Both the position numbers and the translations under genes were made by a program. A stretch of 64,000 nucleotides of DNA from Minisyncoccota bacterium (GTDB taxonomy: Bacteria > Patescibacteriota > Minisyncoccia > UBA6257 > JAGOQP01): NCBI GenBank assembly GCA_041661795.1, contig JBAZTS010000001.1:124161-188160 (forward strand). Direction: 5' to 3'. Positions 1 to 64,000 of this stretch are shown here, piece by piece. Position 1 is the first letter of the stretch. The number at the start of each line of letters is the position of its first letter. The notes beneath the pieces were generated by a model. The model worked only from the letters and a program-made list of their open reading frames with translations, had not been told where the DNA came from and did no database searches.

Positions 1-283
1 AAAATTTTGATTTGGCGTCAATGGCGGTATTGGCAGATGTATTGACAAAAGTAAATTTGAAAGCCACTTGATCGCCTGGAACTATATTATTAAGTTGGTT
101 GGTCCAGTTTTGTGTCCCCGATTGATTATGATTACCCACCAGAAACATTCCGCTTGAAGAAAAACTGGCCTGACTGACCGCAAAGACATTTGTGGGAACC
201 TGAGAAACTAAAACCAATCCGATTAAAAGGATTGCTGGAAACTTTTTTGATATTTTCTTCAAAAAATTTATATATTTATTCAT
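1..283 (-). CDS. hypothetical secreted protein (partial; only N-terminal ~94 aa fall inside the window)
   Basis: Manual minus-strand translation from ATG at 283..281 gives MNKYINFLKKISKKFPAILLIGLVLVSQVPTNVFA..., a typical signal peptide. The reading frame stays open to the window edge. Not in the ORF track because it is truncated. Confidence 0.4.
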   Translation of the reverse strand, partial: MNKYINFLKKISKKFPAILLIGLVLVSQVPTNVFAVSQASFSSSGMFLVGNHNQSGTQNWTNQLNNIVPGDQVAFKFTFVNTSANTAIDAKSKF

Positions 284-394
284 ATTTTTATTTTTGTTTA
301 ATCTTTGGATGATAGCATATCTATAGTACAAAGTCAATACCTTGACAAATGAATCAAATCCAAGCCAAAAAGTTCATAAAAACACTTTGGTTTG

Positions 395-440
395 GAGAGG
401 ACTTGCGATGGCTGCTTGCCAAAGCAAGTCCTCTTCCGGA
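395..440 (-). terminator. stem-loop downstream of the GC-rich surface-protein gene (putative terminator)
   Basis: Perfect 13-bp inverted repeat GGAGAGGACTTGC...GCAAGTCCTCTTCC seen in sequence just 3' of the stop at 458. It is followed on the minus strand by GTGTTTTTATG. Confidence 0.4.
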
Positions 441-457
441 CGTGTACGTTGTTGAAA

Positions 458-1294
458 CTACGGAATGGTCGGACCTTCTGGGACGACGATAGGCTGTTTT
501 TTGTCGCCACCTCCCCGGGAAACAACTACTCCTCCAACGAGTAGAGCGACACCGCCGGCGATCCACCTGCCGTTGTGGTTGTTGATGTCCAGACGAACTT
601 CGTCGGACGTCTCTCCTCCGACACCAGTGCAGACCACCGTGTATAACTCGTCGTGAGTCAGTGGTGGCGTTTCCACCGACCCATCTGTTGATCCACCAGT
701 GTGAAAACCCTTGCCCGTCAGCGAGTGGCACTCGGTGGCATTCTGCGAATACCACACAAGTGTCACCGATGACTTCCTTTTGATCTTTTCTGTTACCTCG
801 TTGCCTTTGATCCTGGCAACAATAGTAACAGTCGGAGCAATCGGACTTGAAACGACGGGCGGTTGCTCAACAGGCAGAGCCGGAACTTCTCTGACAACCT
901 CCACTACTTCCGGCGGAAGCTGAGGAGGTGCGCAGTCCAGTCGACCACGAGGGTTGGCGGGTGAGATGAGCTTAAGATCGTCATTAAAACAGGCGCGAAT
1001 TTTAAGCCATTCCCCTGACTCCTTGGCTTTGACAAACGAAGTTCCTGGCTGGACTTCGCAAGTCACCCTACCGATCGAGTTGTTGTCCTTCCTGTAGTTC
1101 ATGGAAAAGACTGCTGGCTCTTGCAGAGTGAAGAGGCACTGAGTATTCCAGTCAACTTCACCCTCTGGATTCACGGGCCGTTGCATCAGTTGGCACGGCT
1201 TCACGTTGTCGTTCGGCGCTGATGCCCCGACAACAATCGTCGGGACGAAAAAGATCAGCGCGGTTAGCAAACCGAAAAGAACTCGCTTCATCAA
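458..1294 (-). CDS. GC-rich secreted cell-surface protein: signal peptide, Cys-containing domain, Pro-rich linker (PPQLPPEVVEVVREVPALPVEQPPVV), C-terminal TM helix with basic tail
   Basis: 278-aa ORF. N-terminus MMKRVLFGLLTALIFFVPTIVVGASA is a signal peptide. C-terminal WIAGGVALLVGGVVV followed by SRGGGDKK looks like a membrane anchor. Local GC is far above the genome background. Confidence 0.55.
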   Translation of the reverse strand: MMKRVLFGLLTALIFFVPTIVVGASAPNDNVKPCQLMQRPVNPEGEVDWNTQCLFTLQEPAVFSMNYRKDNNSIGRVTCEVQPGTSFVKAKESGEWLKIRACFNDDLKLISPANPRGRLDCAPPQLPPEVVEVVREVPALPVEQPPVVSSPIAPTVTIVARIKGNEVTEKIKRKSSVTLVWYSQNATECHSLTGKGFHTGGSTDGSVETPPLTHDELYTVVCTGVGGETSDEVRLDINNHNGRWIAGGVALLVGGVVVSRGGGDKKQPIVVPEGPTIP

Positions 1295-1479
1295 AACCTC
1301 CCTCGGTACGCCATAGCTTTTTAAGCGTTGGCAACCTGTCCGTAGTTCATTGGTTTCAAGGTGCTACTTAAGCTTGGAAGATATAACAAAATGCCCATTC
1401 TGTCAATCTGGATAATAAAAACCCAGTTAATTAAAAAGCCGCATAAACGGCAAAAAAATTTCACTATTTAACCTAATAT

Positions 1480-2109
1480 CTACCCAATAACCAAAGGCAC
1501 AAATGAAAACCCAGGGAACGACTTCTCTATAAAGTCGTTTTTAGCGGTTTTGTCCAAAACTACGATGCTATTTTTAACCGGAGTCACAATCCTGCCTCCT
1601 ATTTTTAATTGTTCTTTCCAACTAGTTGGAATTTCATCACAAGTAGCGGCTGAAATAATTTTGTCGTAAGGAGAATTCTCTTCAAACCCTTTTGAACCGT
1701 CCCCTAAAATTAATTTAATATTATTAAAAACTTCGTTCACGTGTTTAGAAATATTTTTTTCTGCCATTTCTTTGAACTCTGGAATAACCTCTATTGCGGT
1801 TATATTCCCCGTATTGCTTATCATATGAGCAATTAACATCGTTTGCCATCCGGAACCTGCGCCGATTTCCAAAACATTATCCCCTTCTTTTAAATCCAAA
1901 AGCTCTAACATAAAAGCAACCGTCAATGGCTGAGAGATTGTTTGGTTATATCCAATAGCCAGAGGTTCGTTTATATATGCTAAATCTTTTGACGCTTCCT
2001 GAATAAAATCTTTTCTGTCTATGTTTTTAAAAGCGTCTATCAAACGCTCATTTTTTAAATATCCAAAATCAATAAGTTCTTGAATTAGTTGTTCGTTGGT
2101 TTCTATCAT
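1480..2109 (-). CDS. pcm: protein-L-isoaspartate O-methyltransferase
   Basis: Carries the GYNQTISQP and VLEIGAGSGW (SAM-binding) motifs typical of PCMT. 209 aa. AT-rich like the host background. Confidence 0.85.
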   Translation of the reverse strand: MIETNEQLIQELIDFGYLKNERLIDAFKNIDRKDFIQEASKDLAYINEPLAIGYNQTISQPLTVAFMLELLDLKEGDNVLEIGAGSGWQTMLIAHMISNTGNITAIEVIPEFKEMAEKNISKHVNEVFNNIKLILGDGSKGFEENSPYDKIISAATCDEIPTSWKEQLKIGGRIVTPVKNSIVVLDKTAKNDFIEKSFPGFSFVPLVIG

Positions 2110-2342
2110 ACATATTTACTTTAAACTTTTAACCTCTAACTTTCAACAGATTGTACTTATCCACAGTTATATTGACCATTTTAAATTTATATGATATAGT
2201 TATCCTTTCGCACATAACAAAGAAGGAGGGTATCGTCAGTGTAGAATACGGAACGTGGCCAACATCAATCCGCAAGAAGTGAACGGGAGAGAGGTGGCTC
2301 TCCCACTACCGTCCCGACTGCGTCGGGACAGGAAAGGAAAAC

Positions 2343-2654
2343 ATGAACAGAGTGGTCTGCGTAACGGAGTTTGGGGTCGGAGTGACGCCAAGGATGTACA
2401 CCCTTGGCGCCGCGATGGAGAGAATCAAGAGAATGGTCCCTGTGATGGGCACCCATCGAATCGAAGTCAGAATCGATCCGGTTGACACCGAGCCCGATGG
2501 TCATCTGGCCATCGTCGTCCCTGTCCCCAACAAGATCAAGGGCAACCACAGGATCGACAACCTGTTCGCTGGAATTCCTGAGGCGGTAAGCCAGGGAAGA
2601 TCGGTGATGATCCGCCCCGAGCCTCGTCGAAACACCCACGGCCAGCTCTGGTAA
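2343..2654 (+). CDS. small hypothetical protein within a GC-rich island
   Basis: 103-aa ORF preceded by AGGAAAGGAAAAC-ATG (good RBS spacing) and followed by a strong hairpin. The overlapping antisense 150-aa ORF 2265..2717 looks like GC-rich antisense noise. Confidence 0.35.
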   Translation: MNRVVCVTEFGVGVTPRMYTLGAAMERIKRMVPVMGTHRIEVRIDPVDTEPDGHLAIVVPVPNKIKGNHRIDNLFAGIPEAVSQGRSVMIRPEPRRNTHGQLW

Positions 2655-2667
2655 AACATCCGCAACC

Positions 2668-2705
2668 GGAGGCACGTCGGGCCTCAAAACCCCGGCGTGC
2701 CTCCG
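2668..2705 (+). terminator. GC-rich hairpin GGAGGCACG-N-CGTGCCTCC downstream of the small GC-rich ORF
   Basis: A 9-bp perfect stem seen in sequence. There is no strong T-run, so it may be a structural or element boundary rather than an intrinsic terminator. Confidence 0.3.
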
Positions 2706-2859
2706 CTCAACTCGCACATTTTACAACCATCCCAAAAAACAGCGCTTCGCACGTCTAACGGGATAAGCAGCACCCATAAAACGCGCTTGGTATTCACCAG
2801 GGCGTTTTGCTTTATATAGAATTGAAAAAATGATAAATTTTGTTTATCTTTAAGATGTT

Positions 2860-2930
2860 GGGCGCTTAGGTAAGTGGTATACCTGCGGTCTCCAAAACCG
2901 CTGTCGGGGGTTCGATTCCCTCAGCGCCCG
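2860..2930 (+). tRNA. tRNA-Trp (anticodon CCA)
   Basis: Manual cloverleaf: acceptor GGGCGCT/AGCGCCC, anticodon stem GCGGT/ACCGC with loop CTCCAAA, T-arm GGGGGTTCGATTCCCTC. No encoded CCA. Confidence 0.85.
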
Positions 2931-2943
2931 CATTCTAAAAATC

Positions 2944-3459
2944 ATGAAAAAAGAAGCTCTAAACAGAATACTCATTGTTGGAGACGCTGGCAGGGGTAAG
3001 TCTTCGCTTGCTTCAAAAATTTCCACAAAATTAGGAATACAACATTATTCAACTGATGATTTTTATTACGAAGTAAAGTTTTCAAAATTACGAGACAGAC
3101 AAGAAAGTATTAATACTATCTCAAAAATCTTTCAAAATGAGAGATGGATTATTGAAGGTACTACGAGGCATTTAATTATACTTGGACTAGATTCTGCGGA
3201 TATAATTATTCACCTTAGATATAAAAACATACTAATTCAGTGGCTGGTTCTCATAAAAAGATATTTTGAGAGAAGTGGTAAAGTTATTGACAACATCGGG
3301 GGGTTATTAAAACTAATGAAGCATGTTCTATATAAAAAACATCATCTTGGATACAGAAAAGGTAAACTCACGCCAACTGAGATTATTGAACTCCATAAAC
3401 ATAAAGTAATTACACTTTCTTCTTTTAAAGAAATTGACAAGTTTATAAATTCTTTATAA
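2944..3459 (+). CDS. P-loop NTPase (topology-modulation/adenylate-kinase-like family)
   Basis: Walker A motif GDAGRGKSS near the N-terminus. 171 aa. Family assignment is by motif only. Confidence 0.55.
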   Translation: MKKEALNRILIVGDAGRGKSSLASKISTKLGIQHYSTDDFYYEVKFSKLRDRQESINTISKIFQNERWIIEGTTRHLIILGLDSADIIIHLRYKNILIQWLVLIKRYFERSGKVIDNIGGLLKLMKHVLYKKHHLGYRKGKLTPTEIIELHKHKVITLSSFKEIDKFINSL

Positions 3460-3587
3460 TTGAGATTTTATGTTGAACCAGGGCAAGTTTATTAAATTAA
3501 CTAAGTATATTAAATCCTTCAAAAACACTATTCCATTTAAGAACCATTGTTTGTATGGTGTTCCACTCTAGGATTTGAAAGCCCGCA

Positions 3588-3620
3588 ATAAAAAAATAAT
3601 CCCATTGGGATTATTTTTTT
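3588..3620. terminator. bidirectional intrinsic terminator (AATAATCCCA-TTGGGATTATT flanked by A- and T-runs)
   Basis: Perfect palindrome with A8 upstream and T7 downstream. It sits between the convergent P-loop gene (+) and rpmG (-). Confidence 0.6.
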
Positions 3621-3781
3621 ATCTCAACATGCTTAGTGTGTTTCCTGCACCACTTGCAATGTTTGGAAAGTTCTAATTTTTTCTCGTTAGTTTTTTTGTT
3701 CTTACGAGTATAATAATTAATTCTTTTACAAACAGAACATTTAAGTTTTATTAAATTTTCCGAAAATTTTGACTTTGCCAT
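3611..3781 (-). CDS. rpmG: 50S ribosomal protein L33
   Basis: Manual translation gives MAKSKFSENLIKLKCSVCKRINYYTRKNKKTNEKKLELSKHCKWCRKHTKHVEIKK. It has the C-x2-C...C-x2-C zinc ribbon and the overall L33 pattern. Absent from the ORF track because it is under 60 aa. Confidence 0.8.
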   Translation of the reverse strand: MAKSKFSENLIKLKCSVCKRINYYTRKNKKTNEKKLELSKHCKWCRKHTKHVEIKK

Positions 3782-3870
3782 GTACAGTAGAGAATAACCT
3801 TAAAAAAATAAAAAATCAAGTGATTATTATTGATTTATCAAGATATTTTTTATATTCTAAATAGGTTACT

Positions 3871-3958
3871 GGGTAGGTAGTCTCGTAGGGGCCGAGGGCG
3901 GTCTGTAAAACCGTTGGCCAATGTGCTCGCGTGAGTTCGACTCTCACCCTACCCACCA
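3871..3958 (+). tRNA. tRNA-Tyr (anticodon GTA), long variable arm, encoded CCA
   Basis: Acceptor GGGTAGG/CCTACCC. Anticodon loop CTGTAAA. Long variable arm as in bacterial tRNA-Tyr. Terminal ACCA. Confidence 0.85.
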
Positions 3959-3960
3959 CA

Positions 3961-4032
3961 GCCACCTTAGCTCAGCGGTAGAGCAACACTTTTGTAAAGT
4001 GAAGGTCCTCGGTTCAAATCCGAGAGGTGGCT
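3961..4032 (+). tRNA. tRNA-Thr (anticodon TGT)
   Basis: Acceptor GCCACCT/AGGTGGC. D-arm TAGCTCAGCGGTAGAGC. Anticodon stem ACACT/AGTGA with loop TTTGTAA. T-arm CTCGGTTCAAATCCGAG. Confidence 0.8.
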
Positions 4033-4081
4033 CAGATAAATCAAAAATAAAATTCCCTTTTTGGAGGGAATTTTATTTTTG

Positions 4082-4155
4082 AGCCAATGGCCGGAATTGA
4101 ACCGGCGACCTACTCCTTACCATGGAGTTGCTCTACCAGCTGAGCTACATTGGCG
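4082..4155 (-). tRNA. tRNA-Thr (anticodon GGT)
   Basis: Reverse complement gives GCCAATGTAGCTCAGCTGGTAGAGCAACTCCATGGTAAGGAGTAGGTCGCCGGTTCAATTCCGGCCATTGGCT. The anticodon loop is ATGGTAA. Confidence 0.8.
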
Positions 4156-4177
4156 GTATTTAATTGTAGCGTACAAA

Positions 4178-4537
4178 TTATTCTTCTTCGCTCTTTTCTT
4201 CTTTATTTTCAGAATGTATCTCGCTTATTATATTCTGACCGATTCCATTTTGTCCATCGTTTTTATCTTTGATGTTTTCAATATGTTTTCCAACAAAATT
4301 ATCCATTTTCATAAGAATTAGTTTTGACCTCCTTAAAATTCTTGCTAGAATACTATTAAACTTTTTATCAACCGCTCCCATCCATTTCGAACCCCCTATA
4401 AAAATAGTCAGCTTTGATTTATTTTCAGATCCATTGGTAAAAAAACTATTATCCACTACTGGAAGTTTTTTAGCCAACATATAAACCATAAGACCAAGGC
4501 AGATAAAGAAGATTATTTCAACAACAAAATAGAACAT
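4178..4537 (-). CDS. hypothetical small membrane protein (N-terminal TM helix, acidic C-terminus)
   Basis: 119-aa ORF lying between tsf and tRNA-Thr. No recognisable motif. Confidence 0.4.
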   Translation of the reverse strand: MFYFVVEIIFFICLGLMVYMLAKKLPVVDNSFFTNGSENKSKLTIFIGGSKWMGAVDKKFNSILARILRRSKLILMKMDNFVGKHIENIKDKNDGQNGIGQNIISEIHSENKEEKSEEE

Positions 4538-4545
4538 ACCGTTTA

Positions 4546-4986
4546 TTATAACTCATATCGGCAGAATCTTTCCACCTTTATATTCTCACCGGTTTTAGCA
4601 ATTACTTGAGATACCAGATCGGATATTTTAAATGACTCATCTTTGACATAGGGCTGTTCCAAAAGCTCATTAACATCAGTCGGATTCATTGAGGCAACTT
4701 GCATGGCCAATTCTTTAGCCAAAGATTGGAAGACATCATTTTTGGCGACAAAATCCGTCTCACATCTGACTTCAATCATAGCTCCAATTCTTAAGCCGTG
4801 AATATAAGTAGCCAAAGTTCCAGATCCAGTTTTTCTTTCGGCTCTTTTCTCTGCTTTAGCAAAACCTCTTTCAAAAATAAGTTTTTTGGCTTCTTCTATA
4901 TTACCCTTGGCATCTTCCAAGGCCTTACTGCATTCCATTACTCCAGCTCCGGTTTCTTCTCTAAGTTTGATTAAATCCGAGTTCAT
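4546..4986 (-). CDS. tsf: elongation factor Ts (short form)
   Basis: N-terminal UBA-like [29 protein letters not shown] and the FVAKN motif. Lies directly downstream of rpsB, the conserved rpsB-tsf arrangement. Confidence 0.8.
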
Positions 4987-4990
4987 ATTG

Positions 4991-5797
4991 TTAATTGTTG
5001 CTCAGTTTACTGATAATTCTATTAACTACCCAATTTATTGAAGACCTTGAATGATCGTTGGCAGGAATAAACAAATCAAAATCATTTGGGTTGTCATCAT
5101 TATCTATTATACCAACAACGAGAATTTTCTTCTTTTTTGCCTCCTTAATAGCAGTAATGTGATTTTTGATTGACGAGTCAATAACCAAAAGAATGTCGGG
5201 TATTTTAATATAGTTATCAAGCCCCAAAAAACTTTGACCCATCTTGTCTACTTCCCTTTTTATCAATAACCTTTCTTTTTTGGTATAACCCTCAAACTTT
5301 CCTTCTTCAAGGTCTTTTTTCCTTTTTTTAAAATATTCTATTCTTTTATAAAGAATAGAAAAGTTGGTAACAAGCCCCCCTATCCATTTATTAATAACGT
5401 AAGACGAATTTTCCAAAGATTTAGCTAAATTTAAAACCGAATCTTTGGCGGACGGTTGAGTTCCCACAATCATAAATGTCTTTTTTTCATCTTTGTTCTT
5501 TTTGATAAATTCGGCAACCGTGTCTGTGGCTTTTAGAGTTTTAGCCAAATCAATTATTTCAACTCCATTCCTACTCGTAAAAATAAATTCCTCAAACTTA
5601 GGATTTCGTCTTGATTTTTTGTGACCATAAAAAACTCCGGCTTTAGCCATTTCTAATACGATCTCGTCATTCTCTGAAGAAAAAACCTCCTCAGTTTGAC
5701 CAGCGGATTCATTTTGGTCATCTTTTTTTAATTCTTCGTTTATATCTTGCATAATACAAAAGCTGCGCCCCCCGCAGCATGTCTTAGGTTGCATCAC
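4991..5797 (-). CDS. rpsB: 30S ribosomal protein S2
   Basis: S2-family sequence ([39 protein letters not shown]). The true start may be the internal Met near 5755. Confidence 0.85.
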
Positions 5798-5874
5798 CTT
5801 TTTAAGGCAAAGACCAAAGATAGGGTTTTAATTGTTCTTTTATTATATACGAAGGTTGTTCAAAAAATCAAGTC

Positions 5875-6567
5875 CTAAATACCTCTCCACTCTTCTATCT
5901 TTTTATGGTCTCCTGACAAAAGAACCTTAGGAACAGACCATTTTCGGCCCGAGGCCGATCCGCCTTGGGCGGACTTTCCATCGGGGCTAAAAACTTCTGG
6001 ACGAGTATAGGTTGGATAACTTCCCTTTAATTCTTCTAAGGATTCTTTTTTCCCAAGAACTCCAGGAATAAATCTGGAAACCGAATCAACTAAGACCATC
6101 GCCGGTATCTCGCCGCCAGAAAGAATAAAATCCCCTATTGATATTTCTTCATCGGCAATATGTTTGGCCACCCTTTCATCAACTCCTTCATATCTGCCAC
6201 AAATTAAAATTAAATTGTTATACTTAGACAATCTTTGAGCAATTTTATTATCAAACTTTTTACCTCTTGTTGAAAACAAAATCACTCTTATCCTAGTAGT
6301 AGAACTTCGTTCACTATGGGACTTCGCTTTGCTCGTTTTTGACTTTATATTTTCCACTGCTTTATATATTGGTCCAACTTTTAAAACCATCCCCGGTCCT
6401 CCCCCAAAAGGACTATCATCTATCTTTTTATGCTTGTCCTTAGCCCATTTTCTGATGTTATATGTTTTTATAGATATCAATTTGTTTTTCTGAGCGCGCC
6501 CTAAAATTGACGATTTAAAATAATCTTCAAAAACATCGGGAATAGCTGAAAGAATGTGAAAAATCAT
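5875..6567 (-). CDS. trmD: tRNA (guanine37-N1)-methyltransferase
   Basis: TrmD hallmarks: N-terminal MIFHILSAIPDVFEDYF and SPFGGGPGMVL. It also contains an in-frame GC-rich palindromic insert at 5945..5974 (see findings). Confidence 0.85.
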   Translation of the reverse strand: MIFHILSAIPDVFEDYFKSSILGRAQKNKLISIKTYNIRKWAKDKHKKIDDSPFGGGPGMVLKVGPIYKAVENIKSKTSKAKSHSERSSTTRIRVILFSTRGKKFDNKIAQRLSKYNNLILICGRYEGVDERVAKHIADEEISIGDFILSGGEIPAMVLVDSVSRFIPGVLGKKESLEELKGSYPTYTRPEVFSPDGKSAQGGSASGRKWSVPKVLLSGDHKKIEEWRGI

Positions 6568-6588
6568 AGATATAAGTTTAACAAAAAA

Positions 6589-6620
6589 CCGTCCCGATTG
6601 AAATCGGGACGGTTTTTATT
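6589..6620 (-). terminator. intrinsic terminator after the KH-domain gene (ACCGTCCCGAT-loop-ATCGGGACGGT + T-run)
   Basis: An 11-bp perfect stem followed by TTTTTTG on the minus strand. Confidence 0.6.
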
Positions 6621-6929
6621 TTACAAATTTTTCAAATCTTCAACTGTTTGATCAACCCTAGAAGAAGGTCCTGTCCCTCCCTCTGGCTCTAAAATTTTAA
6701 GATTGACGCGAGCGTTGTTTTTCATACCAACGATTCTCAAAAGAGAACGGATGGCTTTGGCTGTTGATCCCTGTCTTCCGACAATTTGTCCCATGTCGGC
6801 CTTATGAACTTTAAGGGTCAAAAGCACTCCCATTTCATCAATTTTTCTTTCTACTTCTACGTCGTTTGGATTGTCAACCAAAGATTTGACGAGAAAATCC
6901 AAGAATTCTTGATCTCTGAATGTTTCCAT
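6621..6929 (-). CDS. KH-domain RNA-binding protein (YlqC/UPF0109 family)
   Basis: GxxG KH signature (IVGRQGSTAKAIRSL). Sits in the conserved slot between rpsP and trmD. Confidence 0.7.
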   Translation of the reverse strand: METFRDQEFLDFLVKSLVDNPNDVEVERKIDEMGVLLTLKVHKADMGQIVGRQGSTAKAIRSLLRIVGMKNNARVNLKILEPEGGTGPSSRVDQTVEDLKNL

Positions 6930-6962
6930 GAATAACTTTCTTGCTTGCTATTTATCGACCTT

Positions 6963-7370
6963 TTAAACACTAACCTGTTCCGATGATTCTTGATTTTGTT
7001 CTGGAATAGAATTTTCTACCGGCTGTTCTGCCGGAATTGTCTCTTGGACGGGTTCGGCACTTTGATTTTCAGGAACGACAACTGATGCCTGTTCAATCGG
7101 TTTTTTGGATTTCTTATGCATAGGAATTTTGACTCCCTCTATAGCTCCGGCTGAAATCAAAATATTATGGATAGAACCGCTCGGTTGAGCTCCATTATCT
7201 ATCCATTTTTTTACCTTCTCCTTGGCAACAAGAAACTTATTAGTATGAGGATTATACCATCCCAGGTCTTCAATAAATTTACCTTTCAATTTGGACCCCT
7301 TTTGACTGACTACTATTCTGTAAGAAATTTGTTTTTTCTTGCCTATCGGTTTTAGTTTTATGGTTAACAT
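6963..7370 (-). CDS. rpsP: 30S ribosomal protein S16 with acidic/Pro-rich C-terminal extension
   Basis: N-terminus MLTIKLKPIGKKKQISYRIVV... is a typical S16 fold sequence. Confidence 0.85.
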   Translation of the reverse strand: MLTIKLKPIGKKKQISYRIVVSQKGSKLKGKFIEDLGWYNPHTNKFLVAKEKVKKWIDNGAQPSGSIHNILISAGAIEGVKIPMHKKSKKPIEQASVVVPENQSAEPVQETIPAEQPVENSIPEQNQESSEQVSV

Positions 7371-7405
7371 AATCTTTGGTATCCTAATATTAAATTAATC
7401 AAAAG

Positions 7406-9574
7406 TCAATTTTTATCCTCCAATTTCAATGATAATATTTTTGAAGCTCCCGACTCATCCATTGTTACGCCGTAAAGAACATCGGCTGATTCCATAATTA
7501 CTCTATTGTGGGTAACAATTATAAATTGACTGTGAGAAGAAAAGTTTTTTATTAAGTCGGAAAATCTTTTTGAATTCTTTTCATCCAAAGCCGAATCGGC
7601 TTCATCTAAAACCAAGAAAGGCGGAGGACTGACTGAGATTAAGGCAAATAAAACAGCCAAAGAGACCAAACTCTTCTCACCTCCGGAAAGCATTTCTAAG
7701 CTGGTTATTTTCTTCTGAGGGATAGAAAGGTCTATATCTATTCCGAAAGGAACTTCTTTTTCTTCTTCCGTTTCCTTCTCTAAAATTTCTACGCCATCCT
7801 CTATTTTTTCTTCGCTGATCTCTTTTTTAATGAGCTTCATCTTGGCATGACCCCCTCCAAACATAACCCTAAAGAAAGTATGAAATTCTTCATTGACCCG
7901 TAAGAAAGATTCTCTGAATTCACTGTTGATTTTATCGTTTAATTCGTTAATTGCCAAAGAAAGATTTTCTATGGCTCCCGATAAATCGTTTGATTCTTTG
8001 TTCAAAAAATTATAATGAGATTCAACTTCCTGGGCTTCGTTGACTATTGACTGGTCTATTTCTCCTATACTGGCTAATTCTCCTCTCAGACGGAGCATTT
8101 TTTTCTCTATAATTCCTATTTCTTCATCAGAAAAGGAATAATTATAAGACGGGCTAATAGCTATATCTTCAAATGTTTTAAAGTGTTTTCCAATTGAATG
8201 TATCTGATTTTTTATGTCTTCAAGGCGATAAGATATCTTTTCTTCCTCAAAAATTATCTTTTCCTTGTCTCGTTCAAAATTTTGGAGCCGATTCCTTGAA
8301 GATTCAAGATTTTCAAAAGCCGACCTGAACTTAGAATTAAACTCTTCTAATTGTTTTGACTGGGAAAACTCTTTTTCTTCAAGAAGGGATATTTCTTTTT
8401 CTATTTGGTCTATCTGTTTCTTTATCTCATCTCTTTTCTTCTCTACCGTTGAGATGTCGTGTTTTTGTCCGGAATCTTTATCCAAAAGACCATTTAATTC
8501 ATTTATAATTTTTTTAATAAATTGTCTTATTTCTTCTATGTCATTTTCTTCTAAAACAGAATTGAGCTTATTTTTTATATTGCTAATTCTTTTTTCTATT
8601 TCATCAAAAGAAGCCCTTTGACCGACTTGTTTTATAACAAATTCAATTTCCGCTTCAATCCTAAAGAATTCTTTTTCCAATAAAGATTTCTTTTCAAAAA
8701 GGCCCTTTTTTTCTTTTTGTCCAGAAGAAACATCTCCAGAGACAACTTGTTGGTCTTCTATTTTTTTTAACTCTTTTTCGGCCTGAGAAACTTCTAAAGA
8801 GGCCTCTTTTGTTTGATTGAGTAAACTTTCAAGAGGACTTTTAGCTTTTTCTTTTAAACCGATAAGATTTTTTATTTTGAAGGAAAAATATTTGTTTTCG
8901 AGATCTTCTAACTCCTTATCCACTTCAAATCTCTTTTCCCATCTGGAAGTTTGTTTTTTAAGCATTCTTAAACGCGGAGCTGCTTCTCCCATCATGGCGC
9001 TTATCTTTTCCAGATTTATCCTTGTATTTTTTAATTTTCTCTCCGCTTCATTCTTCTTAAGCTGATATTCTTTCAGACCCAAGATTTCCTGAACCATCAT
9101 CATTCTTTCGGTCGGAGTAGCTTTAACAAAAATATCTCCTGCCCCTTGTCCAATAATAGTTAAACCCTTAGTGCCCAATTTTATTTTGGAGAAAAAATCT
9201 ATGATGTCTTTTAAGCGAACTTCAGAATCGTTAATAAAATATTTGGAATCGGAGTTCCTGTTAATGCTTCTGGAAACCACCACTTCTTTAAAATCAACCG
9301 GAATGTTTCCTTTAGAATTATCAAAAACTAAGCTCACTTGAGCCATAGACATTTTCTGTTTTTTAGCCGTTCCGGAAAAAATCAAATCCTCAATTTTTGC
9401 TCCTCTAAGATTCTTCGCCTCTCTTTCGCCTAAAAGCCACCTGATGGCATCAATGACGTTGGATTTTCCGGATCCGTTAGGTCCGACAATAGAAACTATG
9501 CCTGCAGGAAACTCAAAGACAGTTTTTGAGGCAAATGACTTAAAACCGTTAATTTCAAGACGCTTTAGAAACAT
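7406..9574 (-). CDS. smc: SMC-family chromosome segregation ATPase (short, apparently hinge-less, 722 aa)
   Basis: N-terminal Walker A head (LEINGFKSFASKT...GPNGSGKSNVIDAI). C-terminal signature LSGGEKSLVSLAVLFAL plus Walker B LVLDEADSALD. Long coiled coil in between. Synteny rnc-smc matches Bacillus. Confidence 0.7.
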   Translation of the reverse strand: MFLKRLEINGFKSFASKTVFEFPAGIVSIVGPNGSGKSNVIDAIRWLLGEREAKNLRGAKIEDLIFSGTAKKQKMSMAQVSLVFDNSKGNIPVDFKEVVVSRSINRNSDSKYFINDSEVRLKDIIDFFSKIKLGTKGLTIIGQGAGDIFVKATPTERMMMVQEILGLKEYQLKKNEAERKLKNTRINLEKISAMMGEAAPRLRMLKKQTSRWEKRFEVDKELEDLENKYFSFKIKNLIGLKEKAKSPLESLLNQTKEASLEVSQAEKELKKIEDQQVVSGDVSSGQKEKKGLFEKKSLLEKEFFRIEAEIEFVIKQVGQRASFDEIEKRISNIKNKLNSVLEENDIEEIRQFIKKIINELNGLLDKDSGQKHDISTVEKKRDEIKKQIDQIEKEISLLEEKEFSQSKQLEEFNSKFRSAFENLESSRNRLQNFERDKEKIIFEEEKISYRLEDIKNQIHSIGKHFKTFEDIAISPSYNYSFSDEEIGIIEKKMLRLRGELASIGEIDQSIVNEAQEVESHYNFLNKESNDLSGAIENLSLAINELNDKINSEFRESFLRVNEEFHTFFRVMFGGGHAKMKLIKKEISEEKIEDGVEILEKETEEEKEVPFGIDIDLSIPQKKITSLEMLSGGEKSLVSLAVLFALISVSPPPFLVLDEADSALDEKNSKRFSDLIKNFSSHSQFIIVTHNRVIMESADVLYGVTMDESGASKILSLKLEDKN

Positions 9575-10247
9575 AAGAAAGGGCTTTTTTGGCAGCTTCT
9601 ACTTCGGCCTCTTGTTTTGAAAAACCTTCTCCTTGGGCCAACTCTTCTTCTCCTATAAAAACTCCTACTTTAAAAATTTTTTTGTGGTCAGGACCGGATT
9701 CTTCTAAAACTTGATAATTGGGAGTGATTTTATATTTTTCTTGGGCAATTTCTTGGAAAAAACTTTTGGCATCTCTATATGAACCTTTTTCTATAACTTC
9801 TGAAGCTTTGGAAAAGACGTATTTTTCTATAAATCGAGCTGACGTTTCGTAGCCACTATCTAAATATATGGCTCCAATAAGAGCTTCAAAAGCATTGGCT
9901 AAAATAACATCTCTGGCTTTGCCTATGTCTTTGGATTCGCCTTTGGACATTGAAAGAAAATCTCCCAAATTTATTCCTTTGCCCGCTTCTGATAAAAAAA
10001 TGTAATTAACCAAAGCTGCTCGAACACTGGTAAGATACCCCTCATCTTTGTCGGGATAAGAAGCAAAAAGTTTCTCGGTAATAATCATTTCCAAAACAGC
10101 GTCACCTAAAAATTCAAGACGCTCATTGTGAGAAATTCCCCAAGAAGGATTTTCGTTAAGATAAGATCTGTGAGTTAAAGCTTCTTTTAATAATTCCTCG
10201 TTTTTGAAGCTAACGTCAATTTTTTCCTGAAATTCAGATAAATTCAT
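9555..10247 (-). CDS. rnc: ribonuclease III
   Basis: RNase III signature ERLEFLGDAVLE. C-terminal dsRBD. Uses a TGA stop. Confidence 0.85.
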   Translation of the reverse strand: MNLSEFQEKIDVSFKNEELLKEALTHRSYLNENPSWGISHNERLEFLGDAVLEMIITEKLFASYPDKDEGYLTSVRAALVNYIFLSEAGKGINLGDFLSMSKGESKDIGKARDVILANAFEALIGAIYLDSGYETSARFIEKYVFSKASEVIEKGSYRDAKSFFQEIAQEKYKITPNYQVLEESGPDHKKIFKVGVFIGEEELAQGEGFSKQEAEVEAAKKALSYVSKAS

Positions 10248-10681
10248 TATTCCTTTTCAACTTCTTCTAAATGTTTAAATACAGTGCCCAAAACTCCATT
10301 AACAAATTTTCCTGAATTTATGCCTCCGTAATTTTTAGCTAATTCTATGGATTCATTAATAGCCACTTTATAAGGAACTTCATTTCTGTCGGCGAAAACC
10401 AATTCATAGACCCCTATTCTTAGAACATTTCTGTCAATTAAAGATATCTGTTCAAATGGCCATTCAATAGCAGAAGTGGAAATTATTTTATCAACCTCAC
10501 TAATACGCTGAACTATCCCATTAACCAATTTCCAAACAAATTCGGGCTCGTTAATCCCGGGGCCAAACTCATCCATATTTCTCTGGACAATAGCCACCAA
10601 ATCGGAGGATTTTTCTGAAAAATCCCACTCATATAGAGATTGAAGAACTATAGAACGAGCTAAGTGTCTAGTGGCCATATT
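10247..10681 (-). CDS. nusB: transcription antitermination factor NusB
   Basis: NusB-like sequence beginning [20 protein letters not shown]. The track ORF extends further 5' but that extension would overlap rpmF, so the start was trimmed to the internal Met. Confidence 0.7.
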
Positions 10682-10697
10682 GAAAATTGGTAAAAAA

Positions 10698-10871
10698 TTA
10701 TTTTGTAACTTTTTTACCTCGGTAGAATCCGCAGTTGGCGCAGGACTTATGAGGCATAGTCGGATGTTTGCATTTTGGACAAACAAGTAACTTAGCCACT
10801 TTTAGGGCGTGATGAGATCTGCGTCTACCTGTTTTTGAACGGGTATGATGTTTTGTCGGTACTCCTCCCAT
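10698..10871 (-). CDS. rpmF: 50S ribosomal protein L32
   Basis: Manual translation [57 protein letters not shown]. It has the L32 zinc ribbon. Under 60 aa, so absent from the track. Confidence 0.75.
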
Positions 10872-10949
10872 AGTTAGAGAATAGTGATTAGAGAATAGTG
10901 GATAGAAATTACTGATATGAAACTTGCACTACACGCTATCCCCTAAACG

Positions 10950-11720
10950 CTATCTTGATTTAATATTATTGTACTTACCTATAAAAGTCAACCGGTGAAT
11001 TTTGGAAGGACCGTGTTTTTTGATGGCCTCTATGTGCTTTTTGGTTCCATATCCCTTGTGATGGTCAAATCCGTATTGAGGATATTTTTTGTGCAATTTG
11101 GTGATGTATTTGTCTCGGGTAATTTTAGCAACAATAGAAGCCAGAGACACAGCCGGAACTTTTTCATCGGCTTTGGGGAAATTTTTGAAAGTTAAATTCG
11201 TATGTTTATATTTCTTTATACTTTCATATTTCTGAATATTTATTTTTAAACTCCCATCAGCAATCACTTCACCATTACATTTAGAACGATCGTTCAAAAT
11301 GTAATGGTAGGATAATTTGTCTGACTTTCTCAATCTTTTCATTTTAACCATTGTTTTCTCAAATGCTTTTTGGGCGGCTAAATTACAAGCATTGCTGATA
11401 TTAATACCATCAATCTTTTTCTCGTTAACCCAAGCGCAGGAAAAAATAATTTTATTTTTCTTCACCCAAGAGAACCACTTGTATCTTTGCTTTTCTGAAA
11501 GATTTTTAGAGTCGGCCAGTTTGCGCGGATAATTGTATACCGTATACCGCCTGCCTGCCGGTAGGCATGGTATACCGTAATGCTTATACAGTTTTGATAA
11601 TTTTCTGTTTAAATCAAAAGATAAAATCACACATCCAACATAAACTCTACCGGCCAGTGGTCCCCGCCCGACCTCGTCTATACCGATAACATAGTCAATT
11701 TTTTTCATATATAACGTCAA
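10950..11720 (-). CDS. rnhB: ribonuclease HII (carries an in-frame repeat-derived insertion)
   Basis: IGIDEVGRGPLAG motif and downstream DSK. A ~20-aa insertion (KHYGIPCLPAGRRYTVYNYPRK) is encoded by the GTATACC/GCCTGCC palindromic element at 11535..11578. The start is probably the Met near 11708. Confidence 0.8.
   Translation of the reverse strand: MTLYMKKIDYVIGIDEVGRGPLAGRVYVGCVILSFDLNRKLSKLYKHYGIPCLPAGRRYTVYNYPRKLADSKNLSEKQRYKWFSWVKKNKIIFSCAWVNEKKIDGINISNACNLAAQKAFEKTMVKMKRLRKSDKLSYHYILNDRSKCNGEVIADGSLKINIQKYESIKKYKHTNLTFKNFPKADEKVPAVSLASIVAKITRDKYITKLHKKYPQYGFDHHKGYGTKKHIEAIKKHGPSKIHRLTFIGKYNNIKSR
11535..11578. repeat. GTATACC-GTATACC-GCCTGCCTGCCGGTAGGC-ATG-GTATACC palindromic repeat element embedded in rnhB
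   Basis: Seen in sequence: two tandem GTATACC heptamers, an imperfect GC-rich inverted repeat, and another GTATACC. The same heptamer recurs at the pilin-LamG loci. Confidence 0.6.
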
Positions 11721-11813
11721 TTAATTATATAGGAAAACGCCAAATATTTCTCTTTGCTTTTATTGCCCTGCTTGTCTTATAATAAACACAAGAATTTATA
11801 TTTTCTTAACCTT

Positions 11814-14800
11814 ATGTCTGATTTTGTTCATCTACACAACCACAGTCATTATTCCCTCTTAGATGGTTTAGCTAAGATAGATGACATAATTAAAAGGGCC
11901 AAGGATTTGGGGATGGAAGCAATCGCCTTGACTGACCACGGAAACCTTTACGGAGCCATAGAATTTTATAAAAAAGCAAAAAAAGAAGGAATAAAACCGA
12001 TTTTAGGAGTGGAGGCATATTTAGCCCCAAAAAGCCGTTTTGATAAAAATTCAGAAGACGCAGAAAAGTATTATCACATCACTTTACTGGCAAAGAATAA
12101 CGCGGGCTGGAAAAATCTTTTAAAACTTATAACCAAAGCCAACATGGAGGGTTTTTATTATAAACCCAGAATAGACAAAGAGCTTCTGGAAAAACACAAG
12201 GAGGGGTTAATCGTTCTTTCCGGATGTGCCTCAGGAGAAATTTCCAGTTTAATAGGAAAAAATAAATATCAGGAAGCCAGGCAAGCGGTTCAGTACTATA
12301 AAAATCTTTTTGGAGAAGATTTTTATATGGAAATCTGGCACCAGCCAAAAATAAAAGAAATTCAAGAAAGAATTCCTCTTATAGTCAAACTGGCTCAGGA
12401 AGAAGACGTTCCCCTGGTGGCTACCGGCGATATACATTACGCAAGAAAAGAAGATGCTTTTTATCATGACATACTTTTAGCGGTTCAAACTGGAAATAAA
12501 ATAACCGATGACGATAGATTAACTCTAAAAGCCGGTGAATTTTTTATAAAATCAAAAGAAGAAATTGAAGAGGCCTTTAAAGATTATCCAGAAGCGATAG
12601 CAAACACAAAAAAAATAGCTGACAAATGTAACGTTGAAATAACGTTAGGAAAAACCATACTCCCAAGTTTTCCCATCCCGGAGGGAGAAACTAGTTTTTC
12701 TTATTTAAAAAAATTGGTAGACCAAAAAATGCACAATCGATTTGAAGAAACCACTCCTGAAATACAAAAACGGCTTGATTACGAAATGTCTGTTATAGAA
12801 AAAACTGGATTTTCCGATTACTTTCTTATTGTTCAGGATTTTGTTAACTGGGCCAAAGAAAGAAAAATAGTGGTAGGTCCAGGAAGAGGAAGTGCCGCCG
12901 GGAGCATAGTTTCTTATATCCTAAGAATCACCGAGGTAGACCCGATTAAATACAACCTGCTTTTTGAAAGATTCTTAAATCCAGACAGAATTCAAATGCC
13001 CGATATTGATTTGGACTTTACGGATGTCAGGCGTGATGAAGTAATGGGATATCTAAAGGAGAAATACGGAGATGATAAAGTGGCTCAAATAATAACGTTT
13101 GGAACTATGGCTTCAAGAGCTTCCATCAGGGATTCAGGAAGAGCTTTAGGGTTTTCCTACGGATTCTGCGACCAGCTTGCCAAATTAATTCCTTTTAATT
13201 TTAGTTTAGATGATTCATTAAAAAAAGTTGAAGAATTTAAAAAACTTTACGAAGAAAACACCGATGCCAGAAAATTAATAGACGCCGCCAGAAAACTTGA
13301 AGGTGTTGTAAGGCACGCTTCGGTTCACGCCTGTGGAATAGTTATTTCAAAAGAATCGTTAACTGAATACATGCCCTTGCAATTTGCCCCTCAAGACACC
13401 AGCACCGTCATTACCCAGTTTGAAATGCATGCGATAGAAGATTTGGGGCTTTTAAAAATGGACTTGCTTGGATTAAAAAATCTAACCATTATAGAAAACA
13501 CACTACGGCTGGTTAAAGACATTCAAAACGTTTCCATAGATATATCCCAAATAACCTTAGAAGATAAAAAAACTTTTGAAACATTGCAAAGAGCCGACAC
13601 TACCGGGGTTTTTCAACTTGAATCAAGCGGAATGAGGAGATATTTAAAGGAGCTTGTTCCCACAGAATTGGAAGACATAATCGCCATGGTAGCTCTGTAT
13701 CGCCCGGGACCAATAGAGCTTATTCCCCAATACATCGCAAGAAAACACGGCAAAGAAAAAGTTGTTTACTTGCACTCAAAACTTGAGCCCATACTTTCAA
13801 AAACATATGGAATAGGGATTTATCAGGAACAGATGATGCAGATAGCTAAAGATCTGGCCGGGTTTACATTGGCCGAAGCCGATATCCTAAGAAAAGCTAT
13901 TGGCAAAAAAATAAAAGAACTTTTGGATCAGCAAAAAGAAAAGCTTCTGGATGGGATGAATAAAAATGACATTGACGAAAAGACAGCAATAAAAATTTGG
14001 GAACTTTTTCCGCCTTTTGCCAGATACGGATTTAATAGAAGCCATGCTGTCTGCTATGCCCTAATTGCCTACCAGACCGCTTATTTAAAGACCCACTTCC
14101 CCATTGAGTTTATGACTAGCTTATTTAATAACGACTCTTCTGATATGGAAAGAATCTCACTCTTGGTGTCAGAAGCAAAAAAAATGGGAACGGAAACGCT
14201 TCCTCCGGATATCAATCAAAGTTTTTCACAATTTACCCCTGATGGAAAAAATATAAGATTTGGATTAAATGCCATAAAAAATGTCGGCTCTAATATAGTA
14301 TCGGCCATTATAGAAGAAAGACAAAGAGGAGGTCCGTTTTTAAGTATTGAAGATGTCTTATCAAGAGTGCTCCATAAAGATTTAAACAAAAAATCTTTAG
14401 AGAGCTTGATAAAAGCCGGAGTTTTTGACAGTTTGAACATAGAACGCAATCAGATGTTAAAGAACATAGATAAGGTTATTGTCTTTTCCCAAGGAATCAG
14501 AAAACATAGCGGTCTTTTACAAAACAATCTTTTTGGAAGCATGAGTAAACAAGCCAGATTGGTTTTAGAAAAGATGCCGGAAGCCACCAAAGAAGAAAAA
14601 CTTTTCTGGGAAAAAGAACTGATGGGATTTTATGTTTCCGACCATCCTTTAAAAAAGTATCAGAATGTTTTTGAAAAGAAAAAGGCCTATCCAATCAGAA
14701 AAATAATTGATTATATAAACTCCGGTCATGGGACAAGGTCAGTTAGGTTGGGCGGAATAATAACCAATATTAAGAGAATTATATCCAAAAACAATAGACC

Positions 14801-14981
14801 TATCGCATTTGCAAAAATAGAAGATATCAACGATACTTTAGAAGTCATAGTTTTTTCCGATATTTTAGAGAAAAATCCCCAAATTTGGCAGGAAAATAAC
14901 ATAGTAATAATCCAAGGAAAACCATCATTAAGAGACAACGAACCAAAAATAATAGTGGAAGAAGCAGTGAAATTAAATTAA
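11814..14981 (+). CDS. dnaE: DNA polymerase III alpha subunit
   Basis: PHP domain start MSDFVHLHNHSHYSLLDG. Polymerase core motifs (GPGRGSAAGS, palm/fingers). Total 1055 aa. The track ORF starts 20 codons earlier, but the PHP-domain Met is the likely start. Confidence 0.9.
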   Translation: MSDFVHLHNHSHYSLLDGLAKIDDIIKRAKDLGMEAIALTDHGNLYGAIEFYKKAKKEGIKPILGVEAYLAPKSRFDKNSEDAEKYYHITLLAKNNAGWKNLLKLITKANMEGFYYKPRIDKELLEKHKEGLIVLSGCASGEISSLIGKNKYQEARQAVQYYKNLFGEDFYMEIWHQPKIKEIQERIPLIVKLAQEEDVPLVATGDIHYARKEDAFYHDILLAVQTGNKITDDDRLTLKAGEFFIKSKEEIEEAFKDYPEAIANTKKIADKCNVEITLGKTILPSFPIPEGETSFSYLKKLVDQKMHNRFEETTPEIQKRLDYEMSVIEKTGFSDYFLIVQDFVNWAKERKIVVGPGRGSAAGSIVSYILRITEVDPIKYNLLFERFLNPDRIQMPDIDLDFTDVRRDEVMGYLKEKYGDDKVAQIITFGTMASRASIRDSGRALGFSYGFCDQLAKLIPFNFSLDDSLKKVEEFKKLYEENTDARKLIDAARKLEGVVRHASVHACGIVISKESLTEYMPLQFAPQDTSTVITQFEMHAIEDLGLLKMDLLGLKNLTIIENTLRLVKDIQNVSIDISQITLEDKKTFETLQRADTTGVFQLESSGMRRYLKELVPTELEDIIAMVALYRPGPIELIPQYIARKHGKEKVVYLHSKLEPILSKTYGIGIYQEQMMQIAKDLAGFTLAEADILRKAIGKKIKELLDQQKEKLLDGMNKNDIDEKTAIKIWELFPPFARYGFNRSHAVCYALIAYQTAYLKTHFPIEFMTSLFNNDSSDMERISLLVSEAKKMGTETLPPDINQSFSQFTPDGKNIRFGLNAIKNVGSNIVSAIIEERQRGGPFLSIEDVLSRVLHKDLNKKSLESLIKAGVFDSLNIERNQMLKNIDKVIVFSQGIRKHSGLLQNNLFGSMSKQARLVLEKMPEATKEEKLFWEKELMGFYVSDHPLKKYQNVFEKKKAYPIRKIIDYINSGHGTRSVRLGGIITNIKRIISKNNRPIAFAKIEDINDTLEVIVFSDILEKNPQIWQENNIVIIQGKPSLRDNEPKIIVEEAVKLN

Positions 14982-14989
14982 TATTTAAT

Positions 14990-16780
14990 ATGAAAAAACA
15001 AATAGAAAATAAAAAAGAAGAACAAATACATAAAATCAGGCACTCCTTGTCTCATTTGCTGGCGGCTGCGGTTTTGGAAAAGTGGCCAAAAACCAAACTG
15101 GCTATAGGACCGGTCATTGATAATGGTTTTTATTATGATTTTGACTTCCCTGCTCCGATAAGTGACAAAGATTTAGAATCCTTGGAAAAAAGAATGCGGG
15201 AGTTGGCAAGACAAAATTTGGATTTTACCAAAAAGAAAATAACGTTTATTCAGGCCAAAAAACTTTTTGTCAAAGCTTCTTATAAAATGGAGTTAATTAA
15301 AGAACTAAATCAAAAGAAATCATCTTTGAGCATTTACGAAACGTCTGTGGGAAAAGGAAAGTTGAAAAAAGAAGTATTTATGGATTTATGTTCCGGACCT
15401 CATGTTAATAATACCAATGAGATAAATTCCGAAGGATTAAAACTGACTCACTTGGCTGGAGCTTACTGGAGAGGAGACGAGAAAAATAAAATGCTCACTA
15501 GAATTTATGGAGTAGCTTTTGAAGACAAAAAAACTCTGAATGAGTATCTAAAGATGATGGAAGAAGCCGAGAAGAGAGATCATAGGAAATTGGGAAGAGA
15601 ATTAGACCTCTTTACTTTTTCAGAATATATCGGAAGCGGATTACCTTTGTACACTCCAAGAGGAGCTTTGATAAGAAGGCTATTAAATGATTATATAGAA
15701 AGTTTACAAGTAAAAGCTGGATATACACAAGTATGGACACCCCAGATAGCTAAAGCCGAACTTTTCAAAATTTCTGGACATTATGACAAGTATAAGAATG
15801 ATATGTTTAGAGTAGTTTCTAATTATTCAGACGAAGAATTCTACCTAAAGCCCATGAATTGTCCTCAACACACTCAAATATATAAGAGTCGGGCTAGAAG
15901 TTACAGAGATTTACCTATTAGATATACCGATTTTGCAATGCTTTACAGAGACGAGAGACCAGGAGAATTAAGCGGACTAGCCAGAGTAAGATCATTTTCT
16001 CAAGATGATTGCCATATTTTCTGTCGTGAAGATCAAGTTGATAAAGAAATAGATACTGCCTTAGAAATGACAAAAAAAGTAATGGGTATTTTTGGTTTTA
16101 AATATAAATACAGATTGTCAACGCGTGATCCAAAACATCCTGAAAAATACTTGGGCGATCCAAAAACCTGGGACAAAGTAGAGAAATGGGCAGAAAAAAT
16201 AATGAAGAGAAATAAGATAGAATACTTTGATGGTCCCGGTGAAGCTGCGTTCTATGCTCCAAAAATGGATTTAATCGCTACAGATGCTCTTGGCCGTGAT
16301 TGGCAACTCTCAACTGTCCAAATAGATTTTGTGTTTCCAGAAAGATTCGGATTAACTTATATAGACAAGGATGGTAAAGAAAAACATCCCGTGATGATTC
16401 ACAGAGCTATTATAGGTTCACCAGAAAGATTCATTATGGTGCTTTTAGAACATTATGCTGGAGCTTTTCCTTTGTGGTTGTCTCCTGTCCAAATTGAAGT
16501 AATTCCAGTTTCGGAAAAACATCTGAACTATGCCAAAGAAATAGAAGAAAAAATAAAAGAAAATGGAGCGAGGGTTGAAGTGGCCGATGCCAATGAAACA
16601 TTAGGAAAAAGAATAAGAGAAGCCGAGCTTCAAAAAATTCCTTATGTTTTAATTGTCGGCGATAAAGAAAAACAATCCAATTCTGTAAGCATTCGAAGCT
16701 ATAAAAAAGGACAAGAAGGAGAGATGAAAATAGATAAATTTATTGAGAAGATTGTAAAAGAGATAAAAAATAGGGAGTAA
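14990..16780 (+). CDS. thrS: threonyl-tRNA synthetase (no N-terminal TGS domain)
   Basis: Class II aaRS motifs (HRKLGRELDLF, FRDE..., anticodon-binding C-terminus). 596 aa. Confidence 0.88.
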   Translation: MKKQIENKKEEQIHKIRHSLSHLLAAAVLEKWPKTKLAIGPVIDNGFYYDFDFPAPISDKDLESLEKRMRELARQNLDFTKKKITFIQAKKLFVKASYKMELIKELNQKKSSLSIYETSVGKGKLKKEVFMDLCSGPHVNNTNEINSEGLKLTHLAGAYWRGDEKNKMLTRIYGVAFEDKKTLNEYLKMMEEAEKRDHRKLGRELDLFTFSEYIGSGLPLYTPRGALIRRLLNDYIESLQVKAGYTQVWTPQIAKAELFKISGHYDKYKNDMFRVVSNYSDEEFYLKPMNCPQHTQIYKSRARSYRDLPIRYTDFAMLYRDERPGELSGLARVRSFSQDDCHIFCREDQVDKEIDTALEMTKKVMGIFGFKYKYRLSTRDPKHPEKYLGDPKTWDKVEKWAEKIMKRNKIEYFDGPGEAAFYAPKMDLIATDALGRDWQLSTVQIDFVFPERFGLTYIDKDGKEKHPVMIHRAIIGSPERFIMVLLEHYAGAFPLWLSPVQIEVIPVSEKHLNYAKEIEEKIKENGARVEVADANETLGKRIREAELQKIPYVLIVGDKEKQSNSVSIRSYKKGQEGEMKIDKFIEKIVKEIKNRE

Positions 16781-16783
16781 TAA

Positions 16784-17686
16784 ATGAAAATCGGAAAGGT
16801 TATAGTTGTCTTAGGCCCAAACGCTTCTGGTAAGTCAGATTTGGCTGTTGAAATAGCTAAATTTATCAGACAAGCAGAGATAATTTCAGCCGACTCTCGC
16901 CAAGTTTACAAAGGATTTAATCTTACGGCAGGAACTGTCCCCTTAGATAAGAATTCCAATTATAAAAATATAAAACATCATCTTATAGCAGTAACTTCTC
17001 CCAAAAAGACATTTTCCGTTGCTCAATATCAAAAACTGGGAAGAAAAGTTATTCATAAAATATTAAAAGAGGATAAAGTTCCTATAATCTGCGGAGGTAC
17101 TGGGCTTTATATTGATTCATTGATTTATAACATCAACTTCCCCTCCGTAAAAGCCAATTTAAAACTTAGAAAACAACTGGAGAAATTACCAGCAGATGAG
17201 CTTTATAGAAGATTAAAAAAACTTGACCCCGGAAGATCTAAAAATATAGACAGATTTAACAAGAGACGTTTAATAAGAGCCATTGAAATAGTTACAGCCA
17301 CAGGAAAGCCAATAGGAAAAATAAGCAAAACTCCCCTGTTTAATACTTTAAAGATAGGAGTTTTGACAGATAAAGAAGATCATCATAAAAGGATATTAAA
17401 AAGAATAAAAGACAGAATCAAAAAAGGAATGCTAAAAGAGGTGGCAGATTTTCATAAAAATGGGCTTTCTTGGAAGCGTTTGGAGAGCTTTGGGTTAGAA
17501 TTTAAATGGATATCCAAATATCTCCAAAAACAAATCAACAAAAAAGAGATGGTAGATAATTTATATAAAGAAATATGCCAGTATGCCAAAAGGCAGATGA
17601 CTTGGTGGAGAAAGGATAAAGACATAGTTTGGATAAAGTCAAAAAAAGAACCCCTTAGCATCGCTAAGAGGTTCTTGAAAGAATAA
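16784..17686 (+). CDS. miaA: tRNA dimethylallyltransferase
   Basis: P-loop GPNASGKS and DSRQVYKGFNLTAGT motif. A GGGAG sequence lies 9 nt upstream of the ATG. Confidence 0.85.
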   Translation: MKIGKVIVVLGPNASGKSDLAVEIAKFIRQAEIISADSRQVYKGFNLTAGTVPLDKNSNYKNIKHHLIAVTSPKKTFSVAQYQKLGRKVIHKILKEDKVPIICGGTGLYIDSLIYNINFPSVKANLKLRKQLEKLPADELYRRLKKLDPGRSKNIDRFNKRRLIRAIEIVTATGKPIGKISKTPLFNTLKIGVLTDKEDHHKRILKRIKDRIKKGMLKEVADFHKNGLSWKRLESFGLEFKWISKYLQKQINKKEMVDNLYKEICQYAKRQMTWWRKDKDIVWIKSKKEPLSIAKRFLKE

Positions 17687-17692
17687 TCTTGA

Positions 17693-18118
17693 TTAAGCGG
17701 CCTTTCTTTCTTCTTCATCTTCTTCAGAAATCTCTGGTAATTTAGCTTCTATGCTCGGATATTCAACAAAATCGGAACTTCCCAAACTCTTTAGAGCTTC
17801 GTTGACTTCGTCGGTAAATCTATTGAGCATTTTTTGATAAAGAGGAATTTCTTCGTCTTTGATTTCCATAATAATAATCTCTCTTTTCAAAGATTCCGGG
17901 AATTTTTTTAGAGCCATTAAATACTGGCCCCTCTCTATGTTTGATTCGTTGGCCCCTAATATATCAGCCACACCTCCGAATTTTTCTTGAAGAGATTTGA
18001 AATACTTTGTAAAATTGGTTAATCCTTCTTCGTATTGTTTTATATCTTGAGCCAAATGTTTGGCAACCAGACCAACTTCGTAATCAAGACTCTCAAAACC
18101 ATTTTTTTCAATATTCAT
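17693..18118 (-). CDS. hypothetical acidic protein
   Basis: 141-aa ORF. No recognisable motif. Acidic C-terminus. Confidence 0.4.
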   Translation of the reverse strand: MNIEKNGFESLDYEVGLVAKHLAQDIKQYEEGLTNFTKYFKSLQEKFGGVADILGANESNIERGQYLMALKKFPESLKREIIIMEIKDEEIPLYQKMLNRFTDEVNEALKSLGSSDFVEYPSIEAKLPEISEEDEEERKAA

Positions 18119-18135
18119 ATTTTTATTGTTAATTA

Positions 18136-19575
18136 TTATTTTGATAATTTTCCAAATATATTTTTAACCACTGCCGGATTTGATTTTCCTTTGGTTTTAG
18201 CCATCACCTGTCCGATAAGGAATTGTACGGCGCTTTCTTTACCATTCTTGTAATCATACCATACTTTCTGGTTATCGTCAATAACCGACTGAACGACAGT
18301 TTCTATTTCTAATTCGTCTGAAATCTGGGTTAATCCTTCGTTTTTAACTATGTTTTCGGGGGATTCTCCCGTATCAAAGCTTTTTATAAGAACATCTTTA
18401 GCGACTCGGCTGGATATTTTCTCTTTGGTTATCATGTCGGCTATTTGAGCTAAAAATATTGGTTTAAACCCCGACTGAGATATTAATATTCCCCTTTCCG
18501 ATTCTACTCCCTTCAAGTCAGATGTTAAGTAATTAAAAATCAGATCAATATCTCCGGAGTCATTTAGGGATTTGAATTCGGAGACGGCTTCTTCAAAAAA
18601 ATCAGAAATGTACATATCGTTTATAAGGACATCTCTTTGTAAATCGGAAAGATTGAATTGAGAAGACAACCTGTCTCTTTTTTGCTTCGGCAGTTCGCTT
18701 ATCTTAGCTCTCACTTCTTTCAAATATTGGTCCGAAAAAGTAAACGGAGGTAAATCCGGTTCTGGAAAATATCTATAATCGTGGGCCTCTTCTTTGCTTC
18801 TTTGAGAAAATGTTTCTCCTTTGGTTTCATCCCAGCCACGCGTTTCTTGTTTTATGGTTTCTCCCTCGGTTAATCTTTCCGATTGTCTTTCTATTTCGTA
18901 ATTAATTGCGCCAAAAACAGCTTTAAATGAATTTAGATTTTTTACCTCCACCTTGGTTCCCAATGGATCTCCATCTTTAGCAACAGAAGTGTTGGCCTCA
19001 ATTCTTAAATGTCCTTTTTCCATATCGCCATCAGAGACCCCAAGATATCGGAGTATCAACTGAAACTCGTGAGCAAACTCAACTACGTCTTGAGCCAAAG
19101 AAAAATCCGGTTCAGTAACAAGTTCCATTAGTGGAACTCCGGCTCTATTAAAATCAACCAAGCTATGCTTGCCATCTCCGGCATGACAAAGTTTTCCCGT
19201 GTCTTCTTCCAAATGAATTCTGGTTATCCTTATTTTTTTACCGCTTGATGGCAGTATTAAAAAACCATCCAAACAAAAGGGTTTATCGTATTGGCTTATC
19301 TGATAGGCCTTAGGAAGGTCAGGATAAAAGTAATTTTTCCTGTCAAATTTTGAGAGCTTGTTAATCTGGCAGTTTAGAGCCAGACCCGTCTTTAAAACCA
19401 TTTCTATGGCTTCTCTGTTGGCTTTAGGCAAAGTTCCGGGGTGAGCCATACAGATTGGACAAACATTAGTGTTGGGATCTATTTCCATTGGATCATTCTT
19501 GCAATCACAAAACATCTTGCTTTGTGTAGAAAGCTCCGCGTGAATTTCCAAACCAATTGTAGGACGATAATTCAT
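18136..19575 (-). CDS. gatB: Asp-tRNA(Asn)/Glu-tRNA(Gln) amidotransferase subunit B
   Basis: N-terminus MNYRPTIGLEIHAELSTQSKMFCDCKND and overall GatB architecture. 479 aa. Confidence 0.9.
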   Translation of the reverse strand: MNYRPTIGLEIHAELSTQSKMFCDCKNDPMEIDPNTNVCPICMAHPGTLPKANREAIEMVLKTGLALNCQINKLSKFDRKNYFYPDLPKAYQISQYDKPFCLDGFLILPSSGKKIRITRIHLEEDTGKLCHAGDGKHSLVDFNRAGVPLMELVTEPDFSLAQDVVEFAHEFQLILRYLGVSDGDMEKGHLRIEANTSVAKDGDPLGTKVEVKNLNSFKAVFGAINYEIERQSERLTEGETIKQETRGWDETKGETFSQRSKEEAHDYRYFPEPDLPPFTFSDQYLKEVRAKISELPKQKRDRLSSQFNLSDLQRDVLINDMYISDFFEEAVSEFKSLNDSGDIDLIFNYLTSDLKGVESERGILISQSGFKPIFLAQIADMITKEKISSRVAKDVLIKSFDTGESPENIVKNEGLTQISDELEIETVVQSVIDDNQKVWYDYKNGKESAVQFLIGQVMAKTKGKSNPAVVKNIFGKLSK

Positions 19576-19602
19576 ATTGGATATTTTATCACAAAAAATT
19601 TA

Positions 19603-20229
19603 TTATAAATATTCAAATAAAGCCAATTTGGTTTTTTCAAATACTTCTTCTGGAGTTCCAGAACCATCGATTATAGTAAACCCCTCAAAATGGGAACCGA
19701 TTGAAAGAAACTTTTCTCTAATTGATTTTAAATTTGATAAAGTCTCAAATATTGACTTTGCATCATTTCTTTTTTCTATGCGTGTCATTGCTAATTCAGA
19801 ATCAATATCAAAAAAAATAATTTTCGAGGGCATAATAAACTTATCGCCGATAATTTCTTTGTGATTATCCCAGAAAGTTTTCCAATGTGTTTCTCCTCTG
19901 AAACTTCCATAAGCCAAGGTTGAGAGAAAATATCTATCACAAAAAACCTGCATTCCCTTCTTTATAGCTGGTGCAATAACTTTGTCTATATGATCTTTCC
20001 TGTCCAAGATAAAAAGTAATTGACGTTGTTCATTAGATATATCTTTAATTTTACCAGACAGCACATCGTCTATCTTTTGGGACCATTCCCCTTGTTTTGT
20101 GGGCTCAAATGTAAAAACTATATTGTTCTTTTTGTTATCGGCAACATATTTTTTCAACATTTCAATCTGCGTCCCTTTTCCGGATCCGTCTATTCCCTCA
20201 AAGACAATAAAGTTTTTCTCTGTAACCAT
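19603..20229 (-). CDS. tmk: thymidylate kinase
   Basis: P-loop FEGIDGSGKGTQ and a DRY-like motif. 208 aa. Confidence 0.85.
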   Translation of the reverse strand: MVTEKNFIVFEGIDGSGKGTQIEMLKKYVADNKKNNIVFTFEPTKQGEWSQKIDDVLSGKIKDISNEQRQLLFILDRKDHIDKVIAPAIKKGMQVFCDRYFLSTLAYGSFRGETHWKTFWDNHKEIIGDKFIMPSKIIFFDIDSELAMTRIEKRNDAKSIFETLSNLKSIREKFLSIGSHFEGFTIIDGSGTPEEVFEKTKLALFEYL

Positions 20230-20259
20230 AAAGTTATTATATCAAAAGGTTACTGGTAA

Positions 20260-20288
20260 TCAAAAACCCGCCAAGGCGGGTTTTTGTT
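20260..20288 (-). terminator. intrinsic terminator after rplK (AAACCCGCC-TTGG-GGCGGGTTT + T-run; bidirectional)
   Basis: Perfect 9-bp stem with flanking A5 and T5 runs, seen in sequence. Confidence 0.6.
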
Positions 20289-20714
20289 CTATTCTTTTAT
20301 TTCTATACCCATGCTTCTTGCCGTTCCTTCAATTATTTTTTGGGCCTGTTTTATATCCTTAGTATTAAGGTCGGGCATCTTCTTTTGGGCAATATCTTTG
20401 ATGTCCGATTTTGAAACACTCCCCACCTTATCTTTTAGAGGATTTCCAGAACCCTTCTCTATCCCGGCAGCTTTTTTCAATAAATCCGATACCGGAGAAG
20501 TTTTTAATTTAAATTCAAAGCTTCTATCTTCGTAGATGGTAATAACCGCCGGAACAATACTTCCCGTCATTTCCTTGGTAGCATCATTAAACTGCTGACA
20601 AAATTGACCTAAGTTTATTCCATGAGGCCCAAGAGCTGTTCCCACTGGAGGGGCCGGTGTAGCTGCTCCTGCTGGAAGTTGTATTTTTATTATTGTTTTT
20701 ACTGGTTTTGCCAT
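20289..20714 (-). CDS. rplK: 50S ribosomal protein L11
   Basis: [34 protein letters not shown]... is the canonical L11 sequence. Confidence 0.9.
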
Positions 20715-20719
20715 AATTT

Positions 20720-21304
20720 TTAAATTTTTTGAATTTGTAATGAATCTATTTCTATTATTGTCTCTCTTCCAAAAACCGGAATAGCTACTTTAATTCTTCC
20801 ATGTTCTTCGTCAACTTCGGTAATTTTTCCTTCGTAGTCCTTAAACGGACCGTCAACTATTTTTACCAAATCTTCCAGAACATACTCAATCTTGAACTTC
20901 ATCTCTTTGTTCTCGTCCATCTTGGACATAAGGAAAGTAATTTCTTCTGCCGAAAGAGGTGTGGGTTTTGTTGAGTCGGGTCCGACAAATCCCATGACTC
21001 TTGGGGTGTTTCTGACGACATACCAAGAATCTTCCGACAAATTCATTTCCACCAAAACATATCCCGGATAAATCTTTTCTTCAACTATTTTTCTTTTGCC
21101 ATTCTTTATTTTTATATTTTTTTCTTTGGGCACTATAACGTTAAAAATTTTATCGTTCATTGAAAGCGACTCAACTCTTTGTTTTAGATATCTGGCCACA
21201 GCATCTTCATACCCTGAATAAGTGTGAACAGCATACCAACGTTTTTGACTCTTATCTTTGTCGTCTACCTGCAAACCCTTTTTATCGTTATTTTCCTGTT
21301 CCAT
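20720..21304 (-). CDS. nusG: transcription termination/antitermination factor NusG
   Basis: NGN domain ([13 protein letters not shown]) and KOW motif ([19 protein letters not shown]). secE-nusG-rplK synteny. Confidence 0.9.
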
Positions 21305-21309
21305 GTTTT

Positions 21310-21492
21310 TTAAAAAGTTAAACTCAAAAGATAGGAGAATAAAATATCTAAAAGTCCTAAGAAAATAGATACCACTATGGAAAATCCTATAACAACCACA
21401 GTCAAATTAACCGTTTCATTTTTGGTAGGCCAATTAACTTTTTTTAATTCGTGATAGGATTCTATAAAATATGATTTGATTTTTTGTATCAT
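21310..21492 (-). CDS. secE: preprotein translocase subunit SecE
   Basis: 60-aa protein with a single C-terminal TM helix. Conserved position upstream of nusG. Confidence 0.7.
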   Translation of the reverse strand: MIQKIKSYFIESYHELKKVNWPTKNETVNLTVVVIGFSIVVSIFLGLLDILFSYLLSLTF

Positions 21493-21544
21493 TTTATTTT
21501 AAAGCCGCCTCTGGGCGGCACCCTTGTATACTACCAAAACAACC

Positions 21545-23539
21545 TTAAATGTCAAGATTCTTAACCATAGCCGCTCTGCTCTGAATAAAGTGTTTTCTGG
21601 GTTCAACTTTTTCACCCATAAGAATATCAAAGAGCCGATCCGCCTGTTGAGCGTCTTCAATTCTAATTTGTTTTACTGTCCTTGTAGCCGGATCCATGGT
21701 CGTTTCCCAAAGTTGCGGAGGATTCATTTCTCCAAGACCTTTGTAGCGCTGAATATTAACTCCCTTAACAATTTCGGACACTTCTTCTTCACTTCCGATG
21801 TCTACATTTTCATTCTTCTGGTCTTTAATTTTACCGAATTCAGAAATAAGTTTTTCTTTTTCCGCATCAGAATAAGCATATTTGAACTCGCGACCCTTTT
21901 GTATTCTGTAAAGTGGCGGTTGAGCAATATATAAATATCCTCTTTCTATTATTTCCCTAAAATATCTGTAGAAAAGAGTTAAAAGTAAAGTTCTGATATG
22001 AGCTCCGTCAACATCAGCATCGGTCATAATAATTATTTTATGATAACGAATTTTATCAGGATTAAAATCATTGCCAATAGCGGTACCCAAAGCAATAACC
22101 AAAGATTTTATTTCATTGTTGGCAAGCATTTTATCCAAACGAGATTTTTCAACGTTAAGAATCTTTCCACGCAAAGGCAGTATAGCTTGGAATTTTCTGT
22201 CTCTTCCCTGTTTTCCAGAACCACCGGCGCTGTCTCCCTCAACAATAAACAATTCGGATTGAGCAGGATCTTTTGACGTACAATCGGCAAGTTTTCCGGG
22301 TAAGGCCAAACCTTCCAAGGGGCCCTTCCTTAAAACCGTTTCTTTGGCGGCTTTAGCGGCTTTTCTGGCTTTAACGGACAACAAACATTTAGAAATAATT
22401 AACCTTCCTTCATCTGAATATTTTTGTAAAAATTCTTTTAACGCCTCTGAAACTACCGATTCAACGGCGGTTCTAGCCGGAGGATTGCCAAGACGAGCTT
22501 TGGTTTGCCCTTCAAATTGGGGTTCTCTTATTTTTATAGAAACTATAGCCACAATACCTTCTCTGACATCGTCTCCGGTAAAATTATCTTCTTTTTCTTT
22601 AATATAAGTGTTTTCCCTGGCATAGTCGTTTAAAGCTCTTGTCAAAGCGGAACGAAAACCGGTCAAATGCATTCCCCCATCAGTTGTAAAAATATTATTA
22701 GCAAAACTCAATTCTTGAATTTCAGTATCGTTATTATAAACAAAAGCCGCTTCCACTTGGATTCCGTCATATTCTTTATTAACGTAAAAAGGAGTTTCTT
22801 GAACAGAATCTCCAAATTCATTTAGGTAATTAAGAAAAGAGATTATCCCTCCCTCAAAACAAAAAGAATAATACTGAATAAATTCTTCTCTCTCGTCAAT
22901 AATTTCAATACGAACTCCTTTTACCAAAAAGGCCTGCTGTCTTAGGTGATCAATTATTTTTTTTCTATCAAACTCGCCTTTGGAAAGAATTTCATCATCC
23001 GGTTGAAAAGTAACTTTAGTACCGGTATTTTTTGAAGCGCCAACCTTTTTAACTTTATATTGAGGAACCCCTTTTTTATATTCCTGAACATAAGAACCGC
23101 CATCTCTCTCAACTTCAACCTTCATCCATTTGGAAAGAGCGTTAACAACAGAAACACCAACTCCGTGAAGTCCCCCAGCAACTTTGTATGATTCGCCGCC
23201 AAATTTTCCTCCAGCATGAAGAGTACAAAGAACGGTTTCTAAAGCCGATCTTTTCGTCTGTGGGTGGATATCAACTGGAATACCTCTCCCATCGTCAGTA
23301 ACAGAAACTTTATTATCCTTAAGAAGTTCTACCCGAACATTCTTAGCGTGTCCGGCCATAGCTTCGTCTATAGAGTTATCAACAACCTCCCAAACCAAAT
23401 GATGAAGACCATCGGTTCCGGTAGAACCAATGTACATTCCCGGTCTTTTTCTGACCGGCTCTAATCCTTCAAGAACATATATATCTTTGGCGCTGTAAGA
23501 AGGACTATTTTCCTTATTTTTTTCCTCTTTTTTAGACAT
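21545..23539 (-). CDS. gyrB: DNA gyrase subunit B (or topoisomerase IV ParE; compact 664-aa form)
   Basis: GHKL ATPase motifs (HHLVWEVVDNSIDEAMAG, GLHGVGVSVVNALS). TOPRIM EGDSAGGS. C-terminal gyrB tail. Confidence 0.85.
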   Translation of the reverse strand: MSKKEEKNKENSPSYSAKDIYVLEGLEPVRKRPGMYIGSTGTDGLHHLVWEVVDNSIDEAMAGHAKNVRVELLKDNKVSVTDDGRGIPVDIHPQTKRSALETVLCTLHAGGKFGGESYKVAGGLHGVGVSVVNALSKWMKVEVERDGGSYVQEYKKGVPQYKVKKVGASKNTGTKVTFQPDDEILSKGEFDRKKIIDHLRQQAFLVKGVRIEIIDEREEFIQYYSFCFEGGIISFLNYLNEFGDSVQETPFYVNKEYDGIQVEAAFVYNNDTEIQELSFANNIFTTDGGMHLTGFRSALTRALNDYARENTYIKEKEDNFTGDDVREGIVAIVSIKIREPQFEGQTKARLGNPPARTAVESVVSEALKEFLQKYSDEGRLIISKCLLSVKARKAAKAAKETVLRKGPLEGLALPGKLADCTSKDPAQSELFIVEGDSAGGSGKQGRDRKFQAILPLRGKILNVEKSRLDKMLANNEIKSLVIALGTAIGNDFNPDKIRYHKIIIMTDADVDGAHIRTLLLTLFYRYFREIIERGYLYIAQPPLYRIQKGREFKYAYSDAEKEKLISEFGKIKDQKNENVDIGSEEEVSEIVKGVNIQRYKGLGEMNPPQLWETTMDPATRTVKQIRIEDAQQADRLFDILMGEKVEPRKHFIQSRAAMVKNLDI

Positions 23540-23625
23540 ATAGATGAAACAAAAAATGCCTCAATGCCCTCTAATTATAGCAAAATTGGGTAAAAAAACA
23601 ACCCTAAATATGATACAATATTATC

Positions 23626-24465
23626 ATGAATCCAAGAAAAATCATTGTTAGATTTATTATTCCCATACTTGCATTCGGTATTCCCTTTGTCGTTCCTTTG
23701 TACAATTTTTCCTATCCGCAAGATCTTTTGAATGTCGTTTCTTTGCTTTTCGTTATCATACTCGGTTTTTTTATAGCAGCAGCCACATCAAATTATCTTA
23801 ATTTTCAATCATGCCTTGCGGAAGAGAACAGCGCTCTAGTCACGCTTTTTAATATTGTTAAACTGGTAGCCCCCTCATCAACAAAAAAGATAGCTGATCT
23901 TATTGATTACTATGTAATCAAAACGCTTGATTATGAAATTGGAGAATATGCCGACCATACCCAGAAAGAATATGATGAAATCGTTGAAGAGGTAGATAAA
24001 TCAAAAATAAATTCTAAAAACTCAAATAGTTTGGCTTTGTTTTCATATATGCACGAGGTTAAATGTAACTTATTAAAAGTGCGACAAAATGTTTTTCAAG
24101 CAGCCAGAAAAGTTATGCACGGCACTCATTGGGCCATACTGGTATTACTTGCACTTGTTATTGAATTTCTCCTCTTGTCCGCACGCAATGGTGACGTATT
24201 TATAAATGCGATTATGGGAGTGATTACTATTGCCCTCTGTCTTGCTTTAATACTTCTTTATGAAGTTGACAGTAATGTATTCCTTGAAGAACAGCTTGCT
24301 TATGGAGATCCGCAAAAAGTTTTTGAAGCCATTGGAAAACTGCCTTATTATCCGGAGACCGCCATAAAATACAACATCGCAAAACCAGAAAAAAAATACC
24401 GCATCGGTATATACACCAACTATCCCAAATCTTTTGAGAAGACAATTAAGATAGTGGAAAAATAA
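23626..24465 (+). CDS. hypothetical integral membrane protein
   Basis: 279 aa with several hydrophobic helices (N-terminal IIPILAFGIPFVVPLY, central WAILVLLALVIEFLLL). No enzymatic motif. Confidence 0.45.
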   Translation: MNPRKIIVRFIIPILAFGIPFVVPLYNFSYPQDLLNVVSLLFVIILGFFIAAATSNYLNFQSCLAEENSALVTLFNIVKLVAPSSTKKIADLIDYYVIKTLDYEIGEYADHTQKEYDEIVEEVDKSKINSKNSNSLALFSYMHEVKCNLLKVRQNVFQAARKVMHGTHWAILVLLALVIEFLLLSARNGDVFINAIMGVITIALCLALILLYEVDSNVFLEEQLAYGDPQKVFEAIGKLPYYPETAIKYNIAKPEKKYRIGIYTNYPKSFEKTIKIVEK

Positions 24466-24487
24466 GATCTTTTTAAATTGACTTTAT

Positions 24488-24564
24488 TGGGGTGAGCAAC
24501 GGGGATTGAACCCGTGACCTCCTGGGCCACAACCAGGCGCTCTACCAGCTGAGCTATGCCCACC
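24488..24564 (-). tRNA. tRNA-His (anticodon GTG) with the extra 5' G(-1) and encoded CCA
   Basis: Reverse complement gives GGTGGGCATAGCTCAGCTGGTAGAGCGCCTGGTTGTGGCCCAGGAGGTCACGGGTTCAATCCCCGTTGCTCACCCCA. Confidence 0.85.
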
Positions 24565-24569
24565 ATACT

Positions 24570-25061
24570 TTAACGAACATTCATTTTTATGAGTATACGC
24601 CGCACATATCCCCAGTCAAGATTTAATTGCTTCCCTATCTCCCTATAGGAAGCACCAGAAGTTCTCATCTCTAGGGCTTTTGCTTTTTTATGTTCCATTA
24701 CAGATATTTTAACATTCCTCTTTTTGGCGTATTTACTCAATTCTGGAATTACTTTTTTAGCAATAGCATTTTTGACTATAAGATAATCGAAAATTCTTTT
24801 CAAAAAATAAAGCACATCGTCTTGTTTAGAAATATAATAAATCCAACTATCTTTCCAGTGAGATTTTCTTTTTGTGATTTTACAGACATAACCAACTTTA
24901 CTGAATTTAACTATGCCATCAAGAACCTCCTGATTTGTTTGAGATATGGCAATTCGGTATCCCTTGCCGTTGTGGCTTATACATCCCTCTCCATCAAAAA
25001 ATCCTGCTATATATTCCCATTTCATTAGGTCAATTATATCACTAATAAGTGGATACATCAA
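24570..25061 (-). mobile_element. freestanding LAGLIDADG homing endonuclease with C-terminal HTH
   Basis: Motif YIAGFFDGEGCI (the LAGLIDADG/DGEG core) near the N-terminus. C-terminal sigma-70 region-4-like HTH (ASYREIGKQLNLDWGYVRRIL). Its stop codon sits 6 nt from the tRNA-His 5' end. Confidence 0.75.
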
Positions 25062-25128
25062 TCATTACCGACTATACAAGAACCACATATTGATTTTATC
25101 ACAATAAAGCAATAAAATAGCAGATGAT

Positions 25129-25200
25129 GTTCCCATAGTTCAACGGATAGAACGACTCCCTTCTAAGGAGTAGATCCGGGTTCGATTCCTGGTGGGAATA
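25129..25200 (+). tRNA. tRNA-Arg (anticodon TCT)
   Basis: Acceptor GTTCCCA/TGGGAAT. Anticodon stem ACTCC/GGAGT with loop CTTCTAA. T-arm CCGGGTTCGATTCCTGG. Confidence 0.85.
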
Positions 25201-25258
25201 CATATAAGTTAATATAAAATTGCCTTATATTAGTTTTTTTGATAATTTTAAAAATGAT

Positions 25259-25330
25259 GCCGCGGTAGCTCAGTGGTAGAGCTTTCGCCTGAAGAGCGAA
25301 GAGTCGTCAGTTCGATTCTGACCCGCGGCA
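25259..25330 (+). tRNA. tRNA-Phe (anticodon GAA)
   Basis: Acceptor GCCGCGG/CCGCGGC. Anticodon loop CTGAAGA. T-arm GTCAGTTCGATTCTGAC. Confidence 0.85.
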
Positions 25331-25354
25331 CTGTTAATTAAAAAAACTACAAAT

Positions 25355-25426
25355 CGGGCCGTAGTGTAATGGTAGCACGAATGCTTTGGGAGTATTTAGT
25401 CCGAGTTCAAATCTCGGCGGCCCGAC
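25355..25426 (+). tRNA. tRNA-Pro (anticodon TGG)
   Basis: Acceptor CGGGCCG/CGGCCCG. Anticodon loop TTTGGGA. T-arm CCGAGTTCAAATCTCGG. Confidence 0.8.
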
Positions 25427-25580
25427 AAAAATAAAGACCCTTTTTTGGGTTTTTATTTTTGTTGTGACCCAAGAGATTTGAATAGAGAATGTGAAATTCT
25501 CGCTTGCCCGCCCGAAGCTTTAGCGAAGGAGGGGCGGCCCGACAAAAATAAAGACCCTTTTTTGGGTTTTTATTTTTGTT
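25413..25580 (+). repeat. ~48-bp direct duplication of the tRNA-Pro 3' end plus its terminator (25413..25460 and 25531..25580), separated by a ~70-bp spacer
   Basis: GGCGGCCCGACAAAAATAAAGACCCTTTTTTGGGTTTTTATTTTTGTTGTG occurs twice, verbatim. Each copy contains the AAAGACCC-TTTTTT-GGGTTTTT terminator hairpin. Confidence 0.7.
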
Positions 25581-25600
25581 GTGGTTGTAAAATTGAATAT

Positions 25601-26086
25601 CTATTTAAGTTTATGATTCTTTCCAAAACAGCTCCAAGGTAAAGTCAACTCAATTTCGGAAAAATTATTAATAATCCATTGCACGTACGTATTACAATTA
25701 GGACCGGTTAAAAAATATTTATTGGTATAAGGATATAAAATTGGAGATTTTTCTATAAATTCAATCATTTTTTCTGCGTTTTTACCTTCAATTTTGGCGA
25801 ATAATTTACTCTCCCAATAATATCCTCGGAGGAAAGGAACAACTCTGATTCCCTGGAATGGAGGGAGAAAATCTTTGTATAAATTTCCCCAATTTTGTTT
25901 GTTTTTAATTTTTCTAAAAAGTATCTCCCATCTTGATACAGAACCTTTCTTATTTATTACAAACCAAGAATGAGCCCCAAAACTAAATGGCAGTGTTGCC
26001 GGGCACATAAACAAAAACACCTGGTAATTATCCGGCTCTATTAATTTTCCAAAATTATCTTTGTCCATAGAAATCCTTTTGAGCAA
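25601..26086 (-). CDS. hypothetical protein, possibly of the LRAT/NlpC-P60 papain-like superfamily
   Basis: 161 aa. GPNCNTYVQW resembles the LRAT-family NCEHF catalytic-Cys motif, with an upstream His (GAHSWFV). Weak, motif-only inference. Confidence 0.35.
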   Translation of the reverse strand: MLKRISMDKDNFGKLIEPDNYQVFLFMCPATLPFSFGAHSWFVINKKGSVSRWEILFRKIKNKQNWGNLYKDFLPPFQGIRVVPFLRGYYWESKLFAKIEGKNAEKMIEFIEKSPILYPYTNKYFLTGPNCNTYVQWIINNFSEIELTLPWSCFGKNHKLK

Positions 26087-26089
26087 GAT

Positions 26090-26422
26090 TTATAAAGAAT
26101 CTTCTATCTCATTCATCTCTTTTACGATTGCCTGATAAAGTTCATCTCGCCCCTTGTTCCAAGCCCACATTCTAGCGGCCTCAAAACTTTCAAGCGCTTC
26201 TGTTACGTATCCGGCTTTAAGATATAAATGGGCCTGTCTAATAACAAATCTGGGCACTGCTTCCGGGTCGGATGATTCTTGGACTTGTCTTTCGTGTTCT
26301 ATGGTCCAGTTAATCAAGGCGCTTCTGACTCCTTCGTCTTCTACTCCTTTTTCTCTAAGTAATTCAACCAAACGCTGTTCAATGCCTCCTTCTTCTTCAA
26401 ATTTTGGCTCTCCTTTTATCAT
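26090..26422 (-). CDS. hypothetical acidic helical protein
   Basis: 110-aa ORF. GC moderately elevated. No motif recognised. Confidence 0.35.
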   Translation of the reverse strand: MIKGEPKFEEEGGIEQRLVELLREKGVEDEGVRSALINWTIEHERQVQESSDPEAVPRFVIRQAHLYLKAGYVTEALESFEAARMWAWNKGRDELYQAIVKEMNEIEDSL

Positions 26423-26497
26423 ATGTTTATAAATTAATAATAAATTATTTGTTGACGGACTTTGTCCGCCGTAGCTCGTTGCTTCAACGAGCGAAGG

Positions 26498-26584
26498 CGG
26501 AGGGTACAGGATTTGAACCTGTGATCCCGTTTCCGGGAAACCGCATTTCGAATGCGGCGCAATAAACCACTATGCGAACCCTCC
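26498..26584 (-). tRNA. tRNA-Ser (anticodon CGA), long variable arm
   Basis: Reverse complement gives GGAGGGTTCGCATAGTGGTTTATTGCGCCGCATTCGAAATGCGGTTTCCCGGAAACGGGATCACAGGTTCAAATCCTGTACCCTCCG. Anticodon loop TTCGAAA. Confidence 0.8.
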
Positions 26585-26593
26585 CTGTGTTTT

Positions 26594-26872
26594 TTATCTT
26601 AAGTCATCTTCTCTCAAAACGGCAAGGATTTCATCTTTTATATCAACCCTGGTTCCGTCTTTATGAAGAACACGTTTCCATTTGGGTATATAAACAATTC
26701 CGTTTTTAAGATGAACTCTAAAAAATTCTATATTTCTTCCATCCCCTTCTTTGTCATCGTCTCCATAATGAAGACGATCATCGCGTATCTCCTCGACAAT
26801 TCTCATGATTTCTTCTTTTGACAATTTTTCCGAAGCGTGTTCCCTGCCTGGTTCTATCTCGTGATTATTCAT
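26594..26872 (-). CDS. hypothetical acidic protein
   Basis: The track ORF 26594..26938 overlaps tRNA-Arg(CCT) at its 5' end. The likely start is the internal Met (MNNHEIEPGREHA...). Confidence 0.35.
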   Translation of the reverse strand: MNNHEIEPGREHASEKLSKEEIMRIVEEIRDDRLHYGDDDKEGDGRNIEFFRVHLKNGIVYIPKWKRVLHKDGTRVDIKDEILAVLREDDLR

Positions 26873-26906
26873 AATATCTATTATATATAAATTTAATAAT
26901 AAATTG

Positions 26907-26978
26907 TGCCCCCGGGAAGAATCGAACTCCCATTTCATCCTTAGGACGGATTTGTTCTATCCGTTGAACTACGAGGGC
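26907..26978 (-). tRNA. tRNA-Arg (anticodon CCT)
   Basis: Reverse complement gives GCCCTCGTAGTTCAACGGATAGAACAAATCCGTCCTAAGGATGAAATGGGAGTTCGATTCTTCCCGGGGGCA. The D- and T-arms are near-identical to tRNA-Arg(TCT) at 25129. Confidence 0.8.
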
Positions 26979-27035
26979 AGATAATATTGAAAAAATGATA
27001 TTTATACTATATTATAAAAACACACTTTTATTCAA

Positions 27036-27106
27036 GGGCCTATAGTATAGCGGTAGAACACCTCCATGGCATGGAGGGGGTCGGGGTTCGACTCCCCGTA
27101 GGTCCA
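27036..27106 (+). tRNA. tRNA-Ala (anticodon GGC) with the G3:U70 identity pair
   Basis: Acceptor GGGCCTA/TAGGTCC gives G3:U70. Anticodon stem CCTCC/GGAGG with loop ATGGCAT. T-arm GGGGTTCGACTCCCC. Confidence 0.8.
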
Positions 27107-27265
27107 CAATAAAATATTTAATCAGAGATTAGATATTTTATTTGGGCCACAGGAATCGAATAGAGGTGGGTCGGAGGACGCTTAGTCCTTCGTGTAGGAA
27201 ATTATTCAAAACCGAGGATTTTGAAAGAGTCCGCCCTGGGCGGACGATGTGAGATTCCCCGTAGG
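27107..27265 (+). repeat. structured spacer ending in a second copy of the tRNA-Ala 3' terminus (TCCCCGTAGGTCCAC at 27248..27262); contains a GTCCGCC-CTG-GGCGGAC hairpin
   Basis: A 15-bp direct repeat of the tRNA-Ala 3' end, seen in sequence. The embedded GC-rich hairpin at 27224..27242 resembles the dispersed CCGCC/GGCGG element. Confidence 0.5.
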
Positions 27266-27311
27266 TCCACCCAAAGAAACATTGTCATTATAAATCTTAA
27301 AAGAAAATGAT

Positions 27312-27923
27312 ATGAACAATCCACAAAAAGGTTTTAAAAATATACTTTTGGCTGTAGCGATCGTAGCGATTATTGGCGCGGTAGGATATTTTACTTTACC
27401 TCAAAAAAATTCAGAGCCAACAACAGAAGTAGCAAGTGCATCAACTATCATTTCAACAATCACCGATGCCGAGGCGAGACAGCAGTTGGAATCTGCCAAC
27501 ACTTGCAATTATCCTGACAGCTGGAACAGAAGCGATTGCGTGAATGCCGCGGAACCCCAAACAAGCTTAAAGGGAATTCATCAGGCTGTGCTCACCGAAG
27601 TTATCAGCTTCAAAAAGGACTGCGATACATGGACGGGAAGTGGGGGCGCTTGCAACGTCGGCGTAACGGGCGGTACTGAAATTAGCGGCGGACATGCGGG
27701 TGGCGACTGTAGCCATTTAACCGGCGACAAGATAGACATTAGCAACACCATCTCGGTTAATAATTATATCTTAGCTAAGGATTCAGCCGGCAATTATGTC
27801 AACTTTACTTTAACTGGCAACCGTGAAGACGGTACCGCACTATATAAAAACAAAATGACCGGAGTCATATATGCCGAAGAATCAGACCACTGGGATATCG
27901 GCGGTGTGGGTTGTATAAAATAA
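27312..27923 (+). CDS. hypothetical Cys-rich, Gly-rich secreted or membrane-anchored protein (N-terminal TM anchor)
   Basis: 203 aa. N-terminal hydrophobic anchor ILLAVAIVAIIGAVGYF. Eight Cys and Gly-rich segments. GC elevated relative to background. Confidence 0.5.
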   Translation: MNNPQKGFKNILLAVAIVAIIGAVGYFTLPQKNSEPTTEVASASTIISTITDAEARQQLESANTCNYPDSWNRSDCVNAAEPQTSLKGIHQAVLTEVISFKKDCDTWTGSGGACNVGVTGGTEISGGHAGGDCSHLTGDKIDISNTISVNNYILAKDSAGNYVNFTLTGNREDGTALYKNKMTGVIYAEESDHWDIGGVGCIK

Positions 27924-28064
27924 CACCACCTCGTTAGAGATGGCTAGTTACAAATTTCTAGTTTATTAAATAGTCGGTTATATCTATCTCTAACGGGGTT
28001 CACCAAACAAAAAATGGCTTCAGGCTATTTTTTGTTTTATAGATATTTGCTGTATAATTAATTC

Positions 28065-29030
28065 ATGTCAAACCAAGAAAACCAAATTATAAAAATCATA
28101 GAAGAAACTCTACCTTCGGTTATTTCTATTTTACCTGAAGACAAAGACGTTGACGACTTCAAAAATATAAGCCAGGACACAATAAAAAAGATATTAAAAA
28201 GAGAGGAGGAATTAAACGGCGGTTCTGGGTTTATTGTTGACGAAAATGGGATAGTTGTAACAGTAAGACACATACTCTCCAACAGCGATACCTATAAAAT
28301 CACAACCAACAGCAACGCTTCTTACAAAGCCAAAAAAATAGGAGTTGATACCGTAAACGATATAGCTTTTTTAAAAATAGAATCGGATGATAAATTCCAA
28401 GCGCTTCCCTTGGGAGATTCGTCTAATCTGAAACTTGGCCAGAGCGTTTTGGCTATTGGAAATGTTCTGGGGATTTTTTCCAACACAGTCTCGGAAGGAA
28501 TAATTTCGGGACTTTTAAGATCAATTACCGCCAGCGACGGAAAAAAGACAGAAGAAAATTTACATGGACTGATTCAAACCGATGCAGCTATAAATCCAGG
28601 TAATTCCGGCGGGCCTTTAATAAATTCAGATGGAGAAGCTGTGGGAATAAATTCAGCCAGTGTTGCCCAAGCTGAAAATATTGGTTTTGCCATGCCGATA
28701 AACATAATTAAAAAGGATTTGGAAAAAATAAAAAAGTTTGGAACTTTTAGGAGGCCTTTTTTGGGAGTAAGATATATAATAATTGACAAAGGCGCTTTAA
28801 TAATCAAACCAGACAAGTACAGACCGGCGGTGGTGGAATTAAGTCCGGCTGATAAAGCCGGTCTAAAAGAAGGAGACGTTATAACGCGCATCAATGAAAA
28901 TGAGATAAATAAAGAGCATAACCTTGAAGATTTTTTGGAAGAGTCGCTGGTTGGTCAAAGAGTAAAGATGGTTATTTTGAGAGAAAAAGTTAAATTTGAA
29001 ACAACTCTTAAACTTGAAGAGATAAAATAA
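28065..29030 (+). CDS. htrA: S1C-family serine protease with PDZ domain (HtrA/DegP-like)
   Basis: Catalytic-triad motifs (His in TVRHIL, Asp in DIAFLKI, Ser in GNSGGPLIN) plus a C-terminal PDZ domain (GVRYIIIDKGALII..., LKEGDVITRINENEI). Confidence 0.85.
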   Translation: MSNQENQIIKIIEETLPSVISILPEDKDVDDFKNISQDTIKKILKREEELNGGSGFIVDENGIVVTVRHILSNSDTYKITTNSNASYKAKKIGVDTVNDIAFLKIESDDKFQALPLGDSSNLKLGQSVLAIGNVLGIFSNTVSEGIISGLLRSITASDGKKTEENLHGLIQTDAAINPGNSGGPLINSDGEAVGINSASVAQAENIGFAMPINIIKKDLEKIKKFGTFRRPFLGVRYIIIDKGALIIKPDKYRPAVVELSPADKAGLKEGDVITRINENEINKEHNLEDFLEESLVGQRVKMVILREKVKFETTLKLEEIK

Positions 29031-29205
29031 CAAGCAAAATACTCATTAGAATATGGATATTTTGTTACTATCTTTCTGGTAATAATTAAGGTAAGGAGCT
29101 TGACGTTCTGAAGGTTTATTCAAACCAAGGTCTTTAACAAATCCATAAATATAAAAAATCACCAGAATTAAAACTAAGCCGATAATAATACCTTTCATAA
29201 AATCT

Positions 29206-31644
29206 TTAAGGTTTAAGAACTATATTAATTACTTTGCCGGGAATAAATATAATTCTGTCAATTCTCAAATCTTTAAGATAAGACGATAATTTACTGTCTT
29301 TTTTTATAATAACCAAAACTTCTTCCTGATTGGGACTTCCCGAAAGTTTTAACAATCCCCTTGTCTTTCCGTTAAATTGGACGGCTATATTGGATAATTG
29401 ATGACCCGTTATTTTTTTGTTAAATTTAGGCCATTTTTCCAAATGCACTGATTTACACGGATGAAGTTTCTGCCAGATTTCTTCAGTAATAAAAGGAGCA
29501 AAAGGAGAAAGCAGTTTTATAAAAGTTTCAAACTGGGACACGGAAACATTATTAGATTTTTCCATGTTATTAAAAAGAATCATCAGAGAGCTGATAGCTG
29601 TATTGTAGTTTAAGCTATCTATATCGTCGCTCACCTTCTTTACCGTCTGATTTATCATGACTTCAATTCCTTTCTCATGAGTCCCATGCTTTAAGCTGTG
29701 CGATTTAGAAAATTTCCAAACTCTATCTAAAAACCTATAAATACCAATAATGGCCTGGTCCCTAAAATCACCTCCCTGTTCAAATGGAGCTAAAAACATT
29801 AGATAAGTTCTTAATGTGTCGGCTCCAAATCTTTTTATATACTCATCGGGGTTTATAATATTTCCCTTGGACTTGGACATTTTGGCTCCTTCTTTAATAA
29901 TCAGTCCGTGGGCTCTGAATTTTTTTACCGGCTCTTGAAAATCAACCAATTTTAAATCGTGTAAAGCCATAGCCAAAAACCTAATGTACAAAAGATGAAG
30001 AACCGAATGTTCCGCTCCTCCTATGTACATATCAATAGGCAACCATCGCTTTGCGATGTTGCTAAATTCCAAACTCCCAACTCCCAACTTCCAACTAGAA
30101 AAAACCATTAAATAGCCAATATAGTACCAAGCCGAATCAAGAAATGTATCAGAAACATCTGTTTCTCTTGTGGCCTTGCCTCCGCATTTAGGACATTTAG
30201 TTTCATAAAAAGATTTAACAAAAGCCAAAGGAGATTTTCCTTTGCCTTGAGGCCTAAAATCTTTAACAACAGGGAGTTTGATTGGTAAATCTTTTTCTGG
30301 AACTGGTTGCCAGGCGCATTTTTTACAAAAAATCATGGGAATCGGAGGACCCCAATATCTTTGACGAGAGATGAGCCAATCACGAAGGTGAAATTGAGAT
30401 GTTATTTTCCCACCAACTAATTTGGTTATTTCAATTATAGCTTTTTTAGAATCCATTCCGTTAAACTTTCCGGAATTAATTAAATGTTCTTTATCATCTA
30501 AAACTTGCACAGAAACAAGTTTATATTTTTTGGCAAATTCAAAATCCCTTTGATCATGCGCTGGAACGGCCATAATAGCTCCCATTCCGTAAGAACCCAA
30601 AACATAATCAGCTACAAAAATAGGAATCTCTTTCTTAGTAGCTGGATTCATTGCTTTTATACCTTTTAATTCAACTCCCGTTTTTTCTCCACCCTCTCTT
30701 ATTCTTTCATCTCTTGATTTTGACTTCGCTTTATTCACATAACTTTCTATCTCTTTCCAGTTTTTCACCTTAGACCCTAAATCCTTAATCCTATCCCCTA
30801 ACAATTCATGCTCTGGAGATAAAACTATGTAAGTAGCTCCAAATAATGTATCTGGACGAGTGGTAAAGATACGTATATCGTATGCCGTATTTCGTATTTT
30901 AAAATCAATCAGGGCTCCGTCACTGCGTCCTATCCATTCTTTTTGAGCAATTTTAACTTTATCCGACCAATCTAATTTATCTATGTTATTTAATAATTTA
31001 TCGGCATAATCGGTTATTTTAAAAAACCATTGCTCCAATTTCTTTCTAATGACTTTAGTAGAACATCTTTCACATTCACCCCGCTCAATATCTGAGCGAG
31101 GCTCGCCTTTTCGAGATGAGGCGGCAGAAATTACCTGTTCATCTGCCAGTACAGTTTTACAGGAAGGACACCAATTAACTTCTTGTTTCTTTCTATAAGC
31201 TAACCCCTTTTTAAACATCTGGACAAATATCCATTGTGTCCATTTATAATAATTTGAATCATACGTTTCAAGTTTTTCTTTCCAAGCAAAACCGTTGCCC
31301 ATTGTTTCAAGTTGTTTATAGAACTTTTTTTCTGAAATTTTTGCCTGTTTAGCCGGATGGATCCCTACTTTAATGGCATAGTTTTCCGAATGAATACCAA
31401 AACCATCAAGCCCAATTGGCTCAAAAACATCGTATCCTTCCATTCTTTTCTTCCTCCCATAAATATCGGAGCCAACAAAAGCATACATATTTCCAACGTG
31501 AAGACCTTCTGCCGAAGGATAGGGAAACATCATTAAATTATAAAATGGCAATTTTGCTCTCAAAACAGAGGGTTCATACACCCCATTTTTCTTCCAAATT
31601 TGATTCCATTTTTTCTCTATTTTTTTAAAGTCAAAGCTATTCAT
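29206..31644 (-). CDS. leuS: leucyl-tRNA synthetase
   Basis: Class I HIGH-like motif (HVGNMYAF) and KMSKS (KMSKSKGN). Editing and Zn domains present. The start is taken as MNSFDFKKIEKKWNQ. Contains an in-frame CTCCCAA x3 heptamer array at 30074..30094. Confidence 0.9.
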   Translation of the reverse strand: MNSFDFKKIEKKWNQIWKKNGVYEPSVLRAKLPFYNLMMFPYPSAEGLHVGNMYAFVGSDIYGRKKRMEGYDVFEPIGLDGFGIHSENYAIKVGIHPAKQAKISEKKFYKQLETMGNGFAWKEKLETYDSNYYKWTQWIFVQMFKKGLAYRKKQEVNWCPSCKTVLADEQVISAASSRKGEPRSDIERGECERCSTKVIRKKLEQWFFKITDYADKLLNNIDKLDWSDKVKIAQKEWIGRSDGALIDFKIRNTAYDIRIFTTRPDTLFGATYIVLSPEHELLGDRIKDLGSKVKNWKEIESYVNKAKSKSRDERIREGGEKTGVELKGIKAMNPATKKEIPIFVADYVLGSYGMGAIMAVPAHDQRDFEFAKKYKLVSVQVLDDKEHLINSGKFNGMDSKKAIIEITKLVGGKITSQFHLRDWLISRQRYWGPPIPMIFCKKCAWQPVPEKDLPIKLPVVKDFRPQGKGKSPLAFVKSFYETKCPKCGGKATRETDVSDTFLDSAWYYIGYLMVFSSWKLGVGSLEFSNIAKRWLPIDMYIGGAEHSVLHLLYIRFLAMALHDLKLVDFQEPVKKFRAHGLIIKEGAKMSKSKGNIINPDEYIKRFGADTLRTYLMFLAPFEQGGDFRDQAIIGIYRFLDRVWKFSKSHSLKHGTHEKGIEVMINQTVKKVSDDIDSLNYNTAISSLMILFNNMEKSNNVSVSQFETFIKLLSPFAPFITEEIWQKLHPCKSVHLEKWPKFNKKITGHQLSNIAVQFNGKTRGLLKLSGSPNQEEVLVIIKKDSKLSSYLKDLRIDRIIFIPGKVINIVLKP

Positions 31645-31713
31645 TTTACTAAGAGAGATGACTACGGATAATAACAAATTTATACCGATAATGTAAAACA
31701 GTCCTTTGTCGGT

Positions 31714-33243
31714 TTATTTCTTGATGAAAAAGTTTATTCTAAAACTTATGAATCCGTTGCCTAAATCTGAAAAACTAGAGAGAGGCATATCTACCCTTTC
31801 TATTTTATCAATTAACTCAATTTTATTTTTAAAATCAAGCGCATAGGATTCCTTGGTGGTTCTAGCGCTTATTGAAGCCGGACTTTGGTTGCCTGATATT
31901 GATAACCTATCAATAGAAACATTACTTCCGATACTGGAATAAATTGAAGAGACCACATCAGATATTTTAATTATTTGTCCCTTGGCTTTAATGGCTTTAT
32001 CAACTCCAGTATTAAACTGTTCGGCTTCTTTTTTAAGAGTGTTTAAATAAGCGATGTTGTGATTGGCTGAAAGATTAGCCACATCACCGGCCAAACTCAT
32101 AGAAAAAGAATCCAAAAACACAAAAACTCCCCAATAAGCGAAAACTATTACTGATAAAGTGGCTATGATGACATTTTTCCAAATACTAAAAAAAGAAGTA
32201 ACTTGAGAATGAAAAAACTTGTTCTCGGTATCTTCGGGAGCCAAACTTATTTCTCTATCTTGTGATCTTGAAACTATTCCCCTAATAGCTGCTCCCAATG
32301 ATGCCGACCAAGAAACATCAACCGCAAAAGAATTTAAAGAGAGAGGAGATACTTCTAAAACAAAATTGTCCATAAGAATGTTTTTCACCTGCTCTTCAAT
32401 CCCCGGGGCAACAATATATATTTTTTTCAAGTTGTCTTGGAATCTACCAGAATAAAAGTTAATTACCCTATGACCTTCCTGAATTATTAAGGACTTAAAT
32501 TGGTCAAAAGATATTTCTCTCTGAGACCCATCTTTAGCAACGATCGTTTCCCAAGGAGAAAACCTATTAAAATATAAAGAACCCTCCCTCACCACCGAGA
32601 AGCTCATTCCATCGCTATTTATGTGCATTATAAAATACGAATATTTTTCATGATCTTTATTTATTGTATCTATAACTCTTACCAAAGAGGCGGCTTTTTG
32701 CTCAATAGCTAATACAGTAAAATCGGCCTGGGAAAGACAGGAAGACATGGAATTTATGATGTTTTTATCCACAAAAGAAGATAAAATTTCTGTCTCATGG
32801 ACAGATTTTCCTTGATCAGAAATATTTTGCCAATCAGAATAGGCACCAGAAAAGTTTATGGGAGAAATGACCTGCATATTTAATCTAACCGTTTCTTTAA
32901 AATCGGATTCCTTTAAAATCGGGAGTACAAAAGATTGAGTGTAAATATTAGAGTCGGATAACGTGACTATAACTGCTACTTTTTTATTTTTTCTGGGAGT
33001 AATGCTGTCGTGCAAAGTTTCTAAAGCTTTTATAAATTCTTTGGAATTTATAATACTCCCGTTTCTTAGGGCGCCTATCGGAATTTTAGTCGAAAATTTT
33101 GAAATTTTATTAGTATCAACATCTAGGATAGCAAAAAATACTCCATTGTCAGTAATTTCCATCCCTCCAATCTCTGTCTTGGGTTTGATTAGCCGTAAAA
33201 ACTTTTTTAGTACTTTCGTAATCATTTCGTATTTCGTAGCCAA
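31714..33243 (-). CDS. pilM: type IV pilus assembly protein PilM (actin-like ATPase fold) fused to a PilN-like TM/periplasmic segment
   Basis: 509 aa. N-terminal FtsA/PilM-like region, then a TM helix (IIATLSVIVFAYWGVFVFL) and a C-terminal periplasmic region. Located at the distal end of the pilBC-pilin operon. Confidence 0.55.
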   Translation of the reverse strand: MATKYEMITKVLKKFLRLIKPKTEIGGMEITDNGVFFAILDVDTNKISKFSTKIPIGALRNGSIINSKEFIKALETLHDSITPRKNKKVAVIVTLSDSNIYTQSFVLPILKESDFKETVRLNMQVISPINFSGAYSDWQNISDQGKSVHETEILSSFVDKNIINSMSSCLSQADFTVLAIEQKAASLVRVIDTINKDHEKYSYFIMHINSDGMSFSVVREGSLYFNRFSPWETIVAKDGSQREISFDQFKSLIIQEGHRVINFYSGRFQDNLKKIYIVAPGIEEQVKNILMDNFVLEVSPLSLNSFAVDVSWSASLGAAIRGIVSRSQDREISLAPEDTENKFFHSQVTSFFSIWKNVIIATLSVIVFAYWGVFVFLDSFSMSLAGDVANLSANHNIAYLNTLKKEAEQFNTGVDKAIKAKGQIIKISDVVSSIYSSIGSNVSIDRLSISGNQSPASISARTTKESYALDFKNKIELIDKIERVDMPLSSFSDLGNGFISFRINFFIKK

Positions 33244-33245
33244 AT

Positions 33246-33656
33246 TTAATTGACCGATACTTCTTCTATAGAATCAATATTAACAAATCCAGAATTATTG
33301 TCGGCTTGAAGAATTGCCTCAAATTTACTTCTTTTATCAACAGCCACCGCCTCTGAAGAGATGTCATATCTTCCACTTATATCCCTTGTGATTTGTATTG
33401 CGGTAGAAGCATTATCCAAGGTGAGAGAATAAGACCCCGATGGAAAATCTTTATCCCACAGAACCTTTAATATAGCATCGTTTATACCGGCTTTTGCAGC
33501 CATAGAAGCGTTTCTGGAAAGACGAACGCCTAACCCTTGTTGATTTAGAAAATAAGAAGCCACCAAACTAGCTATGGCCGCTTCCACCACTATAGCTCCC
33601 ATTATTAGTATTGCAGAAAGAGCAGCGACTCCTTTTTTATTATTGAGTAACTTCAT
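33246..33656 (-). CDS. hypothetical membrane-anchored protein in the pilus operon (PilO/minor-pilin-like)
   Basis: 136 aa. N-terminal basic leader plus hydrophobic helix VAALSAILIMGAIVVEAAIASLVASYF. Confidence 0.4.
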   Translation of the reverse strand: MKLLNNKKGVAALSAILIMGAIVVEAAIASLVASYFLNQQGLGVRLSRNASMAAKAGINDAILKVLWDKDFPSGSYSLTLDNASTAIQITRDISGRYDISSEAVAVDKRSKFEAILQADNNSGFVNIDSIEEVSVN

Positions 33657-33996
33657 TTTCTCTTATAGAGTTCAAAACTTGGCTTGATGAAGATAATTTT
33701 ACTATCCAAACGACTTTATCATTGTTTATTTTTATCTTGTCTTCTGGACCCCAAACTGATTCTTTAAATTTTGACAAAGCAAGATTTTGCGTTTGAGAAT
33801 CTTTATTAAGATACCAAACATTGGAGAGCGAAAGATAAGGAAATCTGGAAAGTTTGCCAAAATAAATATCTCCGGTATCAAGATAGACAGCATAATAATC
33901 ACTGCCATTGGCAGTTCCTTTCCAATAAAGAAACCCGGCCACAAAAATTAATAAGACAACTAACACAACCAACAACGCAATTATTATTTTTTTCAT
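33640..33996 (-). CDS. hypothetical membrane-anchored protein in the pilus operon
   Basis: 118 aa with a single N-terminal TM helix (IIIALLVVLVVLLIFVAGFLYW). Confidence 0.4.
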   Translation of the reverse strand: MKKIIIALLVVLVVLLIFVAGFLYWKGTANGSDYYAVYLDTGDIYFGKLSRFPYLSLSNVWYLNKDSQTQNLALSKFKESVWGPEDKIKINNDKVVWIVKLSSSSQVLNSIRENEVTQ

Positions 33997-34020
33997 ATGA
34001 TTTGATTATAAACTATTTAT

Positions 34021-35568
34021 TTATTTACTCCAGTTTAAATGAATATCATTCACCGTAGGAGAATTTCCAGAATCAGGAGAAAGGAATATTTTGTATCTAA
34101 AGTATCTGGAGTTATACAACCCAGAAAGCTTTTTAGAAATATTGCTGTTAGTGGGAGTGTAATAACTTGAACCAGTCCCATCCGAACCGACATATGTCCA
34201 GGGACCGCCTGATGAGTTGGATGTGGCAATTTGGAACTTAATCACGGTACCAGATGGTTTTGTCCCCTGCCAAAGAACACTATTTAGAGAAGCACCCCCA
34301 ACAACTTGTGAATCATAAATTAATGATGTTAAATCACCTGATATAGTAGTAGAAGCCAAAGTCAAGGATAATCCTGCGGTAATATTAGTTGAAGAGGAAA
34401 AAGTATTTATAATAGAAGAAGTTGTGGCATCTCCCACGTTTCCTCCCGACCAATCGTATTGGGAAAAAACATCATCTTTATACCGCGTCAAATAATTTGA
34501 AAACTTTAGATTTCTTCCATCCTGCCATTCAACAGCGCTAACAACTTTTTGAGTGGAAGGGTCATCTGTCCCACTGCTTGCTACTATATCGTTATTGCCG
34601 TCTCTTTGGACATTTTCTAAATAAAAATATCTGGAATATACGGCGCTGTTATAAATTTGTTTTATTTCTTGAGCGGAAAGAGCGCGGTTATAAACACGAA
34701 CATCGTCAATAAAACCATTTACATAGTAACCAGGATAGTATCCTATATTTGTTGCGGACCCAGTAGTTAAAGCCCCTGAAACGGGATTAGTTGCAGTTTG
34801 ATTTCCATCAATATACGACACTAAATTTGATCCGTCATAAGTCAACGCAAGAAAATGCCAACTACCATCAGTAACGCCCGATCCAGAATTAAAAACTTGT
34901 CTTCCTTGAGTTGCAGTGGTTACACCTGTACGTATCTGCCCCCCCGGATCTGGAACACTTATTTCAATCTGAGTACCCTGCATAAAAATGATATGATGAT
35001 CACTAGTAGAAACGCCAACTCTTTTAAACCACCCCGACACAGTAACGTATAGTGGCGGATTTGGTGGAGACGCAATACCCACATAATTACTTCCATTAAA
35101 ACTTAAACATCCACCGACTCGACAACTGGACGAAGCTGTGCGCGTTGGACTGCCATTTAAAGTTCCACTATTATAATTCCCCGAGGAATCATACGCTAAA
35201 GAACCTGCTGTTTCGTCCATTTTCCAATGTCCCACAAGTCCACTATTAACATCATTATATAGAATGCTTTCTTGGCCGGATACTGACACCGCTGCAGTGG
35301 AAGAAGAAACTATAAAATATTGATTAGCTGAACCTTTGTTTAAATCGTATATATTGTGCCAATTATTATTTGTGAATGATTCAACTTTATTGGCTAAATC
35401 CATAGCCAAAGAAGAAGCTGTCTGGTTTCCCCTATTCTCAAAATTATTTTTTATAACAGAAACAATAGCCACTGTGGCTCCTAAAATAAACATCCCTCCA
35501 ACAGCTATAGCGACTAAAACTTCCATCAAGAGCTGACCACTTTGATTTTTTATATTAATATGAATCAT
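34021..35568 (-). CDS. prepilin-type N-terminal domain protein with C-terminal LamG (concanavalin A-like lectin) domain; pseudopilin or tip-adhesin candidate
   Basis: Class III signal-like N-terminus (SGQLLMEVLVAIAVGGMFILG). LamG/Laminin_G_3 hallmarks (GHWKMDETAGS..., GWFKRVG..., DDVRVYNRALSAQEIKQIYN). Confidence 0.65.
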   Translation of the reverse strand: MIHINIKNQSGQLLMEVLVAIAVGGMFILGATVAIVSVIKNNFENRGNQTASSLAMDLANKVESFTNNNWHNIYDLNKGSANQYFIVSSSTAAVSVSGQESILYNDVNSGLVGHWKMDETAGSLAYDSSGNYNSGTLNGSPTRTASSSCRVGGCLSFNGSNYVGIASPPNPPLYVTVSGWFKRVGVSTSDHHIIFMQGTQIEISVPDPGGQIRTGVTTATQGRQVFNSGSGVTDGSWHFLALTYDGSNLVSYIDGNQTATNPVSGALTTGSATNIGYYPGYYVNGFIDDVRVYNRALSAQEIKQIYNSAVYSRYFYLENVQRDGNNDIVASSGTDDPSTQKVVSAVEWQDGRNLKFSNYLTRYKDDVFSQYDWSGGNVGDATTSSIINTFSSSTNITAGLSLTLASTTISGDLTSLIYDSQVVGGASLNSVLWQGTKPSGTVIKFQIATSNSSGGPWTYVGSDGTGSSYYTPTNSNISKKLSGLYNSRYFRYKIFLSPDSGNSPTVNDIHLNWSK

Positions 35569-36760
35569 ATAAATTTTTTACCTCTGTTGGAGAAAGAGCG
35601 CGATTATAAATACGGACGTCGTCAATTAGACCTTTAAAATTGTAACCACCCACTATAAACCAATTTCCAAAGGCCCAATACTTAGTTGTTGGCAAGGTTA
35701 GAGATGCTGGTATTCCTCCGTTAAAACCACTAAAGCCGATATCTTGACCGTTAATGTATGCTTTCAATTTATTTGCATTACCAATTTGAGTTCCATCAAA
35801 CACAATTACTATATTATTCCAACTCCCAGCACTGTAGCCAGCAGTATTAGTAAGACCATAATTATTTCCTGCATCAGATACACTATCTGCTACAAAACAG
35901 TAAAAATCGGTAGATGCTGAATTACTCTTTCGTAATATAATTTGTGAATTTCCTGATGAGCTCCAAGAAGACCAGAGCACTCCTGATGGATTGATGACCG
36001 GTTCTGAAAACCAAATAGACCAAGTAACTTTGTTAAGACCATCCACAATATTTTTATTTCCAATATCAATATAATCACTGGCCCCATTAAAACTAATCGC
36101 TCCTCCAAGTTTCCCAAACGCCCAAGTCGTACCTCCACCGTTATTTGCTGTTCCGTTATTTGAATTTCCCGACACATCCTCAAGTCCCACGGTTGTGTCA
36201 TCAGCAATGATTCCGCTTGTTCCTCCGTCAAATGGCCAATATCCTACCAAAGAATCGTCTTGAGAAACGCCTATCTTTCCCTGCGAGCTAATAGAAACAA
36301 CAGCGGTATTGCTCCCTCCTTTCATTCTAACAACCAAAGAGTCGGATAAAATTGGCTTCCCCGATATGGCTATAAAAGATATGGTCTTTGAGCTCCCGTC
36401 AACCGGACTAACCAAATCCGTTACCGGATTTAACCCACTTTCCACAACAACCGAAGAAGTTGCATAAGAGGTTCCTGAAAATATTTGATAGTAGTCAATC
36501 GAACTAGTACTGTTGGTAAACTTTATGCTCCAGCCATAACCCCCTTCCTGATTAATTGACCTGTTTTGCGTATTTCTTATGGCTTCAACAATATTTTCCA
36601 CATCCAAATCAAAACTGTGCCTGTTTTTATAGTTTCCAAAACCTATAAAAGCGACTCCGGCCATAACGATTACAATTCCCACGGATATCAAAAGCTCAAC
36701 CATGGTAAAGGATTTCTTGCAAGCAAAAAATCTTTTTGTTTTTCCTTTTTTGTCTTTCAT
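35555..36760 (-). CDS. prepilin-type N-terminal domain protein with C-terminal LamG domain
   Basis: Leader MKDKKGKTKRFFACKKS, then FTMVELLISVGIVIVMAGVAF. LamG hallmarks (LVGYWPFDGGTSG..., WSIWFS, DDVRIYNRALSPTEVKNLY). Confidence 0.65.
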   Translation of the reverse strand: MKDKKGKTKRFFACKKSFTMVELLISVGIVIVMAGVAFIGFGNYKNRHSFDLDVENIVEAIRNTQNRSINQEGGYGWSIKFTNSTSSIDYYQIFSGTSYATSSVVVESGLNPVTDLVSPVDGSSKTISFIAISGKPILSDSLVVRMKGGSNTAVVSISSQGKIGVSQDDSLVGYWPFDGGTSGIIADDTTVGLEDVSGNSNNGTANNGGGTTWAFGKLGGAISFNGASDYIDIGNKNIVDGLNKVTWSIWFSEPVINPSGVLWSSWSSSGNSQIILRKSNSASTDFYCFVADSVSDAGNNYGLTNTAGYSAGSWNNIVIVFDGTQIGNANKLKAYINGQDIGFSGFNGGIPASLTLPTTKYWAFGNWFIVGGYNFKGLIDDVRIYNRALSPTEVKNLYDSY

Positions 36761-36778
36761 ATAAAATACAAACTACTA

Positions 36779-37987
36779 TTAAAAACTGCTTGTCAGCTGA
36801 TACACTGGAACAATAACTGCAAGAGCTATAGTTCCGACTACAATTCCTATAAGCATCAACATAATGGGTTCTATAAAAGCCACCAGAGATTTGACTCCGC
36901 CTTCTATTTCGTTAGAGTAGAAATCTCCCAATGTTAATAAAATGCTTTCTATGTGTCCGGATTTTTCCGAAACGGCTATTAAATTAGATACTACTTTGGG
37001 AAAAATCGGTTCTTTTTTAAATGCTTCTCCAACAGTCAACCCTTTTGATATTCCTTCCCTTGAAATTCTCATCATGGCATTTTTCAACTCAGGCAAAGCA
37101 ACCGATTCGGCTGTAATTTCTATAGCATCAAGTATAGGAAGACCAGAGGATAGTAAAGATGAAAGAGTTGTGGCAAATCTTTGTAAAGCAATTTGGTGAA
37201 TAACTTTTCTGATAACCGGAGTTTTTAGGGCAATATCAAACATAATTTTTCTTCCCGGTAAAGTTTTCAAGAAGAAGTATCCCCCGCCAATAAAAAATGC
37301 GGCTAATAACAACAAAAGCCAGACAAGATTATCTCCTACAAAAAGTCCCACAGTAAAAACAATTCTTGAAAATGTCGGCGGTTTCATGCCACCCGAGAGG
37401 AAAACATTGGCAATTTTAGGAAGAGAGAAACTAACCAAAAGCACAAGAATTAATATAGAAGTGAAGAAAAGAATAACAGGATAAGTCAAAGAGGCCTTTA
37501 TTTTTCCCGTTAACTCTTTCTCTTTTTCCAAAGAAACACTTAGTTGTTCAAAGACATTTTCTAAGTTACCGGAAACTTCTCCAGCTTTTATTAAATTAAC
37601 AAAAACTTGAGAAAAAGTTTTTGGGTATTTAGCAAAAGTAGTATAAAATGGCTGGCCTTTTTCAAGATTAGCCCTGACTTCCAACAGAAAAGATTTAACA
37701 GCCGGTTTGTCAAAATCTTCAACCAATATATCTATGGCCTTAAAAAGATCTGTACCAACTTTTAACATCAGAGAAAGATATTTGGTTAAAAAAACTTTAT
37801 CCTCTAGGGTGATTTTCTGGCCAGTTAGATATTTTAAATTAATACCTGATGTTTTTATCGGCTTTATAATAATTGGCCGAAGTCCCTGGGAAGCAATAAA
37901 AGCCAAAGCGTCGTTGGTTGTTTGACCTTCCGTTTCCCCCTCTACCATTCTATTGTCGGGCCTAATGGCCTTGTAGTAAAACCTCAT
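36779..37987 (-). CDS. pilC: type IV pilus inner-membrane platform protein PilC (GspF family)
   Basis: Two GspF repeats with three TM segments. 402 aa. Adjacent to the pilB ATPase. Confidence 0.85.
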   Translation of the reverse strand: MRFYYKAIRPDNRMVEGETEGQTTNDALAFIASQGLRPIIIKPIKTSGINLKYLTGQKITLEDKVFLTKYLSLMLKVGTDLFKAIDILVEDFDKPAVKSFLLEVRANLEKGQPFYTTFAKYPKTFSQVFVNLIKAGEVSGNLENVFEQLSVSLEKEKELTGKIKASLTYPVILFFTSILILVLLVSFSLPKIANVFLSGGMKPPTFSRIVFTVGLFVGDNLVWLLLLLAAFFIGGGYFFLKTLPGRKIMFDIALKTPVIRKVIHQIALQRFATTLSSLLSSGLPILDAIEITAESVALPELKNAMMRISREGISKGLTVGEAFKKEPIFPKVVSNLIAVSEKSGHIESILLTLGDFYSNEIEGGVKSLVAFIEPIMLMLIGIVVGTIALAVIVPVYQLTSSF

Positions 37988-37991
37988 GATG

Positions 37992-39704
37992 TTATTCCCT
38001 AATAACTCTCAGTACTTCCTCTATGCTCGTCATTCCTAAAGACGACTTTTTTAACCCATCTTCAAACATTGTTATCATTCCATTTTTTCTGGCAGTCATT
38101 AAAAGCAAATCTAAAGAAAAATTTGGATCAATTATTATTTTTCTTATATCTTCGTCAACTTCAAATGCTTCGTAAATTCCCATTCTACCTTTATACCCGG
38201 TTCCTCCGCAGGCCTTGCAACCCTTTCCTCTATAAAAAGTTTTGGGCATCTGAACATCAGGAAGATTTAAATCTTTTATCTGTATTTTTAATGAAGAAAC
38301 AAAGTTTTCCTCCGGAACAAAAGATTCAATACAGTCCACACATATTTTTCTTAACAATCTTTGGGCAACAACTAAATTTAAAACGGCAGCTGCCAAAAAG
38401 GGAGGGACTTTCATATCAATAAGACGAGGAACGGCTGTTGGGGCATCGTTAGTGTGGAGTGAGGACAAAAGTAAGTGACCGGTCAAGGCGGCATTAATAC
38501 CTATTTGGGCGGTTTCTTCATCTCTAATTTCACCAACCATTATAATGTTTGGATCTTGTCTTAAAATTGACCTTAAGCCAGAAGCAAAAGTTATCCCCGC
38601 AAGCGGATTTATTTGTATTTGATTTATATACCTGATGTTGTATTCAATAGGATCTTCAATGGTAACAATGTTAACTTGTGACCTGTTGAGCATATTTAAA
38701 ATTGAGTAAAGAGTCGTGGTTTTACCAGAACCGGTAGGACCGGTAACTAAAATCATCCCATATGTCTTTTTTATATTTTTTTCCACAATTTTAGCGGTTT
38801 CCTCCAACATTCCAAGCTCAGTTAAAGAAAGAGGTCTTTGAGTTCCGGGTAAAAGACGCATAACAATTTTTTCCCCATATAATGTAGGAATAACCGAAAT
38901 ACGAACATCTATCACAACAGAACCCGATTTATATCTGAAACGTCCATCTTGAGGTTTTTGATGCTCGTCAACTTTAAGAGCGCCAAGAAGCTTAATTCTT
39001 GCAATAATCGCCGAATGGACTTCTTTGGGGATTTCTAAAATTTCATAGAGTATCCCGTCAACTCTAAATCTTACCAAAATTTGGTCCTCTAAAACCTCTA
39101 AATGAACATCGGAGGAATTTAGAGAAGTAGCATATGAGAGCATATTGTTAACTATGTCAACTATGGGAATTTGAGTAGCCGCCTCTTCTTCTTTTGCGGA
39201 AGATATCTTTCTTTCCAGAGATGTTTTTATATTATCCTCTATGATTTTTTTAAAATCCTCAGTCAGTTGAGAGCCATAATAGGAAAATCCTTTAGCCAAA
39301 TCTTCTGGAGAAGCCAAGAAAGGCCTTATTTTAGCCGATATTTTCTTTTCCAAAAACTCAATTGTGGGAAGATCGGTTGGATCTTCCATGGCTACGTTTA
39401 TAGTTCCATCGGCATCTTTTAAAAAAGCAATAACGTTTCTTTCTCGGGCAAATTTTTCATCTACTTTTTCCAATACCGACTTATCTATAGTTCTTAAACC
39501 AAGATTAGCTCTCTCCACCCCAAAATAAGAGGATAGAAAATTGTAAAGATAATCCCTGCTAACAAAACCCTTAGAGATAAGCACATCTCCTATGTTCTGA
39601 TTCATTCTTGACGATTCATCAACAGCTTTATCAAATTGGTCTTCGCTTATAAGACCCTGATCAATGAGTATCTCTTTTATTTTTTGAGATGGGATTCTTA
39701 ACAT
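37992..39704 (-). CDS. pilB: type IV pilus assembly ATPase PilB (GspE family)
   Basis: N-terminal GSPII_E_N domain. Walker A GPTGSGKTT. Asp box, Walker B, and the His box HTNDAPTAVPRLIDM. Confidence 0.9.
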   Translation of the reverse strand: MLRIPSQKIKEILIDQGLISEDQFDKAVDESSRMNQNIGDVLISKGFVSRDYLYNFLSSYFGVERANLGLRTIDKSVLEKVDEKFARERNVIAFLKDADGTINVAMEDPTDLPTIEFLEKKISAKIRPFLASPEDLAKGFSYYGSQLTEDFKKIIEDNIKTSLERKISSAKEEEAATQIPIVDIVNNMLSYATSLNSSDVHLEVLEDQILVRFRVDGILYEILEIPKEVHSAIIARIKLLGALKVDEHQKPQDGRFRYKSGSVVIDVRISVIPTLYGEKIVMRLLPGTQRPLSLTELGMLEETAKIVEKNIKKTYGMILVTGPTGSGKTTTLYSILNMLNRSQVNIVTIEDPIEYNIRYINQIQINPLAGITFASGLRSILRQDPNIIMVGEIRDEETAQIGINAALTGHLLLSSLHTNDAPTAVPRLIDMKVPPFLAAAVLNLVVAQRLLRKICVDCIESFVPEENFVSSLKIQIKDLNLPDVQMPKTFYRGKGCKACGGTGYKGRMGIYEAFEVDEDIRKIIIDPNFSLDLLLMTARKNGMITMFEDGLKKSSLGMTSIEEVLRVIRE

Positions 39705-39743
39705 TTGTTTTTATTTTAACACAAAAAAGAAACTAAATAAAAT

Positions 39744-39775
39744 AAAAACACCCCACGTTACGAGGGGTGTTTTTT
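39744..39775 (-). terminator. intrinsic terminator after the major pilin gene (ACACCCCTCGTAACGTGGGGTGT + T-run)
   Basis: An 8-bp GC-rich stem followed on the minus strand by TTTTTATTTT. Confidence 0.6.
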
Positions 39776-39785
39776 ATTATTACAA

Positions 39786-40319
39786 TTACAAATTTAATCC
39801 CGGGTCAGTGCCGACTTCATAGATAGTCGTTGAATCTCCACCGTCGTTAAGTTCTTTGTTTGTAGTATATTTGCTACTTTCCAATTCAGTATTCACCTCA
39901 AATGTCTTATTTGTATTATCTCCTTTGTAGACATAGTGAAGCGTAGCACTAGTAACCGGATCTCTTGGTAAAGCAGAGATAGGAGAGCTTGGGTTGGCCA
40001 TGGTTGAAAAATCAACAGCAAACCATCCCGTGCCGTCAATAGCATAGATAAGTCTTTCTGTGGATGCTCCCAAAGAATACCCGGTAGTACCGCTTGATGA
40101 AAATGGACCGGCGGTAAACACAGGAGTAGTTGTAGCCACCAAATACAAAGAGACGGCATTTTTCATAGCATCAAAATCAGCCAATCTTTGCGTGTCTCTG
40201 GCTTGAGCTAAAAGTTCTGCTGGGTTTAAGACGACAACAACAGCCGCGGTTAAAACCGCTAATATTCCGATAACAACCAACAATTCAACTAAAGTAAATC
40301 CTTTTTTTGATTTTTGCAT
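39786..40319 (-). CDS. pilA: type IV major pilin (PilA-like)
   Basis: MQKSKKG|FTLVELLVVIGILAVLTAAVVVV is a class III prepilin leader plus hydrophobic alpha-1 helix. 177 aa. It has its own promoter and terminator. Confidence 0.7.
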   Translation of the reverse strand: MQKSKKGFTLVELLVVIGILAVLTAAVVVVLNPAELLAQARDTQRLADFDAMKNAVSLYLVATTTPVFTAGPFSSSGTTGYSLGASTERLIYAIDGTGWFAVDFSTMANPSSPISALPRDPVTSATLHYVYKGDNTNKTFEVNTELESSKYTTNKELNDGGDSTTIYEVGTDPGLNL

Positions 40320-40387
40320 ATTTTATTAATTATTAGTTTAAATGTGAATAAACATAACCGACCTTATTATTTGTTTTTTCAATGATT

Positions 40388-40425
40388 TTATTATATCACC
40401 ACCACAAAAAAAAGAAATGGCTCTG
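40388..40425 (-). promoter_or_regulatory. putative extended -10 promoter (TGATATAAT) for pilA
   Basis: Minus-strand TGGTGATATAAT at 40390..40398, about 70 nt upstream of the pilA start. A possible -35 lies ~20 nt further upstream. Confidence 0.4.
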
Positions 40426-40443
40426 TGGATAACTGTCAAAATT

Positions 40444-40812
40444 TTACTTATTCAAAAAACCTAAGATATTACCAACTAAATCTTCTATGGACGTCTTAGC
40501 TTTTATAAAGTATTCAACCGCTCCCAGTTCTTGACCCTTTTGAATGTCTTCTGGTTGTCCCAAGTTTGAAATTATAATAATCGGAGCGTTTTGAAGTTGC
40601 GGGTCTTGGCGCATACCTTCCATAACTTCAAACCCTGACTTTTTGGGTAAAATTAAATCAAGCAAAATAAGATCGGGTTTGTTATCTTTAAGTGAAAGCA
40701 ACGCCTCTTCTCCGTCTTTAGCGTGTATAACTTCAACCCCCTCTTTTGTGAGGCGGTTTTTTAAAAGAGAGGACAAAAACGGGTCATCCTCAACAAGAAG
40801 TATTTTTTTCAT
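40444..40812 (-). CDS. single-domain response regulator (CheY-like receiver; PilH-like)
   Basis: MKKILLVEDDP...DLILLDLILP...K motif set: phospho-acceptor Asp in LLDL and a conserved Lys. The start is taken as the internal MKKILLVEDD. Confidence 0.8.
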   Translation of the reverse strand: MKKILLVEDDPFLSSLLKNRLTKEGVEVIHAKDGEEALLSLKDNKPDLILLDLILPKKSGFEVMEGMRQDPQLQNAPIIIISNLGQPEDIQKGQELGAVEYFIKAKTSIEDLVGNILGFLNK

Positions 40813-40984
40813 AACATTATCGCTCATAGTTCATTTATTATACAAAAATCCACAATAAAAACAACTGGCTGGTTGTTAGTTAAGAGTTGATAATTATTTT
40901 GAAAACTTTTTTAGTTGCCCCAGCCGAAACTTTAGGATCCTCGGCCAACTCCATTCCGCCAAAGGCGGATCGATCAATAATCTT

Positions 40985-42530
<1,546 letters not shown>

Positions 42531-42689
42531 ACAAACTAAATTTACTTATACACGGACAGACACCGAAAATAAATTCCGTGAAAGTCCGTGTTAAACATAA
42601 AATAGTTTGTGAAAGGGACAACTAAAAAAACTTTCAAAATCCCGTATCTGCAATACGGGCTATTAAATTATCAAGGTTCTTCTTGTGGT

Positions 42690-42726
42690 AAGGATAAGTA
42701 TACAAAATCAGTTTAAAGTGTCAAGT
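42690..42726 (-). promoter_or_regulatory. rRNA promoter: -35 TTGACA / 16-nt spacer / -10 TATACT
   Basis: Minus strand reads CCACTTGACACTTTAAACTGATTTTGTATACTTATCC, about 165 nt upstream of the mature 16S 5' end. The leader contains a CCCGTATCTGCAATACGGG hairpin. Confidence 0.5.
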
Positions 42727-42802
42727 GGAAAGTAGAGAGTTAAAGGCGTGTAGAGAATTGACTTTTCCCTTAAAAAAAGTATTATTTATCAGTATTACAA
42801 AT

Positions 42803-43078
42803 ATGAAAAAAGATACTCATCCAGAATATTTCCCCGATGCCAAAGTAACTTGCGCCTGTGGGAACGCGTTTACTGTCGGTTCAACCAAAAAGGAATTACA
42901 GGTTGAAATTTGCTATGCTTGTCATCCTTTCTATACCGGTAAAGAAAAACTTATAGATACTGCCGGACGCGTTGAAAAATTCAAAGCCAGAAGAGAAAAA
43001 GCATCTAAGGTTTCTGTTAGAAAGAAATCAGAAAAAAGAGCAGTTAAGAAAGTCAAAAAAGCTTCCAAAACTAAGTAG
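42803..43078 (+). CDS. rpmE: 50S ribosomal protein L31
   Basis: [29 protein letters not shown]... is typical L31 with the CxC Zn motif. The track ORF starts 26 codons early. Confidence 0.85.
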
Positions 43079-43162
43079 CTAGTTTAGGGTTTAGGGAGAG
43101 AAGGTATTAGGGTATAGTTTTTTCTAGAACCCCATATCCTATCCCCTACACCCTTTTTAATT

Positions 43163-43897
43163 ATGGAAAACGTAAATAAACTAATAATTGAAGTTAGGGC
43201 TGGAACAGGAGGTGATGAGGCCTCTATTTTTGCCGGAGAATTAGTTAATATGTACCAAAAATATTCTCAAAAAAAGGGATGGAGATTTTCTATTATGGAT
43301 TCCAATACTACATCACTTGGCGGATATAAAACTTTTGTGGGGAAAATAGAAGGACAGGGCGTCTATGAAGATTTCAAACAAGAATCGGGAGTTCACAGAA
43401 TTCAAAGAGTTCCCAACACGGAAAAATCGGGAAGAGTTCATACATCAACCGCTTCAGTAGCCATATTGCCTTTATTAGAAGAAAAAGAATTGGTTATCAA
43501 TCCAGGTGATTTGGAAATATCTTTTTTTAGGTCTTCTGGGCCCGGAGGACAAAATGTCAATAAAGTTGAGACAGCTGTTAGAATTTTACACAAACCCACA
43601 GGCGTAGTTATTGCCTCTCAAACGGAAAGATCTCAAAATTCAAATAAAGAAAATGCCATGGGAATTTTAAGAGCTAAACTTTTTGAAGCTATGCGAGAAC
43701 AAAAAGCCGCCTCTTTGGGAGCAATAAGAAAAGAACAAATCGGCTCAATGGAACGCTCTGAAAAAATAAGAACCTATAACTTTCCCGACGACAGAATTAC
43801 CGATCATCGTATCGGAAAGAAATTTCATAATATAGAAAAAATACTTGAGGGTGATTTAGATCCGATAATTAAAGCTTTTAGAAAATCAGCCGTTTAA
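43163..43897 (+). CDS. prfA: peptide chain release factor 1-like (lacks the N-terminal domain 1; PNT in place of PAT/PVT)
   Basis: GGQ motif ([11 protein letters not shown]). RF-1-type codon-recognition region [28 protein letters not shown]. Only 244 aa. Upstream intergenic is only 84 nt. Confidence 0.7.
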
Positions 43898-45352
43898 AAC
43901 ATCTATATCTTCCTGAAAACTCTGAGCTCTTGAGACAACTCTTTCTCCATATGTAGAAATATAGTATTTCCATCTTCCGCCGGCATAGTATTTGGCCGCA
44001 GCCACTTTTTCATCATACAAACTTCCACCGGCAGCTCCAGCACTTTTCAGATAAAGAGCCGTAGCCATAAAAGCATCCATATTGTTCCAAGGAGAAGATG
44101 GATTATTTCCCGTCAGGGCAGATACTTGCTCTTTATATCCATTCCAGGTAGAAGGAATAAATTGAGCCGGTCCCATAGCTCCTCCATAAGCTCCATCAGA
44201 AGGAATGGGGCAAGAAACAAAAATGCTGTCCGGATTTATTCCAAGTTCACTGGTAATTTCCAAAAATATTGGAATATCTCTTGTGGGATGCATAGTGGTC
44301 GGATTACTGGCTCTATCCGGATAATAAGGATTAACATTGTATTTACATTTTCCAACATTCCTTCCTAAAGCCGATTCTCTGTCTAACACAGCTAGTATTA
44401 AAGCGGCCCTTACACCGGTTGCGTCTTGAGCTAATTTGGCAAATTTATAGGCCTCGCCAAAAGACAACTCTCCTCCTCCAAAAAATTCAAAGATTCTACT
44501 TCTTATTTGAGCGGCAGTTTTTTGTGTTTCTTTTAGAAGATCCTGATATTTTGATTCTTGGCCTTTGGTGACTTTTAATAACTCTTTTTTGGAGTCCTCC
44601 GTTTTTTTAACCAAACTTCTTTGTGATTCTTGGTATGCCTTAAGTTGCGATATATCTTCATATTCCAAAGCTAATGCTTCTTTTTGATCAATTAATTGGT
44701 TTTTTAATCTGACTATTTCTTCCAAAGCAATTCTAAGATTATCTTGAACAGCCATAAGATTATTTATATCCAAAAAAAAGTCAGAGAGTTTTGGATTGGC
44801 CAAAACCATTTCAATTACGCTCGTGGTTTCGCTCTCATAAATATTTTGAAGTATAGAAGAGAGAGATTTTTTATTTATGGTTATATCGCTTTCCGTTTCG
44901 GTTATTTTGCTTTTGGTACTGTCAATTTCTGAATCTAGACGATCCAGATTAAGATTTATTGCTTTTATCTGAAGATTAAGTTTGGCTATCTTGGCATTTA
45001 TGGTCTTTATCTCCGATTCCAAGCTTTTGCCCTGTTTTTTATACTGTTCTACCGTGTTCTCATAATCACTAATTTGTTTTTCTAAGTCCTTTAACTGAGC
45101 TTCCAATTGAGCTCTTTCTTCTTCTCTGGTTGAAGCAGCAAAAAGATAGCCATTGTTTATAGGGGCATAAGCCGAACCTAAAATAAAAGAGAATATGGCA
45201 AAAGATATAATCACAAAAACAGATATCTTCTTCAAAGGAACAATGATTGTTTTGGTTCCCAAAGAAGAAAGGTTAATCCTGTTGAAATTAGACCTTCCTT
45301 TGCTGATATCTTCCGATTTTTTGATTATATCCTGAATGCGTTTATACATCAT
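43886..45352 (-). CDS. membrane-anchored coiled-coil protein with C-terminal lytic-transglycosylase/peptidoglycan-hydrolase-like domain (PcsB/CwlO-like architecture)
   Basis: N-terminal TM helix. ~250 aa of coiled coil. C-terminal motif [13 protein letters not shown] resembling the SLT-domain (MQFMPxTW) active-site region. Confidence 0.55.
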
Positions 45353-45395
45353 AAAATCAGGGCTGTCCCTTTATATATTATAACGAATAAATAGC

Positions 45396-45424
45396 AAAAT
45401 AAAACCCCTTTATAGAGGGGGTTT
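45396..45424 (-). terminator. intrinsic terminator after rplY (CCCCT-loop-AGGGG, T-rich flanks)
   Basis: AAAACCCCTTTATAGAGGGGGTTTTATTTTG seen in sequence. Usable on both strands. Confidence 0.45.
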
Positions 45425-46083
45425 TATTTTGCTTGTTCTGGAGTGGTAGCAGGGGCTTCTTGTCCTCCCTCTTGAGGTTGACCTTCTATTGGCTCAGCAC
45501 CTTCTACAACAGGAGGAGCTTCAACAACCTCTTCTTTCATCTGTTCAGCTATGGTGACAATAACACTTTCCAACTCATCAAGAATTTCTATTTTATCGGA
45601 TATTTTAATATCTTTGATATGTAAGCTTTGATGCAGATCAATAAGAGAAGATAAATCAATTTCTATAAATTGTGGCAAATCAGATGGCAGGGCTTCTACT
45701 TCTATCTTTTCAAGAGCCTTAACTAGGGTGCCTCCTTTTTCTTTAACAGCCGGAGCTTCTCCAATGAATTTTATAGGGATGTCGGCGGTTATCTTTTTAT
45801 CCATATTAACTTTATAAAAATCAATACTGATAAAACTATCGTTAAGCGGATTTCTTTGAACATTATAAATAAGAACCGGAACGGTTTTTCCTTCTATAAC
45901 AACGTTAACAATGCTGTTTTCTCCAGCTTCTTTAAATACCTTAGAAAATTCTTTTACGGGAACAGACAGGTGAATATTCTCAAATCCCTGTCCGTAAATT
46001 TCTGCCGGAACAAGCCCTTGGTCTAAAAGGGTTTCTAATCTTTTTCCTAATATTTCTCTTTTTTGAGCTATTATTTCTAACAT
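45424..46083 (-). CDS. rplY: 50S ribosomal protein L25 / general stress protein Ctc form
   Basis: N-terminal L25 beta-barrel region (LEIIAQKREILGK...). Acidic C-terminal extension typical of Ctc. Confidence 0.75.
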   Translation of the reverse strand: MLEIIAQKREILGKRLETLLDQGLVPAEIYGQGFENIHLSVPVKEFSKVFKEAGENSIVNVVIEGKTVPVLIYNVQRNPLNDSFISIDFYKVNMDKKITADIPIKFIGEAPAVKEKGGTLVKALEKIEVEALPSDLPQFIEIDLSSLIDLHQSLHIKDIKISDKIEILDELESVIVTIAEQMKEEVVEAPPVVEGAEPIEGQPQEGGQEAPATTPEQAK

Positions 46084-46180
46084 ATGAAATCGTTAACCGT
46101 ATACAGTATACAGGTATATAAGATAAACGAAAAAACAAGATAAATCAAGCTATTTATGCATCCGTTATTTTTTATAATTT

Positions 46181-47503
46181 TTAGTATAAAGAATATTTAC
46201 CGTCTAAATATTTTTCTACACTTTCGCGTTCATTGTCAGAAAGAGCTCTGTTATATACTATAATTTCGGCCATTTGTGAATTAGCACTGAGTGTTCCACC
46301 AATTGTATAAATTTCGTCGGTAAGATTAGGAACGGCGTTACAAGAATCACAGGTATAGAAAGACCCAATTGTTCCGTTATATCTCAATATTGGGTCCCTA
46401 TATCTATCTCCACTATTATTTGTCACAGAAAAAATACCGAAATTACTATAATCAAACCCCGTATTTCTCATGACTGAATATCCATCGGTATAACCGATAA
46501 CTCCATCAAAAGGGCCATTCCTATAATAAAGAATCCTTGTTGTTCCTCCTGCTCCAGAAGAAGATCCAAAGGAAAAGAATTTTACCCCATCTTCATACCA
46601 AGTCAAACTTTTTCCAACAAAGAACACTGAAGAAGCTCCAGAGCCACTTACTCCCAAAGCTCCTCCAGCCAAAGAATCATTTGCTCCGTCAAATTGGACT
46701 ACCGACTTTCCATTAACCTGGTTGGTTTTAAAAAGCGGTTTATAACTTACATTACTTTGTATGGCATCATTATTGTTTCCAGATAGATCATCCCAAGTTG
46801 AAATTGGATCATTATTAGAAAGATTTAGGGAGTCGGCTTTAAGCCATAATTTTGGGTCATTAGGTGACAAAAAAAGATTCATGCCAGCTTCAAATCTGAC
46901 GGGATCTCCACCTCCGTCACCAGAAGCAACTTCTTTTATCTTTTTTTCTGATTCCAAAAGAGCGGTCAAAATATATCCACCATTACTATCCACAGCATAA
47001 GCATAAAAATTAGATGTGGATACGGCATTGGTTTCATCTATAGGAAGATCAGATATAAAAGGTCCAACCGATGTTATTCTGGTAAAATCAATTGGAATCC
47101 AACCCGTTCCATCAACATTTTTAAAGGTTGAAGTAGGGGCACATTTGTAAGACCACCCAGAAATTGCGGGAAGTCCTAAGTTTGCGCATGTTGTAGAAGA
47201 ATCGGGAATGGAAATATATAAAGTATTAACGCTACCCAAAGACAAATTACCCAGTCCCGAGTATTTATATTTTTCAACGGCAATTTTAAGGTTGTTTAAA
47301 TCCGATATTCTTCTGGCATCCTTGCTTTCTTGTATAAAAGAAACTGGATTTAAAATAATAACTGTGGCCGCCGAAAGAACGATTATAATACCAACTGTTG
47401 TTAAAAGCTCACCCATAGTGAAGGAACGGGTATCGTATACCGTATACCGTATACCGGGATAGAGCAAATGCTTCTTAAGTTTAGATTTTATAAATTCAAT
47501 CAT
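46181..47503 (-). CDS. prepilin-type N-terminal domain protein with C-terminal LamG domain (mosaic paralog A)
   Basis: Leader MIEFIKSKLKKHLLYPGIRYTVYDTRS, then FTMGELLTTVGIIIVLSAATVII. LamG C-terminus (AEIIVYNRALSDNERESVEKYL). The leader contains a GTATACC x3 heptamer array. Confidence 0.65.
   Translation of the reverse strand: MIEFIKSKLKKHLLYPGIRYTVYDTRSFTMGELLTTVGIIIVLSAATVIILNPVSFIQESKDARRISDLNNLKIAVEKYKYSGLGNLSLGSVNTLYISIPDSSTTCANLGLPAISGWSYKCAPTSTFKNVDGTGWIPIDFTRITSVGPFISDLPIDETNAVSTSNFYAYAVDSNGGYILTALLESEKKIKEVASGDGGGDPVRFEAGMNLFLSPNDPKLWLKADSLNLSNNDPISTWDDLSGNNNDAIQSNVSYKPLFKTNQVNGKSVVQFDGANDSLAGGALGVSGSGASSVFFVGKSLTWYEDGVKFFSFGSSSGAGGTTRILYYRNGPFDGVIGYTDGYSVMRNTGFDYSNFGIFSVTNNSGDRYRDPILRYNGTIGSFYTCDSCNAVPNLTDEIYTIGGTLSANSQMAEIIVYNRALSDNERESVEKYLDGKYSLY
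47430..47456. repeat. tandem heptamer array (GTATACC)x3, 21 nt, in-frame inside the 5' coding region of the pilin-LamG gene
   Basis: GTATC-GTATACC-GTATACC-GTATACC seen directly. It encodes ...PGIRYTVYDTRS... in the leader peptide. Confidence 0.75.
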
Positions 47504-47532
47504 TTCTTCTGTATTCGGTATACGACGCCCAG

Positions 47533-48441
47533 TTATACGCCACTTAGTATTTTTATTTTATCCGACACCACTTTTTCCACTTCATGAACTACTTCGGGAA
47601 GTATCTTATAAGGAACGATTTCGTTGGGACGAGATAAAAGAGCCAAATCCAAACCTCTCTTCCAGGCAGTTCTAAGTTCTGTATTGATATGAACAATAGA
47701 TACTCCCGCCAAAACAGCCAGTTTTAATTGTTCGTTAGAAACCCCAGACGCCCCATGTAAAACCATGGGAATATCAATCATGCTTTTTATCTCTTTTATT
47801 CTCTCTACATCAAGATTGGGGTCGGAAGCATCCAAAAACATTCCATGCAGAGTCCCTAGTGCCGGCGCCAGTAAATCTATTCCCGTTTCTTCTATAAATC
47901 TTTTGGCATCTTCGGGTTTAGTCAAATCTTCTTTTTTAACAGAAACACCTTCTGGGATTCTATCTAAAATAACTGACCCGGAACCTATATATCCAAGCTC
48001 CCCTTCCACCAAAACATCGCAATTATTTTTCTGGTTATATTCTTTGACAAAATTAACAACCTCTTTTGTCTCTCTTATGTTTTCTTCAATATTTTCTTTT
48101 CCGGCATCAAACAAAACTGCGTCAAATCCGGCCTCAACCGCTTCTTTTATTTTACCAAAAGAATGCGTATGGTCAGCGTTAAGAAAAATAGGAAAATTTC
48201 CGCCCGAGGCGGATCCGTCTATGATGGAAAATTCTTCTCTTAAACTTTTTATAAGAGCCACAACTTGTTTTATGCCTATAAAATCTCTTTCCCCTTCTGA
48301 AACTCCTATAATAACGGGCTGTTTCAAAGCGTAAGCAGCATCAAAAATTCCCTTAAGAGCCGCCAAATCGGAGATATTAAAATGCCCAACAGCTACATTG
48401 TGTAACTGAGCATCTTTTATTATTTCTCGCAATGTTTGCAT
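47533..48441 (-). CDS. fba: class II fructose-bisphosphate aldolase
   Basis: Class II FBA/TBP aldolase family motifs (NVAVGHFNISD, LNADHTHSF, HGASG). Contains an in-frame GC-rich palindromic insert at 48200..48217. Confidence 0.8.
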   Translation of the reverse strand: MQTLREIIKDAQLHNVAVGHFNISDLAALKGIFDAAYALKQPVIIGVSEGERDFIGIKQVVALIKSLREEFSIIDGSASGGNFPIFLNADHTHSFGKIKEAVEAGFDAVLFDAGKENIEENIRETKEVVNFVKEYNQKNNCDVLVEGELGYIGSGSVILDRIPEGVSVKKEDLTKPEDAKRFIEETGIDLLAPALGTLHGMFLDASDPNLDVERIKEIKSMIDIPMVLHGASGVSNEQLKLAVLAGVSIVHINTELRTAWKRGLDLALLSRPNEIVPYKILPEVVHEVEKVVSDKIKILSGV

Positions 48442-48448
48442 GGACTTA

Positions 48449-49720
48449 TTATATACTAATATATCCTTTAGTGATATTTTCTTTAGTCATTTCTTCCATT
48501 TTCCCCTCACCAAAATAGGAAGAAAATATTTTATTCCATAGTGACTCCTGATGATGATAAAGATACTTAATCATTTCAACCTTTTTAACTAAAGCCATTG
48601 AGGTATCTATAAGATTAAAGCTGACTAGAACTTCTATCCCGGTATCAGTAGAAAAATAATCGCCTATCCAATTCAGCCCCGCCCAGAAAGCAAAATCTCC
48701 ATCCAAGCCATGTTTTTTTGCCAACTCAACAATATTCTTTTCTGCTTTCTCCCAATGCAAGGCCTCCGGGTTAACGTGAGGATAAAAAAGACGCCAGTCG
48801 TTTTCGTCGTCTTTGGCTAAATATCTTTGAGTAACCATCCAATCTCCTTCCTTTATCAGTTCCTTAGAATCAATTACGTCGCCTCTTAAAAGAGAGGAAA
48901 AATCTTCAAAAAAGTTATGATTTATTATCTTTTTTCCGCCCGAGGCGGATCCGCCTATGGCGGAGAATACATCCGAATAAAAAGATATTTCATTAACATA
49001 ATGGAATAAGAGAGCCACGGTTCTTATGAGTTCTCCGGGGATATCCAAGGATATAGGAATGACAAATATTATTCCTAATTCTTTTAAGTGGCTAATGTTG
49101 TGATATTTTTTTTCAACAAATTTCTGAGCCAACTCTTTCCATCTGTCGCTGATAGAAATGATTTCTATTGGCCTTATCTCAAAATCAGCGCTGGACAAAT
49201 CTTGATAATGCCTGATAAAAAACATATTTATCCATTCAGCTCCTTCTACAAATCTAAGGGCGCTGGCTACTTCCCTCCAGTCCTCTTTTTTGAGCATCTC
49301 TGAAACGCTTTGATAACCAAGTGCGGAAAGAATCTTTTTAGGCGGTTCTTTTTCCAATATTTCTATAAACTTGTCTTTTTTTATAAAAAATCCTTCTTTT
49401 TTACCAACCACCAGATTAACCGCCTCAATTATTTTTTGGCATCCACCAACTTCAAAATGACATGGATTTCCTAAAACCGAATTGAGAATTTTATCGTCCT
49501 TGTTTATTTTTCCTATAAGAGCGTCAAATATTTGTTTGGCGCTGGAATCTTTTTTGAGACCAAGAAAGCTTAGTTTTTCCAGCATTATTGCCTCATTGTC
49601 AGAGCAAATTTCATCAAGCATTCTGGCTTTATTGGTAATTTTGCCAAGCTTATCCTGAACGTTTTTTATAACATCTTTATCGGTTCTTAAAATTCTTGCA
49701 ATTTTTTCGTAGGATTCCAT
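48449..49720 (-). CDS. hypothetical protein (423 aa) sandwiched between two pilin-LamG genes
   Basis: No motif recognised. Carries the longest copy of the GC-rich palindromic element (48936..48963), encoding AIGGSASGGK. Confidence 0.5.
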   Translation of the reverse strand: MESYEKIARILRTDKDVIKNVQDKLGKITNKARMLDEICSDNEAIMLEKLSFLGLKKDSSAKQIFDALIGKINKDDKILNSVLGNPCHFEVGGCQKIIEAVNLVVGKKEGFFIKKDKFIEILEKEPPKKILSALGYQSVSEMLKKEDWREVASALRFVEGAEWINMFFIRHYQDLSSADFEIRPIEIISISDRWKELAQKFVEKKYHNISHLKELGIIFVIPISLDIPGELIRTVALLFHYVNEISFYSDVFSAIGGSASGGKKIINHNFFEDFSSLLRGDVIDSKELIKEGDWMVTQRYLAKDDENDWRLFYPHVNPEALHWEKAEKNIVELAKKHGLDGDFAFWAGLNWIGDYFSTDTGIEVLVSFNLIDTSMALVKKVEMIKYLYHHQESLWNKIFSSYFGEGKMEEMTKENITKGYISI

Positions 49721-49729
49721 AAATTTATT

Positions 49730-51055
49730 TTAATATAAAGCGTATTTGTTATTTAAATATTTTTCTACGCTTTGACGTTCTCCTGTGGTTAATGTGTGAT
49801 CATAAAGAATAATTTCAGCAATTTGTACGTTAGAAAAACCTTCCACATTACTAGCTCCTTGCGAAGCTCCGATTAAATATTCGTCGTCGTCAGTATTTGA
49901 AGTACCAGCACAACCATCAGCAGCGTTGTAACTATAAGCCGCTCCGTTGACATAGAGACCGCCAGAACAGTTAGTTCCTCCAGTGGAATCTTGTTGATCA
50001 ATTAATTTAAAAGAAGTTTGATCAAATCCTTCTCCGAATTTAATCCAAGCACCTCCCATCGATCTCCAGAAACTCAACGGAGCAGTTCTAAATCCGAAAT
50101 ATTTAAATTGTCCGTCTGCTCCGGTTGAAGAACCTAAATAAACAACAGCCACAGGATCTCCATACCAACTCAAACTTTTAGCTACTATAAATAAAGTTTG
50201 ACCTCTAGTACCAGAAATTCCTGTTGGTCCTCCAATTAGATAATTATCAATTCCATCAAATTGAACTACCGAATTTCCATTAACTTGATTGGTTTTTAAG
50301 ATCGGCTTATAACTTACATTACTTTGTACGGCATTATTATTATTTCCAGACATATCGTTCCAAGTTGAAATTGGATCATTATCAGAAATCCCCAAGGAAT
50401 CCGCCTTTAACCATAATCTGGGACCATTAGATACTAAGGAGAGGTCAGTTCCTTTTTCAAATCTAATTGGATCTCCACCTCCGTCATTAGAAGCAGCAGA
50501 AATAAATTTATTTGATTCTATAAGAGCTGCTAGTTTCCAAGATCCTCCTGGAATATACGTATAATAAAGTCCATCTGAAGCAGAGTTAGTGGGATCAATA
50601 GGAAGAGATGAAAGTTGAATAACGGATTGAGTAGTAAAATTGACAGGAATCCAACCTGTTCCATCTGTCTTGATAAGGTTAGTTATAGTAACACAATTAT
50701 ATATGTATCCCGTAGGTAAAGAAGGAAGACCAAGATTGTCGCATGTTGCTGAAGAATCAGGGATGGAGACATAGACGGTAAGAGATGTTCCAAAGGAAAG
50801 GGTGGGGTCTATGACTTCTAGGTTCTGGAGGGAGTTATTGAGTAAAGAGAGGTCTTGCATTCTACGAGAGTCCCTAGTTTGAGCAAGATAATCAGCAGGG
50901 TTGAGGACGATAATGACTGCGGTTGTGAGTACGGCAAGAATACCTATAACAACGAGGAGTTCTACAAGGGTGAAGGAACGGGAATTGTATACCGTAGACC
51001 GTATACAGGGATAAGAAAAATACTTCTTTAGTTTGGATTTAATAGATTTATTCAT
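49730..51055 (-). CDS. prepilin-type N-terminal domain protein with C-terminal LamG-like domain (mosaic paralog B)
   Basis: Leader MNKSIKSKLKKYFSYPCIRSTVYNSRS, then FTLVELLVVIGILAVL. The N-terminal third is near-identical to the 62398..63693 protein. The middle segment is near-identical to the 46181..47503 protein. Confidence 0.65.
   Translation of the reverse strand: MNKSIKSKLKKYFSYPCIRSTVYNSRSFTLVELLVVIGILAVLTTAVIIVLNPADYLAQTRDSRRMQDLSLLNNSLQNLEVIDPTLSFGTSLTVYVSIPDSSATCDNLGLPSLPTGYIYNCVTITNLIKTDGTGWIPVNFTTQSVIQLSSLPIDPTNSASDGLYYTYIPGGSWKLAALIESNKFISAASNDGGGDPIRFEKGTDLSLVSNGPRLWLKADSLGISDNDPISTWNDMSGNNNNAVQSNVSYKPILKTNQVNGNSVVQFDGIDNYLIGGPTGISGTRGQTLFIVAKSLSWYGDPVAVVYLGSSTGADGQFKYFGFRTAPLSFWRSMGGAWIKFGEGFDQTSFKLIDQQDSTGGTNCSGGLYVNGAAYSYNAADGCAGTSNTDDDEYLIGASQGASNVEGFSNVQIAEIILYDHTLTTGERQSVEKYLNNKYALY
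50987..51007. repeat. degenerate heptamer array GTATACC-GTAGACC-GTATACA in the 5' coding region of pilin-LamG paralog B
   Basis: Seen in sequence. It encodes ...PCIRSTVYN.... Further GTATAC motifs lie in the promoter region 51061..51090. Confidence 0.65.
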
Positions 51056-51088
51056 TTTTACGGTATACGATATACTGTATTTAGTATA

Positions 51089-52090
51089 CTATTTTCTCAA
51101 TATTCTTGCCGCTTCTTCTGGAAAAACAGAGTTTATTTCAACTCCTGTTCCTAATTCAAATCCAGCAGAAATATTGGACTTGGGAACAATCTCAATGTGC
51201 CAATGGTAGCGAGAGTGTTTATTTTTTTCAAAAACCGGGGCGGTATGAATAAAGAAATTATAATCAGGGTCATTAATATTTTTTCTGATTAAATTCAGAA
51301 TTTTTTGTAAAATTTGTGTGAGAAATGACAAGTTTTTTAAAGAAGCGTCTTCAAAATAAGCCGAGTGTTTTAAAGGAAAGAGATTAATCTGATACGGTTC
51401 TTTGGAAGCAAACGGAGTAAAAGCAATAAATTCTTTATTTTTAAAAACTATTCTTTTTTTATCTTTAATTTCGGTTTTAATAATTTCACAATGAATGCAA
51501 CGATGATATTTTCTATTATATTCAGATGAAGAATCTAAAGATCTTTTGATGGTATGAGAAACTACCGGTAAGGCCAAAATCTGATAGTGAGGATGAAAGA
51601 TTGAAGCTCCGGCTTGTGCTCCCCAATTATGAAATAAAGAAATATATTTAACTCTTTTATCTATAGCTAATTGTCTGTATCTTTTTTGCAAAGCCAAAAG
51701 AACATTTAAGGCCTGCTTGTCACCCAAATCAGGAAACGACTTAAAATGATTTCTGGTAATAAGCAGATCATGATGTCCAAACCCAGAAACTGTTTCATAT
51801 ATTCCCCTTTTTTTTATTTTAACGCTAACCTTAGGACCATCAAAAACGGCCGGATATTTATTTTCAAGAACTTGAAGTTCCCACTTTTCCAACGGCAGTT
51901 TTTCCGGAAACCAAAAATATGGATATCTATTACCATTTTTTTGAGGGTTCTCAAACGGACAAGAGTTTACAGGAGAAGGTTTCCTCTTAGGAGTTATTTT
52001 CTTTTTGAGTTCATTGGGTCTTTTGGAGCGCTTAGAATTAACCAAGACCCATTCTCCAGTTGTCACGTGATAGCGAAGTTCTGAATTCAT
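51089..52090 (-). CDS. galT: HIT-superfamily nucleotidyltransferase, galactose-1-phosphate uridylyltransferase-like
   Basis: N-terminal Zn-site-like NSCPFE. HIT-type FHPHYQI (HxHxQ) active-site motif. 333 aa. Family-level inference. Confidence 0.5.
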   Translation of the reverse strand: MNSELRYHVTTGEWVLVNSKRSKRPNELKKKITPKRKPSPVNSCPFENPQKNGNRYPYFWFPEKLPLEKWELQVLENKYPAVFDGPKVSVKIKKRGIYETVSGFGHHDLLITRNHFKSFPDLGDKQALNVLLALQKRYRQLAIDKRVKYISLFHNWGAQAGASIFHPHYQILALPVVSHTIKRSLDSSSEYNRKYHRCIHCEIIKTEIKDKKRIVFKNKEFIAFTPFASKEPYQINLFPLKHSAYFEDASLKNLSFLTQILQKILNLIRKNINDPDYNFFIHTAPVFEKNKHSRYHWHIEIVPKSNISAGFELGTGVEINSVFPEEAARILRK

Positions 52091-52092
52091 AA

Positions 52093-54075
52093 TTATTTTA
52101 ATCTGTTTTCATAATACCACTCAAACACTTTCTTGGCTACCGGAACAGCATTTAAACTACCCTCCTTGGCGTCTTCTATCAGCACTAAGACAGCTATTTG
52201 TTGAGGTATCGCAGATTCACCCTGATCAAGACGTGGATTGTCGCCGATATTCTCATCTGCGCTTATCTGCGTTGTTTCCTTTGGAAGCAAGTTGTAGCCA
52301 ACAAAAAATGCATTTACTTTGGCATTATTTTCTATCTGAGCACTTCCGGTTTTGGCGGCAATTTTTAAAGGAATACCATTCAATATATGAGAGGTTCCAT
52401 ATTCTTTTTCTACTCCATCCATCATTCCTTTTTCAACTTCGGAAAAATTATTAACATCAGAAAACTCCATCAAATCATAAGACGGATTTTTAGTAAAAAC
52501 AGATTCTTGTAAATTATTTTTAATTTCCTTTACTAAATAAGGATTGAAAAGTTTCCCCTTAGAATTAATGGCTGATATATATCTTAAAAGAGCTAACGGG
52601 CTAATCATTAAATCTCCCTGACCTATGGAAACGTTATAAGTATCTCCTATTCTCCAAATTTGACCCGTTCTTTCCTCTTTTTTCTCCGGATCTGGTAGGA
52701 CCCCAACCGATTCGCCGATAATATCTATACCTGTCTTTTTATCTAATAAAAACTTTTTCCAATAATCTATTAACCTATAAACCCCAAGACCCTTTAGATT
52801 TTCTCCGCCCAAGGCGGATCCGCCTTTGGAGGAAAATCCTCCACCAACTTCGTAGAAGTAAACATTGCTGGAACGAGCCAGGGCTGAATACAAATTAACC
52901 CAGCCATGTGCTTTCCAATCAACAAATCTTGAGGGTTTGTCTGGAAAATAAGGATTGGGAATTTCTATGTAACCGGCAGAAAAAATCGAATAAAAAGGAT
53001 CAACTACTTTTTCTTCTAAAGCCCCAAAAGCCACCAACGGCTTGATGGTAGACCCCGGGCTGTATATTCCAGAAATTATTCTATTAAATGTCGGCCTGAG
53101 AGAATCGGAAAAAAGAGAGGATGACAAGTTATTATTGTCAAAACTTGGCAAACTCACCATAGAAAGAATTTCACCGTTTGATGGATCCATAATAAGCCCA
53201 GCTCCTGATTTTCTGCCCAAAAAATTAAGTTGATTTTTAAGTTCCGTATAAAAGAACTTTTGTAAATCAGCATCTAAAGTAGTGGTCAAACTACTGCCCG
53301 AAACAGGATCGGAAAATTTTTTCTCTTCAATAGTATTTCCCAAAGCGTCTTTGAAAACCACCGTGCTTCCTTTTTTACCTCTAATATATTTATCGTAATA
53401 TGCCTCTAAACCACTTTTGCCTATTTCATCATTTAAATCAAAACTTTCGTCAGTGTCTATATCATTACGACTCACTAGTCCTACATAACCTAATACGTGT
53501 GAAAAAACCTCTCCGTCAATATATCTCCTGGAGAAATTGTTTTCTACCAGAAGAAAATCAAAATTGAGATTCTTTATAGCCAAGCTCTGTTCCAAAGATA
53601 TATTTTTTAAAAGAGTAAGATGCGATTGTCTCTCTAAATTAGCCGATAGAATTGAATCTTTTATGGTCTGTTTATCAAAAGGAACTATTATGTTTATTTT
53701 TTCTAAAAGATTATCCAATTCATCTCTTCTTTTTAGAAGTTGAGAAAGAGATAAGACCGCGTCAAAACTGGGATTATTGGCAACCAAAGATGTCCCATAT
53801 CTGTCATAGATAACTCCCCTTGGAGCTGTTAAAATAATTTCTTGTCCGGCATTGGCCAAAGCTCTAATTTTATAAAAATCATCACCAAATCCAATGTAAA
53901 TAAATCTAAAAGCAAACAACAGAATAACCGCAAAGATTACGAGCCCAACAATTTTGAACACAGAAAAAGAGACGGGTTTTTCCACGGCTTCTAAACCTTG
54001 GGAAAAATCGTCTAAAATCGCATCCTCTAAAAAAATCTCTTTTCTAGCCATAGTCCTAAGAAAAAGAACAAACAA
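52093..54075 (-). CDS. mrdA: penicillin-binding protein 2 (elongasome transpeptidase)
   Basis: N-terminal TM anchor. Transpeptidase motifs STIKP (SxxK), SSN-like, and KTGSA (KTG). Directly downstream of mreBCD. Contains an in-frame palindromic insert at 52805..52832 encoding KGGSALGGE. Confidence 0.8.
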   Translation of the reverse strand: MFVLFLRTMARKEIFLEDAILDDFSQGLEAVEKPVSFSVFKIVGLVIFAVILLFAFRFIYIGFGDDFYKIRALANAGQEIILTAPRGVIYDRYGTSLVANNPSFDAVLSLSQLLKRRDELDNLLEKINIIVPFDKQTIKDSILSANLERQSHLTLLKNISLEQSLAIKNLNFDFLLVENNFSRRYIDGEVFSHVLGYVGLVSRNDIDTDESFDLNDEIGKSGLEAYYDKYIRGKKGSTVVFKDALGNTIEEKKFSDPVSGSSLTTTLDADLQKFFYTELKNQLNFLGRKSGAGLIMDPSNGEILSMVSLPSFDNNNLSSSLFSDSLRPTFNRIISGIYSPGSTIKPLVAFGALEEKVVDPFYSIFSAGYIEIPNPYFPDKPSRFVDWKAHGWVNLYSALARSSNVYFYEVGGGFSSKGGSALGGENLKGLGVYRLIDYWKKFLLDKKTGIDIIGESVGVLPDPEKKEERTGQIWRIGDTYNVSIGQGDLMISPLALLRYISAINSKGKLFNPYLVKEIKNNLQESVFTKNPSYDLMEFSDVNNFSEVEKGMMDGVEKEYGTSHILNGIPLKIAAKTGSAQIENNAKVNAFFVGYNLLPKETTQISADENIGDNPRLDQGESAIPQQIAVLVLIEDAKEGSLNAVPVAKKVFEWYYENRLK

Positions 54076-54497
54076 GATAATAAGCCATTATAAACAAATT
54101 CCACAACAAAACCAAAGATATTAAGATGCTCAAATCCTCCAAAAATAAACCAAAAAATAACTTGAAAGATAAAAACAAACAAAATAAAAATCCATAAATC
54201 ACGTCTGAAAAACAAAAATTTAAGAGCAAAAAACGTCAATATCCCGGCAATAATAAGAAATACTATTTCACCAGAAAAGAAAGGAGAAAATTTGACTAGC
54301 CACGATCCCAGTAGAAGAAAGAGTAAAAAATCAAAAACATCGGTTATAAAAAAACCCAAAGACACAACCAAAATTAATCCCAAGTTGGCTTTTACATTTA
54401 GAAAAGAAAAATCAAGATAAAATATAAGAAGAAATAAAAACAAAAAAGCCAATCCTGATAATAAATTTTTTCTCTGAAAAATATGCTTATTGGCCAT
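54027..54497 (-). CDS. mreD: rod shape-determining protein MreD (polytopic membrane protein)
   Basis: 156 aa, highly hydrophobic with multiple helices. Positioned in the mreB-mreC-[mreD]-pbp2 order. Confidence 0.5.
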   Translation of the reverse strand: MANKHIFQRKNLLSGLAFLFLFLLIFYLDFSFLNVKANLGLILVVSLGFFITDVFDFLLFLLLGSWLVKFSPFFSGEIVFLIIAGILTFFALKFLFFRRDLWIFILFVFIFQVIFWFIFGGFEHLNIFGFVVEFVYNGLLSCLFFFLGLWLEKRFF

Positions 54498-55173
54498 TTA
54501 AATTAATGGAATTTACAACCCAAATATTCCTAAGATTTGTAAGAGAATAAGGCAGATCAATAGTGGCCTCCAAAAAAGCCCCCGAAGAGCTTTCTCCAAC
54601 CGAACTAATCGTGCCGATAAATAATCCATAGGAGAAATCTTTAGAAGCCGAGAATATCTCTTCCCCAGGATTAATGCTTTTAGTTTTATCAACGAACGAT
54701 ATTTTAGGGCTTAATCCTCCTTCAAGTAAACCGTCAATTTCTTGGGATCCTATTCTTACTGGCAAAGAAAAAGATGGGTCAAACAAAGTTATTACTTCAC
54801 TAGTTTTTTGATTAACATTGGATATTTTCCCTACAATAACTTCGCCATCAAGAAGAACTGCCTCGTTTTTATTGACTCCTAAGTAGCTTCCACTATTAAT
54901 ATATAACCGACTCTTGGTATTAAAAGGATATAGAGAAAAAACTTTAGCTGGAATATAATTTTCTTCCAAATTATCTGCCTTTGCGGTAATTCTATTTATT
55001 TCATTCCTAAGACCCTGATTTTCTGATTTTAGAAGAGTATTCTCTTCAACCAAAGACCCGATTTTAAAAATCTTTGAAATACCACCCGAAAAACCCGCTG
55101 GTTTATTAAACGCCAAAGGAGAAATAATCAAGATGACCAACAAAATTATCAGAGTGCCAAAAAAATATTTCAT
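54487..55173 (-). CDS. mreC: rod shape-determining protein MreC
   Basis: N-terminal TM helix. Coiled coil (LKSENQGLRNEINRITAKADNLEE). C-terminal beta domains. Conserved operon position. Confidence 0.7.
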   Translation of the reverse strand: MKYFFGTLIILLVILIISPLAFNKPAGFSGGISKIFKIGSLVEENTLLKSENQGLRNEINRITAKADNLEENYIPAKVFSLYPFNTKSRLYINSGSYLGVNKNEAVLLDGEVIVGKISNVNQKTSEVITLFDPSFSLPVRIGSQEIDGLLEGGLSPKISFVDKTKSINPGEEIFSASKDFSYGLFIGTISSVGESSSGAFLEATIDLPYSLTNLRNIWVVNSINLNGQ

Positions 55174-56213
55174 TATTCTAAATTTATCGGCTTTATAGAG
55201 ACGGCAAAAAGATTTTGGTATCTGTCTATACTCTCAACCGCCATTCCAGTTCCTCTAACCACGCAAGTTAAAGGATCGCTGACTCTAATGGCTTTTACCG
55301 CTATTTCTTTTTCAATTAAATCTTCAAACCCTCTTAATAAACTTCCACCTCCGGAAATATAAATTCCTCTTCTTAGTATATCTCCTGACAATTCCGGGGG
55401 AGTTTTTTCAATAGTATCTTTGATAGCGTCAATAATTTGTTTCATTGACGGCAAAAGAGCTAATCTAACTTGTGATTCTTTAACAACCACCTCTTTGGGG
55501 AGTCCAGAAGACAAATCTCTTCCTCCAATCACCACCTCAGATTTTTCTCCATAAGGAAGCACGGAACCTATTTGTACTTTTATATTCTCGGCAGTTGGTT
55601 CTCCTATAGCCATCCTAAAATCATCTTTAACCATTCTGATTATGTCTTGAGTGAATTTATCTCCAGCTATTTTCAAACTCCTTGAGACAACCACCCCACC
55701 CATAGAAATGACCGCGATTTCGGTTGTTCCTCCTCCGGTATCAATAACCATATTGGCTGTTGGTTCGTCTATGGGAAGATTAGCGCCAAGAACAGCTGCT
55801 ATGGGTTCCTCTAAAAGGTAAACATTAGAAGCCCCAGACGAAACAACAGCGTCTTCAACTGATTTTCTTTCCACTTCGGTTAAGTTGGTGGGTATGGCTA
55901 CCACCGCTCTGATATAATTAAATAAAGAATCTTTTTTTATCCGTCTAAGATAATATTTAAGAATTTCTTGGGTCATAATAAAATCAGAAATAACCCCATT
56001 TACAAGCGGTTTAATGACGTCTATGTGAGTCGGCGTTCTACCAAGCATTTTTTGGGCTTCTTTTCCTATAGCCAAAACTTGGCCGGTTTTATTATTAACG
56101 GCAATTATTGTCGGTTCATTGAATATAATCCCCTCTCCTTTTAGATAGACAAGAGTATTGGCTGTCCCTAAATCTATCCCTATATCAGTTTTGAATCTAT
56201 CAAATAGTGACAT
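55173..56213 (-). CDS. mreB: rod shape-determining protein MreB
   Basis: Actin-fold motifs (IGIDLGTANTLVY, nucleotide-binding DTGGGTTEIAV). 346 aa. Confidence 0.9.
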   Translation of the reverse strand: MSLFDRFKTDIGIDLGTANTLVYLKGEGIIFNEPTIIAVNNKTGQVLAIGKEAQKMLGRTPTHIDVIKPLVNGVISDFIMTQEILKYYLRRIKKDSLFNYIRAVVAIPTNLTEVERKSVEDAVVSSGASNVYLLEEPIAAVLGANLPIDEPTANMVIDTGGGTTEIAVISMGGVVVSRSLKIAGDKFTQDIIRMVKDDFRMAIGEPTAENIKVQIGSVLPYGEKSEVVIGGRDLSSGLPKEVVVKESQVRLALLPSMKQIIDAIKDTIEKTPPELSGDILRRGIYISGGGSLLRGFEDLIEKEIAVKAIRVSDPLTCVVRGTGMAVESIDRYQNLFAVSIKPINLE

Positions 56214-56216
56214 AAA

Positions 56217-57446
56217 TTATTTTGTCCTATTAAAATATCTTTTTAAATAAGAAAAATCAACTAACTTAACTAACTTGTTTTTTCTCTCCTTGAATTCAAT
56301 CTTATTGCCGGTTTTTTGACTGATTACTAAACGAACGGGAATCCCAATCAAATCACTTTGAGCAAATTTTTCTCCAGCGCTTTTTTCTTTTCTGTCGTCA
56401 AAAAGAACTTGAGCGCCAAGCTTTTCTAAATCATTATAAATCTTTTTGGCCTTGGGATTATTTCCCAAAACTATCAAGTGAAAATCAAACGGGGCTGTTT
56501 CTTTTGGCCAGATAAGACCCTTGTCGTCGTGAAAAACTTCGGCGATTACACCCATCAATCTGGAGATTCCCATTCCGTAGCATCCCATCAAAACAATTTT
56601 TTCTTTTCCATCTTTGTCTCTGTATTTTAAGGAGAATGGCTCTGAATATTTTGTGTTCAGCTTAAATATGTTTCCCGCTTCAACTCCGGAAAAAATCTCC
56701 AGAGAAGATTTGCATTTTGGACATAAGTCGCCTTTCTTTGATGTGTTTATTTCACTGTTTTGGGCAAAATGACATTTCTTGCAGTAAATAATCTTATCTT
56801 CCCCGGCTTCACAAAAAACCTGGAATTCATGGGAGTATTTTGAGAATGTTCCCCCTGAGGCCTCAACTAATTTAGCATCCAAAGAGAGTCGCTTAAATAT
56901 GGCTTTATAGGCCTTTATGACTTTTTGATAGTATTTATCAAGATCTTTTTCATCTGAATGAAACGAATAGAGGTCTTTCATTATAAATTCCCTACCCCGT
57001 AAAATACCCGATTTAGCCCTAGGCTCATCCCTGAATTTGGTTTGTATCTGATATAAACCAAAGGGCATATCCTTATACGAGAAAAGAGCTTTTTGGGAAA
57101 GAGGCACCACTATTTCTTCATGAGTGGGCCCAAGAGCATATTCTTTTTTGTCACGAGAAGTTATTTTGAATAAAACATCCAAGCCGTCCCATCTTCCCGT
57201 TTTTTCCCAGTTTTCTTTTGGAGTTAGAGCCGGCATCAGGATTTCCTGGCCTCCAATTTTATTCATTTCTTCTTTGACGACGTTTTCAATTTTTTTGAGT
57301 ACCCTAAGACCTAAAGGCAAATATGAATAAACTCCGGCCATCAATTTTTCAATAAACCCCGCCCTGATTAAAATCTTGGCGTTATATGATTCCTCATCTT
57401 TGGGAAATTCTTTTCTTATGAAATTAGGAAGTTGTGATTGCAACAT
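56217..57446 (-). CDS. proS: prolyl-tRNA synthetase (compact form without an editing insertion)
   Basis: Class II motifs (motif 2 FRDE...RGREF, motif 3). N-terminal region typical of ProRS. C-terminal Zn-like CxxC...CxxC cluster. Confidence 0.75.
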   Translation of the reverse strand: MLQSQLPNFIRKEFPKDEESYNAKILIRAGFIEKLMAGVYSYLPLGLRVLKKIENVVKEEMNKIGGQEILMPALTPKENWEKTGRWDGLDVLFKITSRDKKEYALGPTHEEIVVPLSQKALFSYKDMPFGLYQIQTKFRDEPRAKSGILRGREFIMKDLYSFHSDEKDLDKYYQKVIKAYKAIFKRLSLDAKLVEASGGTFSKYSHEFQVFCEAGEDKIIYCKKCHFAQNSEINTSKKGDLCPKCKSSLEIFSGVEAGNIFKLNTKYSEPFSLKYRDKDGKEKIVLMGCYGMGISRLMGVIAEVFHDDKGLIWPKETAPFDFHLIVLGNNPKAKKIYNDLEKLGAQVLFDDRKEKSAGEKFAQSDLIGIPVRLVISQKTGNKIEFKERKNKLVKLVDFSYLKRYFNRTK

Positions 57447-57451
57447 AATTT

Positions 57452-58621
57452 TTAAAAAAACTTTCTAATATCTTGAATACTTATAAATATAATCAATAAT
57501 ATCAAAAGAGCAAAACCGATTCCGTTAACAATTTGCTGGAAAGAGGCGCTTATCGGTTTGCCTTTTATTTTTTCAGCCGTCAACATTACTAATCTTCCTC
57601 CATCTAAAGCAGGAAAAGGAAATATGTTTATAGCTGCCAGATTAATGGATATTAGAGCCACCAAATTAAGCAAAGAAAGAATTCCCCAGGAAGCGGCCTG
57701 AGAGGTAACCTTAAATATTCCAATCGGTCCCGAGACCTGAGAGAACAAGTCCCCTCCGGAAAATATGCTGGCAATAAGCTTAAAGAGCATAACGTATATA
57801 AAAACAAACATTCCCGCGGCCGACTTTAACGACTCCCAGATAGCTTGAAAAAATGGCATTTTACCAATTCCGGCAACTCCCAGCTCAACTCCGGTAGCCC
57901 CTTGACCGGCAGGAACTTCTATTCTTGGGATAACTTTTATTTCTTTTTTATCTCCCCCTCTTTCAATAAAGAAAGTTATTTCTTTTCCTTTGTTTTGAGA
58001 AACAAAAGAAACAAAACTTTCCACATCGCTAAAATCCAATATTTTGTCTCCGGATATTACTCCCGATTTTTCCGCCGGAGAATTAGAAGCAACATTTAAA
58101 ACCAAAAGTGATTTTTCAACCCCAAAACTAAAAACGATAGCCAGCAAAATCCATCCAAAAATAAAGTTCATAATCACACCAGCCATCAAAACCAAAGTTT
58201 TTTTCCAAAATGGTTTTTGATGAAAAAATCTTCCTTGGAGAGATTCTTCTTTATTGGGGAAGAACTTTTCTTCTATAAATATGTCTTTTTCGTAGATCTC
58301 ACCTTGAGTGGTTATTTTTATTTCTCTTTCTTCTATTGAAATATCGGTTTCTGAACTGTTGTTTTTACTATCCGCTATACGCTCTGTGCTATCCGCTGTT
58401 TCGTTGTCTTCCCCAGCAATTTTAACAAACCCCCCCAAAGGAATGGCATTTATACTCCAAACGGTTTCTCCTTTTTTCCATGAAAATAATCTGGGAGGAA
58501 ATCCAAATCCAAATTCCTCAACATACATCCCAGATTTTTTGGCAACTAAATAATGTCCAAATTCATGAACCAAAACCAAAACCGCCAGGACCGCTATAAA
58601 AATTATAATATCAACTATCAT
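57452..58621 (-). CDS. rseP: site-2 protease RseP (M50 zinc metalloprotease) with PDZ domain
   Basis: HEFGH zinc-binding motif in the first TM helix. Central PDZ. C-terminal LDGG motif. 389 aa. Confidence 0.8.
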   Translation of the reverse strand: MIVDIIIFIAVLAVLVLVHEFGHYLVAKKSGMYVEEFGFGFPPRLFSWKKGETVWSINAIPLGGFVKIAGEDNETADSTERIADSKNNSSETDISIEEREIKITTQGEIYEKDIFIEEKFFPNKEESLQGRFFHQKPFWKKTLVLMAGVIMNFIFGWILLAIVFSFGVEKSLLVLNVASNSPAEKSGVISGDKILDFSDVESFVSFVSQNKGKEITFFIERGGDKKEIKVIPRIEVPAGQGATGVELGVAGIGKMPFFQAIWESLKSAAGMFVFIYVMLFKLIASIFSGGDLFSQVSGPIGIFKVTSQAASWGILSLLNLVALISINLAAINIFPFPALDGGRLVMLTAEKIKGKPISASFQQIVNGIGFALLILLIIFISIQDIRKFF

Positions 58622-58629
58622 ATATAAGA

Positions 58630-59175
58630 TTATTCGTTTATCTCAACTATTTTCTTTTCCAAAATTTCGTCTATCTCTTTATTAAATTTATCTATATCTT
58701 TTTGAATATCTTCTGAAATTTTAAACCTCTCGTCCTCGGTTATTCCTCCTTCTTTTTCCTGATCACTCATCTTTTTCTTTATGTCATCGCGGGCATTTCT
58801 TGATTTTATTCTGGTATCTTCCGTTTTAGCTTTAATCATTTTTATAATCTCATCCTTCCTTTCTTGAGTTAAAGAAGGAAGATTGACGTGAACAGTGTTG
58901 CCATCCGGAGAAGCAGACAGATTAAGAGCGTTAGAAACGGCTTTAGCAATCGCATTTACTGCTGAAGCATCCCAAACGGTTATTTGTATCTCTCTTGGTA
59001 AAACAACCGAAATTGACCCCATCTGCTTAATGGGAAGTTTTTGACCGTAATACTCTACTGTAATATCCTCAACCAAAGCAGGGGTAGGACGAGATCCTCT
59101 AACAGAAGAAACTTCTGTTTTAAAAAAAACCTTTATTTCTTCTAGTTTTTTTGAAAGCTCCTGTAATATGTCCAT
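58630..59175 (-). CDS. frr: ribosome recycling factor
   Basis: RRF family sequence (VRGSRPTPALVEDITVEYYG..., coiled C-terminus). 181 aa. Confidence 0.85.
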   Translation of the reverse strand: MDILQELSKKLEEIKVFFKTEVSSVRGSRPTPALVEDITVEYYGQKLPIKQMGSISVVLPREIQITVWDASAVNAIAKAVSNALNLSASPDGNTVHVNLPSLTQERKDEIIKMIKAKTEDTRIKSRNARDDIKKKMSDQEKEGGITEDERFKISEDIQKDIDKFNKEIDEILEKKIVEINE

Positions 59176-59254
59176 ATTTGATGGACATATAATAACTTAT
59201 TTAAAAAACTAAATAAAGCACTTTTAGTTTCAGAAAAAATTTTAGAACACGGGT

Positions 59255-59380
59255 ATTTTTCTGCTAAAAAATCCCTGCCTGACGGCAGGCAGGCCTCTAG
59301 CTCAGCCCGCCGGCTTCCGCATGGCCCCAAAACCTTTTCCGAAACTAAAACCATGCGGCCGATTGGGACACATGGTTTTA
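59255..59380. other. GC-rich structured intergenic element (nested hairpins CCTGCC-TGAC-GGCAGG and CCGCATGG...CCATGCGG, plus AAAACCATG-N15-CATGGTTTT)
   Basis: Seen in sequence. Local GC is much higher than the flanking AT-rich DNA. The overlapping 70-aa track ORF has no support. Confidence 0.4.
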
Positions 59381-59420
59381 ATTGTTGTATATTCGAAAAT
59401 AATCAGAAATCTACTAAAAT

Positions 59421-60476
59421 TTACATTGACATTATGATTCTCTGATTAACAAAGTAGAAAGAAGAAATCTTAAATGAATTTCCAAGATCGTCAATCTTCC
59501 AGTTTTTTCCACCATCGGAACTGGTAAACATCTTTTTGTCCGAAACAACGTAAATTTTACCGTTGTTTAATCCCATGGCGTCTATGGTTTTCTTCTGAAT
59601 GGGAATTTCTTTCATAAGAGAATAGTTTCCTCCTCCATCTAAGCTTTTAAAAATACCCTCTTCGTTAAGAACATACATAATCCCATTTGAATCAAATTGT
59701 AAAAGAGAAACTTTTGGTGAAGAAAAGAATCCTCCGCCCGGTAAGTTTATTTTTTCAAATTTTCCTTCCAAGCTTTGACTCTTTCCGATATTTCCAGATT
59801 TGAAAAGAAGATAAAATCCAAGTCCATTTGGCTTGTAAATTTTAAGAACTGGAGAAGAAAAAACATTAACCACTCTGGATTGTCCGTTCTTAAGATTTAA
59901 GTGAATAATCTGACCGTTAGAAACAGCCAAATATAAGCTATTACCTTGCTGATACATGTCATAAACTGCTTCATTGTCAAAATCTATAAGTTTTTCAAGA
60001 TGAAAGAAGTAATCATAGGTTCTATAAACGACTCCTCTTCCTCCAGAAAAAACAGATATAAAATAATCCTCTCCATTAGAAGAAGCTGGTAATATCTTAA
60101 AGATTATTGAAGAAGCGTTAATTTCGTAATTAGAAGATGTGAAGCTATTCCAGGTGAGTCCTCCGTCACGACTGATAAAAAGCCCTTGGTCGGTAGAGGC
60201 GTACATCAAATTTTCTTTAGGATATCCGTCTATGTCAAAAACTTTAATATCATTGTTTTTGTTTAAAACCGCCTTGTGAATATTTTTAAAATCGTCATAA
60301 GAAACCAAAAACTGTCCGACCCCATCGGACCAGTTGGTTTCGGCAGCAGCGAAAACAGAGGCAAAAAGTCCATTGCCGTTAGAAATCCCCAGAGCGCTGT
60401 TATTTCCAGAAAGTCCAAAAAAAATTCCAACAACAGCCACTATTATTAAAACTAAGAACATGATGTTATCTGACAT
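59421..60476 (-). CDS. membrane-anchored BNR/Asp-box repeat beta-propeller protein
   Basis: N-terminal TM helix. Repeated S-x-D-G-G-x-T/N-W Asp-box motifs (SRDGGLTW, SLDGGGNY, SSDGGKNW). Confidence 0.55.
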   Translation of the reverse strand: MSDNIMFLVLIIVAVVGIFFGLSGNNSALGISNGNGLFASVFAAAETNWSDGVGQFLVSYDDFKNIHKAVLNKNNDIKVFDIDGYPKENLMYASTDQGLFISRDGGLTWNSFTSSNYEINASSIIFKILPASSNGEDYFISVFSGGRGVVYRTYDYFFHLEKLIDFDNEAVYDMYQQGNSLYLAVSNGQIIHLNLKNGQSRVVNVFSSPVLKIYKPNGLGFYLLFKSGNIGKSQSLEGKFEKINLPGGGFFSSPKVSLLQFDSNGIMYVLNEEGIFKSLDGGGNYSLMKEIPIQKKTIDAMGLNNGKIYVVSDKKMFTSSDGGKNWKIDDLGNSFKISSFYFVNQRIIMSM

Positions 60477-61336
60477 AGTAATTTTTTTATGTGAATTCTT
60501 TTATTAATGGTAAGCAGATTGAAATTTACAAAAAAGTTGCAAATTTCTTTTAGCGCCTCTAAATTTTTAACTTTATCCTTGGATAATATTAAAATTAATT
60601 CTTCTAATAAACTTTCTATATTCTTTGGATTTTTATCCACAAAAAGAATAATTTTCTCGGCTAACATATCCAGATTATAAGGAGTCAATTTAGTTCTTGA
60701 AATCTCGTTTGCAAGTTCCAAGGCCTTTTCTCTGTCCTTATCTCCCTTAGCAATCCTTATAGCTCTTCCTAATCTACCTAAAGATCTGGAAACAGCTAAT
60801 TTAACCTTACTTTGGTCCATTATACCATATTTATTCAGAAAGTCAAGTATAGAGATCTCGGGTAAGGAAGGGAAGAAAACGTTCAGAAATCTTGAGGAAA
60901 CGGTGGGCAAAAAGACCGATTGGTCTTTGGCAATGGCTATTATTACCCCCGTTTTTGGCGGTTCTTCTAATATCTTAAGCAAAGCGTTTTGGGCCTGATC
61001 AGTTAGCCATTCAGCGTCTCTTATGATAGCCATCCTGTAGGCAGAGGATATGGGTGTCTGATATAAAAACCTTTCCACTTCCCTAACCTTCTCTATACCT
61101 AAACTTTCTTTGGATTCATCACTATCTTTCTCAATTTCTTCTAAATCAACAATAATCGTTTCTTGAAATATTTTTTTCGGTTCTTCAAATTTATGATTTT
61201 CAAGATAATTGGCTAAACTTTTGGCAAAAAGAAATTTACCCAGTTCTCTTTCTCCAAAAAAAAGATAGGCATGGGAAAGTTTTTTTTCATCTGCCAAGCG
61301 TTTGAAGTCAGATATTAAAGAATCGTATCCGTACAT
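60452..61336 (-). CDS. holB: DNA polymerase III delta-prime subunit-like AAA+ clamp-loader protein
   Basis: AAA+ Walker A-like GERELGKF. Sensor motifs. SRF-like SRFLNVFF corresponds to the clamp-loader SRC/T motif region. 294 aa. Confidence 0.65.
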   Translation of the reverse strand: MYGYDSLISDFKRLADEKKLSHAYLFFGERELGKFLFAKSLANYLENHKFEEPKKIFQETIIVDLEEIEKDSDESKESLGIEKVREVERFLYQTPISSAYRMAIIRDAEWLTDQAQNALLKILEEPPKTGVIIAIAKDQSVFLPTVSSRFLNVFFPSLPEISILDFLNKYGIMDQSKVKLAVSRSLGRLGRAIRIAKGDKDREKALELANEISRTKLTPYNLDMLAEKIILFVDKNPKNIESLLEELILILSKDKVKNLEALKEICNFFVNFNLLTINKRIHIKKLLCQITSCS

Positions 61337-61339
61337 TGA

Positions 61340-62350
61340 TTACTTTTTATTCAAAAGAGTTCTCTTATATACATCCAAATGATTTAAAATAAGCCCGGTT
61401 CCTTTGGCAACACAAAATAGGGGCTCCTCGGCAACATAAGAATTGACCCCTAAAGTTCTTTTAAAAAAAGCCGGCAGATTATCTATTTGAGCTCCTCCGC
61501 CAGAGATTATTATTCCTTTTTCCATAATATCGGCAACAAGCTCCGGAGGCGTTTCGTTAAAAACTCTTTGTATGGCAGAAGATATTTCCATCAAGTGAGG
61601 ATGAAGAGCCTCTGCGATTTCATTTGATGTAATAACCAAATCTTTTGGAAGCCCGGAAGAAACGTCTCTTCCTCTGATTTGATAGTCCTTTTTAGAACGA
61701 GTGGAAATAGCTGAGCTTATGGCAATTTTTACATTTTCAGCTGTCTGTTCTCCTATAAATAGTCCGTATTTTCTTTTTATATATTCGGATATGGCCTGAT
61801 CAAATCTGTTTCCGGCTATTCTTAAACTAGCCCAAGAAACTATTCCTCCCAAAGAAACAACAGCCACTTCTGAAGTTCCTCCTCCTATATTTACAATCAT
61901 ATTTCCAGAATGCGAGTTTATGGGAATTCCGGCTCCCAGAGCCGCCAAAATTGGCTCTTTTACCGTATGAGCTTCTTTGGCTCCCGCTTCTAAAGCAGCC
62001 CCAATAACAGCCCTTTTTTCCGTTTGAGTAATCCCGGCAGGAACCGAGATAACAACATCCGGTTTAATAAATAAATTAAAAGAACCAACCGCTTTGGAAA
62101 TAAAATATTTTAATAGAGCTTTAGTTATATAGTAGTCGGCAATAACTCCGTCTTTTAAGGGTTTATAAGGAACAATATCAGAAGGAGTTTTTCCTATCAT
62201 GTCTTTGGCTTCTTTTCCAACGGCAATTACTTTGTTTTCAGGAAGTCCCAAAGCCACCATAGTCGGTTCGTTAATAACAAAACCTTTTCCAGGAACAAAA
62301 ACAACGGTATTAACGGTTCCTAAATCTATTCCGATTTTAGTTGTAAACAT
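61340..62350 (-). CDS. MreB-like actin homolog (second paralog)
   Basis: IGIDLGTVNTVVF... and the nucleotide-binding NIGGGTSEVAV motif. About 45% identical to the MreB at 55173..56213 by eye. The start is taken as the internal MFTTKIGIDLGT. Confidence 0.8.
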   Translation of the reverse strand: MFTTKIGIDLGTVNTVVFVPGKGFVINEPTMVALGLPENKVIAVGKEAKDMIGKTPSDIVPYKPLKDGVIADYYITKALLKYFISKAVGSFNLFIKPDVVISVPAGITQTEKRAVIGAALEAGAKEAHTVKEPILAALGAGIPINSHSGNMIVNIGGGTSEVAVVSLGGIVSWASLRIAGNRFDQAISEYIKRKYGLFIGEQTAENVKIAISSAISTRSKKDYQIRGRDVSSGLPKDLVITSNEIAEALHPHLMEISSAIQRVFNETPPELVADIMEKGIIISGGGAQIDNLPAFFKRTLGVNSYVAEEPLFCVAKGTGLILNHLDVYKRTLLNKK

Positions 62351-62397
62351 AATCTGTGTCAGATTTATGTTAGTGCTTTTACCTAAAATATGCAAAT

Positions 62398-63693
62398 TTA
62401 TCTAGTTGCGTTGTATAAAGCTTTGGCTTCTGCGGCAGAGATCGCTCTGTTATAAATATGAACATCATCTATATACCCATCAAATGTCCTGGTGGGAGTT
62501 GACATATTTCCTATGGCTAGACTTGACCCGGCATCAGATACCCGGCTACCAGCTCCGTTAGTTGCAGAAAGAACAGCTAAATTGCCATTAATATAATGAA
62601 TAACATTTCCAGAACAGGTGTCAGAACCATTCCATGTAATTACAAAATGGTTCCATTGATTTAATGGCGTTCCGGAACTAACAGCACAAGAAAGATTTGT
62701 GGACGAATAATCAACTGCAAAATTAATTGTTCCCGCAGCATTTATTGTTACAGTATAACCATTCACAATCGCGCTACTGGTTGTTTTGTCCAATACTCTG
62801 CCTAAAGTTTGCCCACCGCTTTTTGGATAAACCCAAGCAGAAAGAGTCATTGCCGAAAGATCATCTAAAGAACTATCCGAACCAACATTTACAACATCGT
62901 CTATTTTATCAAAAGAAACGGCGCCTCCGACTTTTCCTTGTACCCAAGTCATTCCCGTTCCATTGACATTTCCAGCCGTTCCACTATTAACAGTGCCTGA
63001 AGAATTTTCCAAGCCGGACGTTGAACTATTTGCTATTGACCCTGATGTTCCTCCGTCAAACTTCCAGTATCCTACAAGACCAGTATCTTTTATCGGACTT
63101 ATGGTCTTGTCTGTTCCAATTTCATACATGGAATATGAATCCCCTCCATCAGAGGATACTCTGTCTTTATCTCCTGATAATCTGTATTTATTGGATTCTA
63201 AGATAGTATTTATTTCCCAGGAACCTCCGGGTGTATATGTATAATAAAGTCCATCTGTAGGGGTGTTGGTAGGATCTATGGGTAAAGCAGAGAGTTGAAC
63301 AATAGATTGAGTAGTAAAGTTGACAGGAACCCAACCTGTACCATCTGTTTTGGTGAGATTAGCTGTAGAGACACAGTTATATGTATATCCTGAGGGGAGA
63401 TTGGGTAATCCTAAGGTTCCACAGGTAGAAGAAGCATCATCTGGTATGGAGATATAGACAGTAAGAGAGGTTCCAAAGGATATGGTAGGATCTATAGCTT
63501 CTAGGTTCTGGAGGGAGTTGTTTAAGAGGGAGAGGTCGTTTAACCTACGAGAGTCCCTGGCTTGAGCAAGATAATCAGAAGGATTGAGGATGATAACGAC
63601 TGCTGTAGTAAGGACTGCTAGGATACCTATGACGACGAGGAGTTCTACAAGGGTGAAAGAATTATTTTGTTTTACTAATTTAAATTTTTCCAT
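62398..63693 (-). CDS. prepilin-type N-terminal domain protein with C-terminal LamG domain (mosaic paralog C)
   Basis: MEKFKLVKQNNS|FTLVELLVVIGILAVL. The N-terminal ~200 aa are near-identical to paralog B. LamG C-terminus (GYWKFDGGTSG..., LSAWVYPKS, DDVHIYNRAISAAEAKALYN). Confidence 0.65.
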   Translation of the reverse strand: MEKFKLVKQNNSFTLVELLVVIGILAVLTTAVVIILNPSDYLAQARDSRRLNDLSLLNNSLQNLEAIDPTISFGTSLTVYISIPDDASSTCGTLGLPNLPSGYTYNCVSTANLTKTDGTGWVPVNFTTQSIVQLSALPIDPTNTPTDGLYYTYTPGGSWEINTILESNKYRLSGDKDRVSSDGGDSYSMYEIGTDKTISPIKDTGLVGYWKFDGGTSGSIANSSTSGLENSSGTVNSGTAGNVNGTGMTWVQGKVGGAVSFDKIDDVVNVGSDSSLDDLSAMTLSAWVYPKSGGQTLGRVLDKTTSSAIVNGYTVTINAAGTINFAVDYSSTNLSCAVSSGTPLNQWNHFVITWNGSDTCSGNVIHYINGNLAVLSATNGAGSRVSDAGSSLAIGNMSTPTRTFDGYIDDVHIYNRAISAAEAKALYNATR

Positions 63694-64000
63694 CTTTTGT
63701 CTCTTTCAAATTCATCTTTTGATAGAATCCCCTCTGTTGCTCCGATGCGTTCTATAACAGATGTGGCATTGGCATTGGCCATTCTTAACGCCTCTCTTAT
63801 CTGATTCTTGTTGTAAATTGTGAGTCGTTGGTTGTCGGTCGCTCTGATAATAGCCAAAACAAATCCACTCCCAAAAGCATCTCCCGCTCCCGTTCTATCA
63901 ACAACTTTTTTTTCTTTAAAAATCCCCGACTTATAAACATTTTTTCCATCGGAAACCCACGATCCATTTTTACCATCAGTCATTACAACAATTCCTTTTA
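63675..64000 (-). CDS. PfkB-family carbohydrate kinase (ribokinase-like), C-terminal part; gene continues beyond the window
   Basis: PfkB signature 2 region DRTGAGDAFGSGFV (the DTxGAGD anion hole). The frame is open to the window edge. Confidence 0.6.
   Translation of the reverse strand, partial: KGIVVMTDGKNGSWVSDGKNVYKSGIFKEKKVVDRTGAGDAFGSGFVLAIIRATDNQRLTIYNKNQIREALRMANANATSVIERIGATEGILSKDEFERDKRWKNLN

Follow-up and report, generated by a model that had tools for sequence, protein, structure and literature searches.

Most CPR/Patescibacteria live as episymbionts and are uncultured; attachment to host cells is thought to be mediated by their type IV pili (T4P). A gene cluster of a Minisyncoccota bacterium raises the question of which subunits of such a pilus might contact the host, as it codes for two pilin-like proteins that carry Laminin_G_3 (hereafter LamG) domains. 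We analysed this cluster within a stretch of 64,000 nucleotides, called the window below. It is a real, well-conserved T4P locus of an ultrasmall bacterium, and by analogy with characterised pili the lectin-like LamG domains on its minor pilins probably serve in sticking to the host cell.

A conserved type IV pilus gene cluster

The nine ORFs share the minus strand and either follow one another closely or overlap, which upholds the single-strand, nine-gene pilus operon proposed by an earlier, sequence-only reading of this DNA. They code in order for a receiver-only response regulator, PilA, PilB, PilC, two Laminin_G_3 pilin-like proteins, two small proteins and a PilM-PilN fusion. HMM comparisons assigned eight of the nine proteins, all except the 118-aa protein.

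31714-40827, minus strand: pilus gene cluster, nine ORFs
40444..40827, minus strand: stand-alone response-regulator receiver, 127 aa (Response_reg, E 2.9e-22)
40380..40400, minus strand: extended -10 promoter-like element upstream of pilA, TGATATAAT (element about 40395-40387; read in the sequence)
39786..40319, minus strand: PilA, putative major pilin, 177 aa (N_methyl, E 1e-8; TIGR02532, E 4e-7)
39751..39765, minus strand: intrinsic terminator-like hairpin after pilA, CCCCTCGTAACGTGGGG, then a T-run (read in the sequence)
37992..39704, minus strand: PilB extension ATPase, 570 aa, with an N-terminal MshEN domain (T2SSE, E 3.5e-119)
36779..37987, minus strand: PilC platform protein, 402 aa (T2SSF, E 2e-52, two repeats)
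35555..36760, minus strand: modular minor pilin 1, 401 aa (Laminin_G_3, E 4e-18; ComGD, E 6e-4; GspH, E 8e-3)
34021..35568, minus strand: modular minor pilin 2, 515 aa (Laminin_G_3, E 3e-27; PilV, E 1.9e-3)
33640..33996, minus strand: small membrane protein, 118 aa (N-terminal TM helix, conserved YxAVYLxTGDxYFGKLSxFP domain)
33246..33656, minus strand: predicted third minor pilin in the K/PilX position, 136 aa (AF2 pilin fold, hhalign)
31714..33243, minus strand: PilM-PilN fusion, 482-509 aa, start uncertain (PilM_2, PilN and PDB profile matches)

Parcubacteria AP024682.1 and further CPR contigs have their genes in this order too, and the cluster is syntenic across other Paceibacterota and Parcubacteria genomes. 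The analyses described here establish what the genes are, their conserved order and the LamG folds, and they predict the pilin folds. The earlier description of the operon as complete goes too far: the window contains neither PilD nor PilT, and no recognisable PilO.

Assembly machinery, major pilin and response regulator

PilB scored 527.7 bits with TIGR02538 (PilB), whose equivalog cut-off is 675.65, and nearly as much with GspE (510 bits); GspF was the best match of PilC in a comparison with NCBIfam-type HMMs. Because their NCBIfam equivalog scores are below the cut-offs, we consider PilB and PilC to be divergent members.

In the PilM-PilN fusion, a TM helix at residues ~360-385 separates an actin-like PilM domain from a PilN-like C-terminal domain. 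In its 509-aa form, the window protein matches PilM_2 with 27.8 bits (cut-off 27), as do seven of ten orthologues (best E 7e-13), and the PilM entries 3jc8 and 2ych came up in a profile search of the PDB (E about 5e-13). An identical protein is named PilM by NCBI. The PilN half is weakly supported at the level of sequence profiles, with no PF05137 match in the window protein itself and matches in five of the ten orthologues (best E 9e-4). Although the fusion had been deemed atypical, it is to be expected in a monoderm-like CPR cell (PMC6744442, PMC6916266); one has been described in Clostridioides difficile (Melville & Craig 2013, cited in PMC6916266), and we found a second one in a Planctomycetota cluster (locus L083).

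PilA has a class III signal, KKG/FTLVELL (G-1, F+1 and E+5; the slash marks the cleavage site), scores 34.8 bits with N_methyl (cut-off 21.2) and is shorter than the LamG pilins and the extra long pilins of the window. The extended -10 element and the terminator that the sequence-only reading had ascribed to pilA are both present. The former is only suggestive, because a consensus promoter scan found such sites to be no commoner overall than in shuffled sequence. The response regulator, whose alternative start at 40812 yields 122 aa, has D13/D14, D57, S87 and K109 in its translation as phospho-acceptor residues. Its gene is directly upstream of pilA or pilB in loci L001, L005-L008, L010 and L053.

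Two pilin-like proteins with LamG domains

Large LamG pilin-like proteins had been placed in the minor-pilin position after pilC, and the Laminin_G_3 matches and class III motifs of both proteins bear this out. The motif given for them, S/G-FT-[LM]-VELL, fits the 401-aa protein, and Glu5 is present in both, but the 515-aa protein reads SG/QLLME. Among the families named in the sequence-only reading, T2SSE, T2SSF, PilM_2, Laminin_G_3 and, for PilA, N_methyl were matched; N_methyl remained below its cut-off of 21.2 bits in the 401-aa (15.8 bits) and 515-aa (15.0 bits) proteins. Several homologues of the LamG pilins carry PF07963.

The 401-aa protein combines the signal KKS/FTMVELL with a pilin module of ~165 aa that resembles GspH and ComGD, and with LamG at the C-terminal end (about 225-395). 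A sequence search of the PDB gave pilin matches with E values of 0.008-0.35. In its syntenic orthologues F+1 and E+5 are conserved, and the residue at -1 is G, A or S. As Ser is rare at position -1 of prepilin cleavage sites, processing of the 401-aa protein is only putative.

In the 515-aa protein, the signal SG/QLLMEVLV and a long alpha1 helix are followed by LamG in the centre (about 105-308), by three long strands at 310-361 and by a beta-rich C-terminal domain (365-515) with no Pfam family. Across 40 homologues, G-1, Q+1 and E+5 hardly vary. Its AF2 model (pLDDT 88) has a helix at residues 10-68 with strands after it, and Foldseek matched the LamG domain to ConA-like lectin folds (5hon, TM 0.73) and to clostridial neurotoxin binding domains, so that the LamG fold is confirmed in the predicted structure. 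Laminin_G_3 domains are also found in non-lectin proteins. The LamG core of the 515-aa family has a mean pairwise identity of 22%, versus 44-64% for the remainder of the protein, and such hypervariability fits a putative ligand-recognition surface.

Local hhalign comparisons of the 515-aa N-terminal module with the Planctomycetota H/I/J/K proteins reached a probability of 34% at best, a level that does not assign it to I (PilV) or to J (PilW). A scan of a genome collection with the 515-aa family yielded 80 loci, mostly with unrelated LamG proteins of many phyla, of which about ten were useful. Conserved LamG flank patterns drove most of the matches in that scan. We also considered TafC, a subunit of Tat-dependent haloarchaeal fimbriae (PMC11821415), and rejected membership in this family (NF052521), as the LamG proteins score 48.1 and 28.3 bits for an NCBIfam cut-off of 410, i.e. 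about one tenth of it, and in the LamG region only.

A predicted third minor pilin and a pilin-associated membrane protein

Two small membrane proteins had been noted downstream of the LamG genes. This description holds for the 118-aa protein, with its N-terminal TM helix, but the AF2 fold and hhalign make the 136-aa protein a pilin. Its family is large (311 representative clusters at 50% identity), and Pfam scans of 55 members gave one weak PilX_N match, while the PDB profile search with the family returned spurious transporter matches only. As identification from sequence failed, we turned to structure prediction and hhalign. The AF2 model (pLDDT 93.9) has a helix at residues 6-67 and a five-stranded sheet, and its highest-TM PDB match is the Streptococcus sanguinis minor pilin PilA (7o5y, TM 0.42-0.47; at E 0.2 this match is not statistically significant). 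The protein reads KKG/VAALS, without Glu5, and has a conserved Glu at residue 25. With hhalign, it matched the PilX_N-like protein of the Planctomycetota cluster with a probability of 92.6% (E 4e-7). The gene order of that cluster is pilB, pilC, small pilins, LamG pilin, PilX_N-like protein, PilM-PilN and secretin, which places the 136-aa protein at K and the PilM-PilN fusion at GspL. On the strength of the modelled fold, the 136-aa protein is a predicted K/PilX-type minor pilin, a Glu5-less subunit of the capping type.

The 118-aa protein had no Pfam or PDB match among 24 homologous clusters. Its homologues adjoin LamG or other pilin-like genes in loci L001, L003, L084, L035 and L085, and we designate it an uncharacterised, putatively pilin-associated protein. 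A PilO-like identity is not supported by its sequence, which gave no PilO match and leaves too little space past the TM helix for a coiled-coil segment.

Additional pilins and absent components in the window

Three extra long pilins, at least one of them with a LamG domain, are encoded outside the cluster, with pilin modules 38-40% identical to PilA:

62398..63693, minus strand: extra modular pilin, 431 aa (N_methyl, E 7e-6; Laminin_G_3, E 2.7e-25)
49730..51055, minus strand: extra long pilin, 441 aa (N_methyl, E 3e-6; tblastn)
46181..47503, minus strand: extra long pilin, 440 aa, paralogue of the 441-aa pilin (46% identical, tblastn)

The 431-aa pilin (NNS/FTLVELL) has LamG at its C-terminus and a full PilA-like module, which shares 40% identity with PilA over 195 aa. 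The 441-aa protein has a PilA-like module and a C-terminal domain without Pfam family, and the motif of its 440-aa paralogue is TRS/FTMGELL.

The sequence-only reading had seen no secretin, pilD or pilT in the window, and our searches agree: tblastn with PilB found no PilT paralogue in the 64 kb, and Pfam scans found no Peptidase_A24 or Secretin domain, including that of the T2SS secretin GspD, in the other ORFs (all those of at least 141 aa plus the 278-aa ORF at 458-1294; these are housekeeping genes). The lack of secretin and of PilP, the latter called atypical, is expected in a monoderm-like cell: CPR cells have no outer membrane, and their T4P have no PilQ (PMC6744442, PMC6916266). PilD and PilT are widespread in CPR (PMC6744442), and the prepilin peptidase and the retraction ATPase would be encoded elsewhere in the genome.

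Comparison with known systems

The closest characterised analogue is the PilA-PilB-PilC tip complex of S. sanguinis, in which the minor pilin PilC carries a lectin module (PMC9934059). Like the present cluster, the S. sanguinis T4aP cluster is of a monoderm and has no secretin (PMC9934059, PMC8179133); both comprise three minor pilins, two modular ones with bulky adhesive modules and a small one without Glu5, and in both systems a module belongs to the ConA-like lectin superfamily. In contrast with S. sanguinis, both modular pilins have LamG here and there is no vWA domain, one LamG is internal and followed by an extra C-terminal domain, PilM is fused to PilN, PilO, PilD and PilT are missing from the cluster, and the response regulator and the 118-aa protein belong to it. 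Sequence similarity between the two systems beyond the domains is not significant.

Another CPR T4P is that of the episymbiont Nanosynbacter lyticus TM7x (Saccharibacteria), whose lectin-like minor pilins are required for host binding (PMC11623550). In both systems, a small major pilin is accompanied by large minor pilins whose C-terminal domains are lectin-like; those of TM7x (PilX1/PilX2) are implicated in host binding. However, TM7x belongs to a different CPR class, its PilM, PilN and PilO are separate, its locus includes PilT and PilD, and PilX2 has a beta-propeller rather than LamG.

The order ATPase, platform, H-like, I/J-like, K-like and L-like protein is shared with the HIJK/GspL systems of T2SS and diderm T4aP, as are a K-position subunit without Glu5 and the GspL architecture of the PilM-PilN fusion. 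Three pilin-like minor subunits are recognisable here, with HMM scores far below the family cut-offs. Unlike GspK, the K-like 136-aa protein has no alpha-domain, and the cluster differs from T2SS and diderm T4aP by the absence of secretin, GspM/PilO and GspC/PilP. The C. difficile T4P shares the fused pilMN (Melville & Craig 2013, cited in PMC6916266) but keeps PilO. The Pam pilus of CPR bacteria (bioRxiv 10.64898/2026.03.03.709456), a donor-strand-exchange system, is unrelated to this cluster.

Proposed role of the LamG pilins

We consider it quite probable that the cluster encodes a monoderm-type type IVa pilus of Paceibacterota (Patescibacteria/CPR), with three minor pilins at its tip and LamG adhesins. 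PilB, PilC and the GspL-like PilM-PilN fusion would form the membrane assembly machine, and PilA, with its own promoter-like site and terminator, would be the bulk subunit. The three minor pilins encoded between pilC and pilMN, namely an H-like one with a C-terminal LamG, an I/J-class one with an internal LamG and an extra C-terminal beta domain, and a small K/PilX-type one without Glu5, would prime filament assembly and finish at the pilus tip, by analogy with HIJK and S. sanguinis PilA-PilB-PilC. In this complex, the Glu5-less subunit would act as the cap, and both LamG domains would be exposed as adhesins that bind glycans of the host-cell surface. We infer tip location, glycan binding and host attachment from these parallels; the LamG pilins most likely serve in a tip complex that bears lectins.

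The LamG proteins might instead be scattered along the filament, or be held in the membrane as a short pseudopilus or anchored adhesins, with the pilin helix as a mere anchor. The three further PilA-like pilins could indeed co-polymerise along the shaft, and a flexible linker would allow a location in the filament body (PMC8179133). This arrangement nevertheless appears unlikely, given that both the location of their genes, after pilC and before pilMN, and the weak H/V-type HMM matches designate core minor pilins, that bulky modules of 25-50 kDa fit a shaft poorly (PMC9934059) and that the Glu5-less K-type pilin is encoded beside the LamG pilins. Even less probable is a machine mainly devoted to DNA uptake or to T2SS-like secretion rather than to adhesion. 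The absence of secretin from the scanned ORFs and of an outer membrane to cross (PMC6744442) argues against it, as do the T4aP markers PilM and PilN (PMC6916266) and two lectin-fold modules that point to binding of surfaces, not DNA; in its favour are the similar GspE (510 bits) and PilB (528 bits) scores of PilB, the GspF match of PilC, the GspL architecture of the fusion, the weak ComGD match of the 401-aa protein and natural competence in CPR bacteria (PMC10187176). Adhesive and competence or secretion functions are compatible with each other.

Of the alternatives, the one we regard as least improbable, though still doubtful, concerns the ligand: the LamG domains might bind host proteins or other envelope components, or act structurally or much like chaperones. 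The Laminin_G_3 superfamily is broad, the nearest folds include clostridial neurotoxin HC domains, which bind both gangliosides and protein receptors, and the support for sugar binding is a match at fold level. Glycan recognition is favoured by the good fold match to domain 4 of AbnA in a ligand complex (5hon), by S. sanguinis PilC, which binds glycans through its ConA-like module (PMC9934059), and by the inhibition of Saccharibacteria host binding by sugars (PMC11623550).

Implications for host recognition

Modular pilins with PF13385, i.e. LamG-pilin fusions, are already catalogued (PMC8179133), and as lectin-module minor pilins and tip complexes are established, the cluster introduces no new principle. 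Its modest new points are the hypervariable LamG core, the uncharacterised 118-aa partner and Ser or Ala at the cleavage site. It is a clean, widely conserved Paceibacterota example, and because the candidate host-binding parts and a minimal machinery (PilB, PilC and PilM-N) are combined in one 9 kb unit, it represents a convenient target, suited to structure prediction, heterologous expression, glycan-binding tests and genome-based host-range prediction.

More speculatively, and with well under even confidence, the LamG-pilin pair and the Glu5-less pilin might form a host-recognition tip complex conserved across Patescibacteria. If so, the 118-aa membrane protein would be a dedicated assembly accessory for oversized subunits and a new T4P component, and the hypervariable LamG core, together with the swapping of whole modules, would set which host a CPR lineage attaches to. 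In locus L010, the position orthologous to the 401-aa pilin is occupied by a 1376-aa pilin without LamG match (tblastn), which would be an example of such a swap.

Composition of the pilus gene cluster

We analysed a minus-strand cluster in a low-GC (about 35%) window, and assigned the domains of its products with Pfam and NCBIfam HMMs. It encodes the ATPase, platform and PilM-N set of a T4aP-type machinery and a single short pilin, whose gene has expression signals of its own. Three proteins with pilin folds or pilin motifs are coded between pilC and pilMN, two of which have lectin-type folds.

Genes of the cluster in transcription order, 40827 to 31714
(-), response regulator, receiver-only, 127 aa; Response_reg E = 2.9e-22 (Pfam)
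(-), PilA pilin, 177 aa; N_methyl E = 1e-8
37992-39704 (-), PilB, 570 aa; T2SSE E = 3.5e-119, plus MshEN
(-), PilC, 402 aa; T2SSF E = 2e-52
35555-36760 (-), 401-aa LamG protein; Laminin_G_3 E = 4e-18
34021-35568 (-), 515-aa LamG protein; Laminin_G_3 E = 3e-27
(-), 118-aa protein, then 136-aa protein, between the 515-aa and 509-aa genes
31714-33243 (-), 509-aa PilM-PilN fusion; PilM_2 27.8 bits for a cut-off of 27

The genes overlap, by 14 nt for the 401-aa and 515-aa genes, or stand short distances apart. The extended -10 element and the terminator that a first, sequence-only reading had attributed to pilA were both located, as TGATATAAT 5' of the gene and as a GC-rich hairpin with a T-run after it. 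The promoter-like element is only suggestive, because a generic promoter scan was no richer than shuffled sequence. Residues 11-58 of PilB match the MshE-type cyclic-di-GMP-binding motif model NF053729 (43.9 bits, cut-off 38), with Lys in place of the usual Arg at the first motif residue, as read by eye.

In agreement with the earlier report that secretin, pilD and pilT are missing from the window, a tblastn search of the 64 kb with PilB revealed no second T2SSE ATPase. Likewise, Pfam searches detected neither Peptidase_A24 nor Secretin in the other window ORFs of at least 141 aa and the 278-aa ORF at 458-1294, which are housekeeping genes (ribosomal proteins, tRNA synthetases, DnaE, GyrB, MreB/C, PBP2 and others). 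As PilD and PilT are not coded in the window, describing the operon as complete was an overstatement. Both proteins are reported to be widespread in CPR (PMC6744442), and their genes may lie away from the pilus cluster. PilQ and PilP are not expected in CPR bacteria, which have no outer membrane (PMC6744442, PMC6916266), and the missing pilP is thus not the atypical trait it had been taken for.

LamG-containing pilin-like proteins

Both large proteins harbour a class III motif with Glu5 and a LamG domain, as first proposed, with N_methyl scores below the cut-off of 21.2 (15.8 and 15.0 bits for the 401-aa and 515-aa proteins, respectively). The motif of the 401-aa protein is KKS|FTMVELL, and all its syntenic orthologues have [G/A/S]|FT(L/M)xE. 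Its residues 15-95 weakly match ComGD (6e-4) and GspH (8e-3), and pilins are found among its PDB sequence matches.

The 515-aa protein carries SG|QLLMEVLV and weakly matches PilV (1.9e-3). Residues G-1, Q+1 and E+5 hardly vary among 40 aligned homologues. The public gene call begins at Met15, yielding a 501-aa protein from which this conserved signal motif is cut off. In the AlphaFold2 model (pLDDT 88), a continuous helix (10-68) is followed by short strands, the LamG domain (about 105-308), three long strands (310-361) and a beta-rich domain (365-515). Foldseek matched the model to ConA-like lectin folds, including AbnA domain 4 (5hon, TM 0.73) and clostridial neurotoxin receptor-binding domains. 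The C-terminal domain is confidently modelled and corresponds to no Pfam family; it is missing from shorter family members (about 440 aa), and longer ones (about 690-750 aa) have an additional ~170-aa insertion inside it. A segment amounting to 20-24% of the length of the 515-aa protein is shared with three non-pilin 6-bladed beta-propeller proteins (P0082, P0084 and P0106).

The two small proteins

The 136-aa protein belongs to a family of 311 clusters at 50% identity, for which no Pfam assignment was found. Its AlphaFold2 model (pLDDT 93.9) is a textbook pilin fold, with a helix (6-67) and a five-stranded antiparallel sheet. The N-terminus, KKG|VAALS, lacks Glu at +5, and a conserved Glu is found at residue 25. 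The highest-TM solved structure is the minor pilin PilA of Streptococcus sanguinis (7o5y, TM 0.42-0.47, E only 0.2), and the family profile aligns with a PilX_N-like protein of a Planctomycetota cluster (probability 92.6%, E = 4e-7). Based on the modelled fold, the lack of Glu5 and this profile alignment, the 136-aa protein is a minor pilin, the third of the cluster, and belongs to the Glu5-less K/PilX type. One of the two small membrane proteins of the initial description is thus a pilin; in the other, of 118 aa, a single TM helix is accompanied by an invariant YxAVYLxTGDxYFGKLSxFP core.

The 118-aa protein has no match in Pfam or PDB, and its homologues adjoin genes for LamG or other pilin-like proteins in five independent contexts. 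In one of the compared loci (L085, 6404-11646), the homologue is next to a 287-aa protein with a faint N_methyl match and a Peptidase_S74 protein of 1041 aa; the S74 peptidase domain (IPR030392) is among the pilin-grafted modules catalogued in PMC8179133.

The PilM-PilN fusion

The fusion appears to be real: its family profile finds PilM of M. xanthus and T. thermophilus (E about 5e-13), and among ten orthologues PilM_2 was detected in seven and PilN in five (best 9e-4). Public gene calls for an identical protein use a start further downstream and give 482 or 503 aa rather than 509. The PilM part precedes a TM segment and a roughly 125-aa C-terminal domain, the same architecture as GspL. Given this likeness, the description of CPR PilM as carrying "the GspL domain" (PMC6744442) and another such fusion in Planctomycetota locus L083 (PilN E = 8e-8), the fusion is not unusual, contrary to what had been suggested.

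Conservation and variation across CPR

Proteins identical to members of the cluster are recorded from a Candidatus Paceibacterota MAG. The entire arrangement is syntenic in Parcubacteria AP024682.1, from rpmE (L31), a release-factor gene and the response regulator to a trypsin-PDZ protease gene downstream, and one further contig is also syntenic. The core (response regulator, pilA, pilB, pilC and two LamG pilins) is found in Paceibacter, Microgenomatus and other CPR MAGs, with 55-60% identical PilB proteins. In a Patescibacteria MAG (L010, 5795-9925), the position of the 401-aa pilin is occupied by a 1376-aa pilin (MRG|FTLVEVMVV) with many repeated segments. In a tblastn search with the 401-aa protein only the N-terminal pilin module of this larger pilin matched, and no LamG match was found, so the cargo of the first minor pilin differs between lineages. 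This is indicative of a conserved pilin stem on which modules are swapped. In the 515-aa family, the LamG core is hypervariable (mean pairwise identity of 22%, many indels), whereas all other segments are 44-64% identical.

A complete 16S rRNA gene (40984-42530, (-), 1403 bits) lies directly upstream of the response regulator on the same strand, where AP024682.1 has a 2 kb gene-free gap; no 23S or 5S genes were found in the 64 kb.

Putative function and known relatives

By analogy with the HIJK model and the S. sanguinis PilABC tip complex (PMC9934059), assembly would start in the membrane with the minor pilins, their complex being capped by the Glu5-less subunit. PilA would next polymerise under this complex, bringing the LamG modules to the tip, where they might bind host surface glycans. 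In Saccharibacteria, host binding requires lectin-like minor pilins and is inhibited by sugars (PMC11623550), which provides support from within CPR for such a role.

The design of pilins with lectin modules is already known: for the ConA-like S. sanguinis PilC, both a solved structure and a demonstration of glycan binding are available (PMC9934059). That system combines one lectin pilin with one vWA pilin, whereas two LamG pilins are present here. The cluster also differs from known lectin-pilin systems by the internal rather than terminal LamG domain of one of them, its minimal K-type pilin, its orphan 118-aa partner and Ser/Ala at the cleavage site. The CPR gene order has its diderm counterpart in the Planctomycetota locus L083 (4389-15770). 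This locus encodes PilB, PilC, three small pilins, an 895-aa pilin with LamG and YWTD (LDL-receptor class B) repeats, the PilX_N-like protein, the PilM-PilN fusion, a 195-aa protein in the PilO position and a secretin. A broader proposal, which we consider rather unlikely, would have host range set by module swapping and by the hypervariable LamG core, and would make the 118-aa protein a new accessory factor.

Additional pilins and other features of the window

Three extra pilins have modules 38-40% identical to PilA and C-terminal extensions of about 230 aa; their genes are dispersed among housekeeping genes.

62398-63693 (-), 431 aa; PilA-like module and C-terminal Laminin_G_3 (2.7e-25)
49730-51055 (-), 441 aa; PilA-like module, C-terminal domain without Pfam family
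46181-47503 (-), 440 aa; PilA-like module, C-terminal domain without Pfam family

Ser rather than Gly is found at -1 in these three and in the 401-aa protein (four of the seven pilin-like proteins of the window). Together with the G, A or S at this position in the 401-aa orthologues, this suggests that the prepilin peptidase has a relaxed specificity at position -1.

In the window, this ultrasmall CPR genome codes for a full set of rod-shape proteins, namely two MreB paralogues (61340-62395 and 55173-56213), MreC (54487-55173) and a PBP2-type transpeptidase (52093-54075), all (-). A tRNA-rich stretch contains a free-standing LAGLIDADG homing-endonuclease-like ORF (24570-25061, (-), 163 aa), 7 nt from a tRNA-His gene.

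Follow-up and report, generated by a model that had tools for sequence, protein, structure and literature searches.

Several described systems hold short repeats of the kind reported here. In the opa genes of Neisseria, 7-28 CTCTT units lie in the region coding for the signal peptide. The STRR heptamers of cyanobacteria are dispersed heptanucleotide direct repeats, while Rickettsia palindromic elements (RPE) measure ~100-150 bp, have a defined consensus, and are inserted in frame into coding genes. Repeats of 7-nt register may also be read by proteins: the omega repressor of pSM19035 binds contiguous 7-bp WATCACW units, direct and inverted, as ribbon-helix-helix dimers, and HutP, a ring-shaped RNA-binding protein, recognizes one triplet in each 7 nt. 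The best-studied heptamer switch is that of hmw1A, whose natural (ATCTTTC)n tracts count 11 or more repeats (PMC12721329). The TAACTGA heptamer repeats of Beggiatoaceae, Cyanobacteria, and Bacteroidetes are dispersed, adjoin start codons, and have ORF-internal copies at the periphery of the encoded proteins (PMC4679880).

We analysed a 64-kb window (the whole stretch of DNA studied, by which the host genome is represented here) of a Paceibacterota (CPR) bacterium. At positions 47435-47455 its + strand reads GTATACC GTATACC GTATACC, and TRF delimits the repeat at 47434-47456, with 3.3 copies and a 100% match. On the coding strand the three GGTATAC units are nt 49-69 of the ORF of a pilin-like protein, pil1, inside the leader MIEFIKSKLKKHLLYPGIRYTVYDTRS that precedes FTMGELL, as an earlier note on this DNA had stated. 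This array is the only perfect tandem repeat in the 64 kb with a unit of 5-10 nt and at least three copies, and second-order Markov simulations yielded no such repeat (0/200). Moreover, GTATAC occurs 17 times in the window against 6.0 expected, and GTATACNGTATAC, with up to two mismatches, 12 times against 1.0 expected (0/100 shuffles). The heptads form five clusters (Table 1). As the periodicity of the window exceeds Markov simulations only modestly (1.7-fold at lag 7 and 1.5-fold at lag 14) and the period-7 signal in a contig of a relative (L088) is unremarkable, we do not claim heptad periodicity as a genome-wide property.

Table 1. Heptad arrays, pilin-like genes, and predicted structures, with positions in the 64-kb window
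Feature	Position	Strand	Remarks
In-frame RNase HII insertion, ~26 aa	11520..11618	-	Encodes ..YGIPCLPAGRRYTVYNYP..; relative to E. coli 7uwe
Heptads TGTATAC TGTATAC GGTTAAC	46092..46118	-	Lie 15 nt before the start of the ribosomal protein L25 gene
pil1, 440-aa pilin-like protein, divergent LamG-like C-terminal domain	46181..47503	-	Assigned by homologs and pilin-domain identity
pil1 class III (prepilin) leader, 27 codons, MIEFIKSKLKKHLLYPGIRYTVYDTRS	47423..47503	-	Cleavage predicted before F28, from family alignment
3' arm of predicted stem: array units 2-3 and GAUACCCG	47427..47447	-	Folding prediction
Perfect heptad array (GGTATAC)x3	47435..47455	-	Codons 17-23 of the pil1 prepilin leader, encoding GIRYTVY
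Upstream inverted heptads (mRNA: UGGGCGUCGUAUACCGAAUAC)	47511..47531	-	In the 29-nt fbaA-pil1 spacer; 5' arm of predicted 19-bp stem
pil2, 441-aa paralog, leader MNKSIKSKLKKYFSYPCIRSTVYNSRS, cleavage motif FTLVELL (cut before F)	49730..51055	-	48% identity to pil1; N_methyl 27 bits
Degenerate array TGTATAC GGTCTAC GGTATAC in pil2 leader	50987..51007	-	3' arm of predicted 16-bp stem
Five in-register heptads AGTATAC TAAATAC AGTATAT CGTATAC CGTAAAA	51056..51090	-	Abut the pil2 ATG
Pilin-leader arrays elsewhere: L016 Wolfebacteria (4 units); L010 Saccharibacteria; L024 Paceibacterota			

We propose, at a probability of roughly 0.5, that the array belongs to a dispersed family of heptad simple repeats and is tolerated because it sits in a leader that is cleaved off, and that it is not a dedicated high-frequency switch. 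Such a family, represented here by GGTATAC and with variants NNNATAC and GGTNNAC, would arise and turn over by replication slippage, and in tightly packed CPR genomes its heptads would come to lie at the starts of genes and within coding segments that tolerate them. The pil1 copy would be a ~45-nt in-frame insertion into an ancestrally short prepilin leader. Because this leader, GIRYTVY included, would be removed by prepilin peptidase, the mature pilin-adhesin would be unchanged and the insertion tolerated, while a rare slippage by one unit would simply knock pil1 out. As a side effect, the inverted repeat formed with the heptads 7 nt upstream of the ATG would produce a stem of 16-19 bp around the start codon.

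The family itself is widespread. The exact 21-mer was found at 62 loci in GTDB species-representative genomes, compared with ~0.3 by chance (our own rough estimate), with 5-9 loci per genome in several of them and about two thirds of the loci intergenic. These arrays sit inside longer degenerate heptad arrays (GGTAGAC, GGTGAAC, GGAATAC, and others), and an inverted array is often close by. Viral contigs also hold (GTATACC)3 at 7 loci and (GTCTACC)3 at 11, as compared to 2 and 1 for control heptamers. These repeats match the STRR/TAACTGA type in having a 7-nt unit in short sets of 2-6 copies, many dispersed and mostly intergenic loci, positions a few nucleotides before starts that lack a Shine-Dalgarno (SD) motif, copies in peripheral parts of ORFs, and a patchy distribution across phyla. 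They differ in the unit (GGTATAC/NNNATAC), its palindromic core, the frequent inverted arrays around a spacer, and their presence in CPR inside housekeeping enzymes and prepilin leaders. A literature search for heptad arrays and six variants returned no relevant paper, and one for heptamers, tandem repeats, and CPR matched only the Borg papers; the wider pattern of a GGTATAC-type family common to distant phyla, with in-frame copies in CPR housekeeping enzymes and prepilin leaders as a repeat harbour, was not described in the literature searched.

We also identified heptads in frame in genes far removed from surface display. Wolfebacteria LigA carries them twice, as TVYRIPYTVY and GIRYTVYGIP, at gaps relative to 2owo, and in the Kaiserbacteria IleRS gene an array is likewise in frame; perfect arrays reach 4 units in the essential ligA and 3 in ileS. 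The ORF-internal copies fall in leaders predicted to be cleaved or at insertion points relative to solved homologs. Neither strand of GGTATAC encodes stops, so that the repeat can sit in frame anywhere. Their placement recalls that of RPE, since both are short hairpin-prone repeats in frame in surface loops or peripheral segments (here of RNase HII, LigA, IleRS, and the pilin leader), whereas the arrays described here span 14-45 nt of a 7-nt unit and show neither defined ends nor evidence of transposition. Since essential genes carry identical in-frame arrays, a heptad array within an ORF does not identify a contingency locus in these genomes.

Comparison between strains points to gain and loss of heptads around a constant pil1 array. 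The earlier note had called for a comparison of the locus across strains; we made it on four assemblies from two strains, all of which carry three units (the window, ENA contig L089, and L063/L064 from JGI), though these are consensus assemblies in which minority length variants would be hidden. L089 is 99.98% identical to the window, while L063/L064 is ~10% diverged (85-92% identity); a further Logan contig, L090, ends short of the leader. A gap-tolerant metagenome scan for 2-6 units found no length variants, and none was detectable since only one known contig was matched (L064, the same as L063). The pil1 5' region is 96-99% identical between strains against the 85-92% background, which could mean that the module is constrained or that this tract stems from recent recombination. 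In L063, pil2 has no array, its leader being MTKKIFENNKRFIQNTSS with TTTATAC AAAATAC at that place, and the array upstream of L25 is absent as well. The adhesin domains have undergone heavy substitution and recombination between the strains, with patches of 62% and ~50% identity.

The RNase HII gene shows a comparable turnover. Its insertion in the window has a GC-rich hairpin as its core (+ strand: GCCTGCC-TGCC-GGTAGGC) with CGGTATA heptads on both flanks, and around the same core the L088 ortholog carries (CAAAATA)x3.1 in place of the window's (CGGTATA)x2. The cluster within this gene, at 11535-11575 and in frame, is the fifth of the window and had been missed in the earlier note.

The identity of pil1 as a pilin-adhesin rests on its relatives. 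The label of a pilin-LamG gene, given in the earlier note, depends on homologs with PF07963 and PF13385 and on 39% identity in the pilin domain to the window's pilin-LamG protein at 62398-63693, which has N_methyl, but Pfam calls neither N_methyl nor Laminin_G_3 on the protein itself. N_methyl (PF07963) does not match pil1 even at E<=5, probably because it has Met at +3 and Gly at +4, whereas pil2 scores above the cut-off of 21.2 bits. The pil1 N-terminus otherwise has the form of a type IV prepilin (DTRS followed by FTMGELLTTVGIIIVLSAATVIILNP), with a charged leader and a hydrophobic helix of ~20 aa. The S at -1, F at +1, and E at +5 suggest the predicted cleavage site, and among 120 homologs the -1 residue is as a rule S, G, or A and the leader is 4-51 aa long. 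HMMER with the first 60 aa against 1.84 billion representatives gave 4 weak matches, none informative. Pilus machinery is encoded in the window at 31714-40319 (PilM, PilC (T2SSF), PilB (T2SSE), and a major pilin), and no peptidase A24 (prepilin peptidase) was found among the scanned proteins of the 64-kb window.

The repeat also accounts for the length of the pil1 leader, which the earlier note had rightly described as unusual: it has 27 aa, compared with ~7-17 aa in the window's other pilin-like genes, and family leaders such as M..F.KSKLNNKS, cut before FT, lack the ~15-aa HLLYPGIRYTVYDTR segment. One homolog leader differs from others by exactly 7 aa, equal to three heptads (P0029 vs P0017/P0020), and other long leaders hold other heptads (L065) or palindromes (L066, L091-L093). 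The degenerate array of the pil2 leader, also correctly reported before as GTATACC-GTAGACC-GTATACA, lies in a leader whose codon differences from that of pil1 (10 nonsynonymous and 3 synonymous by our own count on the pairwise alignment) look neutral.

Heptads also lie directly upstream of genes, with 7, 7, and 15 nt separating the arrays from the ATGs of pil1, pil2, and L25, where SD motifs are absent. The same holds elsewhere, with an array ending 6 nt before ftsX (L059) and another 15 nt before an aaRS gene (L023). The further GTATAC units that had been assigned to both promoters are present (near 47511-47523 and 51056-51089), although their sites are the spacers between co-directional genes (29 nt from the fbaA stop to the pil1 ATG and 33 nt from the galT stop to the pil2 ATG), in which no sigma-70-like site is predicted; the promoter scan overall was at shuffle level. 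The units placed 3' of the first gene likewise exist near 46092-46111, but are better described as lying upstream of L25. No terminator was found between fbaA, pil1, and L25, and an Rfam covariance scan of 44000-53000 at E<=1 gave three chance-level matches (E 0.5-0.9), none at the array.

The inverted heptads raise the question of a cis-regulatory inverted repeat, in which an mRNA stem of 16-19 bp, with the start codon in its loop and adjoining the ribosome landing site, would throttle pilin translation; we regard this as unlikely. Translation would then need coupling by read-through from the upstream gene, a helicase or temperature, or cleavage by RNase III. In the folding prediction for pil1, 47511-47531 pairs with 47427-47447 (dG -34.5 kcal/mol, z -2.9 against shuffles) around a 63-nt loop (47448-47510) that contains the start codon, and pairing runs past the heptads into the flanks (UGGG/CCCG, GUC/GAU). 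A stem is predicted for the paralog too (16 bp, z -2.4 to -2.6), where 51059-51075 forms the 5' arm and the first of the five upstream heptads overlaps the galT stop codon. Such a role would agree with heptads ending exactly 7 nt before both ATGs, with the A/T-rich, unstructured, SD-less upstream regions of other genes, and with the 96-99% conservation of the module in L063. The spacers of only 29-33 nt make translational coupling plausible, an RNase III gene lies in the window at 9555-10247, and the heptamer-repeat hairpin of hmw1A is a target of RNase III (PMC12721329). However, folding of the antisense strand is just as favourable (-33.7 and -28.4 kcal/mol), so that nothing points to RNA over DNA; GTATAC is a palindrome, and any two nearby copies will therefore pair. 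The two instances are paralogous copies and not independent, in L010 and L016 the pilin-leader arrays pair internally and no stem brackets the start codon, the L063 pil2 lacks the element (z -0.5), and the orthologous AAAATAC heptads of relatives cannot pair. The predicted start-codon stem is thus neither strand-specific nor general, though it may affect translation in this Shine-Dalgarno-less genome.

The earlier note had proposed a slipped-strand contingency tract. On this model gain or loss of one heptad would toggle pil1 between OFF and ON, with the degenerate pil2 copy locked ON. We find this quite unlikely, and hold the purpose that it would serve, to vary the set of pilin-adhesins shown by an episymbiotic CPR cell, to be no less doubtful. 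The placement is that of a switch: pil1 is a surface pilin-adhesin, and, as had been claimed, a change of unit number shifts the frame, since in silico 1, 2, 4, or 5 units (a gain or loss of one or two) cut the ORF to 26-38 aa, while 3 units leave it open at 440 aa and 6 at 447 aa. As in opa and hmw1A, a repeat with a unit length not divisible by three occupies the leader-coding part of a surface-adhesin gene, with its CTCTT counterpart in the signal-peptide coding region of Neisseria opa, and like the hmw1A repeat it would take part in a hairpin. Prepilin-leader arrays of 3-4 units in other CPR lineages, together with the homolog leader that differs by three heptads, would also fit. Conversely, known switches need long tracts, and three units (21 nt) compare with 7-28 in opa and at least 11 in hmw1A. 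No copy-number polymorphism was seen in the four assemblies from two strains, a small sample of consensus sequences. The repeat is not confined to surface or host-interaction genes either, the same heptads occurring in RNase HII, LigA (twice), and IleRS, with perfect 4-unit arrays persisting in ligA and 3-unit arrays in ileS. All pilin examples found are in frame, and the recombination and substitution in the adhesin domains offer another route to variation. Should tolerance of a dispersed repeat be the correct reading, a 5' heptamer array in a surface-protein gene is by itself no evidence of phase variation in these tiny genomes, because the same arrays occur in ligA, ileS, and rnhB.

A broader form of selection would make the prepilin leader of CPR/Patescibacteria a selected landing place for heptad or hairpin repeats, acting as low-rate frameshift switches or as stems that mask the start codon. 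In three further CPR lineages (Table 1), GGTATAC arrays directly precede the motif for prepilin cleavage, and these pilin-leader loci are 3 of ~17 CPR array loci, far above the tiny share of the genome taken up by pilin leaders, an enrichment that may reflect selection rather than mere tolerance. That selection, and not tolerance, explains both the recurrence of GGTATAC arrays just before the cleavage site in four CPR lineages and the other heptads or perfect palindromes in every long leader examined is nevertheless rather improbable in our judgement, and the landing-place proposal as a whole has correspondingly poor odds. If true, leader repeats would give an episymbiont with few regulators a means of changing the pilin-adhesin paralog on display. 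CPR bacteria need pili for host attachment and DNA uptake, and the matter is relevant to the ways in which they diversify or regulate their many pilin-adhesins.

The palindromic units had also been suggested as regulator binding sites, and a multimeric nucleic-acid-binding protein, at a DNA operator array or as a HutP-like ring on RNA, could in principle co-regulate L25, pil1, and pil2; we consider this very unlikely. Like omega operators, the heptads are 7-bp units that adjoin one another, point in either direction, and lie close to the 5' ends of genes. Here they are palindromic, keep a 7-nt register that includes the ATG, and are oriented both ways at the 5' ends of three adjacent genes. 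Their ATAC motif returns at 7-nt intervals along the sense strand, both within the window and at related Paceibacterota loci. Unlike the omega system, no candidate regulator of this kind was found, the unit is not conserved at orthologous sites, and arrays occur inside coding regions (rnhB, ligA, and ileS), at gene 3' ends, and, in other phyla, between convergent genes. The sister strain lacks the L25 array, and the suggestion is weakened further because relatives have AAAATAC/CAAAATA heptads, which are not palindromic, at the orthologous positions.

It is more improbable still that translation starts at the internal ATG (M30, 47414-47416), which would leave the array in the 5'-UTR only. The JGI calls P0001 and P0002 begin there, at MGELL (411 aa), and the missing N_methyl match and the +3 Met and +4 Gly, atypical for the pilin family, would agree with such a start. 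It would, however, remove the S/F cleavage site, and C and T predominate ahead of M30, in contrast to the window's other starts. The upstream ATG is set in A-rich sequence, as starts in this genome typically are. In pil2 no start codon lies between the array and the S/FTLVELL cleavage motif, and the genes of L016, L010, and L024 also lack one downstream of their arrays. A second gene caller, that of the ENA contig L089, gave the full 440 aa for pil1 and 441 aa for pil2, and together these observations support a position of the array inside the translated leader. Gene callers appear prone to mis-start such genes, the JGI calls having lost the whole pil1 leader and begun pil2 beyond its N-terminal transmembrane helix.

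Three further candidates were rejected by reasoning: an invertible promoter (the inverted repeats flank ~63 nt only, the paralogs are co-directional, and no recombinase is among the scanned window proteins), programmed frameshifting (a slippery site of the form XXXYYYZ is lacking), and an effect of restriction sites, given that GTATAC occurs five times outside the arrays, near the ~6 expected for the whole window.

The (GGTATAC)x3 array of pil1, a 440-aa pilin-like gene, encodes G-I-R-Y-T-V-Y within the prepilin leader MIEFIKSKLKKHLLYPGIRYTVYDTRS↓FTMGELL (arrow, predicted cleavage site) and is the sole perfect tandem repeat in the 64 kb with at least three copies of a 5-10 nt unit. None of 200 second-order Markov simulations gave such a repeat. 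GTATAC itself is over-represented in the window (17 occurrences vs 6 expected), and GTATAC pairs one base apart are in strong excess (12 vs 1.0 expected). The array is a genuine, non-random sequence feature. Every heptad unit listed in the earlier note is present, and a further in-frame cluster in the RNase HII gene had been overlooked. Other repeats in the window include an inverted, heptad-like hairpin between two plus-strand genes, a duplicated segment resembling a tRNA 3' end with a terminator, and a 14-nt tandem repeat.

Locations of heptad arrays, leader inserts, stems and neighbouring repeats (window coordinates unless a contig is named)
Feature	Location	Strand	Sequence or property
pil1 gene	46181-47503	-	(GGTATAC)x3 at coding nt 49-69
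pil1 array	47435-47455	+	GTATACC x3, zero mismatches
pil1 stem (RNAfold)	47511-47531 with 47427-47447		19 bp, dG -34.5 kcal/mol, z -2.9
Adhesin (C-terminal) parts vs L063	46387-46586; 49752-50512		62% and ~50% identity, many gaps
RNase HII heptad cluster	11535-11575		in frame
RNase HII insertion	11520-11618	-	in frame, ~26 aa vs E. coli
RNase HII ortholog, L088	10140-10190		(CAAAATA)x3.1
Spacer, RNase HII gene to downstream 179-aa gene	10874-10906		TTAGAGAATAGTGA x2.3
tRNA-rich intergenic region	25062-25600		~50-nt ggcggcccgacaaaaataaagacccttttttgggtttttatttttgttgtg, twice
Intergenic hairpin	43079-43162		(GTTTAGG)x2 then GGTATTAGGGTATAG ... CCATATCCTATCCCCTACACCC
LeuRS gene	29206-31677	-	
LeuRS heptad-like runs	30068-30096; 30872-30899		TCCCAAC x4.1 + AAAATAC GAAATAC GGCATAC GATATAC (coding strand)
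LigA, Wolfebacteria, L008	1933-1960; 3268-3295		two perfect 4-unit GGTATAC arrays
IleRS, Kaiserbacteria, L060	4716-4736		one 3-unit array
Pilin leader, L016 (Wolfebacteria)			four units, ...ARGIRYTVYGIRS↓FTVVELV
Pilin leader, L010 (Saccharibacteria)			GGTATAC array, ...GIRYTVYIPRARG↓LTMLET
Pilin leader, L024 (Paceibacterota)			(GTATACC)3, 35 nt, then GCTATAC/GCTGTAC x4, before RG↓FSLIELL
Pseudopilin gene, L024	~2150-2700	rc	leader heptads
Long leader, L065			GTTAGAA-type heptads x7
Long leader, L066 (P0099)	100-200		palindromic insert between duplicated S-F-T codons
Leaders, L091; L092; L093	700-740; 750-800; 95-140		perfect palindromes

GTDB species-representative genomes contain 62 loci with the exact 21-mer, against roughly 0.3 by chance, with carriers among Wolfebacteria, Kaiserbacteria, Saccharibacteria, Paceibacterota, Chloroflexota, Bacteroidota, Longimicrobiales and Deltaproteobacteria and several loci per genome. 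Perfect units sit inside longer degenerate arrays (GGTAGAC, GGTGAAC, GGAATAC and others), frequently followed by an inverted array that yields hairpin-like structures, and about two thirds of the loci are intergenic, often right after a stop codon or between convergent genes. In viral contigs, the GTATACC-type unit and GTCTACC are 4-10 times commoner than two control heptamers, on small counts. The dispersed TAACTGA (PMC4679880) and STRR heptamers are the nearest published kind. The best-supported reading, to which we assign a probability of about 0.5, is that the pil1 array is an in-frame member of this dispersed family, tolerated in a cleaved leader.

Three further CPR lineages carry GGTATAC arrays immediately 5' of the prepilin cleavage motif, although most leaders in the family are short, making such inserts sporadic. 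Tolerance is the simplest reading: as the leader is removed by cleavage, small repeats would accumulate there. The leader codons of pil1 and its paralog pil2 show 10 nonsynonymous and 3 synonymous differences (hand count, alignment A2), which argues against protein-level constraint. Leaders nevertheless contribute three of the ~17 CPR array loci, far above their genome share, so a low-rate switch or regulatory hairpin may have been selected for. Among long leaders of CPR pilin-LamG homologs (P0091, P0099, P0044, P0021, P0016), some have inserts between duplicated S-F-T codons (TCCTTCACC ... TCCTTTACC); others have perfect palindromes, CTATCCCAAGGGATAG x2 and CCTCCGGCGG-ACC-CGCCGGAGG, just 5' of the cleavage-site codons. 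The L024 pseudopilin gene lies directly 3' of a gene with a prepilin-peptidase-like C-terminal sequence (by eye); none of the window proteins scanned was identified as a prepilin peptidase.

A regulatory stem bracketing the start codon is the strongest alternative, though a doubtful one. Opposite-orientation heptads fill the spacers that separate pil1 (29 nt) and pil2 (33 nt) from the gene upstream, stopping 7 nt short of each ATG, and the predicted stem (in pil2, 16 bp, z about -2.5) encloses the start codon in both. Beside the ATG in a genome devoid of Shine-Dalgarno motifs, such a stem could limit initiation or make it dependent on translational coupling, and its predicted size is that of an RNase III substrate, as for the hmw1A heptamer hairpin (PMC12721329). 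Against this role, sense and antisense strands fold equally well, the two stems belong to paralogs and hence are not independent, and no such bracket occurs at L010 or L016. The predicted stem is a physical property whose effect is possible but unproven.

Housekeeping genes of CPR genomes contain in-frame copies as well. The RNase HII insertion lies in a region variable among orthologs, and in a 56% identical ortholog (CAAAATA) units flank the shared GC-rich core on either side where the window gene has (CGGTATA)x2, which fits slippage-driven concerted turnover. In-frame arrays also occur in IleRS and in LigA, where they coincide with alignment gaps against the E. coli enzyme; the stability of perfect 3-4 unit arrays is evidently sufficient for them to be kept in essential genes. 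Since in-frame copies occur in such genes, a heptad array within an ORF cannot serve here as a diagnostic sign of a contingency locus. The RNase HII core is a GC-rich hairpin encoding IPCLPAGR, with CGGTATA heptads on either side. Four Paceibacterota RNase HII orthologs (P0123, P0139, P0142, P0157; alignment A3) have an N-terminal extension in which 'ASKKRAS' accompanies a degenerate second copy of the catalytic YIIGIDEVGRG motif, resembling an insertion that duplicates ~30 nt of 5' coding sequence. The Kaiserbacteria IleRS also harbours an inserted histidine-phosphatase domain (His_Phos_1, residues 426-581), and the second LeuRS run encodes the conserved ...IRIFTTRPDT region with no length change relative to E. 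coli (by eye).

The earlier note had proposed a slipped-strand phase-variation switch. Its frameshift logic is correct, and the array resembles the leader-embedded opa repeats in design while differing in tract length. A dedicated switch is unsupported, because three units make up the tract, compared with at least 11 for hmw1A, the reference heptamer system (PMC12721329), length variants were not found, identical arrays lie in essential genes, and orthologous sites show turnover of the unit. Copy number in pil1 is three in the window, the ENA contig L089 (12.66 kb at 99.98% identity) and the syntenic JGI contig of a related strain (L063, identical to L064), that is, in consensus sequences of two strains. 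A metagenome scan that tolerated gaps and allowed 2-6 units gave no match beyond L064, and the Logan contig L090 (100% identical) spans only the L25-proximal array. L063 is 96-99% identical to the window in the pil1 5' region, against a background of 85-92%; the leader of its pil2 ortholog is a different one of 18 aa, with only TTTATAC AAAATAC at the array position and AGTATCT heptads upstream, and the region upstream of L25 has no array. Genuine low-rate phase variation of pil1 is unlikely. The adhesin parts of both genes diverge well beyond background, giving, with the conserved pil1 5' end, a mosaic, recombination-like pattern. Recognition of the heptads by a dedicated binding protein is slightly less likely still: the palindromic units would suit it, and the unit change at orthologous RNase HII sites disfavours sequence-specific recognition.

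Translation of pil1 from a downstream start, as in the JGI call at the internal ATG of M30, is the least probable alternative, the context of M30 being C/T-rich, unlike the A-rich context that ATG 47503 shares with other window starts. Shine-Dalgarno-like motifs are absent from the 30 nt upstream of all window ORFs, where sequence is A/T-rich. In the paralog pil2 (49730-51055, 48% identical to pil1) no ATG, GTG or TTG lies between the array and the S↓FTLVELL motif, so its leader must be translated. A separate gene call, made on the near-identical ENA contig, puts pil1 at 440 aa and pil2 at 441 aa; the JGI calls appear mis-started (411 and 376 aa). Together with the cleavage context of 120 homologs, [S/G/A]↓FTL[IV]EL after leaders of 4-51 aa, these observations bear out the placement of the repeat inside the leader. 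The LamG label holds through homologs and by no other route. That the repeat makes the leader unusually long also stands: pil1 has an additional segment of ~15 aa, array included, relative to leaders such as M..F.KSKLNNKS↓FT, and the remaining pilin-like genes of the window have leaders of 7-17 aa.

Follow-up and report, generated by a model that had tools for sequence, protein, structure and literature searches.

How CPR/Patescibacteria recognize their hosts and attach to them is largely obscure beyond a few cultivated Saccharibacteria. The locus analysed here comes from an uncultured ultrasmall Paceibacteria (CPR) bacterium, and it raises the question of whether a family of pilins with lectin-type domains is shuffled by a dedicated switching system or has become mosaic through older exchanges. 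We call the window the whole stretch of DNA analysed, 64 kb (64,000 nt) of a contig from a metagenome-assembled genome (MAG). An initial annotation of it had described five open reading frames combining a type IV prepilin N-terminus with a C-terminal LamG domain. All five are indeed present, every one on the minus strand, and they are listed below together with the other genes relevant to this work.

46181..47503, minus strand: A, a 440-aa modular pilin; its pilin core is of the type resident at the locus (stand-alone in relatives) and its LamG module is nearest to that of B
49730..51055, minus strand: B, a 441-aa modular type IV pilin; pilin core of the B/C/D clade, leader and LamG module of the A clade
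62398..63693, minus strand: C, a 431-aa modular pilin with a Pfam Laminin_G_3 module at aa 265-422
35555..36760, minus strand: P2, a 401-aa operon-encoded pilin with a Laminin_G_3 module
34021..35568, minus strand: P1, a 515-aa operon-encoded pilin-like protein with a Laminin_G_3 module, an extra C-terminal region and a degenerate N-terminus (GQLLMEVLV)
39786..40319, minus strand: stand-alone pilin of 177 aa with a canonical G|FTLVELL motif, immediately upstream of pilB
37992..39704, minus strand: PilB-type assembly ATPase (T2SSE)
36779..37987, minus strand: PilC-type platform protein (T2SSF)
31714..33243, minus strand: PilM-like assembly protein

The 177-aa stand-alone pilin is a sixth family member, absent from that annotation, and is probably the major pilin. 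The pilus machinery genes in the window are those for PilB, PilC and PilM, and no prepilin peptidase was found among the window ORFs scanned. A, B and C are full-length genes, each with its own start and signal peptide, and they lie amid housekeeping genes in conserved synteny. A fourth modular copy, D, lies elsewhere on the same 230-kb contig.

We considered as a class III signal peptide, the type found in type IV pilins, a short charged leader with a small residue at -1, F or M at +1, Glu at +5 and about 20 hydrophobic residues. Prepilin N-termini had been attributed to all five fusion proteins: the motif was found in A, B, C and P2 ([S]FT[LM][VG]ELL), as well as in the 177-aa pilin, whereas in P1 it is degenerate. 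The residue at -1 of the cleavage site is Ser instead of Gly in A, B, C and P2, and the family consensus is likewise SFTLIELL. The Pfam N_methyl profile scored above its cut-off in B, C and the 177-aa pilin, and below it in A, P1 and P2.

The alignment of the 177-aa pilin with A, B and C extends over the entire pilin module, terminal DGGxD..YE.GTD motif included, with an identity of 33-45% overall and of 82% in alpha1 for B and C. The module ends at a DGGGDP..FE.G motif, matching the stand-alone pilin, and has the pilin fold, in which an antiparallel beta-sheet carries a long alpha-helix from the N-terminus. Modular type IV pilins, in the sense of Raynaud et al. 2021, consist of an N-terminal pilin module, a short linker and a further domain with no specific tie to pilus biology. 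This is the organization found here, with a separately folding jelly-roll after the pilin module. The AF2 model obtained with 89 sequences had a pLDDT of 80.6 and a pTM of 0.78, and superseded a run with 17 sequences (pLDDT 60.7) in which the pilin module was poor.

The C-terminal LamG domains were likewise recovered, in two ways. Pfam Laminin_G_3 (PF13385) matches only C, P1 and P2 (E 3e-27 to 4e-18), while for A and B the assignment comes from the family profile searched against the PDB, which matches LamG, CBM40 and pentraxin structures (4qvs, E=1.4e-12; S. sanguinis PilC, 2e-4). These sequence matches and the two-sheet jelly-roll fold both place the module in the concanavalin A-like lectin/LamG superfamily, and the description of A, B, C, P1 and P2 as pilin-lectin fusions is supported.

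A, B and C had also been described as mosaics of each other, and this was borne out far beyond chance by the BLASTN blocks listed here and by the tests that follow.

B 50506..50978 and C 63186..63661, minus strand: block common to B and C, covering the pilin alpha1 helix and globular core (77.6% nt identity over 477 nt; dS between B and C 0.87)
[quoted passage not shown]
A 47418..47523 and B 50970..51075, minus strand: 5' block common to A and B (81% nt identity over 106 nt)

B groups with C in the pilin core (aa 30-176), and with A in the leader and in the LamG part. Precisely, in a max-chi2 comparison of B with A and C, B agreed with A at 28 of the 174 informative sites inside aa 30-176 and at 237 of the 343 outside (chi2 130); the max-chi2 values ranged from 130 to 151, and none of 500 permutations reached them. 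The sliding identity at third codon positions was 0.6-0.8 in the shared blocks, against about 0.3 elsewhere. For the block shared by A and B, the dS (Nei-Gojobori, here and below a noisy estimate over segments of 40-150 codons) was 0.6-0.7 at A aa 220-280. Neighbour-joining trees of the segments are incongruent: the pilin tree contains the clades {B, B_rel, C, C_rel, D, P0006} (99% bootstrap; P0006 is a protein without contig placement) and {A, A_rel, stand-alone A-locus pilins} (96%), and the LamG tree conflicts with it in a clade {A, A_rel, B} (88%). As judged from these sequence comparisons, the view that the paralogs are true mosaics, whose origin requires recombination, is supported.

The likeness of the shared parts had been overestimated. 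Where about 85% DNA identity had been estimated by eye we measured 78.7% and 75.2%, and the term near-identical is too strong for amino acid identities of 77-88% (B/C) and 74% (A/B); identical runs between paralogs reach 23 nt at most. The higher GC content ascribed to the shared blocks holds for the B/C pilin block (0.41-0.42, against 0.368 for the window), but the A/B block is inconsistent (0.40 and 0.35). The 5' block of A and B, not noticed before and found by BLASTN, spans the 27-aa leader with its start codon and the 20 nt preceding it, and contains GTATAC repeats. We make no structural claim for it, because RNA folding gave weak z-scores only (-1.6 to -2.5). A scan for promoter and terminator consensus sequences returned 19 sites, with 19.8 expected.

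Comparison with related genomes indicates which parts have been replaced. A metagenome search anchored on the 423-aa neighbouring protein X retrieved one close relative only, the others being at most 63% identical, and a protein search with A retrieved only two close alleles; the direction and timing of the exchanges consequently rest on two genomes. In a profile search of genome contigs with the pilin-module alignment, the generic FTLxELL dominated and only distant pilins were among the matches listed. The flanks of the syntenic sister contig are 85-89% identical to those of B, and the alignment breaks at B aa 174 and resumes at the B stop codon, the sister having a different LamG module. The ortholog of C (P0008) has the same pfkB-C-mreB synteny, and there a 460-nt LamG core is unalignable. 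For A, the dS against the sister is 0.04-0.4, rises to 1.0-2.75 at aa 280-380, and then returns to 0.2-0.3. The variability attributed to the lectin modules was therefore observed between related genomes, as a whole swap in B and in patches of the LamG core in A and C. Because of these jumps in dS, we read the divergent cores as replacement and not as adaptive substitution in situ. In fact, a crude dN/dS in the variable cores was 0.1-0.8, i.e. below 1, and the windowed omega was also below 1 save in a few windows of the poorly aligned, saturated B comparisons, with no clear signal of positive selection. At the A locus (fba-L25), more distant relatives carry stand-alone pilins of 196-218 aa, and the pilin core of A groups with these positional orthologs, which have no LamG at all. 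The dS of the blocks shared between paralogs (0.6-0.9) equals or exceeds the divergence of the sister species (about 0.4). The B chimera was seen in this genome only.

The initial annotation had proposed a cassette-style shuffling, which the data do not bear out as an ongoing mechanism: the genes are complete and syntenic, the identical runs are short and the dS of the shared blocks is high. A search for further cassettes or silent copies by tblastn with all family members returned six full-length loci only, and no truncated or silent copy, across the 64-kb window. No shufflon-like inverted repeats were found around A, B and C, no recombinase or reverse transcriptase among the window ORFs scanned (a part of all ORFs), and no second copy of any LamG core in the self-comparison of the window. 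We considered three known apparatuses and rejected each of them for the window: gene conversion of the pilE/pilS type, given the lack in the window of 5'-truncated silent donors and of long identical stretches and the shared-block dS; a shufflon (Rci/sfx), given that no sfx-like inverted repeats were found, that all copies are on one strand and that the scanned ORFs include no recombinase; and a diversity-generating retroelement, given that neither a template copy of the LamG core nor, in the scanned ORFs, a reverse transcriptase was found.

We therefore favour, with a probability of about 0.75, the reading that A, B, C and D are modular type IV pilins evolving by old module exchange and not by programmed cassette switching. 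Each protein joins a C-terminal ConA-like/LamG jelly-roll to a complete pilin module, which is preceded by a class III signal peptide. The pilin module would make it a subunit inserted into the pilus by the PilB/PilC/PilM machinery, and the LamG module, displayed in this way, may bind glycans on a host or partner cell. The exchange itself is shown by the sequences, B joining a B/C/D-clade pilin core to an A-clade leader and LamG, and A joining the pilin core native to the fba-L25 locus to a B-like LamG. The exchanges resemble ordinary recombination, homologous or illegitimate, among paralogs and alleles, and their later retention may be due to selection on a surface adhesin. Incorporation of A, B and C in the pilus, their position at its tip or along its shaft, and their glycan binding are predictions; the Ser at -1 in A, B, C and P2 and the lack of a prepilin peptidase among the window ORFs scanned tell against the reading. 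A tip location and a part in host-range variation, as the annotation had suggested, may be supposed. The precedents of S. sanguinis PilC (PMC9934059) and of PilX1 in Saccharibacteria (PMC11623550) make a role of the pilin-lectin proteins in host attachment a reasonable assumption.

Other explanations were weighed against this reading. The blocks might have arisen with no recombination, in vertically diverged paralogs whose selective constraint and rate vary along their length, as conservation is the rule in pilin alpha1 helices and in the framework strands of LamG, loops are variable and dS estimates are noisy. Constraint of this kind is hard to reconcile with a likeness that reaches third codon positions, with module trees that conflict at 88-99% bootstrap, with the clustering of the A pilin core with positional orthologs devoid of LamG, and with a B LamG unalignable to its positional ortholog despite the conserved flanks; we regard it as very improbable. 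Equally improbable is a MAG contig chimeric between strains or paralogs, which would produce false mosaics. The window is a metagenome-assembled contig and the B chimera comes from one genome, but an assembler graph could not jump between paralogs sharing no exact run longer than 23 nt. Moreover, the A architecture recurs on an independent contig from another sample, the cluster of the B product has two member sequences on two contigs, and the breakpoints are in frame, with intact domains that fold confidently in AF2.

Active programmed variation, in which the dispersed copies act as cassettes and current gene conversion of lectin or pilin segments switches host specificity, has more in its favour. 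The mosaic blocks are real, A and B have a 5' element in common, pilin modules compared across loci (C, C_rel and B_rel; dS 0.38-0.44) are as alike as those of the C orthologs (0.35), and in B_rel a short patch (aa 91-142) follows C and not B, its positional ortholog, a pattern suggestive of small tracts converted between the pilin modules of paralogs. Even so, with identical runs of at most 23 nt, shared-block dS at or above the two-species divergence, only full-length syntenic copies, no shufflon-like repeats around the genes and no recombinase or reverse transcriptase in the window ORFs scanned, we consider it unlikely. The same holds for a speculative variant in which the paralogs form a working repertoire, with the pilin module part-homogenised by gene conversion, the lectin module re-assorted and the GTATAC 5' element of A and B serving as a common switch that chooses the adhesin; if true, this would be a host-range variation system of an obligate epibiont made of complete genes and not of silent cassettes. 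Finally, the proteins may be pilin-like but not host adhesins, with LamG serving another pilus- or pseudopilus-linked role such as polysaccharide or nutrient capture, self-aggregation or biofilm formation, or as a phage-receptor decoy. This is somewhat less improbable than switching, yet still doubtful, given that the most similar proteins characterised so far attach to host glycans or favour binding to the host (S. sanguinis PilC, PMC9934059; TM7x pilins, PMC11623550) and that a lectin core whose alleles are rapidly replaced is consistent with a surface that recognises a partner.

Old module exchange among modular pilins, the reading that we prefer, can be compared with several known systems. 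In Neisseria, promoterless 5'-truncated pilS copies with long conserved tracts convert pilE by RecA-dependent gene conversion at high frequency. There, as here, variants arise by recombination between paralogous copies, with a conserved N-terminus and a variable C-terminal part; here, however, the genes are complete, the exchanges are ancient and no silent copies were found in the window. Phage tail fibres and tailspikes also exchange receptor-binding modules, but they are virion proteins, whereas here the protein is a cellular pilus subunit and the window has no phage context. In the R64/IncI shufflon, the C-termini of PilV are switched by clustered invertible segments, for which sfx inverted repeats and the Rci recombinase are needed (PMC9045228; PMC11852207). 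The likeness lies in the alternative C-terminal segments of a type IV pilus adhesin, which in the shufflon set partner-cell specificity; here the genes are kilobases apart on one strand, with no sfx-type repeats found around A, B and C and no Rci-type recombinase among the window ORFs scanned.

Closer to these proteins are the modular type IV pilins of Streptococcus sanguinis, PilC with a lectin module and PilB with a vWA module (Raynaud et al. 2021, PMC8179133; Shahin et al. 2023, PMC9934059). With respect to these, the pilin module here copies the probable major pilin at full size and is not a shortened moiety, the paralogs are scattered among housekeeping genes and not clustered in a pil locus, the residue at -1 is Ser, and module exchange among paralogs is documented. 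The lectin-like minor pilins PilX1 and PilX2 of Saccharibacteria (TM7x) are also type IV pilins of CPR bacteria that carry a lectin-like (beta-jelly-roll) domain at the C-terminus, and PilX is implicated in binding host cell-wall glycans (PMC11623550). They belong to a different CPR class and are encoded within pil loci, and the part of that source on which we draw carries no report of mosaicism among PilX paralogs.

The pilin-lectin architecture is thus already known, CPR examples included, and the mechanism is not new. What the locus supplies is documented module exchange and concrete, testable candidates for host-specificity determinants: each genome has several pilins with lectin heads, and between sister species no part of them is replaced faster than the lectin core. 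We consider the family a candidate host-recognition determinant of moderate interest. The architecture is also abundant, as one and the same pilin carrier module bears many different heads in hundreds of lineages of Paceibacteria: the related family comprises 871 cluster representatives at E<=1e-30, and Laminin_G_3 is present in 91 of the top 120 of them.

With GC at 0.37, the window is AT-rich; its tightly packed housekeeping genes include a 16S rRNA, tRNAs, dnaE, gyrB, aminoacyl-tRNA synthetases and mreBCD-pbp2. The five pilin-LamG ORFs proposed in the initial annotation were all present, all on the minus strand, and a sixth family member, absent from that list, was found by a six-frame motif scan combined with tblastn. 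We refer to the family members as follows:

34021-35568, minus: P1, operon-encoded pilin-LamG protein
35555-36760, minus: P2, operon-encoded pilin-LamG protein
39786-40319, minus: 177-aa stand-alone pilin with the canonical motif G|FTLVELL, between a response-regulator gene and pilB, directly upstream of pilB
46181-47503, minus: A, modular pilin-LamG paralog
49730-51055, minus: B, modular pilin-LamG paralog
62398-63693, minus: C, modular pilin-LamG paralog
L005 8001-9221: D (P0009), fourth dispersed copy, 406 aa, between def and fmt, on the same contig outside the window

The type IV pilus operon has the order response regulator, 177-aa pilin, PilB, PilC, P2, P1, two small ORFs and PilM, and the 177-aa protein is probably the major pilin. 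Its alignment with A, B and C covers all of their first 200 residues and takes in the terminal DGGxD..YE.GTD motif, which belongs to the pilin module and not to the LamG domain. Pfam Laminin_G_3 matched C, P1 and P2, and gave no match when searched in A and B. Against solved structures, a profile of the A/B subfamily matched the LamG/ConA-like 4qvs at 1.4e-12, and also an arabinanase CBM (1.5e-8), CBM40 (5e-7) and S. sanguinis PilC (2e-4). The AF2 model of B (89 homologs; pLDDT 80.6, pTM 0.78) begins with a long alpha1 helix (residues 30-82), continues into a pilin head made of a beta-sheet and closes with a jelly-roll, with low confidence only at residues 323-358, within the LamG part least conserved between A and B. 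The C-terminal domains are thus predicted as lectin folds by profiles and model, and on these matches and the predicted jelly-roll behind the pilin module we class the proteins among the modular type IV pilins defined by Raynaud et al. (PMC8179133), their extra module being of the lectin type, like that of S. sanguinis PilC (PMC9934059).

At the predicted prepilin cleavage site, A, B, C and P2 have Ser instead of Gly at position -1. The modular family as a whole has the consensus SFTLIELL, and the 177-aa pilin has Gly. The leaders of A and B are unusually long (27 aa), and their class III signal peptide is missing in the public JGI gene calls because these start late, at Met30 and Met66, respectively. 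In the databases both are "hypothetical proteins" without a precomputed Pfam domain. D matches both Laminin_G_3 and Toxin_R_bind_N, and in the globular core of the pilin module it shares 89% amino acid identity with C.

The paralogs A, B and C share the following blocks at the DNA level:

50506-50978 against 63186-63661: B and C, 77.6% identity over 477 nt
46589-46928 against 50156-50495: A and B, 73.5% identity over 340 nt
47418-47523 against 50970-51075: A and B, 5′ block of leader codons and 20 nt upstream, 81% identity over 106 nt

The last block had been overlooked in the initial annotation, and the identities of about 85% reported there came down to 78.7% and 75.2% when measured over the intervals it had compared. 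In sliding windows, B tracks C over aa 30-176 (about 80% amino acid identity, third-codon-position identity about 0.6) and tracks A in the leader and over aa 176-275 (third-position identity 0.64-0.80), the non-matching partner staying at background (about 0.3) in each segment. A max-chi2 test with two breakpoints on the B/A/C triplet delimited B aa 30-176, with B=A at 28/174 informative sites inside and 237/343 outside; the chi2 was 130 and none of 500 permutations was as extreme. Neighbour-joining trees with bootstrap, built separately for the two modules, conflict with each other: the pilin tree groups B, C, their orthologs at the same loci in a sister genome (B_rel and C_rel), D and P0006 with 99% support and leaves A outside, whereas the LamG tree joins A, its ortholog and B (88%) inside a 99% class apart from C and D. 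The mosaicism suspected from the sequence is real and beyond chance. An assembly chimera is unlikely, since no run shared by paralogs is long enough to mislead an assembler (23 nt at most) and the architecture of A was found again on an independent contig.

The sister genome, represented by contigs L001 and L002, both from one JGI sample, shares the gene orders galT-B-X-fba-A-L25 and pfkB-C-mreB (X being a 423-aa hypothetical protein), with flanks 85-89% identical and housekeeping dS of 0.13-1.25, several genes being near 0.4. At the B locus, the alignment spans the pilin module, ends at B aa 174 and restarts at the B stop codon; the sister gene (P0004) has a LamG just 14-24% identical to that of B. 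At the C locus the alignment is lost over about 460 nt in the LamG core, with both ends conserved. At the A locus, dS was 0.04-0.4 in the pilin module, 1.0-2.75 in LamG aa 280-380 and 0.2-0.3 in the tail; as dS jumps, and not dN alone, this indicates that a diverged allele has replaced the segment, and not that adaptive substitutions accumulated locally. The order X-fba-[pilin]-L25 is retained in more distant relatives, the pilin being stand-alone (196-218 aa) in L038-L042 and joined to an unrelated 200-aa C-terminal module in L044. The stand-alone pilins form one clade with the pilin core of A (96% bootstrap), and the only full-length relatives in a search with A were its ortholog and then B. 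In the most economical history, whose direction comes from two genomes only, the resident pilin of the A locus would have acquired a leader and a LamG related to those of B in the ancestor of both sister genomes, and the LamG at the B locus would have been replaced later, in one lineage.

The "cassette-style shuffling" of the initial annotation holds as regards module exchange, but the evidence speaks against programmed switching that is active now. Every copy is a complete gene at a conserved position among core genes, exact matches between paralogs extend over no more than 23 nt, and the dS of the shared blocks (0.87 for B-C, 0.6-0.7 for A-B) is at least at the interspecies level. Silent copies were sought by tblastn and no truncated family member was found in the window; neither were shufflon-type inverted repeats flanking A, B and C, nor a recombinase, transposase or reverse transcriptase among the window ORFs scanned. 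The shuffling is evolutionary. There are suggestive hints of limited gene conversion among pilin modules: B_rel tracks C in aa 91-142 (chi2 24.7, 0/500 permutations), and the pilin modules of C, C_rel and B_rel are as similar between loci (dS 0.38-0.44) as the two C orthologs are (0.35), the differences being roughly two standard errors by a rough estimate.

A search with the pilin module alone gave 871 cluster representatives (50% identity) at E ≤ 1e-30; among the best 150, nearly all are about 400 aa with the module N-terminal, and 91 of the 120 best-matching carry Laminin_G_3. Other C-terminal domains among relatives are Fibrinogen_C, FGE-sulfatase, Fib_succ_major, CBM_4_9 and Ig-like, the first four being fused to this same module in P0020, P0021, P0027, P0084, P0011 and P0113, among others. 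FGE-sulfatase has a C-type-lectin fold and is a usual DGR target; the pilin-FGE-sulfatase fusions of other genomes may be DGR-diversified pilus adhesins. The pilin-lectin architecture is not new: the commonest architectures of modular pilins listed in PMC8179133 already include CPR proteins.

The pilin module would dock the subunit into pili assembled by PilB/PilC/PilM. In the alpha1 helix, B and C share 82% identity with the 177-aa pilin, a value compatible with co-assembly. By analogy with S. sanguinis PilC, for which glycan binding via the lectin module was shown (PMC9934059), and with TM7x PilX1, for which glycan binding on the partner cell has been proposed (PMC11623550), the exposed lectin module would bind glycans on a partner cell. 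The family is of moderate interest as a candidate for determining how CPR bacteria recognise their hosts.

The palindromic hexamer GTATAC is clustered in a 7-bp tandem register at 47434-47455, 47510-47523, 50987-51007, 51062-51089, 46098-46112 and 11534-11575, with 13 of its 17 occurrences within four clusters; GGTATACGGTATAC, with at most two mismatches, was matched 13 times where 0.11 matches are expected. The starts of A and B each have one copy upstream of the ATG and another inside the leader codons "YPGIRYTVY"; further clusters lie a short way upstream of L25 and close to the divergent region of rnhB/dnaE. A hairpin around RBS and ATG can form from the two copies in A, in its ortholog and in B, with weak z-scores (-1.6 to -2.5). 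The element, absent from C and B_rel, may serve as an operator or in translational control.

Another palindrome, GC-rich and about 36 nt long, has the core CCGCCCGAGGCGGATCCGCC and gave 7 matches with 0 expected. It lies in frame in four unrelated genes, namely trmD, fba, X and a PBP2-like gene (5945-5972, 48197-48231, 48932-48967 and 52801-52836; in L001, 4670-4708 and 8477-8517). It encodes ..GSASGG.. in fba and X and resembles the palindromic elements that are inserted in frame in Rickettsia genes. X itself (48449-49720, minus) has no Pfam or NCBIfam match and is widely conserved, metagenomes having yielded 160 confirmed relatives, which often directly precede fba. The window also holds two MreB paralogs (55173-56213 and 61340-62395), the second directly downstream of C, and a perfect 51-nt direct repeat (25416-25466 and 25533-25583) beside a tRNA cluster.
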